Assembly: GCA_977862235.1 (NCBI GenBank)
Contig: OZ374564.1
Span: forward strand, 1,798,001-1,862,000
DNA length: 64,000 nt
Direction of reading: 5' to 3'
From: Dudresnaya verticillata
Taxonomy: Eukaryota
The translations under genes were made by a program, and so were the position numbers. Positions 1 through 64,000 of the stretch are shown piece after piece. Below the pieces are notes generated by a model. That model was not told where the DNA came from, did not search any database, and saw only the letters and a program-made list of their open reading frames with translations. Every line of letters starts with the position of its first letter. Position 1 is the first letter of the stretch.

Positions 1-2
1 GT

Positions 3-245
3 AAGTGCACAGACGGGTCTTATGACTCACTCACGGGCTGTTTCACAGCAGATTGCGGGCGATGCAAGAAGGAAACGGAATGTGCCACTAAGAAGTGCTG
101 GAACAAGAAATGCGTGTTCAACACGAAGAAGTCGATGGAGGAGTGCTTTCTAAGGCCGGATTGCGAAGACTGCGGCGCTAATGAGCACTGCGCTTCCGGC
201 AAGTGCTGGACCGGCAAGTGCAGAAGAGTGATCCAGAAGCTGTAG
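3..245 (+). CDS. 3' end of a Cys-rich repeat protein (5'-partial, runs off window start)
   Basis: Frame from nt 3 is open to TAG at 243-245: KCTDGSYDSLTGCFTADCGRCKKETECATKKCWNKKCVFNTKKSMEECFLRPDCEDCGANEHCASGKCWTGKCRRVIQKL*. Unit C-x2-C-x5-C-x4-CW-x2-KC occurs twice. Absent from the ORF track because it has no start in the window. Confidence 0.65.
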   Translation, partial: KCTDGSYDSLTGCFTADCGRCKKETECATKKCWNKKCVFNTKKSMEECFLRPDCEDCGANEHCASGKCWTGKCRRVIQKL

Positions 246-942
246 ACAAGCAAATTGCTGCTCTTCACAGCGACAACAGGACCTAGGGAATTATACTGCG
301 CAGCAGTGTCTAGCACTGATCCTGTTTGGACATGCAATAGGATTGCGTGCACCAGCATGTTTAACTTGTGCTCTGAAGGCACCAAACGCGCGTCTACGTC
401 ATCGAAGTTGAGCCAATGTTCACGTGCCATTGTCAAACGCGCCGGAGGATCATAAAAATGCCTCCCTGAAGTGTATCTACCGCGACTTTGGAAACCACAA
501 TTTGTTCCGGTAATGAAAGGTGCCGCATTTCGCTCCTTGCAAGCAAACCGTGCACCTTGTGGCCGCTAGCCAGCACGACGTAAGCAAAAAACTCGTGCCC
601 TTCTAACAGCGACTTATCTGGGACCTCGTAGAAGGCGCCGTCAAACAGATGCGCCAGCCCTTCTTCCCGTGCCCATACATCAGTGTCAGTATGGCTGAAG
701 TGCAATCTCTGTTCACAAGTTAGCTGTCGATCGGGGGTAATCTTCCATGATTCAGCCATCTACCGCATCTCCTCTGCCAAGAGGTTTCATTTCGGTCTTC
801 CGTAAGCATACTGAGATCACCATTTTCTCAGGTCTTCTCATCACAATCATACTGCACTACGTAGCAAGAAGCAGCGGTAAGGGTCCGAGCGGTCGGTGGG
901 ACCTAAAATGAACAAAAACTGGTCCCATTCACGCTGGTTGAG

Positions 943-2223
943 CTATGTCATTGTGTACTTGGGTCCGCCACCGCCCTGCGGCACGGTCCAAGTGATATTC
1001 TGAGAAAGTTCCTTAATGTCACAAGCCTTACAATGCAAGCAATTCTGCGCATTGACCTGCAGGGTGCGATTCCCGCCATCCTTCTCTACATATTCGTAGA
1101 CTCTGGCAGGGCAGTAGCGACCTTCGGGTCCTCCAAATTGTGGCAGGTTAAGTTTCTCTGGGACGCTTTCGTCGGTCAATACCAGATGGCACGGCTCGTC
1201 ATGATCATGATCTGTTCCACTGAGCGATACCGACGTTAGGATATCAAAGGTAGCTTTCCCGTCTGGCTTCGGATAGTCAATTGGCTTTGCTTTTGAAGCC
1301 TGTTTTGTCGAAAGATGGTCTGGCTCCGGATGAGATAGCGTCCATGGTGAATATCCTCGTGTGAGATAGGATTCTAAGGCAGCATTTACCAGACCTGGTA
1401 TCAAGCCATACTTGAAGCCCGGTCGAATGTTCCTGACCTTTTTAAGCTCATCCCAAACCCATGAACCTTTCAGCTGCTCCTCGTACCCCTCGGTAGAATC
1501 CTTTGCACTAGTCAGATTCTCGAATACCGCATCTGCCGCCAGCATTGCGCCTTTTTGTCCAGTATGTGTACCCTTTATCTTTGGGGCGTTCAGGAAGCCA
1601 TGGCTTGCTGCAACAGAACATCCGCATTGGCCAATAAGGACCCCATCCGGAAACTCCAGTTCTGGAATGGATTGAAGCCCACCTTCATTAAGAGTACGGG
1701 CGCCGTACTGTAGCACCTCTCCACATTCAAGCAATGGTCTAACGGACTGGTGGCTCTTGTACCGCTGAAACTCCTGAAACGGGGATAGGTGTGGGTTGTG
1801 ATAGTCAAGCGCCACCACAAAGCCAATAGCCACTTGCTCGTCTGCCATATGATACAAAAACGAACCGCCATAAGTCGCAAAGTCCGTTGGATATCCAATA
1901 GTGTGAACGATCTTACCCGGCTCGTGTTTAGCCAGATCCACTCTCCATACTTCCTTCACGCCTAGCGCATACGTCTGATGCTGGCGACCTTCCGCGAGTC
2001 CATAGCGCTCCGTCGCTTGTTTCGTGAGAGATCCCCGCGCGCCTTCCGCCAGCAGCGCGGCCTTACCAACAACGTCAACCCCAGGCTCGAAAGTATCTTT
2101 GTGAGTGCCATCCTTGGCAACTCCAAAGTCATTTGTGGCGACGCCACGCACTTGCCCATCATCGCCGATAAAGTCGCTTAATGCAGACGCAGTCTGGGTG
2201 GATGTGCTCGCAGTTGACAGCAC
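943..2223 (-). pseudogene. ETFQO: Electron-transfer flavoprotein:ubiquinone oxidoreductase (ETF-QO), N-terminally truncated and degenerate copy
   Basis: Diagnostic motifs GVATND, YALGVKEVW, GGSFLYH, YGARTLNEGGLQSIP, KIKGTH, RYCPARVYE and the 4Fe-4S motif NCLHCKACDIK..GGGGPKY. Homology starts only near 2170, so the N-terminal FAD-binding GxGxxG region is absent. Several normally invariant positions are altered (insertion in the IGCSAGF motif, 'TGQKGAM', 'DIKELS'). Confidence 0.8.
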
Positions 2224-2559
2224 GATGGATAGGGAAGCGGGATGCGCAGGCTACTGCGGTGGCGCATACGTCAGGAAACACATCACAGTGCGTGACGGGG
2301 GCACGTCCGCGAGCGCTTCACAGTGCGGAGCATTTCCACAGACGCGGGCTGGGTGAATGGGCTCGCAGTTGACAGCAGGATGGATAGGGGCCGCTGGAGG
2401 TACTGTTCCGCGACACTGGTGTAGAGGAAGAGGGTTTGAAAAGAGAGGAGATGGTACCGCCTGATGGTGGGAGAGGGCGGTGACCACGAGGAGGGTGCAT
2501 GCGGTGAGGTTAGGGTGCGTGGAGACATGTTCCGCTGCAGGCGGGTGACCAGCAGCCGG

Positions 2560-2865
2560 ATAGCTAATTCAGTGAGACTTCCGCCGGAGCTATCAGCGCA
2601 TATGGATATTTTTTATAGCTCCCTGTCGCCGACAGATTCGAAAAGCTATTTTCTTAGGTTTTCCATTTCGGCGACTACGGGAGCTATGTAGCTAACGGAA
2701 TGCCGCGAGTGTAAATATCTATTTTCTTAGGTATTTTGATTTCGGGAAACACGGGAGCTATGTAGCTCCCGCGGAGGAGGAAGTCAAAAAGCTAAGAAAA
2801 TATATATTACATTTCTCCAGCGCCATTAGCTATTGGCTGATATTCATATTCGTTTATAGCTTTTC
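2560..2865. repeat. AGCT-rich region with a ~48-bp motif repeated ~73 bp apart; probable transposon subterminal sequence
   Basis: 11 AGCT tetramers in ~300 bp. CTATTTTCTTAGGT...CGGGAGCTATGTAGCT occurs at ~2646 and ~2719. Confidence 0.55.
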
Positions 2866-3769
2866 ACTTTGGTCCTCCTGCGTTTGCTACTTTCTCGAGA
2901 CGCCCAGCCGCACCGCTCCGAGCCCGACATCATCTGAAAACGTACTGCCACTCAAGAAAACACACACCACACAACACCAGCGCACTTGACAAGGGCAGCA
3001 CACGACTGGAACCCTTTTCACAGCGTAGGTCGAGCCCACGCCCCCGCCCCGTCCCCACTGCTTCCGCTCTTCGCATCCGGCGCCGTGCTCGGCTTAGCGC
3101 TCGCTGCAGATGATGGCTGCGTGGGCGGCGACGTTGTCCCGCTTGGAGGGTCCGTCGGCGCCGGTGCTTGTGATGTTTGTCGTGTGTAGCCGCCAGGGAT
3201 TTTCGGCCGTGCTCGGCCGTGCGCAGCCATAGCCGAAAGAGACGATGGCAATCTGCATAGGACGCTTTTCAGCTGCATACACTACGAGCTGTGATAGCCC
3301 AACGCCTGGATATGAGGGAGGCCCCGCAGCCCTCCGCATGGAACGAGACGAGATGGGAGCGCATAAAGTCCATGGCGGGCTGGCCACCGACGATGCTGGT
3401 CTGGGCGGCGCCCGGGGGCGACGTCTGGCAGGAAGACGGGTCAGTCTGCATAGTTGCGCGCGGCAAGCAGTGACCTTGGAAGCTCGACGGTGCAAACCTG
3501 TAGCGGCGCAGCCAGGAAGACCAGCAGCAAGAGGGGAAGTATGTTGTGGTCCGGGCTCGGGAGCGGCGGCGTCGGACTGAGATTCATGAGGGACGGTGGA
3601 TACCGGACGAAAGTTGGACTTTGCGCGAAGCTACTCCGCAGCCTGAGAAGTGGAACTCTCTGTCGCAGCGTAATGACGCCCAACCTACAGTCCCACTAAG
3701 ATTGGAGTTTGGATCGTTGCACAAGAGCGCGATCATACTCGGAAAGGCTTCCTATCACTGAAGCACGAG

Positions 3770-4424
3770 ATGCGGATGGCCCTGGAAAAGCAGGCCTATC
3801 TCAATGCGTCGGGGTATGACGTGTTCATATCCCACAGTGGGCTGGACAAGGAGACGATGGCTATGCCTTTGTGGAGTATGCTCCGCGACCGGGGCGTATT
3901 GGCATTCGTAGACAGGGAAAGTCTCGCAGTTGGTAATGACGCACACGGCTCGATGGATAAGGCAATGGAGAAAGCTCGAGTCGGTGTCTTCATTGTGTCG
4001 CCCGAGTTTTCCGCCAAGCGTTGGACGATGTGGGAGCTGATGTGCTTTCAGAAACGCTGCGCGCATGGTGTGAAAGTTCTCGCCCGCGTGCCAGCTATCG
4101 TTCCTGTGTTCTATCGCGCGCATGTGGACTACCTCGGAGATGAGGCAGCCTTGTTTTAAGCCTCTGACGAAGCTGGTGATAATGTCTTTGTCAAGCATGA
4201 GTTCTTTCTTTGCGCGTGCCGCGAAGGGAGAGACAAGAGTTGCTGCTGTGATGGGAAGCATGCGCTTTCTGAAGAAAACAACTGGCATCGAAAATTTTGA
4301 GAAGGCGACCAATGGGCATGATGCTGAAAGTAGAGGAAAGCGAGAGTTGCTACTGTGACTGGTTGCAGACGATGTTTTACGCGTTGTTGATGAATTGAGA
4401 GACTTGCAGAAGGTAGCTTCATAA
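3770..4424 (+). pseudogene. TIR-domain gene, decayed (premature stop at 4157-4159, a frameshift and a second stop)
   Basis: YDVFISHSGLDKE..LRDRGVLAFVDRESLAVG..KAMEKARVGVFIVSPEFSAKRWTMWEL..IVPVFY is a classical TIR signature. Plausible helical continuation (MRFLKKTTGIENFE..LVADDVLRVVDEL*) lies in another frame ending at 4424. Confidence 0.8.
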
Positions 4425-4753
4425 ATGATGAGAATCACCCAATGCACACGGAGGGCATGCAGCCGTTTCATGAACAGTATTGTGGTTTTTGGCGAGAGAG
4501 CTTCCAACGATTCAGTGCTCCACACCACGCAAAAAAGTGATAAACCGCTGGTAGAGACACTGCCCAACTGCAAATGACCAAGGCGCTCATCACCACCACT
4601 CCCGGAACCTCAGACTTAAGTGATTCGGGGCGGCGCATTTGTGAGGGCAACATGTCTGACGCCTTTTTCATACCAAGGGGTGGACTCTGGCGCATATCTC
4701 TACCCGGACAGCCACAGCTAGTGTCAAGTTCCGGATGCCTGCGCTCCAAGACA

Positions 4754-5071
4754 TCAAGAACCAATGCGCAGGGTATACTCTATCGCCTCATAGGCGGCAA
4801 TAAGCGCACCTTCAATCGAAGCACTATGCTCCGACGCGACTTCCGTGCCCGCAAACGCGAGACGGAGTGCTCTAAGCTCCTTTCTGAGCTCGGAGACATG
4901 CGCGCGTGTCTGAAACGGGTCAGGCTCTGCCTTTTGCGCTTGTGCAACAGGAGCCAAACTCTCTAACGTGAGATACGGCAGGCGACTAAAATCGAGCTTG
5001 AAGTTAGCAAGTCTCTTGCGAGCCTCAAAACCGAAAAGCACTTCGAGCTGGTCGATGACCTGATTCCGCAC
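4754..5071 (-). CDS. Small helical/coiled-coil ORF, probably cargo of element A
   Basis: 105-aa ORF with heptad-like segment HVSELRKELRALRLAF, co-oriented with neighbouring small ORFs. No family recognised. Confidence 0.35.
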   Translation of the reverse strand: MRNQVIDQLEVLFGFEARKRLANFKLDFSRLPYLTLESLAPVAQAQKAEPDPFQTRAHVSELRKELRALRLAFAGTEVASEHSASIEGALIAAYEAIEYTLRIGS

Positions 5072-5319
5072 GGCCGAATATCTAAGTCTGCGGAACTCGA
5101 GTGCATGCGGGAAAGGCGAGCAGCGAAGCGAAGGACTTTCGGGGCGAGTTATTCACGGAAGAGGGCAAATCCGAATAGTTCGCAATGGCCGTGTCCCATT
5201 ACAAATGTGTGCAATGGATTCCGCTGCTGGTCTCCAGGCTTCCCGCAGTGGCAACCCTTGATGGTAAGTGCTAGGACCGTTCTCATCTTTACTACAGCCC
5301 GATGGCAGTCTACTCAGTT

Positions 5320-5598
5320 CTAGACGGAATCGGAAGAAGGGTCTTCTATATTGCGATCTTGACGTCCTCTGACGACACGAACGGAACTATGCAGTTCTTG
5401 AATCCGGATCCTGGCGTTGTGAAGTGTTCTCAACGTCCTTCTCCCGAAGTCATGCACAAGGTGTCTTACGAAATCAAATGCCCTTTGCACTTCGGTTTCT
5501 AGCTCCCGCACAGTGTTACGAAGATGGTAGATTTCAGCACGTAGAAGTGCCAACTCTCGCTGCACTTCGGCCATTGTTGGATTGACAGGTAGCGGCAT
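5320..5598 (-). CDS. Small coiled-coil protein with acidic tail (element A cargo)
   Basis: MPLPVNPTMAEVQRELALLRAEIYHLRNTVRELE...NIEDPSSDSV. Same layout as ORFs 5624-5947 and 17562-17831. Confidence 0.45.
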   Translation of the reverse strand: MPLPVNPTMAEVQRELALLRAEIYHLRNTVRELETEVQRAFDFVRHLVHDFGRRTLRTLHNARIRIQELHSSVRVVRGRQDRNIEDPSSDSV

Positions 5599-5623
5599 TG
5601 TTTTTGTACGAAGTCTGCAAAAG

Positions 5624-5947
5624 TCACATGGAAGCTTGAAACTGATTCTCAATGTCGAGGTCCAGGTCGGGTTCATCTTCTTCGTTGCGTTGTATCCCCA
5701 ACACCCTTTCGATTGACCGCAGCCTTTTTCTAGCACTTCGGGCAATATGAACGGCATTTATCACTACTCTGGACAATCTTTCCATAACAGCGGCAACCAC
5801 CGCCCTCATTCGTTGTCGAGCTCTTTCCACTGCCGTCCTTAATCCTTTCACCTCGCCTCGAAGAGCACACAATTCGGACAGTAGGCGAGCAGTGTCGACA
5901 TCCGAACTTCCGCTGCCTTGGTTGCGACGAGCGTGCATGGATGCCAT
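5624..5947 (-). CDS. Small coiled-coil protein with acidic tail (element A cargo)
   Basis: RLLSELCALRGEVKGLRTAVERAR...LRSIERVLGIQRNEEDEPDLDLD. Likely tandem paralogue of 5320-5598. Confidence 0.45.
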   Translation of the reverse strand: MASMHARRNQGSGSSDVDTARLLSELCALRGEVKGLRTAVERARQRMRAVVAAVMERLSRVVINAVHIARSARKRLRSIERVLGIQRNEEDEPDLDLDIENQFQASM

Positions 5948-6043
5948 AATTCCTTCCAGCTGGAAATGTGCAGTGGACCATCCGCCGCCCTCGACTGGCA
6001 GAATGTACATCCGGTATAGCCCAAAAATAGATGGAGCAGACTT

Positions 6044-9000
6044 TCATGGCTCTCTATCACAACCCTCCATCATGTGAAGATCCCATGCGAAGAATGCGTT
6101 TAAGTCTCGCAGCAGTGCTGGCGGTTCCTCTGGACCCTTAAAAGTGTACATATACGGCCTCTCCTCGAACGCATCGCAAACTTTGAAGGAAAATACAGCC
6201 ACGAGATGCTCTCCCTCCTTGCCGAGCTCCCGCAACCCGTACTGGTTTATTTCTGTCTTCAGTCCGTGGCAGTCGTTACCCGGTTGCAGTACTGCCTTCC
6301 CAACCTTATCTGGACCACACAGCAGCCAAACTGCGTCACCACCTTTGAGTTGCGGTCGATCGCATGACAGCGGTTTCTCCCTAGGTTTTCCTGTACGTTT
6401 CCCAGACTGTTGCTTACCTGGGGACATCATTAGAGTTTGTGATTCCCTTTCAGACTGATCAGTGCGTACCCTCTTCGTGTCCGGCTCTTTGTCTATCTGT
6501 TTTGCCGAACGCGCCTGTGCTTGGACCCCTGCATCTTGAGACGACCCGTTCTGCTTCTCCTCGGCCATGCGGTGCAGGCGTGCACGAGCCAGTCTGTATG
6601 TTTCCGGGTTTCTTTCGACGAGGCAACACTCCCTGTCTGTCCGAACGCAGGCAATGCCTGTTGTCATTGTCCCCGCGTGAGAGTCTGGGACCGAGCCGCC
6701 TACTGAGATCATCACAACCTTCAGGGCAGAAGGTTGTGATGATCTCAGTAAGTGCATCAGGATTTTTCTCCTCCGTCAGAACTGGTGTCCTGCTAGTCCC
6801 TGGCTTCATGAGCTTATCTCTGGGTACGGGAACAGAGGTCAGCACAGCAAACTTTCGGCGCTCCTTACACGAGATGAAGTGGTATGGGCTGGAGAGGTCT
6901 GGAGAGAAAGCGTTCTTGGATGTGTACCCTTGCGCCTTCCGAAGGCTGCTGCCTCAGCCCCATTCTGCAGTCCCTTCTTGCGAATTATCTGGACAGTAGT
7001 TGTGTCTTTGCAGAGTGAGAAAGAGTACTGCGGACTATCGAAATTGTTGTCGGTAAGTGCCTTTTGAAACAGCGGGAATTTCAAGAAGCTGCAGAACAGA
7101 AACACCCAACCACCCTCCTTCACAACACGTCCACAAAACTCGCAAAGGCGCTTGATGTCTTCTCCACTGAAATGGTTTGCGTATGCAGTTCCAGTATTTG
7201 ACATTCCCTTCGGAGCACCATACGGAGGGTCAGCAAGCACGAGGTCAAATAGAGGACTGCATTCATTCCTGATTGATTGGTCATATTCCTCCCACTTCAT
7301 CTGATATGTTCGTATCCTGCATTTGGAAAGCAGGTCCTTCTCCTCCACATCAGAACCGGTATCCAGTCTCTCCGACTTGCATGTTGAAGAAACAGAACGA
7401 CTACCCGGTCCAATACACTCGTTCGGGATGTCATTGTTACCAGCTAATGCGCCTGTGTCGTTGTCGTCTGTAGGATCCAGGACCGATTGCGTATTCTGCC
7501 TCTGCGTGTCAGTTACAGTCTCCTTAACGGCTTCCGACTGCTTTTGGCCACCAAGGGCCCCCTTCGAGTCTTTTTCTTTCCCCCCTTGAGGTTTCCCATC
7601 AACTTCAGAACTCGTCTTATCAATCTCGGAAGCTGAAACTATTGGCCTGTCACTTTCTCCTATGTCTGGAGATGTATCTTTCCCAGAATCAGTTTCTGCT
7701 TGGAACTGGTGCTTGAATTTCTTTTCCTTAACTGGAGCTTGTTGCGGGCATTCCCTTCAATAAGCGTCTATCAAGGGCTTGAGCACATCGTGCTCATTTC
7801 CGAAGTTTGCACGCACCTCGTGGTCCAGCTTCGTGGAACGAAGGAGGTTCTGGCGAATGACATTCATACCTTCAGGCCAACTCTGGCTCTCGATAAGGCG
7901 TTCGAATTCCCGTGCTTCCCTCATTGCTGCTTTAGCCCTTCCAAATTGTTCCAGAGTCTGAAAGCTGGTGACTGACCGGAAAGTCTGAAGTCGATGTACT
8001 TCGCGTAGTCGGTACAAAGTTGAAATCTGTATTTCTACGCCATCCTCCAGTTTGTTCCCATTCATGAAGGCGATTGCAGACTTCAGTGATGAAATGTGGA
8101 TGAACTTTCTGTAGACTCGGCAGTCAATTGTTCTCATTGCTCCGTCCTTGTCGAGTGTTGTCCCTTCCTTGTCTCCTGTCATCTTTGCAGCTAGATCCGG
8201 TCTCTCCTCATTTGCAATTTGTCCAATTGCGTGAATTACTCTCGTATCCAACCGCATAACTGTCTGAGCAGTCTGTTTAATGGTGTTGTTCCGATATAAC
8301 TTCGAACCGTCATACGCCTCCGCAATTTTTGGGGCATTTGGTTGTTTCCCAGTCTTGGCCTGCAACCTCTCCGCCTCCTCCCGCAGACCGCGGACCAGGT
8401 CAAAAAATGTAGTCTCGATAAAGTATCCCTGGTCCTGTTTCTCATTCTGATGTCGTGCCAGATGCTGGAGCTCATGGACGTTGTGCCCACCCTTCAAAAT
8501 CGTTACAGGCCATGCGAAAGACTGCCAGACTGTTGGGAACTCCTCCATTAACTCCAAAATAACGCAATGTCTATGCAAGCCGTCAACAATGCCGTACCAT
8601 TTGGAGCGATTGTTTGCCTTCTCCAAAGCTTCCTCCTCCGTTTACTCCTTCCCTTCCCCTTTCATATTCTTGAAATACACAACGACGTGACCCCGCAGAG
8701 ACCCAGTCATTTCGATGACAATTGGAGAGTCAGACCCGGCAACGTACCCAATGGTCCCTTCACCGCCTTTCTTCTCTGATGAGTGTAGATGAATGCGAGC
8801 TTTGAGGCGTTCCACTCCGGAGCGCACCACGGGTCTTATTGCCGTTAGCGGGAAGCACGCCCTGGGGTCAATGCTCATATTCACGGAACCCTCCAAAAAG
8901 TCAGAAAACAATGCCCTCCCCATACTTGCAGAAGAGCAATTTTGGTCCGCCTCAGATTGTGTAACAGCACCCTTTCCTGAACGTTTCTTGCCCATCCAGC

Positions 9001-9052
9001 CAAAAATGTAATTCAGCACTTTTGAACAAACGGTCGCCATACGTCTTTCCAA
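6044..9052 (-). pseudogene. ParB/Srx-like domain - beta-class DNA N6-adenine/N4-cytosine methyltransferase - Tnp1/EnSpm-like domain fusion, disrupted
   Basis: ORFs 8642-9052, 7757-8626 and 6839-7348 share one frame, separated only by single stops at 8642-8644 and 7757-7759 (linker translated by hand and open). ParB motif WYGIVDGLHRH; MTase motif IV FDLVLADPPYG followed by RVVKEGGWVFLF. After frameshifts at ~6918 and ~6700-6720: EEKNPDALTEIITTFCPEG/GSVPDSHAGTMTTGIACVRTDRECCLVE, matching the motif X-I-II region of beta-class enzymes. Confidence 0.8.
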
Positions 9053-11199
9053 CTGGTTGCCGTAGATGTTTCCAACTGGTTGCGTTAAGCTGATGAGAAC
9101 GGGATAAGCGTTGCGGTTTCCACGAAGAGCACTTCGGGTTTACAACAATATGTCCGTAGTCAGGTCAGTGGTCACAGCATTGAAAGACAGGCCTGTCTTC
9201 CGGATATATCATGCCGGTTTCCAGCTTTAACCTGGAAACGAAGTTTGTCCCCATGACTAACAGCCTCACGTACGGTTTTAACTTTGCCGGAAAGATAGTT
9301 AGAGCCCTGTACCATTGGTGGTGCCCTGATACATTCCGCTAGATTACATGAAGTTACAAATCACTGCAGGGTTCTATTGGTCGTCGGTAAATATATCGAC
9401 GTATTGTGTGGTAGGGGTGTTCACCCTAAGTTCGTACTTTCTCAGAAAATATTTGGAAGGCAGTGCTAACCGTCCAACCGTACAGTGATTCCGATTCACA
9501 GCTGCCCTACTAGGGTATCTAAACGATGCTCAAGGCGGGTAAGAAATGGGCATACGAAATAGTTCCACAACGTGGAGGGGAAATTGGAAGTACGTGTGCC
9601 TGCGTAGGCACACTCCCTTGGACTGGGGGTGATGTGGACGATTCGCAAATGTACAGTCATTCCGATTGTAAGAACATGAACGTGTTCCTCAGAAACGATA
9701 GGAATAACCTCGGGTTTTAGAATTGGCAAGAGGCTACTGTCCGCCCTCACAGAGTCGTTTAACATTGACATTTCCTGAAACCTGCGCCTCCACCCTGCAG
9801 ATATGGTCATCATAAGACCACTGTAGCACCGAAACAAACTGATGATCACAATCTGCCATCGGATGCCAGGACAAACGTAAGTATGCGTGTTACCCAATGA
9901 TACAAGTAATATCAAGGTCAGGGAAATGATTAATACCATACGTGAGACCATAATACAGCCTGTACCAGTGTATCCAAGTGATCCCTGTAAATACGTTCCA
10001 GAATTGTGCACAGGTCAACATGTCCTCGTTCTAGCAATACAGAAAAGCCCTATTCTGCGGAGGTTCAGACAGTCTGATCTGCGGTTCCACCTAATATCTG
10101 GGCGGTGTATGTGAACTATGCAGCAAGTTGAGGCTGCATTTTTGCAGGGTCCTCATACTGCTGCCGGTATAAGTGCTTGGGTACAGTACGGTCATTCTGA
10201 TTACCGGAATTTGAACGTGTCCAATCGAAGATATATCCCTACTTGTATACAGAGAATGCCTAAGACTCGTACACAGCAAGAGCCATTAGCTACAAGTGTT
10301 ACTTTCCGTTTAAAAGCACGCAATAGTTGCATTTAACAGATCTCCTCGACGGTACTGAGGAACAGAAATACGGCTGTACACACAGAGAAGATGATTTCTT
10401 GCCGAAGTGTAGTCATTCCTATTACTATCGACATGCTCATTGACCTCCCGGTGTTGCCGGACGACATACAGTCCGGTTTCTGCGTATTTCATGACCTCAT
10501 GCGCTTTGAATTGAGGCGTCATTGGCAGAGCAGCACCGCCGCCTTAATGGTAACTCTTTGCAATTTTCGGAACGCATAATTCGATCCTTGGAGGTGAAAG
10601 ATGAAGAAAGAGTCATGGAACAGAACCGTGCTCGGGAGTTTGAGGTCGTTATGGGTCAATACGATCATGACCAGAACATGCTCACAGTGGTATACCGTGG
10701 GGTATGAAGAAGCTTGATTACGTATCGGGGGATTCTTTCTCCGGATCCGAAGCTCATGAAATCGATACCGTCTTGGTCGAGGCTATTCGCCTCGCAAGCG
10801 AGCCAGTACGGGATATGGAGCGAATGTGCCGCCTTCTCCTGACTTGGCATTTCGCCAAAACTAACGCAGAAGGGACTGTGGAGGTAAAGGAGGCAAGAGT
10901 GGCCCGTGCGGAGCATGACGTGCGCTTCATGTATAAGAAAGCTTCGTCGTGCAAGTCTGTTTAATATCGACCAAGGATGAAGTCGACCAATCAATCTGAT
11001 TGCGTAGCAAGGAGTAGTAATTGGAGACGCGCGTCGGTCTTGACTACGTGTGCTTATGGCCGTACCTTTCGTCGTCGGTAATGTTAGAAACGAAAAGACT
11101 TCGACGGTTGTATTCTTGACGAGCGACGTAATACGAATTACGCTCCTGGCGGCTTTTGAATTTGCCATGTCCCCGCGAGAGTACTTCCTGCACAATAGC

Positions 11200-12009
11200 T
11201 GTGTCGGGATTTGACATCAGCTTCTTTTCCTCTCTCTACTGAATATCAACTAGGAAGGCCTTGAAACCTCCAACTCGTTCCGTTTATCCGCAGTTCTTTG
11301 CATTTGCCTGTCCATGAACGCGTTCCATAAATGTAGGAAAAACAGACCGGTCGAATAGTCTGATTCACAGTGCCTCAAGGCCGGTGAACCGCTTGCCTTC
11401 GGAGATGCAGTTGTCAATTAATGCGAGTAAGTTGGACTCACCAATGCGGCGGACCATATCTTTGTCAGTTTCCTCTGTTCTGCGCAGGGCATTGAAATCC
11501 AGACACGACAGATCCTGGCTCTTCCCAAGCAGTTCATCACTGACTTCTCGTACAGGCTCCCTAGGTACGAGGTCAGACATCTTCCCCTTACGTACGAGGA
11601 TGTGCGTTTGGACTCCCACAGGGGGTAGTACATGAGCGGAGGATTTCTGCATCAGGACTTTGGATCGCTATTGTTCCGCTGGGCTACATACCGTGTACTT
11701 TTTGTACCTAAATACAAGATTGGATTCATCATGCCTGCCACGTCGAATGTTCAGACACGCGAAGTTTAACCCACTATCCTCTCGAAACCGGGACCAGCAA
11801 ATTGATTCCTTCTTCGCCACGTATTCGGGGCAGTTAATGCTGCACATGTTGATATCGACGCTTGTTTCAATACATGTGCGAGCCCGAGCCCTGTATTGTG
11901 GAAGGGGAGTATGCGACGGAAAAATAGAGTTATCAATAGTGGTATCAGAACGACCTATCTGGGTTCTCGTCTTCATTTCAGCAACCTCGGCTGATGGTAT
12001 CCCTCCCAA
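11200..12009 (-). pseudogene. Element-encoded gene of unknown function ('LFDRSVF' family), disrupted
   Basis: Reading through the stop at 11365 gives ...CISEGKRFTGLEAL*IRLFDRSVF, homologous to ...GTEIIGLETLGIKLFDRSVF at 18082-18632. The upstream helical segments also align. Confidence 0.55.
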
Positions 12010-13347
12010 CTGTACTCAGACCCGTTCAGGCATTACGAAACGAGCTGGGCACAATTATGCTTTAAGACCCACTGAGACGCATGGCACAGGAAGTAGACAA
12101 CCAAGATGCGGCAATTGCCAATGCACCTAGGTGCATTGGCAATTGCCGCATGTATTATATCCTTTTCATGAAGAGGCTATCTACGCCTTGCAGGCAGCAC
12201 CATACCTGGACCAGGAACCCGCAATGGCAGCTGACGAGTCAGTGTGAAGTGGGTCAACAAATGTCGCCAAGAGCGGAAACATGTCCCTTTCATGAGCACG
12301 TCCTGCTCATTTAACACCGTAGATTGTCAGTGCTTCAGTTATCGAGTACACTGAATGTTATTAACCCTGACGCATCTGGGGAGCAGGGTCGTGGGAGTTT
12401 GGACGCTATTCTCAACCGCAATGGTGGTGGACTGGAAGCGATCCCCCTGAAGGTTAAATGAGCTTACCAAACGCCGCATTTACTTTCCCCCAATGGAGCT
12501 TGCGAAATTGCCTCAATGGATGGGCCTACGGGCATGGTTGGAACGGGGAACCTTTGGGGTGTCGACAACGCAATCGGTCGCGCGCGTGGTTAACCGGGAA
12601 ACAGCTGCAGGCTTATACATTTTATTACCATTGCCTAACGAACTACGTAGTGTTGGGTGCGTGTCATGGAATGGCCATACTTTTGTCTGCGAGTTGTCAT
12701 AAAATCGGCATGTGGCGTCCCATCGTAGAGAAATACGGGCGGGCGGATCGTGCAGCGCGGTCGGGGAGCGACGGGCAGGGCGCGCTGACGAGGTGACGGC
12801 AGCGGGATCCACGGTGTGCACGAGGGTGGGCAACCGCGACAGCAGGTTTTGCCCAAGGAGTTGTGCGTCGCGGGGCGGGGCGGGGGGGCGGGTGACGAGG
12901 CAGTCTGTATGCGGTCGCGTACGGATTTGTGCACAGACGCGCACAGCACAGTGCACCCGTTGCACCAGAACGCCGAAAACTGGTGACGGGGTAGTCTGCA
13001 GGCGGCGCCGAGCACGCGCGGGGAGGGCCAGATGGGCGATGCGGCGCGCCTGCAGCGCGCGCGGCGAGGGGCATGCTGCGGGCCGGCAATTTCCAATTTG
13101 GCCCAGTGCGGACCGCGGAGTGGGCCGCGCGGGCCAAATCGACGCCAGTAAATTGAAATTCAGAATACCTCGAAATATTTTGGGTAAATTCACGCAAACC
13201 GCCATAAATTTCGAAGGAATGGTCCGTTAGCCAATCGGATTTCACCACCGTACTCAGGGGACGCTCCCCTTTCCAACCATACTAGAAAATAGGTATTCGA
13301 CTCCAGTCTGTTTCGAAAGTCGTATTCTGAAATCGCTCAAATGCGTG

Positions 13348-16300
13348 TTGACGGAGCACTACATCGACTTGCTTCCCGGCTCTCGCCGGATCCCCTCTCC
13401 ACCTTATCGCGCTGGGCCGTAACAACGGCAGCACGCGCAAGCGGAAGTCGATCGCATGTTGCGTCAAGGGGTAATCGAACCGGCACAATCGCGTTAGGCG
13501 TCGCCAGTCGTCTTCGCCCCAAATAAGGACGGAACTCTTTGCTTTTGCGTACATTATCGTCGGCTGAACGTAGTAACCATACGGATATATATCCGTTACC
13601 ACGGATTGACAAATCCATCGACAGTCTAGGAGATGCCAACGTATTCACCACCCTAGACTGTAATGGCAGATACTGGCAAGTGCCAATTGCTCCGCGGGAT
13701 CGCGACAAGACGGCCTTCACGTGCCACGCCGGCCTCTTTGGCTATAAGCGTATACATTTCTGTTTGCCCGACGCGCCGGCCATGTTTCATCGGACTTTCG
13801 AGATATTACTCGCTGGGTATAAGTGGCGTTCGTGCCTCGTCTATTTGGACGACGTTATCATATTTTCAAAGGACGTTGATACACAATTCCGTCACGTTGA
13901 CGAGATACTGTCCATGTTGCACCGTGCCGGGGTGGCTTTGAAGCTGACCAAGTGCGACTTCTTAACCCCAACGGTCAACTGTTTGGGAAATGTGATACAT
14001 ACAGGACTATTGGAAGTCGACCGAACGGTTACCGCCGCGTTGCGCGAAGCCAAGCACCCACGGGACCAGAAGACGTTACGCAGTTTCCTCGGGCTGTGTA
14101 ACGTCAGTAGACGATTAGTATCGCGTTACGCGCATGTTGCTGCTCCCCACAAGACGTTGCTCCGAAAGTAGCAAGAGTTCACACTACCGTCCTTTGACGA
14201 AGTACAATTGGCCGCGTTCGACACCTTCATCGAGGCCGTAACCAGTCCGTCCGTGTTGGCGCTACTACAGCCAGGCTTGCACTATTCCGTCGATTATAAC
14301 GCTCGCGAATACCAAGTTGGGTGCGCCCTCTTTCAGGCGCAACCCAATGGGGAACAGAAGCCGCTCGGGTTCTGTTCGCGTTCGCTCACCGCTCCGGGCC
14401 GTAATTATTCCGTCTCTGAGAAGGAGTGCCTGGCGGTATTGTGGTCAGTTACAACGTTGCGTCCGTATCTCCAGATGGAGTCATTCACCTTGCACACGGA
14501 CCAATCTTCGCTGAGGTGGGTGGTGGAAATCAGCGAACCTCGGGACGTTTGATGAGATGGCGACTTCGCCTCTCGGAATTCGACTTCGTCGTTAAGTACA
14601 ACAAGGGTTACTGTACCAACCAGGCTAATGCCCTTTCACGTCTGCAGACGAATGGGTAAGCGGTTGAACCGATCGACGACGATGTGCCGTGCTACCATGG
14701 GGAACACGTCGAGGAAGAACACCAGGCGTCGAGTGACAGTGCGATTAACGTCGAAGGCGAAGTCGGCTTTTTGGAACGCGCGTTTGAAGAGTTCGACCGA
14801 CTACTTGTCGAAAAAGGGCCTCCAACGGATGAAGTACTCCTGCGTCAAGTAACGAACGAGGAACTGATCCATACCCAAGCCAACGATGAGGACTGTTCCG
14901 GGATTCTGAGGCGTCTCGATGAAGGTGAATTGATACCATTCGCAATGGACGAGCAGGGATGACTTAGACGAACTGTGGAGGTCCGACCGCAAGCCCTCGT
15001 GCCCTTCGCGTTACGCATTGGCCTCCTGCACCTCAGGCATTACGATATGTTAGCGGCACACCCGGAGGGAGGAAAATGTATCAGACGCTTCGAGCGCGTT
15101 CTATTGGCCGTCAATGACGATAGATTGTTACGCAACCGTTCGCAACTGCGTTACCTGTGCGAAGGACCGCGTCCTGTTGCGAAAGAACGTGAAAGAGATG
15201 AAGCTGTTCCCGGCTAGCGAGCTGCTCGAGGTCGTTTCTATCGACATCCTCGGAGAACGCATACGTACTAAACGGGAAACAAGTTCCTCCTTTTCATCGT
15301 CGATCGCTTTTCGAAGCTGATCAGGACGGTACCTCTACGTACAAATACGGCTCTGGAAATCGCAAAAGCGTTCTTTCGACATTTGGTATTCGGGTATGGT
15401 CCGCCAAAGCGCCTACTGTCAGATAACCGGCCACAGTTTGTCGTCAAACTATTCCAGGACATCTGTCGTCTACTAGGTGTCGGGAATCTCTTCACCACTA
15501 CGTATCACCCTCAGTGCAACGGACAGGGGGAACGGCTTAACCGGACGATACTCGCATCGTTACATTGCTACGTGGCAGACCACCCTCGGGACTGGGACCT
15601 GTTCACGGATGCGTTGAATTTCGGTTACAACACGCAGATCCACTCATCAACCCAGTTGTTGCCGTTAGATTTGGTACTGTCCCGACCACCAATCCCTTTA
15701 TCGGTTCAAGCGGAACTGTCGCTGGAAAGCATTCCAACCGGCGGTCAATACTACACGAAGTGGAGGGCATGGTTGACCGAGTTGATGAGCACTGCGACGC
15801 CGACGTTGGCACAAACGCAAGCACACTACAAGCGGGACTTAGACGCTCGACTACGGAAATCCGCCGAGAAAATTGTCGCTGGGGATTTAGTATTTATTCG
15901 CAAGGACTGTTTCGCCAGGGGCGGCTAGAGGGATCAAGCGGAGCGCAAGCATAAGTTAGCGCCGGTAGCGGATGGACCTTACAGAGTGATCTGCGTCAAC
16001 GACGGTACAGTAACCGTCGACAAGGGACGCAACGAACACGAACGGCTATCAAGGAAGCCCGTCGTTTGGGCACCGACCCCTCCGGGTCATGTACCAATCA
16101 GTACCACGCAGCCGCGGATCAGCAGTCCGATGGGCCGCCGCCTGCCTAAGAATTCGTCAACAATGAAACGGACGTTGCTACCGCTAAAACCCCAAACGGG
16201 GGTGACCGACAGACGCGTGGAGACCGCTCGTCGCAGGCATCCGTTCGCGGCCTTGGCGAATTAGCTCCGCTTGCGGCTGGCCCCGGTAGTGAGTCGTCAC

Positions 16301-16533
16301 ATTCCGTCTCAGACGATGGTCAACCGCAGGGCGTCTGTACTAGGTTCGGCGTCGCTAGGCATACGCCGGCCACACCGTAGGCTGATCCAACTCAAAGCGT
16401 CCCCGATGTGACCAAGGCCACGCCAGGGACGGTAGGAAGCAAAGATCAAACTCCGACTGGGCCGGCGAATCGAACGCCAAAAGCAAGCCCGTCTCCGGCC
16501 GAGGGAGTTCGCTTTGCGATACGGGACGTTAAA
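13348..16533 (+). mobile_element. Ty3/Gypsy LTR-retrotransposon pol fragment (RT-RNaseH-integrase), dead and truncated at both ends by CAC-terminated elements
   Basis: TEHYIDL..SPPYRAG, YPLPRID..LDCNGRYWQ, YLDDVIIF, RNaseH NYSVSEKECLAV..HTDQ, integrase HHCC (H..AAHP..CVTC) and SIDILG / SDN / GQGERLN. Many stops and frameshifts. Confidence 0.95.
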
Positions 16534-17561
16534 CACAGGTTTCCCGCGTTTCAGAATTTACTTTCAAAAACAGACTGAAATAAAAGCCTTCCAAAGTACA
16601 TGCGTTGGAAAGGGAGCGTCCCGTGAGCACGCTGGTGCAAACGGAGTAGAGAACTAAGCAGTAGTTCCCGAGTTATGTTGGTTGGCGTGCTAACCCGGCA
16701 GTGAGTCTGAAATAATTAATTTTGTTTTTAATTTCTGAGACTTTTTAATTCTGATTTTGAGGTAACCTAGGCTAGTTCCACGGGCCCTTCACCGCGCAGT
16801 ATACGCTGTCCCAACAGTGCAGAACTACTCGTCAGTTCAATGCCGCTCTCCCCATGACATGCAGAGTACTGCAGCACTGCCATGAATTCCCTTCCCGGAC
16901 TCAATCCGGTACAACTTCGGGCATTCGTCAGCCGGCAACTGCACGCTACACTCTCTACTTCTATGCACTCTCTGCTCTTCCCTAGGCTTCAGTACTTGCT
17001 CTGCGCAGTCGCACTCGCCCGCTACACTCTCCCTCCGCACCGACACATCGGCTCGTTGTCCTTCGCGACAACCAAAAACCCCACCCAAGTATTGTAATCC
17101 CTGTTTCACCAACGTTACAGCATGTGCTGTACAGTGCGACGGCATTCATGTAGCGCTCCTCCCAGTGCATACCGTCCTCTCCGTCGACCTACTCCGTGTG
17201 GTTTGGACTGGGCTCCGGTACTGAATTTTTTCCCACATCGCCGTGAATTCGCCGTGGTCATAAGTTGGATCTCGTTCCCCGCTCCGGACACCTCGTACTT
17301 CACACTTGCAGTTCCCTACACATGTAGCGAGCTGCAGCTCGCCAGACACCCCGGTCAAAACCACAAACACCAATTTCTAGTCATGCACTTGAACCAACTT
17401 CGAAAGTGCACTCAAAGATATCTCCCATAGTAGTCCGCACCACGATTCCTTACTTGCGCCCGTTCCCCTCTTCAATCGCCTCAGCATGATAGACATAAAC
17501 AACCGCTCCCGTACTCACTTTATCTGTAACTAACTCTCCTCAACTACCTTTACCCTAAACC

Positions 17562-17831
17562 TCAGTCCGCTTCAGACTCCGGGTCTTCTTCATCGACCTC
17601 CACCGCCCACCGCCCTAAGAAAACTAGTATTCCCTCCAGCACCACGTTCACCGCCTCCCTAACTACGACAGCATCCGCAATCATGACCCGTGCCCATCCC
17701 AACAAGTCCAAACGAAGCCATATGGCGTCACTGGTATGACGCCTGGCTCGTGCCCGAGCTTCTTCTAGCTCGGCGCGCAGTCTCCGTACCCTCAGCACCA
17801 ACGCTTCCGGTGCTTTATCGCAACTCTCCAT
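17562..17831 (-). CDS. Small coiled-coil protein with acidic tail (element B cargo)
   Basis: LVLRVRRLRAELEEARARARR...FLGRWAVEVDEEDPESEAD. Same architecture as 5320-5598 and 5624-5947. Confidence 0.45.
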   Translation of the reverse strand: MESCDKAPEALVLRVRRLRAELEEARARARRHTSDAIWLRLDLLGWARVMIADAVVVREAVNVVLEGILVFLGRWAVEVDEEDPESEAD

Positions 17832-18081
17832 CTAAGTCGTCTCCAACAACCCTCAAACCGGCACTGTAACACTCCCATTTATAGACGGAACCGGGCACCA
17901 TTCTGAAGTTTAGTTGATCTCGTTTACACCAACTCTGCACATATTTTCCCTATTGCGACACCGCTACAACGTCGGGAATCGTTAGCATGCAAACCGTTCT
18001 TGGTGCGTAGTTTTTATTCTTTTAGCGGACGCGGCGAATCCCAATCGATGGGAGTACCTGGTGGAGAAATGTTCACAATGT

Positions 18082-18632
18082 TCATCCTTGAGATTCTGCG
18101 CTTCTCTTCATGGACTTTGCGAACTGCTTCTCATACTTCCTACGTTCTCGTGCCGACAAGTTATCCATGTCTATAAGCAGAGGGTTGGGAGCCATCTCAC
18201 GCAGCTTCTGCATTCCTCTCTCCCTTGCATCCCTAAGGAAGTTGCTCAATGCGAAATATTGCCCGCGCCCTGCCACACTGTATTGCCCTTCTTTCCCTAT
18301 TACATCCCTCATAAAACTCTTGAATACCGACCTGTCAAAGAGCTTTATGCCCAGAGTTTCTAGACCGATTATTTCCGTCCCTCGCTGCTGAAGTATATCA
18401 ATATACTCTCCAATCTTGCCACTCTGAACCGTTTCATGATGTCCTTCGCACACTCCCCGTCCTTGCACAAGTCGGCTACATTCAGGGACTCCATTTTCTG
18501 GCCCACTTCCACCATATCAAACGTTGCTTCCTGCAGCTCTGTCAGACATTGACGGTGTGCAGCCCGGTTTCTGTGCTCCATTCTGTTCTGTTCGATAGTG
18601 ACATTCATGTGCCATGCACGATTCAAGTTCAA
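18082..18632 (-). pseudogene. LFDRSVF-family element gene, frameshifted and 5'-truncated
   Basis: Overlapping ORFs 18369-18632 and 18082-18468 join into one protein homologous to 11200-11652. Confidence 0.55.
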
Positions 18633-21600
18633 TGGCTCAGCAACTTGTTGAGGGGGGCAGCGACATGCGCGTATCGCGAGACGAACCGTCTGTAGACGTT
18701 ACAAAGACCGAGGAAGCTCCGTAGCTCCTTCTGATCCCGTGGATGCTTGGCTTCGCATAGCACGGCAGTGACAGTGCGGTCAACTTCTAACCGTCCTGGA
18801 CGTATGGCGTGACCCAAGCAGTTGACGGTCGGGGTGTAGAAGTCACACTTGGTCAACTTCAGAGTCACCCCGGCGCGGTGCAATGTCGAAAGGATCTCGT
18901 CAACATGACGGAAGTGACTGTCGATGTCGCTGGAGAAGATTATTACGCCGTCGAGGTAGACGAGACACGAACGCTATTTGTAACCAGCGAGCAGTATGTC
19001 CAACGTTCGTTGAAACGTAGCGGGTGCGTTCGTGAGACCGAATGGAATACGCTTATAGCGGAACAGTCCGGCGTGGCACGTGAAAGCGGTCTTATCGCGG
19101 TCTCGCGGATTGATCGGCACCTGCCAGTACCCACTGTTACAGTCTAGGGTGGTGAAGCGCGGCAGCGGGTACGTATCCCGTACGGTTACTGCGTTTAAAC
19201 GGAGGTAGTCTACGCAAAAGCGGAGGGTCCCGTCCTTCTTGGGGGCGAAGACCACTGGTGACGCCCACGGAGATTGTGCGGGTTCGATGACCCCTTGACG
19301 CAGCATGCGGTCCACTTCCGCTAGAGCGAGTTGTCTTTGCTTCGGCCCCGCTCGGTAAGGCGGGGACGATATCGGTCTAGAGCCGGGACGCAGGTCGATG
19401 TAGTGCTCCGTGGTTGAGATTTCTCCCAACGAACCGTCCCACATAGACGAATACTTGCGTAACATCTCCTTAAACCAACCTTGATGCTCGGCGGGGAGAT
19501 GTCCCAGGTCCAAATCGTCTACTGACGGAGACTTGGCAGTGGTTGCCTTGATGGACGTCGTGAAAGTATCCGGCTTTGCCGTATTATTATCGGTCGTTTG
19601 AAAACGTAAATCTTGGTTTGCCTTCTCCGCATCGGCCTGTTCCTCTGTGAGGCCCAAAACATCGGCTAGACTTACGTGACTGGGGAACACTGCTGTCGGC
19701 TGTGGTAACGCCGTCGCGACGACTTGGCCCTTGGCCAGCGCCTGCGGGCGGGGAGAGAAGTTGGCAACCAGGATGCGAAACGCTTTTAGCGGCTCCACTT
19801 GAGCAATCCCGTTCGTAGCGGCCAGACCTTGTTTGTCGTACAGCGTTCCGAACGGTTGAATTGTGATGACGCCGGCGCGCTCGGTGGTCATTGATACCCA
19901 TTGCTGCGCCTTAGGCGGGATGATCGCGTGCTCGGTTACTCGTATCTTGGGCGACGTCCTTCCTTCGGCCTTGCCGTATTCCTGTTCCGTTGGTAACGGA
20001 GGATACGACGGGGGTCGGCGCAGGGGGCGGCGCGTTATAGGGACACGAGTCCCGTCGTCCAATTCGACCTCGCGACTTCGCGGATATATTGCTTCGACAA
20101 AACGGTCGCAAAAGTCGCAGCCGAGTATAACCGGCGCAGCGAGTCGGTCGCAAACGATCAGTTCCAACTTGACGACTCGCCGTCCCAGACGAACGACCAG
20201 GTCGATGGTGCCTCTTGTCTGGATCGCCTTATTGTTGGCGTCGGCTATGACGGGGAGGCTTTTTGCCGTGATGCGTGATCGGGAATATCGTCAATGCGAA
20301 TGAAATTCGGACCGGCCCCCGTGTCGAGGACAGTAAGTTTATGTACCAAGGTACTAATGGTTGCGCCCAAGTCGGCGTACACTTTGTAGTTCCTTTTGGC
20401 CATTACAAACAACTGCCCCCGCGCCTGGGGGGCTGGTACCTTCGCCATCGGCGTTTTAATGACGTCTGTGACGACTCTATCCGCCCGCTGGCGTCATCAG
20501 TAACTAACTTCGGGCCCTCCTTCCGTGTCAGCACCCGAGGCTTAGGCCTCTCTTCGCGGTGTGACGCCCCAGTGTCAGGATTCGGTGCCGAGTTATTTTT
20601 TCGCCTGCGGCGGTGGTTGTGGCGCTACGCAGCGATTGATCATCGTCGGATGACGTTCTGCCGCGTGCGATATGGGTCCGCCTCTTGGCGATTGTGGTCG
20701 TGCAGCACGGCGAGCAGCGTCGCGGATCGCGCGTTCCTTGCAACGGACATACGCATCAGCGGGGACACCAGCCTTCTCGGCTTCGGTTAGTCCTTCATAG
20801 TTGGTAATAACCTTCATGAAGTCGCTCATGCGGAGGAAGCAGTCCGGCGCGATGTGTCCACGAGCGTAACATTGGTGGCATACCAGCTACCGACGCGCGT
20901 CTTGACGGGGCGGACCTCTGTCCTGCCATCCGGGCCCTGCTCGGTGAACGTGAGGGGTATACTCGGAATAGGGAACGCCTGGTGCGGGTACTACCGAGCG
21001 CCCAAAGACGAGAGCGGGGTCCATATCCCTTGCGTCTTCGTCATCGACGTAGCTGTCCATCGGTAAAACCGAAGTTGGCACCGACGCTTGCTCGTCTGCC
21101 AAGTATAGATCGCCATCGGCGTGTGTTTCCATGTCATCGACAGGGCGGCTAGCATCTCGGAACTCGACGGAGGACTCCGCTATTATAGCGCGCGCTCCAG
21201 GCTTCGCGCCTCTCGTCTGTGGACGCAGCACACCTCGGGCATCGCCGATGGCGGGTCGCGACGTGCGTACGGCTTGAGCGTGTCAGTATGTATCGTAGTG
21301 CTAACGCGGAACCGGCCCTGCCGTGTCGTGCGCGGTTGGCATCCCCTTCATCCTGTACGAAGTGGATCAGTCGCTCAAATGACAACTCCGCCCTCGGCAT
21401 TTCTTCTCGGAAGCGAGCGACCAGGGACCTGATGGATGGGTCTAACCGGTCGATGTACAGCGTCATCTTTTCCAAATCTGGATATACGTTACCGCAACGA
21501 ATACACGCACCGGCTAGCCGCATCCCATAGGTCGTCTCGTCCTCGCCTTGCTTCTGGACGGTCGACCGTAGGTCGAGGACAGCGTCCCTGATCGCCGCTG

Positions 21601-35007: not shown

Positions 35008-36045
35008 CGTAGTAGCAGCTACATACCAGCCGCGTGTGTCCCCACCAGCGCTGCGCAATAGCGCACGCATGTCTGTGACGCAGGCTCTATCCTCGCCCCC
35101 GCCGCCCGCATTAATTGTTTCCATGTACACTGCAGAATCCGCACAACAGATACGCGTCGCCAGTGTACGCGCGCGTCGCCACCACCACCAGTGTCTCCGG
35201 CGCGCGCGTACCGTAAATGCTGTCCTGTCCCACGCGCGCCCACCCACCCACCACCCACCCTCCGCGCCCGCTCCGCGATGCGAGCCGACCGACCCCGTCC
35301 GTCGCTCGTGTCCTCGCGCTCGCTCGCGCCTGTCATATCGTATCTCCGGTGTTGACAGTTTGATGACGACATCGCCCACGCACCCGCCCCCGCCCCCCCC
35401 GCCGCACACACGCCGCTTGTAAGCGACGTGACGATCCCGCCCGCGCGCTGTAAACCGCTCGCCCTGTCCGCCCGCGACCTGCCGCCGCCGCGCGCGCGCG
35501 CGCGCGCGTGCGTCACACACACACTGCCGCCGCCGCCGCCGCAGCTGGTATCACGCCGTCACCGCGGCACGGACCGGCCTGGCAGCGGCGGCAGGCCGTC
35601 GACGCGCCATCTGCAACGCGGCGCGCGCGGCCGGCCGACCGGCCGGTCGTCGCGGTCATACGCGCGCGCACCGACAGACGCATTCCCTAACCGCGTCTGT
35701 CACGCCGCGCCGCCGCGCCACCCCCGCGCCACCCCCCCTCCACCACCCCTTTCGCACACGTGTCGCGCGCGCGGCGTATATTGCGCATAGAGATTATATA
35801 GCGCGCTTGCGCGATCAAAAAATGGTTACAGTAGCAACCACGCGCGAACGCGCCAAGCCACCGCGGCCGCCGCGCGCCGCGGCACCTCTTCTTAACCGCC
35901 GCGCCCACGCCAGCCCCGCCCGCCTTCATAAGCCGCCGCCCGCCCCCCGCCGCCCCCGCACCACCAGCCACGCCCCGCCATCCCACCCCACCCCATCCCC
36001 TCCCTTCGCCCCTCACACCCCCTCCCCACCCCTCCCCCCCCAAAG

Positions 36046-36750
36046 ATGAAGCAGTCCTTCTCCGCCCCGCTCCTCCTCCTCCTCCTCGCGCTGCTCCCAG
36101 CCGCCGCGCTCGCGCAGTCGCTGGACACCATCAAGAACGTGTGCCTGTGCAAGTGCTTCGTGCGCACCACGCTGGCCAAGGCGCAAAAGTTCGCCGAGGG
36201 CAAGTGCGCCGGCCTGCCGTCGTACTGCTTCGTGCGCACGTGCACGCGCGGCGCCACCGGCAACGCCGGCTACGAGTGCTGCGGCGTGCCCGGCACCGTG
36301 TCGCCGTCGCCCACGCCCACGCTCTCCGTCGGCGCGTCGCGCTCGCCAGACCCCACGCCGTCCGTCACCGCGTCCACCACGCCGGCCGTCTCGCCGTCCA
36401 CCAGCGTGGCCGCGTCGCCGTCTACCAGCGCGGCCGTGGCCGTTTCCCCGTCTACCAGCATGGCCGCGGCCGTCTCGCCGTCGACCAGCGTGGCCGCGGC
36501 CGTGTCGCCGTCCACTTCGGTGGCGGCTGTCACTCCGGCCGTGTCGCCATCTTCATCGCCGGCTGCCTCGCCGATGGCGTCGACGCCGCCCATGTGCGAC
36601 GGCGTGGCGTGCTGCGCGCCGGGCTGCGGCATGTGCAACGAGACCAACTGCGCGGCCAGGCCGGGCGGCCTGCTCAACTGCTGCTGGGGCTACATTGTCG
36701 AGAGTGGCCGCGTGTGCGGGCTTGCGCCGCCGCCGTGCAGAATTGTTTGA
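36046..36750 (+). CDS. Secreted Cys-domain / Ser-Pro-Thr stalk / Cys-domain protein, paralogue 1 (234 aa)
   Basis: Signal peptide MKQSFSAPLLLLLLALLPAAALA-Q; 8-Cys N-domain (CLCKCFVR..KC..PSYC..C..GYECC); SPSTSVAA repeats; 10-Cys C-domain ([40 protein letters not shown]); strongly GC-rich third positions. Confidence 0.9.
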   Translation: MKQSFSAPLLLLLLALLPAAALAQSLDTIKNVCLCKCFVRTTLAKAQKFAEGKCAGLPSYCFVRTCTRGATGNAGYECCGVPGTVSPSPTPTLSVGASRSPDPTPSVTASTTPAVSPSTSVAASPSTSAAVAVSPSTSMAAAVSPSTSVAAAVSPSTSVAAVTPAVSPSSSPAASPMASTPPMCDGVACCAPGCGMCNETNCAARPGGLLNCCWGYIVESGRVCGLAPPPCRIV

Positions 36751-37836
36751 GAAGGCTTGGATTAGGTCATGGCTTGGTTGAGAGGTGATTTTCGCGGTCG
36801 TTGGTGTTGTTGTTTTCTCGTCGGGCTGCTCGCTTCGTGTGATTCGTGGCGAAAGGTGCTCTTGTTGTAGATGCCGCTGTGGCACGCCGAGGATGTGGTA
36901 TTTGGCAGGTTTTGCAAACTTCTGGTCATGTTGTACTCACGGGCAAGAGGCGGTGTGTATGCCTAAAGGTACTCCGTGCGCGCCGCTGCTATGGTCTTAT
37001 GGTTTTCTTTCTCCGTTGTCGGCTGATACGTTTGGACAGAGACATACAGTAGGGAGAGAGAGAGAATAAAAGACTTGCGTTTTGGCGTCGCGGGGACTGC
37101 CGCCGTATTTGCATACAAATTGAGATTTTGCCTTTTTGTTTACCGCGCGCGCGAAACATGTCTGTTGTGCCTCCCTATCGTATCCGATCACAACGCGCAG
37201 TGTACCCTCGGACGCAGTGTGTCCCGAACGAGCAACGCGCACGGCACCGCACGGCACCGCGTCCCGCTTTCCGACCGAGCGGGCGCGTGCGGCAGGCGGA
37301 GTGTGCGGGAATGCGCACGCGGCGCGATGCGGCGGTACGCAAGTGCGCGCGCGTGAGACACTATGAGAGTGATAGGGTGTTTTCAGCGGAATACCTTCAC
37401 GCGACGCCGTTGCCGCGCGCAAAACAATGACGCGCAGCGCGCCAGCCACTGTAAACGCACGGTGCAGTACTGTACTGCGCGCGCACTCACACTGCTCGTC
37501 AGCAGCGCTTTCGCTATTTGCTATCGCAGCGCCGTCACTTTATCCGCATTGCAGGCGCGCACCACGTGGCGCTCCGCTTCGCCGCGCGCACTGTCCGTAC
37601 ACTGTCACCACGCACCGCCGCGCGCCGCGGCCATCATCGCCTCTCATCACCGCATTGTGTACAGTATGCCGTGCCGTGCCGTGCCACGGCACAGTGAGCC
37701 GCAGCGGCGCCTCGCCGCACCTCGCATTCCCGCACCCCCTCCCCGATCCGCCCCTCCCGCCCCATCCGCGCGCCATTATTCCTCGCCGCGCCGCGCCCAT
37801 CATCGCCCTACTTGCCACATCACCCGCCGTGCCGCT

Positions 37837-37869
<33 letters not shown>

Positions 37870-38009
37870 CCCCTCGCGCCGCCGCCCCCGCGCCGCGTAA
37901 TAAAGACCAAAGAGCCCAGCGCCGCACCCACCGCCACCGCACCAGCCACCCGCCACCCGCCGCTCCACCGCCCCGCCCCCTCGCTCCCTCGCGCCGCCCA
38001 CCCGCCACC

Positions 38010-39140
38010 ATGTCGCGCCCCACCCCGCCGCGCCGCCCCTCCCGCCGCCTCCCCGCCCTCCTCCTGCTCCTCGCCGCGCTGCTGCCGCTCGCCGCCGCGC
38101 AGACGCAGGCTGAAATCAAGGCCAACTGCGTGTGCAAGTGCTTCGTGCGCGACACCCTCGCGCGCGCGCGCGAGGTCGCCACCGGCAAGTGCGGCGCCAC
38201 CGTCCCGTCGTACTGCGGCGTGCGCGCCTGCGTGCGCCGCTCGACCGGCAACGCCGGCTTCGAGTGCTGCGCCGACCCGCCGTCGCCGTCGCCGACCGCG
38301 TCCGTGTCGCCGTCGCAGTCGCCCACGCCGTCCGTCTCGCCGTCGCAGTCGCCCACGCCGTCCGCGTCGCCGTCCGCGTCCGCGTCGTCGTCCGCGCCGC
38401 CGTCGCCGTCCGCGTCGCTGTCCGTCGGCGCGTCGCGCTCGCCCACGCCGTCCGTGTCGCCGTCCGGCTCGGCTACGCCGTCGATGTCGCCCACTCCGTC
38501 CGTGTCGCCGTCCGTCACCGCGTCCGTGTCGGCCTCGTCGTCCATCGCGCCGTCGCCGTCCGTGTCGCCGACCGCGTCGCAATCGTGGTCTGTCTCGCCG
38601 TCCGTCACCACTTCGCCGTCCGTTTCGCCGACCCCGTCCCAGTCGTGGTCTATCTCGCCGTCCCCCACCGCTTCCGGCCCAGCCACCTCCCCGTCCACCT
38701 CCGCCGCGGTCGCTGCATCCCCGTCCACCTCCGCCGCGGTTGCTGCCTCCCCGTCAACCTCCGCAGGTGCATCTTTGGCTGCATCGCCGTCCAACTCCGC
38801 GGCGGCAGCTGCATCGCCGTCCACCTCCGCCGGGTCGCCGACGTTCACGCCGCCGCCGCAGGGCACGCCGGTGCCGTCGCCGTCGTCGTCCGTTGCGGCG
38901 GTTGTCACGCCGGCCGTGCCCGCCTCGCCGAGCAGCAGCCCGGCTGCGCCGTCGCCGTCCGCGTCGGCCAGCTCCAACCCTGGGTGCGACGGCGTGGCGT
39001 GCTGCGCGCCGACGTGCGGGTCGTGCGACGAGGTGGACTGCTTCAACAAGCCCGGTGGAAGACTCAACTGCTGCTGGGGTAACATTGTTGAGAGTGGTAG
39101 GATCTGCGGACTGGTGCCGCCGCCGTGTCGTGTGGTCTAA
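38010..39140 (+). CDS. Secreted Cys-domain / Ser-Pro-Thr stalk / Cys-domain protein, paralogue 2 (376 aa)
   Basis: ATG at 38010 in GCCACCATG context, hydrophobic signal peptide, the same two Cys domains and a longer stalk. Confidence 0.9.
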   Translation: MSRPTPPRRPSRRLPALLLLLAALLPLAAAQTQAEIKANCVCKCFVRDTLARAREVATGKCGATVPSYCGVRACVRRSTGNAGFECCADPPSPSPTASVSPSQSPTPSVSPSQSPTPSASPSASASSSAPPSPSASLSVGASRSPTPSVSPSGSATPSMSPTPSVSPSVTASVSASSSIAPSPSVSPTASQSWSVSPSVTTSPSVSPTPSQSWSISPSPTASGPATSPSTSAAVAASPSTSAAVAASPSTSAGASLAASPSNSAAAAASPSTSAGSPTFTPPPQGTPVPSPSSSVAAVVTPAVPASPSSSPAAPSPSASASSNPGCDGVACCAPTCGSCDEVDCFNKPGGRLNCCWGNIVESGRICGLVPPPCRVV

Positions 39141-40997
39141 GCGCGGACATGATTCAAAACTGGTAACAATCTCAGAGCAATTAGCATATACACACTTGGC
39201 TCAAGCGGTCTAGTGCCGTTGACCGAGGTTAAGAAGACCTATTAACAAAAATGTCGCTGCGACTCATAGGTGACGCTAAAGTATTTACTCGACGCCGGAT
39301 GAAGGAGATAAGATGCGGTAAAGAAAGTATATGAGCCACCTGGTAAGAATCAACTTGCAATGCCGTCAACCTTTTAGACTTTGTGCATTGATTGCGCGAG
39401 ATGTCATCTTGTTGCATAGACTCAATTCCGCTTTCCACCGATCAGAAAGATACTTGCGCCTTCCCACGGTATCTTACTGTTGTGCACTGTACCATCTTCT
39501 AACACAGCGGATAATCGTTGCGCCAAAAGTCGCCGAAGCAAACAAGGCATACACACACACACACACACACGCAACTCTCGCTCCACAACACAGCAGGATC
39601 ACCGCTCTCAGTGCCACACCCACGGCGTGCTTGATCCGTCTCCCAAATTTGAGAAAAACGTTATTCAAAGCGGCCCTCTCGCGCTCTCACGTAAGCGCTC
39701 TGAAAGCGCCTGCACAATATTCAAAACACCGCAACAAACGGCGCCGACGCGACACTCCAAGGCGCCGGCCGCGTCTTTACGTGGGCCGGAGCCATTAATC
39801 CGTCCACAACAGCCGCGCTCGTCTGCGCCCGCCGTTGACTGCGCGCGCGCCGCGCGGCCTGCCGGCAAGCGAGCCCTCCCGACGCTGCGACGGGACGAGC
39901 CCTGCGTTTTTGGAAGTTGGGCTTTTGCTAACGGCGTCCCTGTCCCGACGCTCGCTGATTGTGGCGGCGTCGAGCGCGCCCCGCGTGCTCGAATGCAGTA
40001 ATGGGCTGTGTCGAGCGCGTACAGAGTGAGTGCTTTCCCCGACGGTGCTATTGTCGTCCATGCGGCTATTTTGGACTGCGCGAAAACCCTATCCCTCCCG
40101 CCCGCGAGAGCGCGCGGGATGGGTGGTGGGTGAAGAGTTCGTCTTACATGTATAATGTTATGCCGCGAAGATTGTATTCAGTTGGGCATTATTAGGATAG
40201 CTTTGCAAAGTTTGCAGCGGTGACGGCCCCCTTTGGTCTGCGCGAGAGCCACACCACGGTCTGGACCCTGTTCGCGACATGGAGAGAGTTTGAAATCCTT
40301 CTTGCGAACGTCAAGGGCCGCGGGGGCGAGTGTTGATCTGGAGTTGTCGCCGCGCTGTAAAATACCGCGTGTCGTGTCTGAGGCGACACAGAGAGAGAAA
40401 GAGAGAGAAAGAGAGAGAGGGAGAGGCAGCGCGCCTGCGCTCTTCTTCCGAACACGCTAGTCGGCCTTCGAGGGGGCCATCAGCGAGGCCGGTGGGCCAA
40501 CTGCACGCTTCGCAGACGGCGCATATTATGGCGTGCGACTTTTGTCTACTCGCAGTCAATCATTCGCATATGCCGCCCTCCTTTATCAACGTATGTGCCT
40601 GTCGGTCGCAGATGTTCAGCAGAGGCATCAACTACGAGTAGCGTCTGCCTCTCTCTCTATGTTTAAACAAGACGCCACTGCGTGTCGCCACAGCAGCGCT
40701 CGTTTTCAGACCCGATTCGCGAACGATCCATCGCAAGAGCTTTCAAAGCCCCATAGCTGTGCAAACCCGCGCAGACATTCGCGTATCGCCTCTACCACCA
40801 ACCGCGCCCTTCGCAACCCTCCATACGTCATATTCCGACCTGCATACGCCCCACGCCCCTGTCCTTTCCCAGCGACCCCACCCCTTTCCATACAACTCCA
40901 TCCCCATCGACACGCAGCCCACCTCCGACCCCCCTGGTCCGACTCTTCCCCCTTCCCGCTCCTTCCCCCTCCCCCACCCCACCCCACCCCACGCGCC

Positions 40998-42365
40998 ATG
41001 TCTCGCTCTACCCCCCTCCTCCTCCACCTCCCCCTCGTCGTCGTCCTCCTCCTCTCAACCCTGCTCGCGCTCGCGCTCGCGCAGTCGCTCGACACCATCA
41101 AGAACGTGTGCGTGTGCAAGTGCTTCGTGCGCTCCACGCTCGCCAAGGCGCAAAAGTTCGCCGAGGGCAAGTGCGAAGGCCTCCCGTCGTACTGCCGCGT
41201 GCGCGCCTGCGTGCGCCCCGGGACTCATCACGGCGGAGCCGGCTTCGAGTGCTGCGCAGACCCGCCGTCGCCGACGCCCACACCCGCACTGACCAGGGAC
41301 GAGATCAGGGCCAACTGCGGCTGCAAGTGCTACTTGCGCACCACACTCACAAAAGCGCGCTGGTTAGCCACAGGCAAGTGCGGCGCCAACGTCCCGTCGT
41401 ACTGCACCGTGCGCGCCTGCGTGTCCATCCCGCACAACAAGGGCGGCTTCGAGTGCTGCGCAGAACCGCCGCCGCCGACGCCCACACACCCTCCGTGTCG
41501 CTGTCCACCTTCATCGTCCCATGGCCGCTAGCATCCTCCTCCGCATCGCCGAGTGCCACGGCGTCTGTAACGGCTTCGCCTTCCGTCACCGCGCCGGTGA
41601 CTGCTTCGCCTTCCGCCAGTGCGTTAGTGTCGGTGTCGGCAACGGCGTCGGTGTCGGCCTCTCCCAGCTCGTCCTTCCCTGCGTCGCCGTCGGCCTCGCC
41701 GTCGGTTGGCGTGTTACGTACCGGTAAAGAGCTCTGGTTTCTTTAGTTGATTTCTCGCGGTAGACACGCGCGGACCCGTTTCTTCTCTATCCACAGGTGC
41801 CTCGTTCCTTCTGTTGAACCTTCTCCCTATATTCGTATCCATTTGTACGACCGTACTATCCATAGAGCACAAACTAAAACACGACAGGATACTCTCCATG
41901 CCTACAATTGCACTGACACCCAAGACGTGATTGCTCTCCTCGTCTACACTCGCACTGACACGCGAGAAGTGACATGTCGACACTAGGACTTCTTGGCCGG
42001 TGACATCCCCCTCGATCAAGATAACACCCGATCCAGTCTGCCAGCAGGCGGCCACCACTAACTGTCCACCCTTGCCCTGGCCTCTAACAGGCGCGTCGAG
42101 ATCGACGACGCCGTCCGTCACGGTTTTGGTGTCTGTGTCGACTTCGCCAGACCCGTCTCCATCTGCGACGCCATCTGTTTCGCCATCTGCATCTGTAACC
42201 TCAAGCCCTTCCGCGTCTACATCTGTTGATGACAAGCCCCTTGGTATCTGCATCTACATCTGTTGTGGCAAGCCCCTCGGCATCAGCATCAGTTGATGCA
42301 AGTCCTTCGGCATCGACGCCTGTTGGTGCAAGTCCCTCGGCGTCGACATCTGCGAAGCTGGCCTT
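40998..42365 (+). pseudogene. Paralogue 3: two tandem N-terminal Cys domains, frameshifted (~41487), interrupted by a solo LTR and lacking the C-terminal Cys domain
   Basis: [28 protein letters not shown] then TRDEIRANCGCKC..ECC. The stalk continues in another frame, resumes after 42089 (GASRSTTPSVT) and decays by ~42365. Confidence 0.85.
41712..42089. mobile_element. Solo LTR (378 bp) with 4-bp target-site duplication GGCG
   Basis: TGTTA...TAACA termini; GGCG at 41708-41711 and 42090-42093. The uninterrupted paralogue reads GTTGGCGCGTCGAG at 45121. Confidence 0.85.
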
Positions 42366-44616
42366 CTCACTCTAGTTCCTACTGTCTGACTTATACTCCT
42401 TATCTGAGCACAGCACCCAGCCACGAGCGCGTTGTCATTCGCGACCTTTCGCGCTTTTCTTCCTGGGGGCTGCCACATCACCCTCTTCCGAATGACAGCC
42501 AGTTGGGGAAGTAGTCCTTGCTTCCCTTACCATGCTGCGAACATGCGAGTAGTGCGTTCGTCACACAAAGCAGTCGTGCTTTAACCATAGCGGTCAGGCG
42601 GCCGGCTCCGTTTAAACTGCAGCCTCGCAAAAAGAAAACCATTCCCTACAATAATCACTAACAAAAATGTCGCTACGACTCATAGGTGACGCTAAAGTAT
42701 TTACTTGATGCCGGATGAAGGAGATAGGATACGGTAAAGAAAGTATGTGATCTAAGAATCAACTTGCAATGCCGTCTACTTTTTAGACTTTGTGCAGTGA
42801 TTGTGCGAGATGTCATCTTGTTGCATGGACTCAATTCCGCTTTCCACCGATCAGAAAGATACTTGCGCCTTCCCACGAGATCTCACTGCACCACCTGCCA
42901 ACACAGCGGACACACACACACACACACACACACACACGCCACTCTCGCTCCACAATATAGCAGAATCACCGTTCTCAGTGCCACCCACATACACGGCGTG
43001 CTTGATCCGTCTCCCCAATTCGAGAACGGCCCGCGCGTTATTCAAAGCGGCCCTTTCGCGCTCTCACGTAAGCGCTCTGAAAGCGCCTGCACAATATTCA
43101 AAACACCGCAACAAACGGCGCCGACGCGACACTCCAAGGCGCCGGCCGCGTCTTTACGTGGGCCGGAGCCATTAATCCGCCCACAATAGCCGCGCTGGTC
43201 TGCCCCCGCCGTCGGCTGCGCGCACAAACGTTCGCACGCCGTTGCGTGCCAGCGCTAGCGCCGCGCCGGTATCCGCCGCGCTGCCTGCCGACAAGCTTAC
43301 CTTCCCTCCCGTCTCGCGCCCGGCTGCCAAGCGGCCAAGCAAGCGCGCAGGCAGAGGCAGCTGCTCGGCCAGCCAACGGGCGCGCCGCGGTTGCGAGTTT
43401 CTCCTCTGGCGCGTGCGGCTTTACGCAAGCGCCGGCGCACGCGCGCGCGCGCCCGCGTTGCGGGACGCGCTCTGCGCTTTTGCAAATTGGGCTTTTGCCA
43501 ACAGCGTCGCTGTCCCGACGCTCGCGCGCTCGCTCGCTGATTGTGGCGGCGTCGCGCGCGCCCCGCGTGCTCGAATGCAGTGATGGGCTGTGTCGAGCGC
43601 GTACAGAGTGAGTGCTTTCCCCGACGGTGCCATTGGCATCCATGCGGCTATTTTGGACTGCGCGAAAGCCCTATCCCTCCCGCCCGCCGAGCGCGCGGAA
43701 TGGGTGGTGGGTGAAGAGTTCGTAAGCAAAATGCGCCGTCTGCGAAGGGTGCAGTTGGCCCGGCCTCGCTGATGGCCCCCTCGCAGGCCGACTAGCGTGT
43801 TTGGAAGAAGAGCGCAGGCTCGCGCGCGCTCTCTCTCTCTCTGCCTTTCTCTCTCTGTGTCGCCTCAGACACGACACGCGGTATCTTACAGCGGGCGACA
43901 ACTCCAGATCAACACTCGCCCCCGCGTCCCTTGAGGTTCGCAGGAAGGGTTTCAAACTCTCTCTATGTCGCGAACAGGGTCCATACCGTGGTGTGGCTCT
44001 CGCACCAACCACGGGGACCGTCACCGCTGCAAACTTTGCAAAGTTATCCTAATAATGCCCTACTGCAGACCCTCTTCGCGGCATAATAATACTCTAATGC
44101 ACATGTAAGATGCATAAAGAGTTGGCGCGCGACTTTTGTCAACTCGCAGTCAATCATTCGCATATGCCGCCCTCCTTTATCAAATGTGCCTGTCTGTCGC
44201 AGATGTTCAGCAGAGGCATTAACTACAATAGGAGTAGTTTCTGCGTCTCTCTCTATGTTTAAAGAAGACGCCACTGCGTGTCGTCACAGCAACACTCGTT
44301 TTCAGACCCGATTCGCGAACGATCCATCGCAAGAGCTTTCAAAGCCCCATTCCCGTATCGCCTCTACCCCGAGCGTACCACCAACCTCCGCGCCCTTCGC
44401 AACCCTCCGTGCTTCATATTCCGACCTGCATACGCCCCACGCGCCTGTCCTTTCCCAGCGACCGCACCCCTTTATACACAACTCCATCCCCATCGACACA
44501 CACCCTACCCCCGATCCCCCTTCTCCGACTCTTCCCCCTTCCCGCACCTTCCCCTTCCCTCACCTTCCCCTTCCCGCACCTTCCCCCTCCCCCTCCCCCA
44601 CCCCACCCCACGCGCC

Positions 44617-46065
44617 ATGTCTCGCTCAACCCCCCTCCTCCCCCTCCTCCTTCTCCTCGTCTCAACCCTGCTCGCGCTCGCGCTCGCGCAGACCAGGGAC
44701 GAGATCAAGGCCAACTGCGTGTGCAAGTGCTTCGTCCGCGACACACTAGCACGCGCGCGCGAGGTCGCCACCAACAAGTGCGGCGCCACCGTCCCGTCGT
44801 ACTGCGGCGTGCGCGCCTGCGCGCGCCGCTCCTCGGGAAAAGACGGCTTCGAGTGCTGCGCAGACCCGCCGTCGCCGTCGCCCACGCCGACCGCGTCGCC
44901 GTCGGCCTCCATCATCCCGTCGCCGTCCGCATCGCCGACTGTCACCGCGTCTGTGACGGCTTCTCCGTCCGTCACCGCGTCTGTGACTGCTTCGCCTTCC
45001 GCCAGTGCGTCTGTAACGGCTTCGCCTTCCGCCAGTGCGTCGGTGTCGGTGTCGGCAACGGCGTCGCTGTCGGCCTCTCCCAGCTCGTCCATCCCTGCAT
45101 CGCCGTCAGCCTCGCTCTCGGTTGGCGCGTCGAGATCGCCGACGCCGTCCGTCACGGCTTCGGTGTCTGCGTCGACTTCGCCAGACCCGTCTCCGTCTGC
45201 AACGCCGTCTGTTTCGCCATCTGCATCTGCAACCTCCAGCCCTTCAGCGTCTACATCAGTTGATGCAAGCCCCTCCGTATCTGCATCCCCATCTGTTGTG
45301 ACAAGCCCCTCGGCGTCTACATCTGTTGATGCAAGTCCTTCGGCATCGATGTCTGCTGGTGCAAGTCCCTCGGCGTCGACATCAGTTGATGCAAGTCCCT
45401 CGGCGTCGACATCAGTTGATGCAAGCCCTTCGGCGTCGACATCAGTTGATGCAAGCCCTTCGGCGTCGACATCAGTTGATGCAAGCCCTTCGGCATCAAC
45501 GTCTGTTGGTGCAAGCCCCTCGGCGTCGACATCAGTTGATGCAAGCCCTTCTACATCAACGTCTGTTGGTGCAAGCCCCTCGGCATCAACGTCTGTTGTC
45601 GCAAGCCCCTCGGCGTCACCGTCAGTTGATGCAAGTCCATCGGCATCAGTATCCGCTTCAAGCTCACCACCTGCATTCACTCCCAGCACCGCGGCTCCAT
45701 CGCCCTCGGCATCTCCCTCCGCTGCCGCGGCAAGTGTGTCCCCCACAGCGTCGTTGTCGGCGGCATCGCCGAGTCCGTCACCAAGCAGCTCTTCCGCCGC
45801 CTCGCCCGCTGCGGGCACTCCGTCTCCTACCTCTTCGCCGTCGATGTCCGCAACGGCTACGCCTTCTGTTACAAATACTCCTTCTGTGACGCCGAGTCCG
45901 GCGGTCTTGTGCGATGGCATCGCGTGCTGCGCCCCGGAGTGCGGCTCGTGCGGCGAGACCGACTGCGTTGGCAGGCCTGGCGGCCTTTTCAACTGCTGTT
46001 GGGGTTACATTGTTGAAAGTGGGAGGATCTGTGGACGAGACCCTCCACCGTGCCGTCTCGTCTAA
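44617..46065 (+). CDS. Secreted Cys-domain / Ser-Pro-Thr stalk / Cys-domain protein, paralogue 4 (482 aa) with 30-bp tandem repeats
   Basis: Signal peptide [25 protein letters not shown], both Cys domains intact, about a dozen ASPSASTSV(D/G) 10-aa repeats at ~45240-45650. Confidence 0.9.
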
Positions 46066-46514
46066 TCGCAAAAAGCGTGCAATCTCCAAAGACAAACTGG
46101 TCTCGATTTTGAGAGTCAAACCTTTTTACGTCCAGAACTGCAAACAAAGGCACGAAGTAGTTGAAGTAGAAGCGAGTGAACGACTAAGACCTACGATTTT
46201 CCCTGTAGTGGACGTGCTTCCCGGTTGTGTTGACCAACACGCTTGTATATAGAGCGCATTCGGCACACGAATTACGCATGGAATGCATGTTAAGGGAGAT
46301 CTCATGGCATGGCAGTATGGACGCAAACTCGGCAGGGACACGTCCAAATGCAGTTCACTGCTAATCAGTTATTCACGATGGGTTCGGTGCAGTACAATAC
46401 ATAATCGTGGTGTACGCAGTTCAACGCATTTTGAGGCCGATTCGATCGAATCTTCGATATCTTAAGCGGGAAGATCAACTTTACTCAGCAATAACAAGAA
46501 GCTCCATAATAGTA

Positions 46515-46992
46515 CTGTCAACTCGCGATAAATGAATAATGACGGTCGACAGGTTTCTATTCAGTTATCGCGAGAATCCAAATGTCGGATGTGTATGACA
46601 AAGCACATTACAGTATGAGAGCACATTTAGTTGCAGAATAGAGTACCACGCTACTGAATGAAGTCATCGAGAGTTGATTGATGGGCATCGCGCGCTGCGG
46701 CAAGGCGCAGATGGCACTGCAAACGACATATAAGAAGCCGATCTAGAGCTCTGGCGGGAAGCGCGAGACTTTTTGTCCTCTTCCCTTCGGGATGCTACAC
46801 TCCCGACCCCCAGCCGGCCCAGGAGAGCGATTTCAATGCTGCGCCGTCCTGAAACTCTCAATTCAAATAGCGGGAGAACATAATGTGGCTATTTTAGTTA
46901 TTTTTTGCTGCTTCCCATGTCGGGAAACGTAGACTGTATTCGAATATCGGGATTATGCATTTATTGGTCATTCAATTATCGCGAGTTGACTG
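46515..46992. mobile_element. Tc1/mariner (pogo-like) MITE, 478 bp
   Basis: TA|CTGTCAACTCGCGATAAATGAAT ... ATTCAATTATCGCGAGTTGACTG|TA: ~23-bp TIRs (consensus start CAGT) with TA target duplication; no recognised coding capacity. Confidence 0.8.
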
Positions 46993-48422
46993 TAATTGTT
47001 TTAGAAGAGAAAGGAATCCGACGAGCACTGTGGTAGTAGCCAGCCGCAGCCTTCTCCGAGTCCACTCCCAGGCCCTCTAGCTTCTCTCGACAATGTACCC
47101 AACCGAAGCTGATCTCCACATCGTTTCTCGATCCATCGCAGCAATCCTGTCGCGATGATATTCGATATGTGACGCACTCATCACGGCCGACAACTGTAGC
47201 ACAGCAATGTAGGGCAGCTGGCAATGGCAGGAGTGAGGAAACTCTCCGGCACTGCTCTTCAGGAGACTCTCGCGGAATTATCACGCGGTGAGGACTCCCC
47301 TGTACCCTGAGGGTAGTGCATGCAACGATCCAAAATGTAGTCGTAGGACTTTCACTGCCGTATTAAGATCAGCCAGTACCAGGGAGTAGCCCAGACTGGG
47401 TGGTACACCAACGCAATTGTAACAAATGCGGGATATCTGCATTGCAGAGTCCGCGGTAGCACCCCACTGTGACCACCCTCATGCCTCACACTCGCGACTT
47501 AGTCCTACTCCACAAATAGTCCGCTTCTCGTCACGGCACTGCGTTCTGGTGCGCCTGTTAATACTGTAGGTCTTTAGTTGCCCGAGCAGGATCACCCCAA
47601 ATAGTTGGTAAATGCTTACCATCACAACTGAATGGCGATAAAGTAACAACTGCAGCATTGAGCAGAAGCCAGAATGGCTCACTTGGCGCGAATGCCAACT
47701 TTTGCACTTCAAAATGTCAACCATGTCCTTTCGATAAGTTCTTCTTCGAGGGTGATCCGTCTTTTGTCTGGTCTCCTGTTCGTCCAGCTTTAGAGCTGCG
47801 CTGTGATGAACGATACCCCAAACTGAACAATACCCCAAACGCGCGGACGACCAACCACACGAACTTTTGTCGCGATCGCAGTCGTATTGATGTTTTTTCT
47901 TTTCGTGGATGATCTTGGATTGGATTTGTACGCAATCTTCATGCCTTTGACCTCTCCGTTGTCCGTCACCCCTTATTCATTCAACATTCCGAACTACATC
48001 CAAAGCGGAGTATCCTTGAAAGGTGCTGTCTTTGAGAGGTTCACAACTACATCCGGCAAAGACATCGTACCCAGAAAAACTTGCTGTTACACAAAAAAAT
48101 AAAAATGTATGGTTCTGCAAAACGTGGCGCCTCATTCCGCTCGTACCTTGCATGTACTCTTGCTTCAGCACGAATAGACAAAAGTGCAAAAAGTGCGGAC
48201 GAAACAGGACCTGCTGCCCAGAAGATTCGTTTAGAGGTGTATTCGGTGTGAACGCTGTGAAGGCTGTGGAGGCTGTGAAGGCTGTCGTTGTTGTCCGTGC
48301 TGTTGTACGTGGCATATTCAGGGTCTGAAAAATCATGTTCGTCTAATAAATATTGCCTGTACATGTGTACACGTTTGAAAATCTCACTTTGACAAACAAG
48401 ACAACATATGCTGTCTATTCCA

Positions 48423-50495
48423 CTAGTACTCTCCAATGTTCTTCATCCACGGTTTCAGAGAGTATCCCATGCGTTCTAGAGCAAGTCTTATTGTCCTAAT
48501 CGCCTGAGTAAGGTCCACGATGACACCCACAGACTTTACTCCCGTGCACGGGTTGAAAACATGTGGAAGCTTGTTTCCGCACTCCTTCTCGTAGAAGGCT
48601 TTAGTCTTGTCTGGGAAGAGACGCACAGTGAGAGAAGGCAGACATGTCAGAGCACAGCTTGTGTGTAAAGTATGGGTATTAGCGCGTCATGACCTGATCA
48701 GATAGTCGCCATTCCAGACTACGTACTCGGGTGCCGCAAGCTTCGTAGCTCGTAGTACCAAATCTTGCAGCTTTCAGAAAGCAAATTGAACGCAAAATCG
48801 GTGTAGCCGAGGGGCATCACTTCTATGATGGAGCTGCATGACATTAGCATTCGTACGTAAGACGCGGATAAGGGAAGTTAGAAGTCCAATATGCGAAGCC
48901 CTTACTATCCGCTTGAAGGTCAGCACTCCCGCCTGTTGAGAGTTAGGAAAGCCCGAAAGCAAAGTGGCCAGAATAGTAACGAACCTGTGTCGTGGCATCC
49001 ACAGTTGTCCCATGGACTGAGAACCGTGTGGAGTCAGGAGAACGCCAGCTCGGGAGAATGTACGGACATGTTGCTCAGCAGTCTGTACATCTGCAGTGCT
49101 CACAACCTCTACCTCGACTCCATGCTTGTCAAACGCCTTGTGGAGACCGTTTACCAACTCATCAAGGTTGGCGATATTCCTGGTCTGATGTCGCTGAAGG
49201 ATAATGATTCGCTTCGGCGGTTGTGGGTAGAAGACTTGACCCAGACGCTTCATACGGAGCTTTGGAATGCCAAAAAATTCATAGCTGCGCTGACGGATAG
49301 ACCTGCAAACACGCTCATGTGCGCCGTTGCCTATCTTGGCGCCAACGGTGAAACGCGGCATGCAAACGAGATCCGTACTTGTGTCGTTGTGAACTTCAGA
49401 ATGGAATAGCAACTTTTCTTCCGCTTTAAGCTGTGGGTAGGCTGCGAGGAGAGGGGCAGTTAATCGGGCTGTTAGCGGCGGGGTGCGGATTTCGTGGGAG
49501 GTCAAGTTTGGATACAGGCGTGAGAGGTTGAGTTGTAAGATTAGGGCGTAGTTGAAGCGGTTGATATCTCGGGAGGTCTGGGTGACAAAGTCAGCCTCGC
49601 GCTGCGGAAGGTAGACATGCGGCGGAGAAGGGGCGAAGAGGTGAGCCTGGGTGTCATTGAACTGGGCATGGAGTGGGTGCATGCCGGGACGGGGGCGGGG
49701 GTCCAAGCTGCTCTGCCACAACATGACATCGAGTATCCAGATGATGTCCTTGACGAGGTGGTTGTTGTGGTTGTTGTTGACGTAGTCCAGATCGACGAGC
49801 CAGGCGTCATCAATCCATTTAATTCGAGCTTTCTCGAGTAGCTCTGCATTATCCCAATCGTCATCGCCTTCCACGACGTCGAGCCGAGTGCCGAAGAGGG
49901 ACGCGGCGGTGCGATATTTTGCGCGGAGGCACGATTGCTGCGGGGCTACCGTACCGTCACGAATGGGCCAGTGGCGTGAGGAGAAGTAGCGCGGGTCGGA
50001 GCTCTGTTGTCGGAAGTTGCACCAAGAGTCGGACGGGACCTCCTCGCCGTCGCGCTTGGAGTCATCGACAAAGTAGACGTCCGGGCGCGTGGGCGACGAC
50101 GCAGGCGACGTGTCGACGCACACCAGGCCCTCGAAGACACACGACTGCGCGCCGGCGGTGTACTCGCGGCAGCCGATGCGGCGCGTGGCGACTGCGCGGC
50201 GCGGCGACGACGCGCGCAGATGGCGCAGCCAGGCCGTGGCGGAGCGCTTTGCGGCGCGCGCGACGTCGGGCAGCGGCGGTGGCGCGGCCGGCGGCGCGGG
50301 CGACGACGCGGATTGGCCCGACACGCGCGTGTGGCGCAGCGCGGGCATGCTGATGGTGACGTAGGTCGTCAGGAGCGACGCTAGCGCTACGGTCAGTAGC
50401 AGCAGCAGCTGCGGCGCGCGCGAGAGCGCGAAGGGCGGGGAGGTGGCCGGCGCCGGGGAGAGCTTGGGGAAGTGTGGCGCGGACGGGGGCGCCAT
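48423..50495 (-). CDS. Glycosyltransferase family 61-like type II membrane protein; 3 exons (50495-48985, 48833-48727, 48610-48423)
   Basis: N-terminal TM helix, then GT61 motifs RIIILQR..RNIANLDEL..EQHVRTFSRAGVLLTPHGSQ..WMP. Splicing GTTCGT..GCTAAT..CAG (48984-48834) restores SSIIEVMP. Splicing GTACGT..CAG (48726-48611) joins in phase to KTKAFYEK...IGEY*. An upstream in-frame ATG at 50672 is possible. Confidence 0.85.
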
Positions 50496-53400
50496 GGCGG
50501 GCGGGCGGGTGGCAGTGGCGGTGGCAGTGGCGGTGACGGAGTCGGCGACGGCGGCAGGGGTGGGGACGCGGGGACACGGGGACGCCGGCGGGATCGGTTG
50601 CGGTGTCGGTGTCGGTGTCGGTGTCGGTGGCGGTGGCGGTGTCGGCTGGCGGTGGGAGTGCAGCAGGAGCATTGAGGTGGCTAACGGTGGCACAATGCTT
50701 CTCAATTATCGTCGCTTGAATTGTATGAATTGTACATATCGGATAGACGTCCATCCTATGGTGTTGGACGTCTATGGCGCCGCCACTGGTTGTGGGTTCG
50801 ATCGAGGCGCTCAGCGCGTGGGGAACTTCTGTAATGGACAGAGAGTGTTCATTCCTCGTCGACTACGAGTTTTACACGTTCCGCAGTACGGCTGAGCAGC
50901 GTCCCCTTTTGCGGATAGATACAGAATACAGTAGTACTGTACTCTGTCCAACACAGATCTAATCGTGTTGCCAATCAGTGCGCGTCTTCGACAGTACAAG
51001 TACACTTCGGCACTTCCGATCTTCCGATCCATCTCACAAATGCGTGTGTATCCAAATACTCCATCACTGCGCACGTCGCCTGACGGAAACCTACTCGTCC
51101 ATAACACTACCAACTACTGTACTCACCGCGCATTTTTAATAATAGAGTATCGTGAATACCAATCAATCTATTACACGTATTAGAGCTCCTCAATGCACAA
51201 ATTACCCTTTGCCCGTCCCCTTGTCCGCCGGATAGCTCGCCAGACCATTTTAGCGAGCTTTATTACTGAAACTCATAAATGCAAACAACGTTACACATTG
51301 TAGCGCTTTTGCGACGCATACCGCTTCGTCCTTGAATACCATACCATATGTCCATTCATCCACTTCAGCTTCCCATCCACAAATTCCTGCACTGTTCTAC
51401 CAAATATTTCGGCTATCTCGTACTTTGCGCTTCCGGCAAACCCGTTCCCACCGGACCATCATGATGTAGCTTTTCATATCCTTGGCAAATTGCCCCACCC
51501 ATGAGGTATGAGCGAGCGCCTTGAAAACGCTGCACAATGTCTGAAAGAGCTCGAATCATAGCGTGATCACTGTCCGCAACCGAACCCCCGAATAGCACTT
51601 CAACAGCCCGATCTTCGATCGTTCGCATCTTCTCTGCGTACGGATCATCACGCACCCTGCCGCGTCATGAATACCGTCAAAACAGAAAAATAGTGTAATA
51701 AATTATGCCACAGCGATCAGTTGCTCTTTGGTGCAATGAGGCAGCATCAACGATGTCACCTCGCCATATTTAAGAGCTCGAATATCGAATATCGTCTTGA
51801 TCAAAACCAAATCCATGCGAGAAGCCTTGTTCGGTGCACCGCGATGCGCTCTTCGGCATTGCTAACTTACGGGGTTCTGAAACTCTTTTTTTGTTGCCTC
51901 GTTGCATGGCTTGTTGCTCTCGAATACCAGTCGAAAATTCCGCGCCTTCTTCTTCCATCTTAAAACATATGGATGCGGGAGTGGGTGGATATGTGTACAG
52001 GTAGGCTGTGCTGCTTCTTCAGCGCTACGCGTATCGCAAACATCTGCGACCTCTTCCCCATTTATACTGGCGAGTGAAGTCGCAGAACCTGCCCTACGGG
52101 AATGATCTTTTGGCGACCATGCGTTGCATTAAAGTGATGTTTCCCCCCTGCGTTGATGAGAATGACCGTGTGCGATTTCAACGCTACGCAGTGCCTCAAT
52201 CCAACTCCTCCCAGCAAGGACCTGTCACGATGTTCACACCCCGATTCATTCCTTTACGATGGGAGCATTACAACAGCACGGTCCCTGGAGCGGTATCACC
52301 TTTCGAGAGTGAACCTAGGAGAGAGAGTTTGTGGATTTTACGAAGTCCCTGTCTGTGGAGGTCAGCCGAGAGATGTGAAAACGCCCATGAGTTATACTCC
52401 GAGATAGTTTCTGTCATAGAGCTGGGATGTAAAAAGCCGTTGAATGTTGTAACCAGCGATGACGGCGTAGGAGAGCATTGGAGACAAGCACCCATTTGAG
52501 GTATGCTGCATATGTCGATTCTTTTCTGATCGGTCTTATGACTCAATCCTTGTTGACGTTTCCGCGCAAAAAAGTTGCAACGCAACAAGTGCGTCATCGC
52601 GATTGGCTTGCAGGTACCGTTGTACTCAAACAGCTTGTTTTTCTATGGCGCAGTGGGGCTGTCCAAAGCATGGCCTCCTTAGTCTTCTCAAGCCCAAACT
52701 CATGTCGTCTTCCTGAAGGCCCTGGAAATCACACTGGCCCTCTCTCATTCATCGTAAAAAATCACTTCTCTCTTATAACTCATGCTCTGACACACATAAC
52801 ACGTGTAACGACAAATTCGTGCCTGCCCGTAACAACGCGTTGCTAGATAGCCGTGAGTGAATAGGCGATGCATGAGGAAAATTTCCGTAGGAGAAATTTA
52901 CCTACTTGTGGTCACTTCAGACACCGGGTGACGAGACTGAACTAATCTTTGGTTTATCAGCGGGTCAAGACCGGCATATATGGAAGGGAAAGGCTGATTT
53001 TACTCCGATGCAAAATGTATATTAGATTTCAATGAGAATAGATGCGTGAAACGAACCGGTTGTACGTGGCAGAAACCATCTTTGCTCGCAGTTGACAAAT
53101 GGAAACGGCCTTCAACTCTCAAAATACAAGACAACTGTCAACAACAAGAAGGCGCCAATCCTCTAAGCAAAGCCGAATTTGTACTTCATGCACTCAACAG
53201 CCAACTCATTGTGTTTGGCCAAGAAGCAGTGAATGCCTCGAGCTGGCAGCTTGTTAGTGACACTGACCGCAGCAAGCTGCCCCTGTTGAATTTTGACTCC
53301 TTGCGACCCACGACGAGTACAACAGTTCTTGTCGAGGGCGAATTTCTTTGAGAAGTCATTCATCTCTTTCATCACAGTTATGGAAAGAGTGATGAAGGGG

Positions 53401-53821
53401 CCCGCACCCTTTTGTCAAAATTTCCTTGCGGCTTGCTCCCATCGCTCCAGTATTTTTAATGTCCTACGCGTGGCTTTGGGCGAAATTGGACACTTTTCCC
53501 ATCACATCTTGTAATCGAAATGCGCGGCAAAATGGACGCCGATGCACTTTTTAGCGCAAACAGTCGACGAATGCGAACGGCATCGACGAATGCGAATCGC
53601 ATTGACGAGCGCCCAATTTCCAACAACCCAAAAAGCGGGATTTGCAAGCAAACAGGCATTCGACCGCTTGCGATGTGGCGGCCATTGTGTTACTCAGCAG
53701 CAGCCATATGACCATCACCCTCACGTGGGGCTATGGCAGAAGGAAACGTAAGCGTCTTCATATTCTGTAGTTCCTGTGTTTGGGAAAGGTCTCCCTCGAC
53801 GTATAAGAGCAATCCTTCAGA

Positions 53822-54754
53822 ATGCCGCGCAGTTACTTTGCTCGTCATTACATCCTTGGTCTGAAAATCGGAGAAGGGAACTTTGCTAGCGTATACACCG
53901 CCATCAGTCGGAGAACTGGTAAACTTTATGCTGTCAAAATAGAGCGACTTGGGGCAGAAACACCACAGCTGGAACATGAGAGTGAGGTCTATCGTCGGAT
54001 TCACAGGAATGGAACAATCCCAGGGATCCTTCGACCACTGTACTACGGGAGAGATGGAAACAAGAAAATCCTCCTCATGCATTTTCTAGGCCCGTCCATA
54101 TCTGCTAGGAGGAGGGAGATGGGAGGTCGACTCTCAATAACTTCGATCTGCATGATTGCTGTGGATATTCTGCATGCATTAGAAGCACTTCATGGGCGAG
54201 GAATTATCCACGGAGACGTCAAGCCTCAAAATATTTTGAGCACGCGAGGGGGTGGAAAAGGACTGTACCTGATCGACTTTGGTCTCTCGCAAAGGTACAA
54301 GACTTCTCTAGGTCACATCCGGAATCGCTCCCGAAGGCCGTTTCTGGGTCACCTCAGATACGCCTCTGTGGGCAAGCACTATGGATATCAAGAGTCCAGA
54401 AGGGATGACATTGAATCGCTTGGGTATTGTCTACTCTCATTGCGCACTGGAAGTCTCCCCTGGGAGTCTCTGAAAGCCAGGAACAGGCAGCGATTGCATG
54501 AAAGAGTAGTACATATGAAGGAGACGCTTCCGCTCAGTCGCCTTTGCGCTGGCTTGCCCAGCATGATCCGGTATTTCTTGCTTCAGAGAGATATTAGTTT
54601 TGCTGGTCGTCCGAATTACAATGCTCTGCGTATGATCTTCATTAATCAGCTACTTAGAATTGGTTGCACTGCACAATCTGACTTGAAGTTTGATTGGGAA
54701 ACTTCGGATGATGACCATACTGCGCAATTGAGGAGAAGGAATACTGCGCGTTGA
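53822..54754 (+). CDS. Casein kinase 1-like Ser/Thr kinase, divergent and intronless (310 aa)
   Basis: KIGEGNFASVY, AVKIE, PQLEHE, LGPS, IHGDVKPQN, LIDFGLS, RYAS, SRRDDIESLGY, LPW are CK1 signatures. Confidence 0.92.
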   Translation: MPRSYFARHYILGLKIGEGNFASVYTAISRRTGKLYAVKIERLGAETPQLEHESEVYRRIHRNGTIPGILRPLYYGRDGNKKILLMHFLGPSISARRREMGGRLSITSICMIAVDILHALEALHGRGIIHGDVKPQNILSTRGGGKGLYLIDFGLSQRYKTSLGHIRNRSRRPFLGHLRYASVGKHYGYQESRRDDIESLGYCLLSLRTGSLPWESLKARNRQRLHERVVHMKETLPLSRLCAGLPSMIRYFLLQRDISFAGRPNYNALRMIFINQLLRIGCTAQSDLKFDWETSDDDHTAQLRRRNTAR

Positions 54755-55621
54755 TTCCTGGCACATACCAGTATGTATACTGGGCTGATATTGGAAGAGA
54801 GATAACTAGGCTATATCCCTGAATACCTGTTTTATACCGCCTGCTGTGAGGACAATAGTATTGTCGTGCAGAAGGATGTTGATTGCAGGCAAGAGCTGGT
54901 CACCTTCCCGCCACTCTGAAATAATCTCATGAAGTACAGGCACTGTTACCATCTTCAAGTGCACTGGCATTATTGCGCTTACCGTGAAGATAGGATCATC
55001 CCAAGACCACAATTCGAGAAAAAGGGGGTCTCGCCTCTAGAGGAGAGTACATCGGCCGAGAATATCACCTTTACTGTTATGTTCGGAAGTAGGTGTCCAG
55101 TGCCGAGTTGGAGAGCAGAGCTGTCCTTCGATAGGCTAAGAGTGGAGTGAAGTTCGTCTTGCACTGTGGTACCACAGCATTTCAGTCAGCATCCTTGATG
55201 TAAAAATACCTGTTGAACAGAACGGGGCTTCATTTTTGGATGGGTGTTTTGTAGACCGAGATGCTTCGTCCTGAGTAAACTTTATGATTATTGTTTGATT
55301 ACTTCGGAGAGGATTTGGAAGCTGTAAGAAAGACTGGTGGTTCAACTTCGTTCTTCTACTAAAGTAGGAATTGTAGTGTGTATCAGAGGCCTGGATTGCC
55401 GTGGGGTCTTTAGAGTGCGTCACTTGTACTATAATGATGTTTGATTTTAATGTTTGTTCTACGCGGTCCTAAAATTAAGAAAGTATCTCTTCCTCCTCCC
55501 CGGTGATCAGTTTCTGCTGCACTGCACCGGTCATATTTTGGCCTCTAGAACTCGTGAAGAGATCCAGAAAAGGTTTTGGAAGAGTAACAAAGCTCATGGG
55601 TGTACTTAAAAGACTGGTTAC

Positions 55622-56480
55622 CGAGAGAGAGAGACCTTTATTAAACAACAAGAGAGAAGCCCCTTAAGGGGGCTTAGGATTCAGAGCTACCATAAAGAGG
55701 CGGAGGAGCAAGCTTGCGGCGGTTGACACTCACCGCCACGCATTGGAGAACTAAAGAGAGTAAACGAGTAGTGAGGCGAAGTTTCTCCGTAGACGGAGAG
55801 GTCCCGCGCTTGCTGGCAATGAAATTAGCAATACGTTGGGCGCCAACTTCAAAGCCAGATCCAACACGGCCATAGACATCTACAACCATAGGATGGAGAA
55901 CCATATCCAAACTAGCGCACACGCGGCGGTAATGAGAGCGTTTGACACGTTCGCGAGCTGCAATGGCTTGGCCAGCAACGCGACCAGTGGAACCATGAAT
56001 AGAATGGGGACTGACGACCGAGACATCAAATCCATGGGGGTGAGGGGCAAAGCCACGATCATCAACGAAAATATCCATACGCAGTTGGTCACGTGGATCA
56101 ACAGGCTGTGGGGGACCACCAGAAGCAGCATGACGCTCGTCACGTATGCGTTCAGCACGTGTTCGGGCAGCGTTGGGGACAGAGCTACGGGGCCCATGCT
56201 CATCCGAATAAGTGAAACGATGCTCAACTTCAATGCGCACGCCATGGGGGCGGGCGATAGTCTGAAATAAGACACTTAAGCGAGGAGTAGCATGGAAAGA
56301 ATTCAAGAACGTGGTTACATCATTAAGTCGGGCTTGACACTGTTTGCCAACAGAAGAGCGTAGACGGCCTAGGGAAGGCCCAAGGGTGTTGTCAGCAGGG
56401 AAGGGAAAAGGACCAAGAACTGTCCGGATGGTAGACATGCTTGAACCGAGAGACGCTAAATAGCTGAGATCCACCACAGC
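55622..56480 (-). mobile_element. 5'-truncated CRE/R2-type non-LTR retrotransposon 3' end (restriction-like endonuclease domain)
   Basis: ORF 55674-56477 with RMDIFV..FDVSVVSP..ARERVKRSHY..PMVVDVYGRVG (RLE PD-(D/E)xK pattern). After the stop come a GCCCC-TTAA-GGGGC hairpin, AATAAA and a (TC)n tract. Confidence 0.8.
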
Positions 56481-58369
56481 GGAAGCTCTAGTCAGTCCTA
56501 GGTTACCGACCAGATAGAGTCCCTAGAGCCTGGCGAGAGTACTTTTGCCCTTTCTCTCTTACAAATACAGCATGATGCTCGGGCTGCCTCATTACATTTT
56601 GTGGCTAGACCCCCTATAAAGCTTCTCTTCTCTTTGACCAAGAACCAGATGACACGACAACGCATGAAAATCTACTGCAGAGAATTCTGAAACGGGAGAG
56701 CAGCAGAAGGACTACTTCATTGCGGTTGTGTAGAGTAGCGGTCTCAGCTTCGACTCGATTAGAATCTCAGTACTCCACATTGAAAAGTCTACGAGAGACG
56801 GTTTCTACTTCCGGCGAGCAGCCGATATTTAGCCAGGAAGGATAGAACGTGAGAATGTGAGAACAGTCTTCATAGAATGGAGCGGAGTGAGTTACTTGCA
56901 AAGGTGGGCGATTTAGAGGATGCACGGAGGGTGATCATTGCATTATACGCGAATGGAGCAAGAATGTAAGGCACGAAGCGTGAATGTGTTTTAAAACAGT
57001 CCCGTTGCACAAACACAAGTTACACTTTACTTGCTGGCTCCTGCAGGGTCGGGATAGGAAAACAAATCCTGAGCAGGCCGCAAGCTGTGCAAAATATGAG
57101 ATGTGACATCAGGTTAAGGTGGTACATCAGTACAATCCACATCTGGATGTTGCAGCTGGGAGCAGGGCTCCATGTTGCTATTGCCTTGGCATTATTTTCA
57201 GTAGAACAGGACGAGGTCTGGAAGCGAGGGGACGAGTGGGGGCCGTGTTTGGATATCGAATGCTCTAGAAAACATCGCGCGAATCACGAGGACGTGTAGG
57301 TGCAGGTCGGCTTCGAACACAGGGTCAAGGGATTGGCCTCATGAAGTGATATGCTTGCGTGGCTATGAACTGACATGTTGATACTCGCTATCCACAGGAA
57401 CACCTCCAATCTGTTCTGTTCTGGAGAACGAGTACTTTAGGAGTTCGGAAGGTGGTGTTACATAGACCAAGAGAAAAGAGCATAGCACCTCTTGTGCCAC
57501 ACGACCATTCATGTGCTGATTTGCTGAAAACTGTTGCCAAGAACATCAAGGCGTCCAGGGTTCCACGAGCCCCAACGACTTGTGGGACAACTGCCTGTGA
57601 CAGCAGATTCGGATTGTAACATATCGGCGGAGATCGAAGTGTGGCTCGCAGGATTGCGAGCGCGAGAACATGGAGAGTTCCTTGGTCAGCATCACCCGTC
57701 AACCGTGCTTACGGTTTGCCGTACAAAGCGAAAGTGGATCTATTTTCTCGCGGATGCCTTGAACAAATATTCTCGTGGATTGGGGGAGCATGAGGTTTCA
57801 AGGTAGGCGTACGCTGCGGCTACACACCATGGTGTGTATGTTAAGTATCCCAACGTTCACGTCCTATTGACGAGAGCAAGCAGGGGCAGGCTCCGTCCTG
57901 ACATCAGCAGCTTCTCTGCTCCTAGAGCAAGGCCTGAATTATCCAGAGGGATTGGAATCAGGCGCGGCGACGACGCTTCCTCGGAGACTCCGAACGCGGC
58001 GTACTAGTCGAGAAGGCACGAAAGGGACCCACCTCCCGTGTCTGGACGAGAGCATCTTGCCAATCTGAAGGGTTGGAAACACAGCCTGCAAGCGCCATCG
58101 CAGTGTATGTGGTTTCAGAAATCGTGAGAGTCGTGGCGTCGGCCAAAGCGAGGGGCAGTTGTGGTGAGAGATGGCTCGCTTGAAGCCTCCGGAGCTTCGA
58201 CGATGGTTAAAGAGGCGGGAGAAACTCTAGGACCTGGGCCTGGATCTAGATTATTTGGAATCGCGATTCCGATCGAGCTTTGCTTCGCACCAGATCTAGA
58301 TCGGAGTGGTCGCGATCTCAGCCATGAACATGCTGCGCAGTCGCATTGGGTGTTACCTTGGAAGGTAAT

Positions 58370-58790
58370 ATATCATCACAAGGTCGCCATCGACATCACG
58401 TTGGCCTGCCCTATGCCCCAGCCTACCTGGCACCAACAACGACTGACTCTGTGACCCTTCTCACTTTCGTGGACGCGCTCAAGATTCCAGAGTACGCCAC
58501 CCTGTTCGCCACCCGCCACGATCCCCTTTGGCTGCAACGACTTGCGCAGCTCTGAGCCCTGGCACTCACTCCCTAACAGCCTAGCTCGTTGCCCGCTAAC
58601 GTGCTTCAGCTAGTGCCCTCTCTGAAGCAGTCATTACACGCACCCTCGTCACCCAAACCACCACGACTGCCCATGAATACATTAGCCTAGCTATCCACAC
58701 GCGCAGACGGAGATTCGAACGAGACTCCTGAGTCAGGAGTCCTGACCCCCGGACCCGGGGGTTTGGCCCCTCGGGCATTTGTCCCCTCTT
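58370..58790 (+). mobile_element. Possible second, heavily decayed RLE-type LINE 3' fragment
   Basis: KVAIDITLACP / AYLAP..DALKIPEY across a frameshift resembles the DV..K..KY pattern. A CCCCCGG-A-CCCGGGGG hairpin follows the last stop. Confidence 0.35.
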
Positions 58791-59559
58791 TCTAGACTGA
58801 GGAATACTTACTGCCCCAATACCCATCGAAGCGGCTGATGTCTCCGCATGTGCATACCTAGACTCAGTCTTCGAACCAAGCCGAGGCGAGAGAGCAGTTG
58901 TTGACTGCAAAAGGCCATACGTTCATGGATTCTACTGCAAAGCAAGAAGTAATTGGTACCGAAATTTCGGATTGTCTTCACCTCACCACCCTGGCACGAC
59001 GAGAAGTAGTTGCGGAAGACTTCTGTTTCGATTCTAATGAACTAGCTTTTGCACATTCATGATCTCAGAACTTGTGCGCCACAACAATGGAGGAATCAGT
59101 GTGGTTAGGCTCTTCTGCCTTCTGCAGTGACCCAATTCTATTCCAGTTTGTTCCAGTTCTTGAACCATGAGACGTTGTTACAGTACGAGAGCAGCTTAAC
59201 AAGTACTTTCGCACTTCCATTCGTGATTGGTTCCTTACCGCGTTCGCGAAAAAGGACCGTCACGTAGCAGTCTTGTTCCGTTTCTATTGCAGAAGGGCTC
59301 CAGGTAATCGGGGTTATCATTGAGAAGCCCCTATTAGACAAACCGGTGGAAATCTCTGTGGAAGCCCAATCTCGACTGCAAGGAACATTTTCGCTTTTGC
59401 ATTTCGCTTCCAGGCTGTACTTGTTGTAGACAGCTATTCGGATTCTGAATTTCGGAGTCTTGACTAAGCCACAAGCAAGGAAGCTAGTAAGGAACACACA
59501 ACTGGTACAGAGTGCTATAAGAACTCCAAGAGAGTAGATCCAACGCAGTAGTGAAATGG

Positions 59560-60456
59560 TTAATACTCAGCTTGTGCTGCCAAGAAGATGATCTTCATCC
59601 AAGCACATATTTTTAACACGGTAATCAATAAAGCATTGAAGAGTGCTGCACCAGCCGTGAGTCCGAGAAAAGACACATCCACCTCAGTTATTGGCGCTCT
59701 CCCTTAAAAAGAGTCAGTCACAGTTGCGTTCCTATCCACCCTCAATGAAATCATTTTCATCAAGACATAAGCGTTATGAGTAATACCTGAAGCCATAATC
59801 ATAGCCATAGCCTTAAGTTTTCCAGTTTCAACGGCATACGCTGAGAGAGCTGGTGCATAGTGGTACTGATTCTGGGCGAGAGTTGCAACTACCAGCTGCC
59901 CACTCGGGTACCGCACAACTGCGATGCAGGAGAGATCAGTGCCGAGAAAACAGTAAGATTCAACTATTTCCGATACGCACTGTGTTGACAGAGTTATAGG
60001 AGGGCTTGGCAATGTTTGGGGTCTAGACTCCCGCAAGCCTATTCTCCATCTACACCCAGTTCTATTGCTTTGGAACTTCTGGGACACCAACCCGCAGCGC
60101 TTCTCTCGGCACGTATACCAATAGAGAAGTAGCACAAGTGATCTTCAGTCCTGCCTTTGGTCTTCAGTAACATCTGCAATGGCATTTCCACCATATGCGT
60201 ACTCGTGGTAGATTCTGAAAGCGTTTGAGTCCTTTGCACAGTGAACATGCTCTGCCAAGAGCAGCAACTCCTTTGAAACTAGACCGTTCTCAGTTGCGAT
60301 ATTTTGTGTCGTGTTAATGATGTAGTCTTTCGGAGCTCCCGTAACGAAATATTGGACTCTGGCTTGCTCTGTCCTTTCCTCTGTAATGCCGACAATCGCA
60401 AATTGTCCTCCGGAAAGGAAGGTCACAGCCAAAACATAAACGAGGGAAATCACCAA
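59560..60456 (-). pseudogene. Decayed gene for a membrane-anchored protein of unknown family
   Basis: ORFs 60145-60456 and 59704-60135 share a frame separated by single stops. Read-through reaches a hydrophobic segment (FLGLTAGAALFNALLITVL). Confidence 0.35.
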
Positions 60457-62944
60457 TGAACCGGCTGTTCTGTTAGACCATGACCTGAGATCATTTGCAA
60501 TTTGCTTGTAGATAGCTTTACCTTGCTTCGGTCATCGTGTTTGGGATAAACCGTTATTAATAAAATGTATCAGCGACAACGGACTTAAAACAGACGACTT
60601 GGCAGCACAGCTGCTGCAATCGGCTCAGCACGGAGGAATTGTAGGCAACTTGGGGAGTGTACACATAGTTGGGAGACACAAACTTTGCTGCGAAGGGACG
60701 CGTCACCCCAGCTTCCATTGACCGTCACCGTCGATGTCAATTTAGTCGGATGGTACTTGCAGAGACAAAACCAAGTCATGCGAGAAAATTGACAAACAAA
60801 GGGGGGTCATCCATCATGGCATGGATGATCCATGGGTATGAATTCCCAAACACATTGGCTCTCTGCATTCTATAGGTGCACAGGTCAATGGCTTTCGCAC
60901 CCGATTAGTAGCAGGTCACATGGCGCAACTGCAAAACAACCACAATGCAATTGCCAGATTAGCTCTGAAGCTGCGGCGCCCTTGTGCTGCCGGCTCCATG
61001 TGCGGCGGGGAGTGCTGCACCACCACTCCTCTCACCACTGGTGCTGTTCCCAGCAGTTCCGGGGACACCCTCTTGCGCAACAGGCTTCTCCAATTCGTGA
61101 GTGCAAACGTTTGAGGACATTTCCATTTTGTTATCTCACCAGCAGATCACACGCAGAATCCCTAAGGACAACTCAGAAAGTAGTCGGCAACTGTCGAATG
61201 ACCACCACTGCCCGGACGTGTCCTGGGTCACGAGTGATAGACCTTGTATACATAGAATGAAACAACCCTTAAGAACACTGACGTACCGAAGAGAACCAGC
61301 GGTCAGAACGAGGATGTGTCCCGCAGCACCAACATAATGCCATCAACGCGAGCACACCACAAAAGCTCTGTTGAGAGAGATGTGTTCTACTGAGTCATGA
61401 TGCTTCAGTTTGTTCGACACAAGCCGTGATTTGTTAAGTCTTCTGCTTCACACATTTATCGTACAGGATCTTCGGCAATTTTCAACAAGGTCGTTCAATT
61501 CGGAGGAGGATCCTACTCTTTTCCGTGGTTGTTTTGCTGCTCGGTTGCTGACAACGTGTTGAAAGAAGCAATCAAGGGTAGTAAATCTTGTGAGCAGCTG
61601 ATGCATGGATCTGGTTCAGCTTCTTCAAAGTAACTGGTCCGTATCGTCGTACGCATGGCATATGTTCCACGGAGAAACACTCGAATCCCAAGCTTTTTTA
61701 ACGACTCTTGGGCCCAAACGGGCTGATAGCGTCGGCCACCCGTGGGGGTAGCTTTGTGTATCTATCATGAAGGAGGGGCCCCGGTTGGGGTTGGAATGAA
61801 CTGCAATCGATCTTCAAACATGTTTCCTCTGGTGGCTTTTCACGTGCGCCGTGGCCCGGCTGACCCCAATCCGAAAGCAAAATGTGTCGGGCTCGACCAG
61901 TACAAGCGCTTTGGAGGCTTTTATATCTTCGTCAGATCGCATCCAAAAGGTACCCGATTCTGGTCGCCATCGCAGAGATCTTCAAGAGGGCGAACCTTCT
62001 TAACCCAAGGCTTTACTTCGAATGTCGCCGTGGCGCTCTCATGCACCAACGGGGGATGACCGCCTCTCGTTGCGACTTGCCGTGCTGCCAGACCACGACA
62101 AGCACGTGACTGTGTTAACGAGTGCAGAGCTGACGTGCGAATCTGCAAATCACCCACCGTGTCGGTTTGTAGCAGGCTTCGCAAAAGACCCGCGCAAGCT
62201 CAACGCGTTCGTTGCTCTGCCACAGCCGCACGGCAACACCGAGAGTTCCATGCCTACATGCAGGCCCGCAGGCGGGATACACCAGTGGCGGACGCGAAGG
62301 TGTCCCCTACATCTTCCCGCCGTGGCAGTAGGCACGTTGTGGTATGGCAACCCGTGGTTGTGAGAATCTGCGCTTGCGCAGTGCTCTGTTTGGAGCAAGG
62401 ACAAGTCATGCCCAGACCTCCGCGAGGAAGAAACAGGCACGAAGCTGACAATGTTCACTCGCGATACGTGTTGCGGAATGCAACCGGTCCTGTCGGACGC
62501 ACATGAACGCTCTCGCCAGCTCGATTGAGACGACATACTCGTGCACATACGCCTTGAGACCCCAGCTCTCTTTGCTGTTCAGGTTTCCGGTCCCCGCTTC
62601 CAACGGCGACGCTTTCTGCACATTGAACATCTGACCACGACTTTGTTACTCTCGGCTCACCTGCACTGTACTCGTGCTTGCGGATGCTCCCGAGTGGCAG
62701 AATCTATGCGACATACCTCGCCTTCGGCGGAGTTGTGCGGGTACAGCGCGTCGCGTTAACAGGGTACAAGAGTGTGGTTTCTCAGCAGAGGTCAATCTGT
62801 AGCCGGTGGGCTCTGCATTGGACAGGTATCACCCTCGCCCGACATGGCTCATCCGCGATATTCACCGGGAATAAGCACCCAATCGGGCTCTCGAAAGAGA
62901 ACCGCGGAATGCCTTGATGCGCCCAGCCGTGCTAATGCAGCACC

Positions 62945-64000
62945 TCAGATGTTAGGCTTGAGAATGGCGAGAGTTTTGGAACGCAGGATGACGGCTAAGG
63001 TCGCCGCTTCTGTGCTAACCTCGAGCTTCTCAATCTCCTCTTCAAAGCTCGCCACAATAGTCTCCGTGTCACGTCTGTGGAGAACGATCTCGTTACCACG
63101 AACTTCGAAGCGCAGATCTCTGTCACTTGTCCCGGAAGCTGTTTGGGACGGGCCTGGTCGAGCTCCCAGGTGGCGACGACACAATTCATCCCAGTTGTGT
63201 GACTCCTCGCTTTCCATGTGTACGCAGAGTCCAGTGTGAACTTCCCATAGGTACACAGTCCCGTCATATGACTCCGAAAGCACCCGGGTACCATCATTGT
63301 TGATCGCAACGCTCCAGACGAAGCCATCATGCCCTGTGAGCGGCTTCCCAATTTGTTCCCCGGTCATAGCATTCCATACTCGAACTGCGCGATCTTGCGA
63401 ACCAGAAACCACACGAGAGCAGTCAGCGCTCACCGCTAAGCTCAATACTGAGTTCGTGTGCCCCATTAGTGGCACGCCTATTTGCTTTCCTGTGTTACCA
63501 TCCCAAAGTCGAACTGTTCCATCACGCGATCCTGAAACCACTAGAGTGCCATCCGTACTTACCCCCACACTCATCACAGAACCCATACCATCATTCGTAG
63601 GCACTCCCACTTGTTCCTTTGCCTCTGCGTCCCAAACGCGAACGGTCCTATCAATTGAGCCGGACAATACACGAGTACTGTCATTGCTTATCACAACACT
63701 CAAGACCGAGCCAGCATGTCCGGTTAGAGGCTTTCCAAGTTGCGTCCCGGTCTCAGCATCCCACACCCGAATTGTCCTATCACGAGATCCTGACACGACA
63801 CGGGCACCGTCCGGGCTCACTGCCACGCTGTAAACCCAGTCCGTGTGGCCTACCAGAGGCTCCTTGGCAAACGAACCTTGGTCATCATCCCACACACGAA
63901 CTGTCCTGTCAGATGATCCAGAAACTACACGCCCACCGTCCCTACTTATTGCCACACTCATGACAAAGTCTGTATGGCCCGTAGCATGCCTTTGGGCCAG
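62945..64000 (-). CDS. WD40-repeat protein, C-terminal part (5'-partial); highly conserved HET-E-like repeats
   Basis: At least six ~43-aa repeats GH..V.SVA.S.DG.RVVSGS.D.TVRVWD; frame open to the window edge. Confidence 0.92.
   Translation of the reverse strand: MAQRHATGHTDFVMSVAISRDGGRVVSGSSDRTVRVWDDDQGSFAKEPLVGHTDWVYSVAVSPDGARVVSGSRDRTIRVWDAETGTQLGKPLTGHAGSVLSVVISNDSTRVLSGSIDRTVRVWDAEAKEQVGVPTNDGMGSVMSVGVSTDGTLVVSGSRDGTVRLWDGNTGKQIGVPLMGHTNSVLSLAVSADCSRVVSGSQDRAVRVWNAMTGEQIGKPLTGHDGFVWSVAINNDGTRVLSESYDGTVYLWEVHTGLCVHMESEESHNWDELCRRHLGARPGPSQTASGTSDRDLRFEVRGNEIVLHRRDTETIVASFEEEIEKLEVSTEAATLAVILRSKTLAILKPNI

What the first reader, a model, noticed from the sequence alone, without database searches (positions are those of the whole stretch)
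6044..9052. Eukaryotic transposon-borne ParB - DNA amino-methyltransferase - Tnp1-like fusion
Seen: five ORF fragments reconstruct one ~1000-codon frame (2 in-frame stops, 2 frameshifts). It runs ParB/Srx motif YGIVDGLHRH, a low-complexity linker, DLVLADPPYG, a K..(D/A)L..II..F.PEG..V.D..AGT.TTG.AC motif X-I block, and a C-terminal VWLL..VGKA..CHG..VAV..RP..LL.DL..FFAWD domain. Established: motif IV preceding motif I defines beta-class N6A/N4C methyltransferases (N6_N4_Mtase family); DPPY usually indicates N6-adenine; ParB-plus-methylase fusions are typical of phages and prokaryotic mobile elements, not eukaryotic DNA transposons. Inference: the C-terminal domain resembles the En/Spm Tnp1 (Transposase_23-like) accessory domain. 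A CACTA-type element may therefore have captured a prokaryote-type ParB-MTase into its accessory protein, to mark or protect its own DNA or evade host silencing. This copy is dead.
Basis: partly seen in the sequence, partly recalled or inferred. Interest (0 to 1): 0.9.

Follow-up and report, generated by a model that had tools for sequence, protein, structure and literature searches.

The report
Dead transposon-type ParB-methyltransferase fusion gene
This is a broken copy of a eukaryotic gene that joins a bacterial-type ParB fold to a DNA-methylase domain, with four copies of a private repeat upstream; it likely rode on a jumping gene and would have bound and chemically marked that element's own DNA, a kind of protein already reported, but never tested, in algal transposons.

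Summary
Observation confirmed: one minus-strand gene of about 990 codons (9040-6044) broken by two stops and two frameshifts. Intact relatives exist (922-1010 aa, 40-43% identical), in a family of at least 64 divergent members. The N-half folds like ParB/Noc/KorB and keeps the GxxR motif. The middle is a beta-class N6/N4 methyltransferase (DPPY; PF01555 above cut-off in the intact relatives). The roughly 100-aa C-terminal domain is conserved but unassigned: no test supported the Tnp1 label. No transposase, TIRs or CACTA ends were found, so the carrier is unknown. New here: a private 17-bp direct repeat occurs four times upstream and nowhere else in the window, a candidate binding site. The concept is published: a 1104-aa ParB plus N4C/N6A methyltransferase on an Ectocarpus Sola1 transposon, and ParB and methylase accessory genes on red-algal Plavaka elements. 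This scan also noted similar fusions on other DNA. Best reading: a dead transposon accessory gene whose product bound and likely adenine-methylated its own element; activity, target and mobility are inferred. About two thirds of the family lack the canonical catalytic motif, so binding may matter more than methylation.

The parts
6044..9040 (-). Broken ParB-HTH / amino-methyltransferase / orphan-domain gene, about 990 codons
8405..8914 (-). ParB/Srx-fold core with Box II GxxR (DGLHRH at 8584-8567); interrupted by TAA at 8642-8644
   Evidence: AF2 model of the window's N-half, mean pLDDT 90.2; Foldseek top hits Noc/ParB; VIA Z 9.2 PadC, 8.2 sulfiredoxin; boundaries
7715..8404 (-). Conserved all-helical region, predicted HTH followed by a helical bundle; TGA at 7757-7759 near its end
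   Evidence: KorB aligns over model residues 50-369 (Z 7.2, rmsd 6.7, 193 aligned); HTH-type chains align at 203-274 at only Z 4-5
7307..7714 (-). Low-complexity linker, not conserved
6575..7306 (-). Beta-class N6/N4 methyltransferase domain: motif IV DPPY (within 7246-7217) before an eroded motif I (6697-6668); both frameshifts fall here
6701..6750 (.). Perfect hairpin (22-bp arms, 6-base loop) made by a 19-base insertion; the second frameshift; likely a template-switch mutation
6050..6349 (-). Conserved C-terminal domain of about 100 aa, no family assigned
   Evidence: alignment A4; present in 31 of 66 relatives that extend 120 aa or more past the methyltransferase; no Pfam, PDB or Atlas assignment
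9480..10423 (+). Four copies of a private 17-bp direct repeat (9480, 9651, 10186, 10407) in the upstream spacer, plus a weaker inverted core at 9697; candidate binding sites
   Evidence: 4 matches in 64 kb, all here; 0 of 100 shuffles reach 4; largest repeat family 4 against at most 2 in 60 simulations

Best explanation
This is a dead copy of a gene that fuses a ParB-fold domain to a beta-class DNA amino-methyltransferase, likely carried as an accessory gene by an algal DNA transposon, whose protein would have bound that element's own repeats and methylated adenines in it. Shown: the broken frame, the fold of the N-half, the methyltransferase family and motif order, intact relatives with the same architecture, and the upstream repeat. 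Inferred, step by step: (1) the helical region behind the ParB core reads the 17-bp repeat; (2) the ParB core binds a nucleotide triphosphate through GxxR and lets the protein clamp or oligomerise on the DNA; (3) the DPPY domain deposits N6-methyladenine on nearby element DNA; (4) the mark or the bound protein keeps the element transcribed or competent to move. The C-terminal domain is an optional module of unknown role. The carrier superfamily is not identified.
For: Intact same-architecture relatives P0002, P0003, P0005 (922-1010 aa, 41-43% identity) score 45.9-57.8 bits on PF01555 against a cut-off of 26.7. The family profile's best PDB hits are beta-class DNA methyltransferases (5hek E 2.5e-18, CcrM 6pbd E 1.2e-9). 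The N-half model's best matches are Noc/ParB (E 6.5e-3, prob 1.0), PadC Z 9.2 (rmsd 4.0, 122 aligned), sulfiredoxin Z 8.2 and KorB Z 7.2, and viral ParB-like proteins (best E 2e-4). The window's copy sits in a supported clade (SH-aLRT 96, quick tree) of 6 rows, all DPPY; all 6 rows of the matching group also keep GxxR. Selfish-element pattern: 64 divergent rows with all three regions, decay here and in a second assembly (L001, one in-frame stop), and retroelement debris around it. The upstream repeat is beyond chance. Published precedent: Ectocarpus Sola1-1 carries a 1104-aa ParB plus N4C/N6A methyltransferase (PMC12477816); Bostrychia Plavaka PAG3 (ParB) lies beside repeat arrays; VANC targets form tandem repeats (PMC5735166 abstract) and TnpA binds clustered family-specific motifs.
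Against: No transposase in the ORFs scanned (12, 18, 83 and 89; 32-46 kb and very short fragments not scanned). No TIR pair over 10 bp with a target duplication of 3 bases or more. Only 22 of 64 full rows keep [DN]PP[YF] and 46 of 94 keep GxxR, so both activities are dispensable in many lineages. In a screen of ParB-fold proteins 17 of 28 purified ones bound no NTP (bioRxiv 10.1101/2025.10.10.680097), and phage T-dioxygenase ParB partners work without their NTP residues (PMC13229309 abstract). The repeat is direct, whereas ParB sites are described as inverted repeats, and nothing ties it to this protein but position. Structure matches are individually modest (no PDB Foldseek hit at E 0.001 or better).
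Confidence: 0.62

Rival explanations
1. Same transposon accessory gene, but its working role is DNA binding or scaffolding (anti-silencing or transpososome assembly); the methyltransferase domain is largely a DNA-binding relic.
For: 42 of 64 full rows lack a readable canonical motif IV (a few are gapped there); a supported clade of 27 rows keeps long open frames with mostly EPPx or unrecognisable motifs, 1 of the 27 being DPPF. DIRS1 methyltransferase domains are described as likely inactive (PMC4738411).
Against: The window's own clade keeps DPPY and GxxR across 40-57% identity, which argues for selection on catalysis in this lineage.
Confidence: 0.2
2. A host gene, or cargo of a non-transposon element (endogenous virus-like or non-autonomous Pack-type segment), that has become a pseudogene.
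For: No transposase or ends found; broken ETF-QO and TIR fragments lie nearby; the best viral fold match is a giant-virus protein.
Against: Many deep paralogous lineages and repeated decay; published relatives by architecture are transposon-borne; no full-length relative in the IMG/VR scans that ran.
Confidence: 0.13
3. Bacterial or phage contaminant, or mis-assembly.
For: Both main domains are prokaryote-type; nearest Atlas clusters are phage ParB_N + N6_N4_Mtase fusions (score 0.92).
Against: GC 0.50 against 0.46-0.61 in neighbours; flanked by Gypsy, LINE-type RT, kinase, GT61 and WD40 sequences; no relative in two GTDB pattern scans; phage matches cover only the methyltransferase, 26-27% identity in the top rows.
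Confidence: 0.03

Closest known systems
Accessory protein of Ectocarpus Sola1-1_Ec32 (PMC12477816; passages and supplement rows read)
   Same: [quoted passage not shown]
   Different: That one is on a defined 21.5-kb Sola-1 element with 282-bp TIRs and is transcribed; here the carrier is unknown and the copy is dead. Sequence homology could not be tested (the FASTA supplements are unreadable); no C-terminal orphan domain is mentioned in the passage read.
Plavaka accessory genes PAG2 and PAG3 of red algae (Bostrychia; bioRxiv 10.1101/2025.02.11.637652; passages and section 8 read)
   Same: PF01555 methylase and a ParB-like domain carried by giant red-algal DNA transposons, mobile between Plavaka, Mutator, Zisupton and Fanzor elements; repeat arrays next to the ParB gene.
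   Different: There the two domains are in separate genes (methylase+SET; ParB+2OG oxygenase). Here they are fused, with no SET hit in 65 proteins scanned, and the repeats are dispersed direct copies, not tandem inverted arrays.
Phage ParB_N + N6_N4_Mtase fusions (L003 protein; Atlas clusters; ParB-terminase loci in PMC4738411)
   Same: Same domain order; the methyltransferase aligns by profile (probability 96.6, E 5.7e-10).
   Different: Phage proteins are about 400-510 aa and lack the roughly 230-aa helical region and the C-terminal domain; the ParB part has no sequence-level match to Pfam ParB_N, PHROGs or NCBIfam.
VANC (VANDAL) and TnpA (Spm) anti-silencing proteins (PMC5735166 abstract; bioRxiv 10.64898/2026.08.24.746577 passages)
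   Same: Transposon-encoded proteins that act on family-specific motifs in their own element.
   Different: They remove 5mC (TnpA through host demethylases); no ParB or methyltransferase is mentioned, where TnpA-like proteins are said to appear restricted to flowering plants.
Bdelloid N4CMT (PMC8885841 passages)
   Same: Beta-class PF01555 enzyme of bacterial origin in a eukaryote.
   Different: Host gene with SPPY and a chromodomain that writes 4mC; here DPPY and ParB.

Membership tests
Beta-class N6/N4 DNA methyltransferase (PF01555) | Catalytic motif IV precedes SAM-binding motif I | tested here: met
   DPPY within 7246-7217 precedes motif I at 6697-6668 on the minus strand
Beta-class N6/N4 DNA methyltransferase (PF01555) | Profile score above the curated cut-off | tested here: met
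   Intact relatives 45.9-57.8 bits against 26.7; the window's broken fragments alone stay below (12-15 bits)
Beta-class N6/N4 DNA methyltransferase (PF01555) | Methylates DNA; base is adenine rather than cytosine | not testable with these tools
   DPPY points to 6mA and SPPY to 4mC by convention (PMC8885841); no activity data
ParB-CTPase fold | ParB/Srx fold | tested here: met
   VIA Z 9.2 and 8.2, with ParB/Srx-superfamily chains in the top ranks
ParB-CTPase fold | Box II P motif GxxR (definition) | tested here: met
   GLHR in the window; 46 of 94 family rows
ParB-CTPase fold | Box I and Box III motifs, NTP binding | tested here: inconclusive
   Conserved Arg (87 of 94) and R-x-Q-N (Asn 81 of 94) sit at plausible places but were not mapped onto a ParB-CTP structure; nucleotide not predictable from sequence
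Canonical ParABS ParB | Linked parA gene | tested here: not met
   No ParA Pfam hit in the neighbouring ORFs
En/Spm Tnp1 (Transposase_23, PF03017) | Profile or structural match of the C-terminal domain | tested here: inconclusive
   0 of 18 aligned domains and 0 of 65 whole proteins hit PF03017; no PDB or Atlas hit; no profile-profile or fold comparison with plant Tnp1 was possible
En/Spm (CACTA/Plavaka) element | Linked DDE transposase | tested here: inconclusive
   None in the ORFs scanned; a decayed, deleted or trans-acting one is not excluded
En/Spm (CACTA/Plavaka) element | CAC...GTG terminal inverted repeats with target duplication | tested here: inconclusive
   No convincing pair between 2250-6040 and 9050-13400; ends may be eroded or lie outside
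Plavaka PAG2 | Methylase fused to a SET domain | tested here: not met
   No PF00856 hit in 65 proteins
Algal transposon ParB + amino-methyltransferase accessory proteins (Sola1-1 type) | ParB-like and N4C/N6A methyltransferase domains in one protein of about 1000 aa | tested here: met
Algal transposon ParB + amino-methyltransferase accessory proteins (Sola1-1 type) | Sequence homology to the published protein and location inside a multi-copy element | not testable with these tools
   FASTA supplements unreadable; no genome held

The most novel reading that the evidence does not exclude
A eukaryotic DNA transposon uses a bacterial ParB-type, nucleotide-gated clamp that loads at private 17-bp repeats and carries a fused methylase along the element, writing 6mA on its own copies only: a self-addressed epigenetic writer with parS-like loading sites.
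Probability: 0.2. Interest if true: 0.85.

Novelty: new member of a known kind. Interest (0 to 1): 0.5.

Why it matters
The class is published only as a prediction. If it works as inferred, transposons write their own DNA mark, which would be a new route to 6mA in eukaryotes and a counterpart to VANC/TnpA anti-silencing. This analysis adds what a test needs: intact relatives that keep both DPPY and GxxR, a confident fold for the N-half, natural variants that lack the motifs, and a candidate binding repeat. The copy in this window is itself dead and ordinary transposon debris.

Tried and rejected
No genome is held, so copy number and element ends could not be read. No sequencing run was listed; this says nothing on expression. 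The metagenome scan gave one 2.3-kb locus. GTDB scans and IMG/VR scans gave no relative, and one search gave three phage methyltransferases only; these are pattern-limited scans. The whole-protein fold from 9 sequences was poor (pLDDT 46.6) and was not used. Co-loss of motif IV and GxxR looked strong (16 both, 26 neither, 13 discordant of 55; Fisher p 1.7e-4) but fails after correction for kinship (3-5 independent pairs, sign test p 0.5-1): a lead only. The careful tree did not finish; both trees are quick ones; 8 near-duplicate cluster members were left out. The C-terminal domain found only family members (5 hits) and does not match the neighbouring ORF. The neighbouring broken ORF at 11218-12015 found no homologue. 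No Rfam match in 2000-19000; sigma-70 scan at chance level. A GANTC target was considered from the CcrM likeness and dropped: only 1 of 4 repeat cores holds it. Literature searches; none listed a paper whose title or abstract start reports a biochemical test of a transposon ParB-methyltransferase or names this C-terminal domain, but the library lacks most subscription papers. The Current Biology version of the Bostrychia paper is not held, Iyer 2011 (ref. 50) was not read, and the bioRxiv supplement with the curated PAG-bearing elements could not be seen; any of these may describe this exact family.

Full report
Observation. Read with X at the stops, 9052-6902 gives 717 residues with a TAA and a TGA in frame. 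Frame bookkeeping places one frameshift at about 6915-6916 and a second as a 19-base insertion at 6701-6719; this insertion makes a perfect hairpin with 22-bp arms, which I read as a template-switch mutation (inference). The gene runs from ATG 9040 (or 8995) to the stop at 6044-6046, about 990 codons. Full-length homologues align across all the breaks.

Relatives. A search with the read-through found 10 proteins at E 1e-77 or better, four of them 887-1010 aa at 40-43% identity. None of the 20 clusters looked up carries a name, and their longest contigs are about 2-13 kb. A profile search of 1.84 billion representatives gave 269 proteins at E 1e-30 or better, of which the best 150 were seen. 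Local profiles showed 64 non-redundant rows, the window's included, with ParB core, helical region and methyltransferase in this order. One further genomic copy (L001, 2.3 kb, another assembly) has an in-frame stop. Pattern scans found no relative in GTDB genomes and no full-length relative in IMG/VR.

N-half. Pfam gives only weak ParB-superfamily hints (DndB E 5e-4 in 1 of 54 proteins). A model of the window's residues 9031-7760 built on 94 sequences is confident (mean pLDDT 90.2, pTM 0.82). Foldseek ranks Noc, ParB and KorB chains first, although none reaches E 0.001 (best 6.5e-3). The wide structural search gives PadC Z 9.2 (rmsd 4.0, 122 aligned), sulfiredoxin 8.2, free serine kinase 8.0, KorB 7.2 and pNOB8-like ParB 7.1, above unrelated rows at about 5. 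Viral ParB-like proteins lead the BFVD list. The Box II motif GxxR (defined in bioRxiv 10.1101/2025.10.10.680097, passages) is intact here and in 46 of 94 rows. A helical region follows whose first part matches HTH-type chains only at Z 4-5, so DNA binding is predicted, not shown.

Methyltransferase. Intact relatives pass the PF01555 cut-off, and the family profile's best PDB hits are beta-class DNA methyltransferases. Motif IV (DPPY) precedes motif I. DPPY is the usual 6mA signature (PMC8885841, passages). Only 22 of 64 rows keep [DN]PP[YF], and a supported clade of 27 rows has mostly lost it. The window's copy belongs to a clade that keeps it. Loss of motif IV and loss of GxxR go together in raw counts but not significantly once kinship is allowed for. 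The nearest clusters by language-model features are phage ParB_N + N6_N4_Mtase fusions (score 0.92, 190 of 256 features), and one such phage protein aligns by profile over the methyltransferase only. A phage-type ancestor is therefore likely but not shown: I built no tree with prokaryotic outgroups.

C-terminal domain. It is real: 8 invariant columns in 18 sequences, present in 31 of 66 relatives long enough to hold it. It has no Pfam, PDB, PHROGs, NCBIfam or Atlas assignment and retrieves only family members. The Tnp1 label is a resemblance from memory that my tests neither support nor exclude.

Surroundings. The window is eukaryotic: Gypsy and LINE-type remnants, a protein kinase, a GT61 glycosyltransferase, WD40 repeats, TIR and ETF-QO fragments. 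I take it for a red seaweed from recalled traits (compact, intron-poor, GC-rich genes); no call shows this. The gene's GC (0.50) matches its neighbours. No transposase was found in the ORFs scanned and no convincing terminal repeats flank the gene. The 1.3-kb spacer upstream holds four copies of a 17-bp direct repeat and the rest of the window none; since the motif was picked from the data, I also asked how large the best repeat family is in simulated sequence: at most 2 in 60 runs, against 4. Broken ORFs of unknown kind lie on both sides and may belong to the same element.

Mechanism. Best reading (0.62): a transposon accessory protein that binds its element's private repeat through the helical region, uses the ParB core as a nucleotide-dependent clamp or oligomerisation switch, and writes 6mA nearby to keep the element active. 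Domains, motifs, decay and the repeat are shown; binding, catalysis, mobility and benefit are inferred. Rivals: binding-only role (0.2), host or non-transposon cargo (0.13), contaminant (0.03).

What is known. [quoted passage not shown] The Bostrychia preprint (passages and section 8) describes Plavaka genes PAG2 (methylase+SET) and PAG3 (ParB+2OG oxygenase) with adjacent repeat arrays. PMC6431247 (passage) notes 16-20 kb En/Spm elements with 4-5 ORFs in Chondrus, so a CACTA carrier stays plausible. PMC4738411 (passages and section 8) traces other eukaryotic N6A methyltransferases to phage ParB-terminase loci. Supplements that I could not see may hold this very family. Earlier notes of this scan report similar fusions and a ParB gene with private palindromes on other DNA; they are unchecked and I count them as leads only.

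Verdict. A real, well-supported dead copy of a known but untested kind of transposon accessory gene. It differs from the published red-algal genes in having both domains fused plus an orphan C-terminal domain, and it offers a candidate binding repeat. Interest 0.5.

Noticed in passing
window 12106-12151: Perfect 46-bp palindrome with no loop; possibly another template-switch scar or an element end.
   Followed up: no
window 11218-12015 (-) and 18085-18698 (-): Two decayed paralogous ORFs of unknown family (local alignment z 14.5); no homologue or Pfam hit. The second is cut by a Gypsy remnant.
   Followed up: partly
window 5323-5947 (-): Two tandem short helical ORFs just downstream of the gene resemble each other (z 7.4); a weaker look-alike at 17565-17831 (z 2.9).
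   Followed up: partly
window 10340-10960 (+): Broken ORF pointing away from the ParB-methyltransferase gene across the repeat-bearing spacer; no Pfam hit.
   Followed up: partly
window 433-2250 (-) and 3677-4159 (+): Frameshifted ETF-ubiquinone oxidoreductase sequence and an isolated TIR-domain fragment.
   Followed up: no
window 2570-2870 and 46513-46994: AT-rich patch with short AGCT-containing direct and inverted repeats, and a 25-bp inverted pair 432 bases apart: MITE candidates.
   Followed up: no
window 13300-16300 (+) and 18630-22000 (-): Two related Gypsy remnants in inverted orientation, 77-79% complementary over the RT region.
   Followed up: no
window 35932-46065: Four paralogous genes for signal-peptide-like, Cys-rich plus Ser/Pro/Thr-rich proteins; not scanned against Pfam.
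   Followed up: no
family rows: A supported clade of 27 long open-frame relatives has mostly lost the catalytic DPPY and often the ParB arginine: natural pseudo-enzyme variants.
   Followed up: partly
L003:9272-10645: Phage protein with ParB_N + N6_N4_Mtase that shares the short TFCP motif with this family.
   Followed up: partly

What the first reader, a model, noticed from the sequence alone, without database searches (positions are those of the whole stretch)
13243..16638. Two related CAC-terminated element ends face each other across a Gypsy pol fragment, defining a gene-rich CACTA-like family
Seen: 13243-13347 (reverse complement) and 16534-16638 align over ~105 bp. Both begin CAC exactly at the Gypsy junctions and share the blocks TTTCAGAAT, ACTTTC, AAACAGACTG and GTTGGAAAGGG(G)AGCGTCCC. 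Established: 5'-CAC termini are typical of the CACTA/EnSpm (CMC) superfamily. Inference: these are the right end of element A and the left end of a diverged relative B, both inserted into retrotransposon DNA. The reversed-ends arrangement can drive alternative transposition, which could explain the missing Gypsy 5' half and the abrupt B/Gypsy fusion at 18632.
Basis: partly seen in the sequence, partly recalled or inferred. Interest (0 to 1): 0.7.

Follow-up and report, generated by a model that had tools for sequence, protein, structure and literature searches.

The report
Giant methylase-carrying transposon remnants, Sola1-like ends

Summary
The two ends are real: 111 of 162 columns match over about 157 bp, no shuffle reaches that score, and the likeness stops at the Gypsy side. 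The tip is probably misplaced by two bases. Both ends read AACAC, and comparison with a second Gypsy copy puts the 'AA' inside the element, which removes the CACTA signature. The flanking bodies A and B share an orphan gene (36% identity). Its direction makes these a 5' end and a 3' end, so the match is likely a long imperfect terminal inverted repeat. A carries a broken ~980-residue ParB-like plus N6/N4 DNA methyltransferase gene with intact unnamed relatives. AAC tips, a long repeat and this fusion match the published giant Sola1-1_Ec32 of Ectocarpus. No transposase and no target duplication could be found, so the superfamily stays open (Sola1-like 0.45, EnSpm/Plavaka 0.2, Mutator 0.15). Two insertions followed by two ordinary deletions explain the layout; nothing shows reversed-ends transposition. 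No genome or reads were available for copy-level tests. New member of a known kind.

The parts
13191..13349 (-). End of element A (likely its 5' terminal inverted repeat); reads AACACGC inward, tip likely at 13349
16532..16689 (+). End of element B (likely its 3' terminal inverted repeat); reads AACACAG inward, tip likely at 16532
13350..16531 (+). Gypsy1: decayed pol piece (RT, RNase H, integrase) between the two ends; 5' half and 3' LTR absent from the window
6047..8995 (-). Broken ParB-like + beta-class N6/N4 DNA methyltransferase gene of A (DPPY motif; stops at 8644 and 7759, frame changes near 6935 and 6710)
11050..12030 (-). Gene X of A, orphan, with in-frame stops; reads away from the A end; start may lie further up
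18082..18635 (-). Gene X of B, 5'-truncated at the Gypsy2 junction; reads toward the B end; 36% identical to A's over 77 aa
9750..10970 (+). Unassigned protein-like frames opposite to the methyltransferase gene ('gene Y'); coding status and identity open
5624..5950 (-). Small coiled-coil-like frame with acidic tail in A (a similar one follows at 5323-5598)
17565..17843 (-). Small coiled-coil-like frame with acidic tail in B, tentatively related to A's (2 of 300 shuffles)
18636..24986 (-). Gypsy2: 5' LTR 24141-24986, primer-binding site, gag-pol, cut off at the end of RT where it joins B

Best explanation
The two matching stretches are likely the 5' end of one and the 3' end of another decayed giant cut-and-paste DNA transposon, most likely of the Sola1-like kind, which probably inserted separately into one Gypsy retrotransposon. 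Shown: the ends match over about 157 bp and stop matching at the Gypsy DNA; both read AACAC; A and B share gene X; A holds a broken ParB-like + methyltransferase gene whose relatives are intact fusions. Inferred: a transposase, lost from these copies or supplied by others, bound the long terminal repeats (the TTCAGAAT block recurs inverted about 170-200 bp inside each end) and moved the element. Inferred: the accessory protein bound the element's own DNA and put N6-methyl marks on adenine (DPPY motif), probably to keep the element expressed. Inferred: one later deletion removed A's far end with Gypsy1's 5' half, and a second one removed the rest of B, Gypsy1's 3' LTR and Gypsy2's 3' half, making the 18635 junction.
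For: End match and sharp outer limit. AAC tip: 1 of 256 codons mismatches at all three positions, so TT at 13348-13349 is unlikely to be Gypsy, and AA makes up only 0.06 of Gypsy1 dinucleotides, so the AA shared by B is unlikely to be chance. Gene X shared, E 7e-6 within the window. Order end-X-...-coiled-coil in A and X-coiled-coil-end in B is collinear if the ends are opposite ends. Fusion: P0007 (971 aa) aligns to 8914-6065 at 38%; PF01555 E 6e-14 and 4e-11 in P0007 and P0016, above the curated cut-off. [quoted passage not shown] No Gypsy-like sequence left of A and no third end in the window.
Against: No transposase of any kind was identified, so the superfamily rests on ends and cargo only. 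The flanking 4-mers under the AAC tip are GACG and GTTA, not the AWWT described for Sola1 (PMC3845634 passage); only B's fits the 'ending in A' bias of the Ectocarpus family. The tip argument uses one other Gypsy copy at 74% identity, and junction filler bases could mimic it. ParB/methylase cargo moves among Plavaka, Mutator, Zisupton and Fanzor elements, so it does not mark a superfamily. ParB likeness is weak in every test. The coiled-coil link is marginal (2 of 300 shuffles, one of 21 pairs tested). Homology to the Ectocarpus protein was not tested.
Confidence: 0.45

Rival explanations
1. A and B are giant EnSpm/CACTA elements (Plavaka lineage included) with CAC tips; the shared AA outside CAC is a 2-bp target preference or chance.
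For: Both ends contain CAC at the same register. 5'-CAC..GTG-3' ends are described for EnSpm (PMC12730594 passage), and Ectocarpus EnSpm families have CACAG/CACTG/CACCC tips with 2-bp duplications; B reads CACAG. Giant Plavaka elements with ParB and N6-methylase genes are known in red seaweeds.
Against: TT at 13348-13349 does not fit Gypsy. The shared end is at least 157 bp against 20-25 bp TIRs in the five Ectocarpus EnSpm rows. Fungal Plavaka tips are TGT or CATCA. Bostrychia has ParB with a 2OG domain and methylase with SET; here ParB-like and methylase are one protein and no SET hit was found. No repeat array next to the ParB-like gene.
Confidence: 0.2
2. A and B are giant Mutator-like (MULE) elements: long terminal repeats and the same kind of accessory genes.
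For: MULE TIRs can exceed 300 bp (PMC10741241 passage). Chondrus crispus Mutator elements carry homologues of the Plavaka accessory genes.
Against: No MULE domain in 18 read-through frames. That MULE ends usually begin with G is recalled, not tested.
Confidence: 0.15
3. Whatever the superfamily, the A end reached the inside of Gypsy1 by a transposase-made adjacent deletion or reversed-ends event, with A's far end left in host DNA further left.
For: The A tip abuts internal Gypsy DNA cleanly and no Gypsy 5' half lies left of A. The best further match to the A end in the window lies on the fitting strand at 2664-2788.
Against: That match is reached by 15 of 200 shuffled queries, has no AACAC tip and does not match B's end. 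The DNA between the two ends is retained, whereas reversed-ends events cut it out (recalled from maize Ac work). The 18635 junction carries no end.
Confidence: 0.12
4. The element belongs to another or an unclassified cut-and-paste group (for example KDZ), or A and B ends are the same end of elements that differ by an internal inversion.
For: Gene X has no homologue in two word-based searches and no Atlas hit; KDZ families can have long low-identity TIRs.
Against: Collinear gene order favours opposite ends; the listed KDZ tips begin GGG or CAG.
Confidence: 0.08

Closest known systems
Sola1-1_Ec32, giant Sola1 DNA transposon of Ectocarpus (PMC12477816; section 5 and supplement MOESM3 row 117 seen)
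   Same: AAC-starting tips, long imperfect terminal inverted repeat, a ~1000-1100 aa ParB-like + N4/N6 methyltransferase accessory protein, large size.
   Different: Tip AACAC versus AACCG; no transposase or 4-bp duplication seen here; extra orphan gene X and small coiled-coil frames; copies decayed and truncated; host is likely not a brown alga (inferred). Sequence homology untested because the FASTA supplements could not be read.
Giant Plavaka (EnSpm) elements with PAG1-3 of Bostrychia moritziana (bioRxiv 10.1101/2025.02.11.637652; abstract, passages and section 8 seen)
   Same: Multi-gene DNA transposon with ParB-like and PF01555 methylase cargo; the ParB entry 7BNR_B named there also ranks second, non-significantly, in the Foldseek search here.
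   Different: There ParB pairs with a 2OG oxygenase and the methylase with SET, in separate genes beside tandem inverted-repeat arrays; here ParB-like and methylase are fused, with no SET hit, no arrays and no Plavaka transposase found.
Giant Mutator elements of Chondrus crispus carrying PAG homologues (cited in the Bostrychia preprint; only that mention seen)
   Same: Long terminal repeats are typical of MULEs; same kind of cargo.
   Different: No MULE transposase found; duplication length untestable.
Phage and bacterial beta-class DNA adenine methyltransferases (phrog_67, PRK11524, DpnA-like)
   Same: DPPY catalytic motif before the SAM-binding motif; P0007 hits phrog_67 at E 1e-20 and PDB methyltransferases at E 7e-6.
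   Different: Fused to a long helical ParB-like region and an unknown C-terminal domain; found inside a eukaryotic transposon.

Membership tests
EnSpm/CACTA (CMC) | Element begins exactly with CAC (CACTA/CACTG in plants) | tested here: not met
   Both ends read AACAC and the AA does not fit Gypsy; rests on two ends and one comparison copy, so probable, not certain.
EnSpm/CACTA (CMC) | Short terminal inverted repeats (mostly under 50 bp) | tested here: not met
   At least 157 bp shared, provided the two ends are opposite ends, which is inferred from gene order.
EnSpm/CACTA (CMC) | 2-3 bp target site duplication | not testable with these tools
   Neither element has its second end in the window; no genome held.
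EnSpm/CACTA (CMC) | Transposase_21 / Plavaka DDE transposase | tested here: inconclusive
   No Pfam hit in 18 read-through frames of A and B; elements are truncated and frameshifted.
Red algal Plavaka with PAG cassette | PAG2 (methylase + SET) and PAG3 (ParB + 2OG) as separate genes | tested here: not met
   ParB-like and methylase form one reading frame in P0007, P0016, P0019 and A; no SET hit.
Red algal Plavaka with PAG cassette | Tandem inverted-repeat arrays beside the ParB gene | tested here: not met
   No array in 2400-19000 beyond short two- to three-copy runs.
Sola1 (Sola1-1_Ec32 type) | AAC-starting tip | tested here: met
   AACAC at both ends against AACCG; Sola tips are described as very variable, so this is weak.
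Sola1 (Sola1-1_Ec32 type) | Long imperfect terminal inverted repeat | tested here: met
   At least 157 bp, marginally to about 330 bp; 282 bp in Ectocarpus.
Sola1 (Sola1-1_Ec32 type) | Fused ParB-like + N4/N6 methyltransferase accessory gene | tested here: met
   Methylase firm; ParB part only by motif and weak hits.
Sola1 | 4-bp target site duplication | not testable with these tools
   Second ends missing.
Sola1 | AWWT target preference | tested here: not met
   Flanks are GACG and GTTA; the Ectocarpus family is listed only as biased towards a final A.
Sola1 | Sola1 DDD transposase | tested here: inconclusive
   No Pfam hit; no Sola reference sequence was available for comparison.
Mutator/MULE | MULE transposase | tested here: inconclusive
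   No Pfam hit.
Mutator/MULE | 7-12 bp target site duplication | not testable with these tools
   Second ends missing.
Gypsy LTR retrotransposon (motif as part of it) | Motif present in another copy or in the LTR | tested here: not met
   Absent from Gypsy2 at the same place and from its LTR.

The most novel reading that the evidence does not exclude
A second algal lineage, outside brown algae, carries giant Sola1 transposons with the same ParB-methyltransferase fusion and AAC-tipped long repeats as Ectocarpus, plus a conserved orphan gene; the family marks its own DNA with N6-methyladenine as an anti-silencing device, and intact genes such as P0007 and P0016 make this directly testable.
Probability: 0.25. 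Interest if true: 0.6.

Novelty: new member of a known kind. Interest (0 to 1): 0.32.

Why it matters
Whether algal transposons use ParB/methylase accessory proteins to bind and mark their own DNA is stated as an open hypothesis in both papers read. This locus is too decayed to test it, but it points to intact ~980-residue relatives with the catalytic DPPY motif and to candidate binding DNA, the long terminal repeats. It also shows that a CAC near a junction can mislead: a two-base shift of the tip changes the superfamily call. The facing-ends layout itself is what any two neighbouring terminal-repeat elements give.

Tried and rejected
No whole genome is held for this window and no sequencing run was listed, so the genome-wide test of copy boundaries could not be run. 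Related loci for the ParB-like protein: none confirmed among 112 pattern matches in viral contigs, 267 in metagenome contigs and 212 in prokaryote genomes; P0016 patterns matched nothing in viral contigs. End patterns: 0 matches in viral contigs, 8 in metagenome contigs and 38 in prokaryote genomes; none of the 46 loci extends beyond the seed or encodes an A/B protein, so all were taken as chance. Gene X: no homologue among 5812 and 5736 candidates, no usable Atlas hit, single-sequence model of mean pLDDT 54 not searched. The full-library HMMER search never ran (queue full at all 10 tries), so gene X, gene Y and the ParB-like family lack that search. ParB fold: model mean pLDDT 50; Foldseek gave no match at E 0.001 or better; VIA-align best Z 5.9 and no ParB among the 50 rows shown; PDB profile search gave no ParB. 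Candidates for A's far end rejected: 4259-4331 (E 3.4, inside the TIR-domain coding sequence), 2973 (rank 442 to 5595 of 6314), 2664-2788 (15 of 200 shuffles). A coding-potential profile did not settle the frame of gene Y. Motif likenesses of gene Y to 2OG oxygenases or Sola1 transposases were from recall only and were not used. Five look-ups of papers failed (Bao 2009 by three ids, Yuan and Wessler 2011, the Current Biology version of the Bostrychia paper).
Full report
Observation. The two stretches align as reported: 79 of 111 columns over the 105 bp given, and 111 of 162 columns over 13191-13347 against 16534-16689. None of 1000 shuffles reached the score of the wider local alignment. Segment tests show firm likeness for the first 120 bp (0 of 500 shuffles twice), weaker to 170 bp (7 of 500), marginal to 330 bp (22 of 500) and none on the Gypsy side (458 of 500). 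No third copy lies in the window; the next profile hit has E 0.84. Between the ends is a decayed Gypsy pol piece, 74% identical over 812 columns to a second, inverted Gypsy.

Where the tip lies. Both ends in fact read AACAC. Gypsy2 gives a ruler for the A junction: 18 of 18 bases match from 13351, the codon before it mismatches at all three bases, and further up identity falls to 15 of 60. Over the whole Gypsy1/Gypsy2 alignment 1 of 256 gap-free codons mismatches at all three positions and 3 of 256 at the first two, while 87 of 256 differ at the third only. So 13350 fits a wobble base of Gypsy and TT at 13348-13349 fits the element. B has the same AA, a pair that makes up 0.06 of Gypsy1 dinucleotides. 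The tip is therefore probably AAC. This rests on two ends and one comparison copy; filler bases or a target preference could mimic it.

What the bodies hold. A carries, on the minus strand at 8995-6047, a gene for an N-terminal region with a GIVDGLHR motif (ParB/DndB-type signature, recalled) and an N6_N4_Mtase domain (E 2.6e-5, below the curated cut-off because it is broken). Six relatives at 39-52% identity were found among 6378 candidates; their clusters hold 19 proteins, none named. P0007 (971 aa) and P0016 (986 aa) are whole fusions with PF01555 above cut-off and align along the A gene at 37-38%. The A copy has two premature stops and two frame changes. The methylase call is firm. The ParB call is weak: GmrSD_N E 0.083 in 2 of 6 and DndB E 0.04 in 1 of 6 members, a ParB-like PHROG at E 0.092, Myxococcus ParB second in Foldseek at E 0.86, one ParB_N cluster among 30 Atlas hits, and no ParB among 50 VIA-align rows. 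A and B share gene X (36% over 77 aa, E 7e-6), which has no homologue in two searches. Small coiled-coil-like frames with acidic tails follow the methylase gene in A and gene X in B; their likeness is marginal (2 of 300 shuffles, among 21 pairs tested). Frames at about 9750-10970 on the plus strand look protein-like but have no Pfam hit and no settled frame; they were not searched against the large protein collections, so whether they are a transposase remnant is open.

Which ends these are. Gene X reads away from the A end and toward the B end. The order end-X-(Y, methylase)-coiled coil in A and X-coiled coil-end in B is collinear if A's is the 5' end and B's the 3' end. The match is then a long imperfect terminal inverted repeat, not two copies of one end (inference). 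The exact TTCAGAAT block near each tip recurs inverted inside: 13159 in A exactly, 16748 in B with one mismatch; one-mismatch copies occur at 0.83 per kb in the window, so this is only suggestive of binding sites.

How the layout arose. No Gypsy-like sequence lies left of A, and no second LTR exists in the window. A's far end was not found; three candidates failed. The simplest history is two insertions into Gypsy1, 3.2 kb apart, then one deletion that took A's far end with Gypsy1's 5' half and another that ran from inside B's gene X to the end of Gypsy2's RT (junction about 18633-18639). Reversed-ends transposition cuts out the DNA between the ends and leaves junctions at element tips (recalled from maize Ac work); here that DNA is in place and the 18635 junction has no tip. 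An adjacent deletion made by the A end is not excluded (0.12).

Comparison with what is known. [quoted passage not shown] Its five EnSpm rows have CAC tips, 20-25 bp TIRs and 2-bp duplications. The Bostrychia preprint 10.1101/2025.02.11.637652 (abstract, passages, section 8; supplements not seen and likely to bear on novelty) describes giant Plavaka elements with three accessory genes that also ride on Mutator, Zisupton and Fanzor elements. PMC12730594 (passages, section 20) gives CAC..GTG for EnSpm and TGT or CATCA for fungal Plavaka. PMC3845634 (passages) gives AWWT as the Sola1 target, which the flanks GACG and GTTA do not meet. PMC10741241 (passages) gives TIR lengths for CACTA, MULE and Sola. 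PMC4455052 and PMC3627910 (passages) added nothing decisive. The element works like the giant algal transposons with ParB/methylase cargo; it is not filed as a member of any superfamily, since neither transposase nor duplication could be tested. Searches for a red algal Sola element with this cargo found no such paper, in a library that lacks most subscription journals and Repbase Reports.

Host. The window is eukaryotic (LTR and LINE elements, host genes such as ETF-QO, a kinase and a glycosyltransferase). A red seaweed is my guess from recalled genome features; no call tested it.

Verdict. Real ends of two related giant DNA transposon remnants (about 0.9). Superfamily: Sola1-like 0.45, EnSpm/Plavaka 0.2, Mutator 0.15, other or unresolved the rest. 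The rearrangement story is unsupported. New member of a known kind; interest 0.32.

Noticed in passing
window 12106-12151 and 6701-6750: A perfect 46-bp palindrome and a 50-bp near-perfect one inside element A; the second sits at a frame change in the methylase gene and looks like a template-switch inverted duplication.
   Followed up: partly
window 25651-25709 and 30098-30158: Another inverted-repeat pair (77% over 61 bp) enclosing LINE-type RT pieces at 28293-29316 and a 333-bp direct repeat at 27456/29478; an unclassified DNA transposon with a nested insertion.
   Followed up: no
window 3677-4420: A broken Toll/interleukin-1 receptor (TIR_2) domain gene, E 2e-12, just left of the last genes of A; host gene or cargo is unclear.
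   Followed up: no
window 2580-2870: Repeated palindromic units (GGGAGCTATGTAGCT) upstream of the ETF-QO gene, possibly a small non-autonomous element; weak, non-significant likeness to the A end.
   Followed up: partly
window 24141-24986: Gypsy2 5' LTR of 846 bp with 9-bp terminal inverted repeat and a primer-binding site at about 24131-24140; no second LTR in the window.
   Followed up: yes
window 36047-46000: Tandem family of GC-rich genes for likely secreted Ser/Pro/Thr-repeat proteins with cysteine-rich ends, with a local inversion at 40153-40527 / 43728-44091.
   Followed up: no
window 4760-5200 (+): A third coiled-coil-like frame on the opposite strand, weakly like the one at 5624-5950 (3 of 300 shuffles); the left limit of A is unknown.
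   Followed up: partly
L004:~9990-10110 and L005:~2040-2165: Two metagenome contigs share a short array of CTATGTAG/CTACGTAG palindromic repeats next to the chance pattern match; unrelated to the finding.
   Followed up: no
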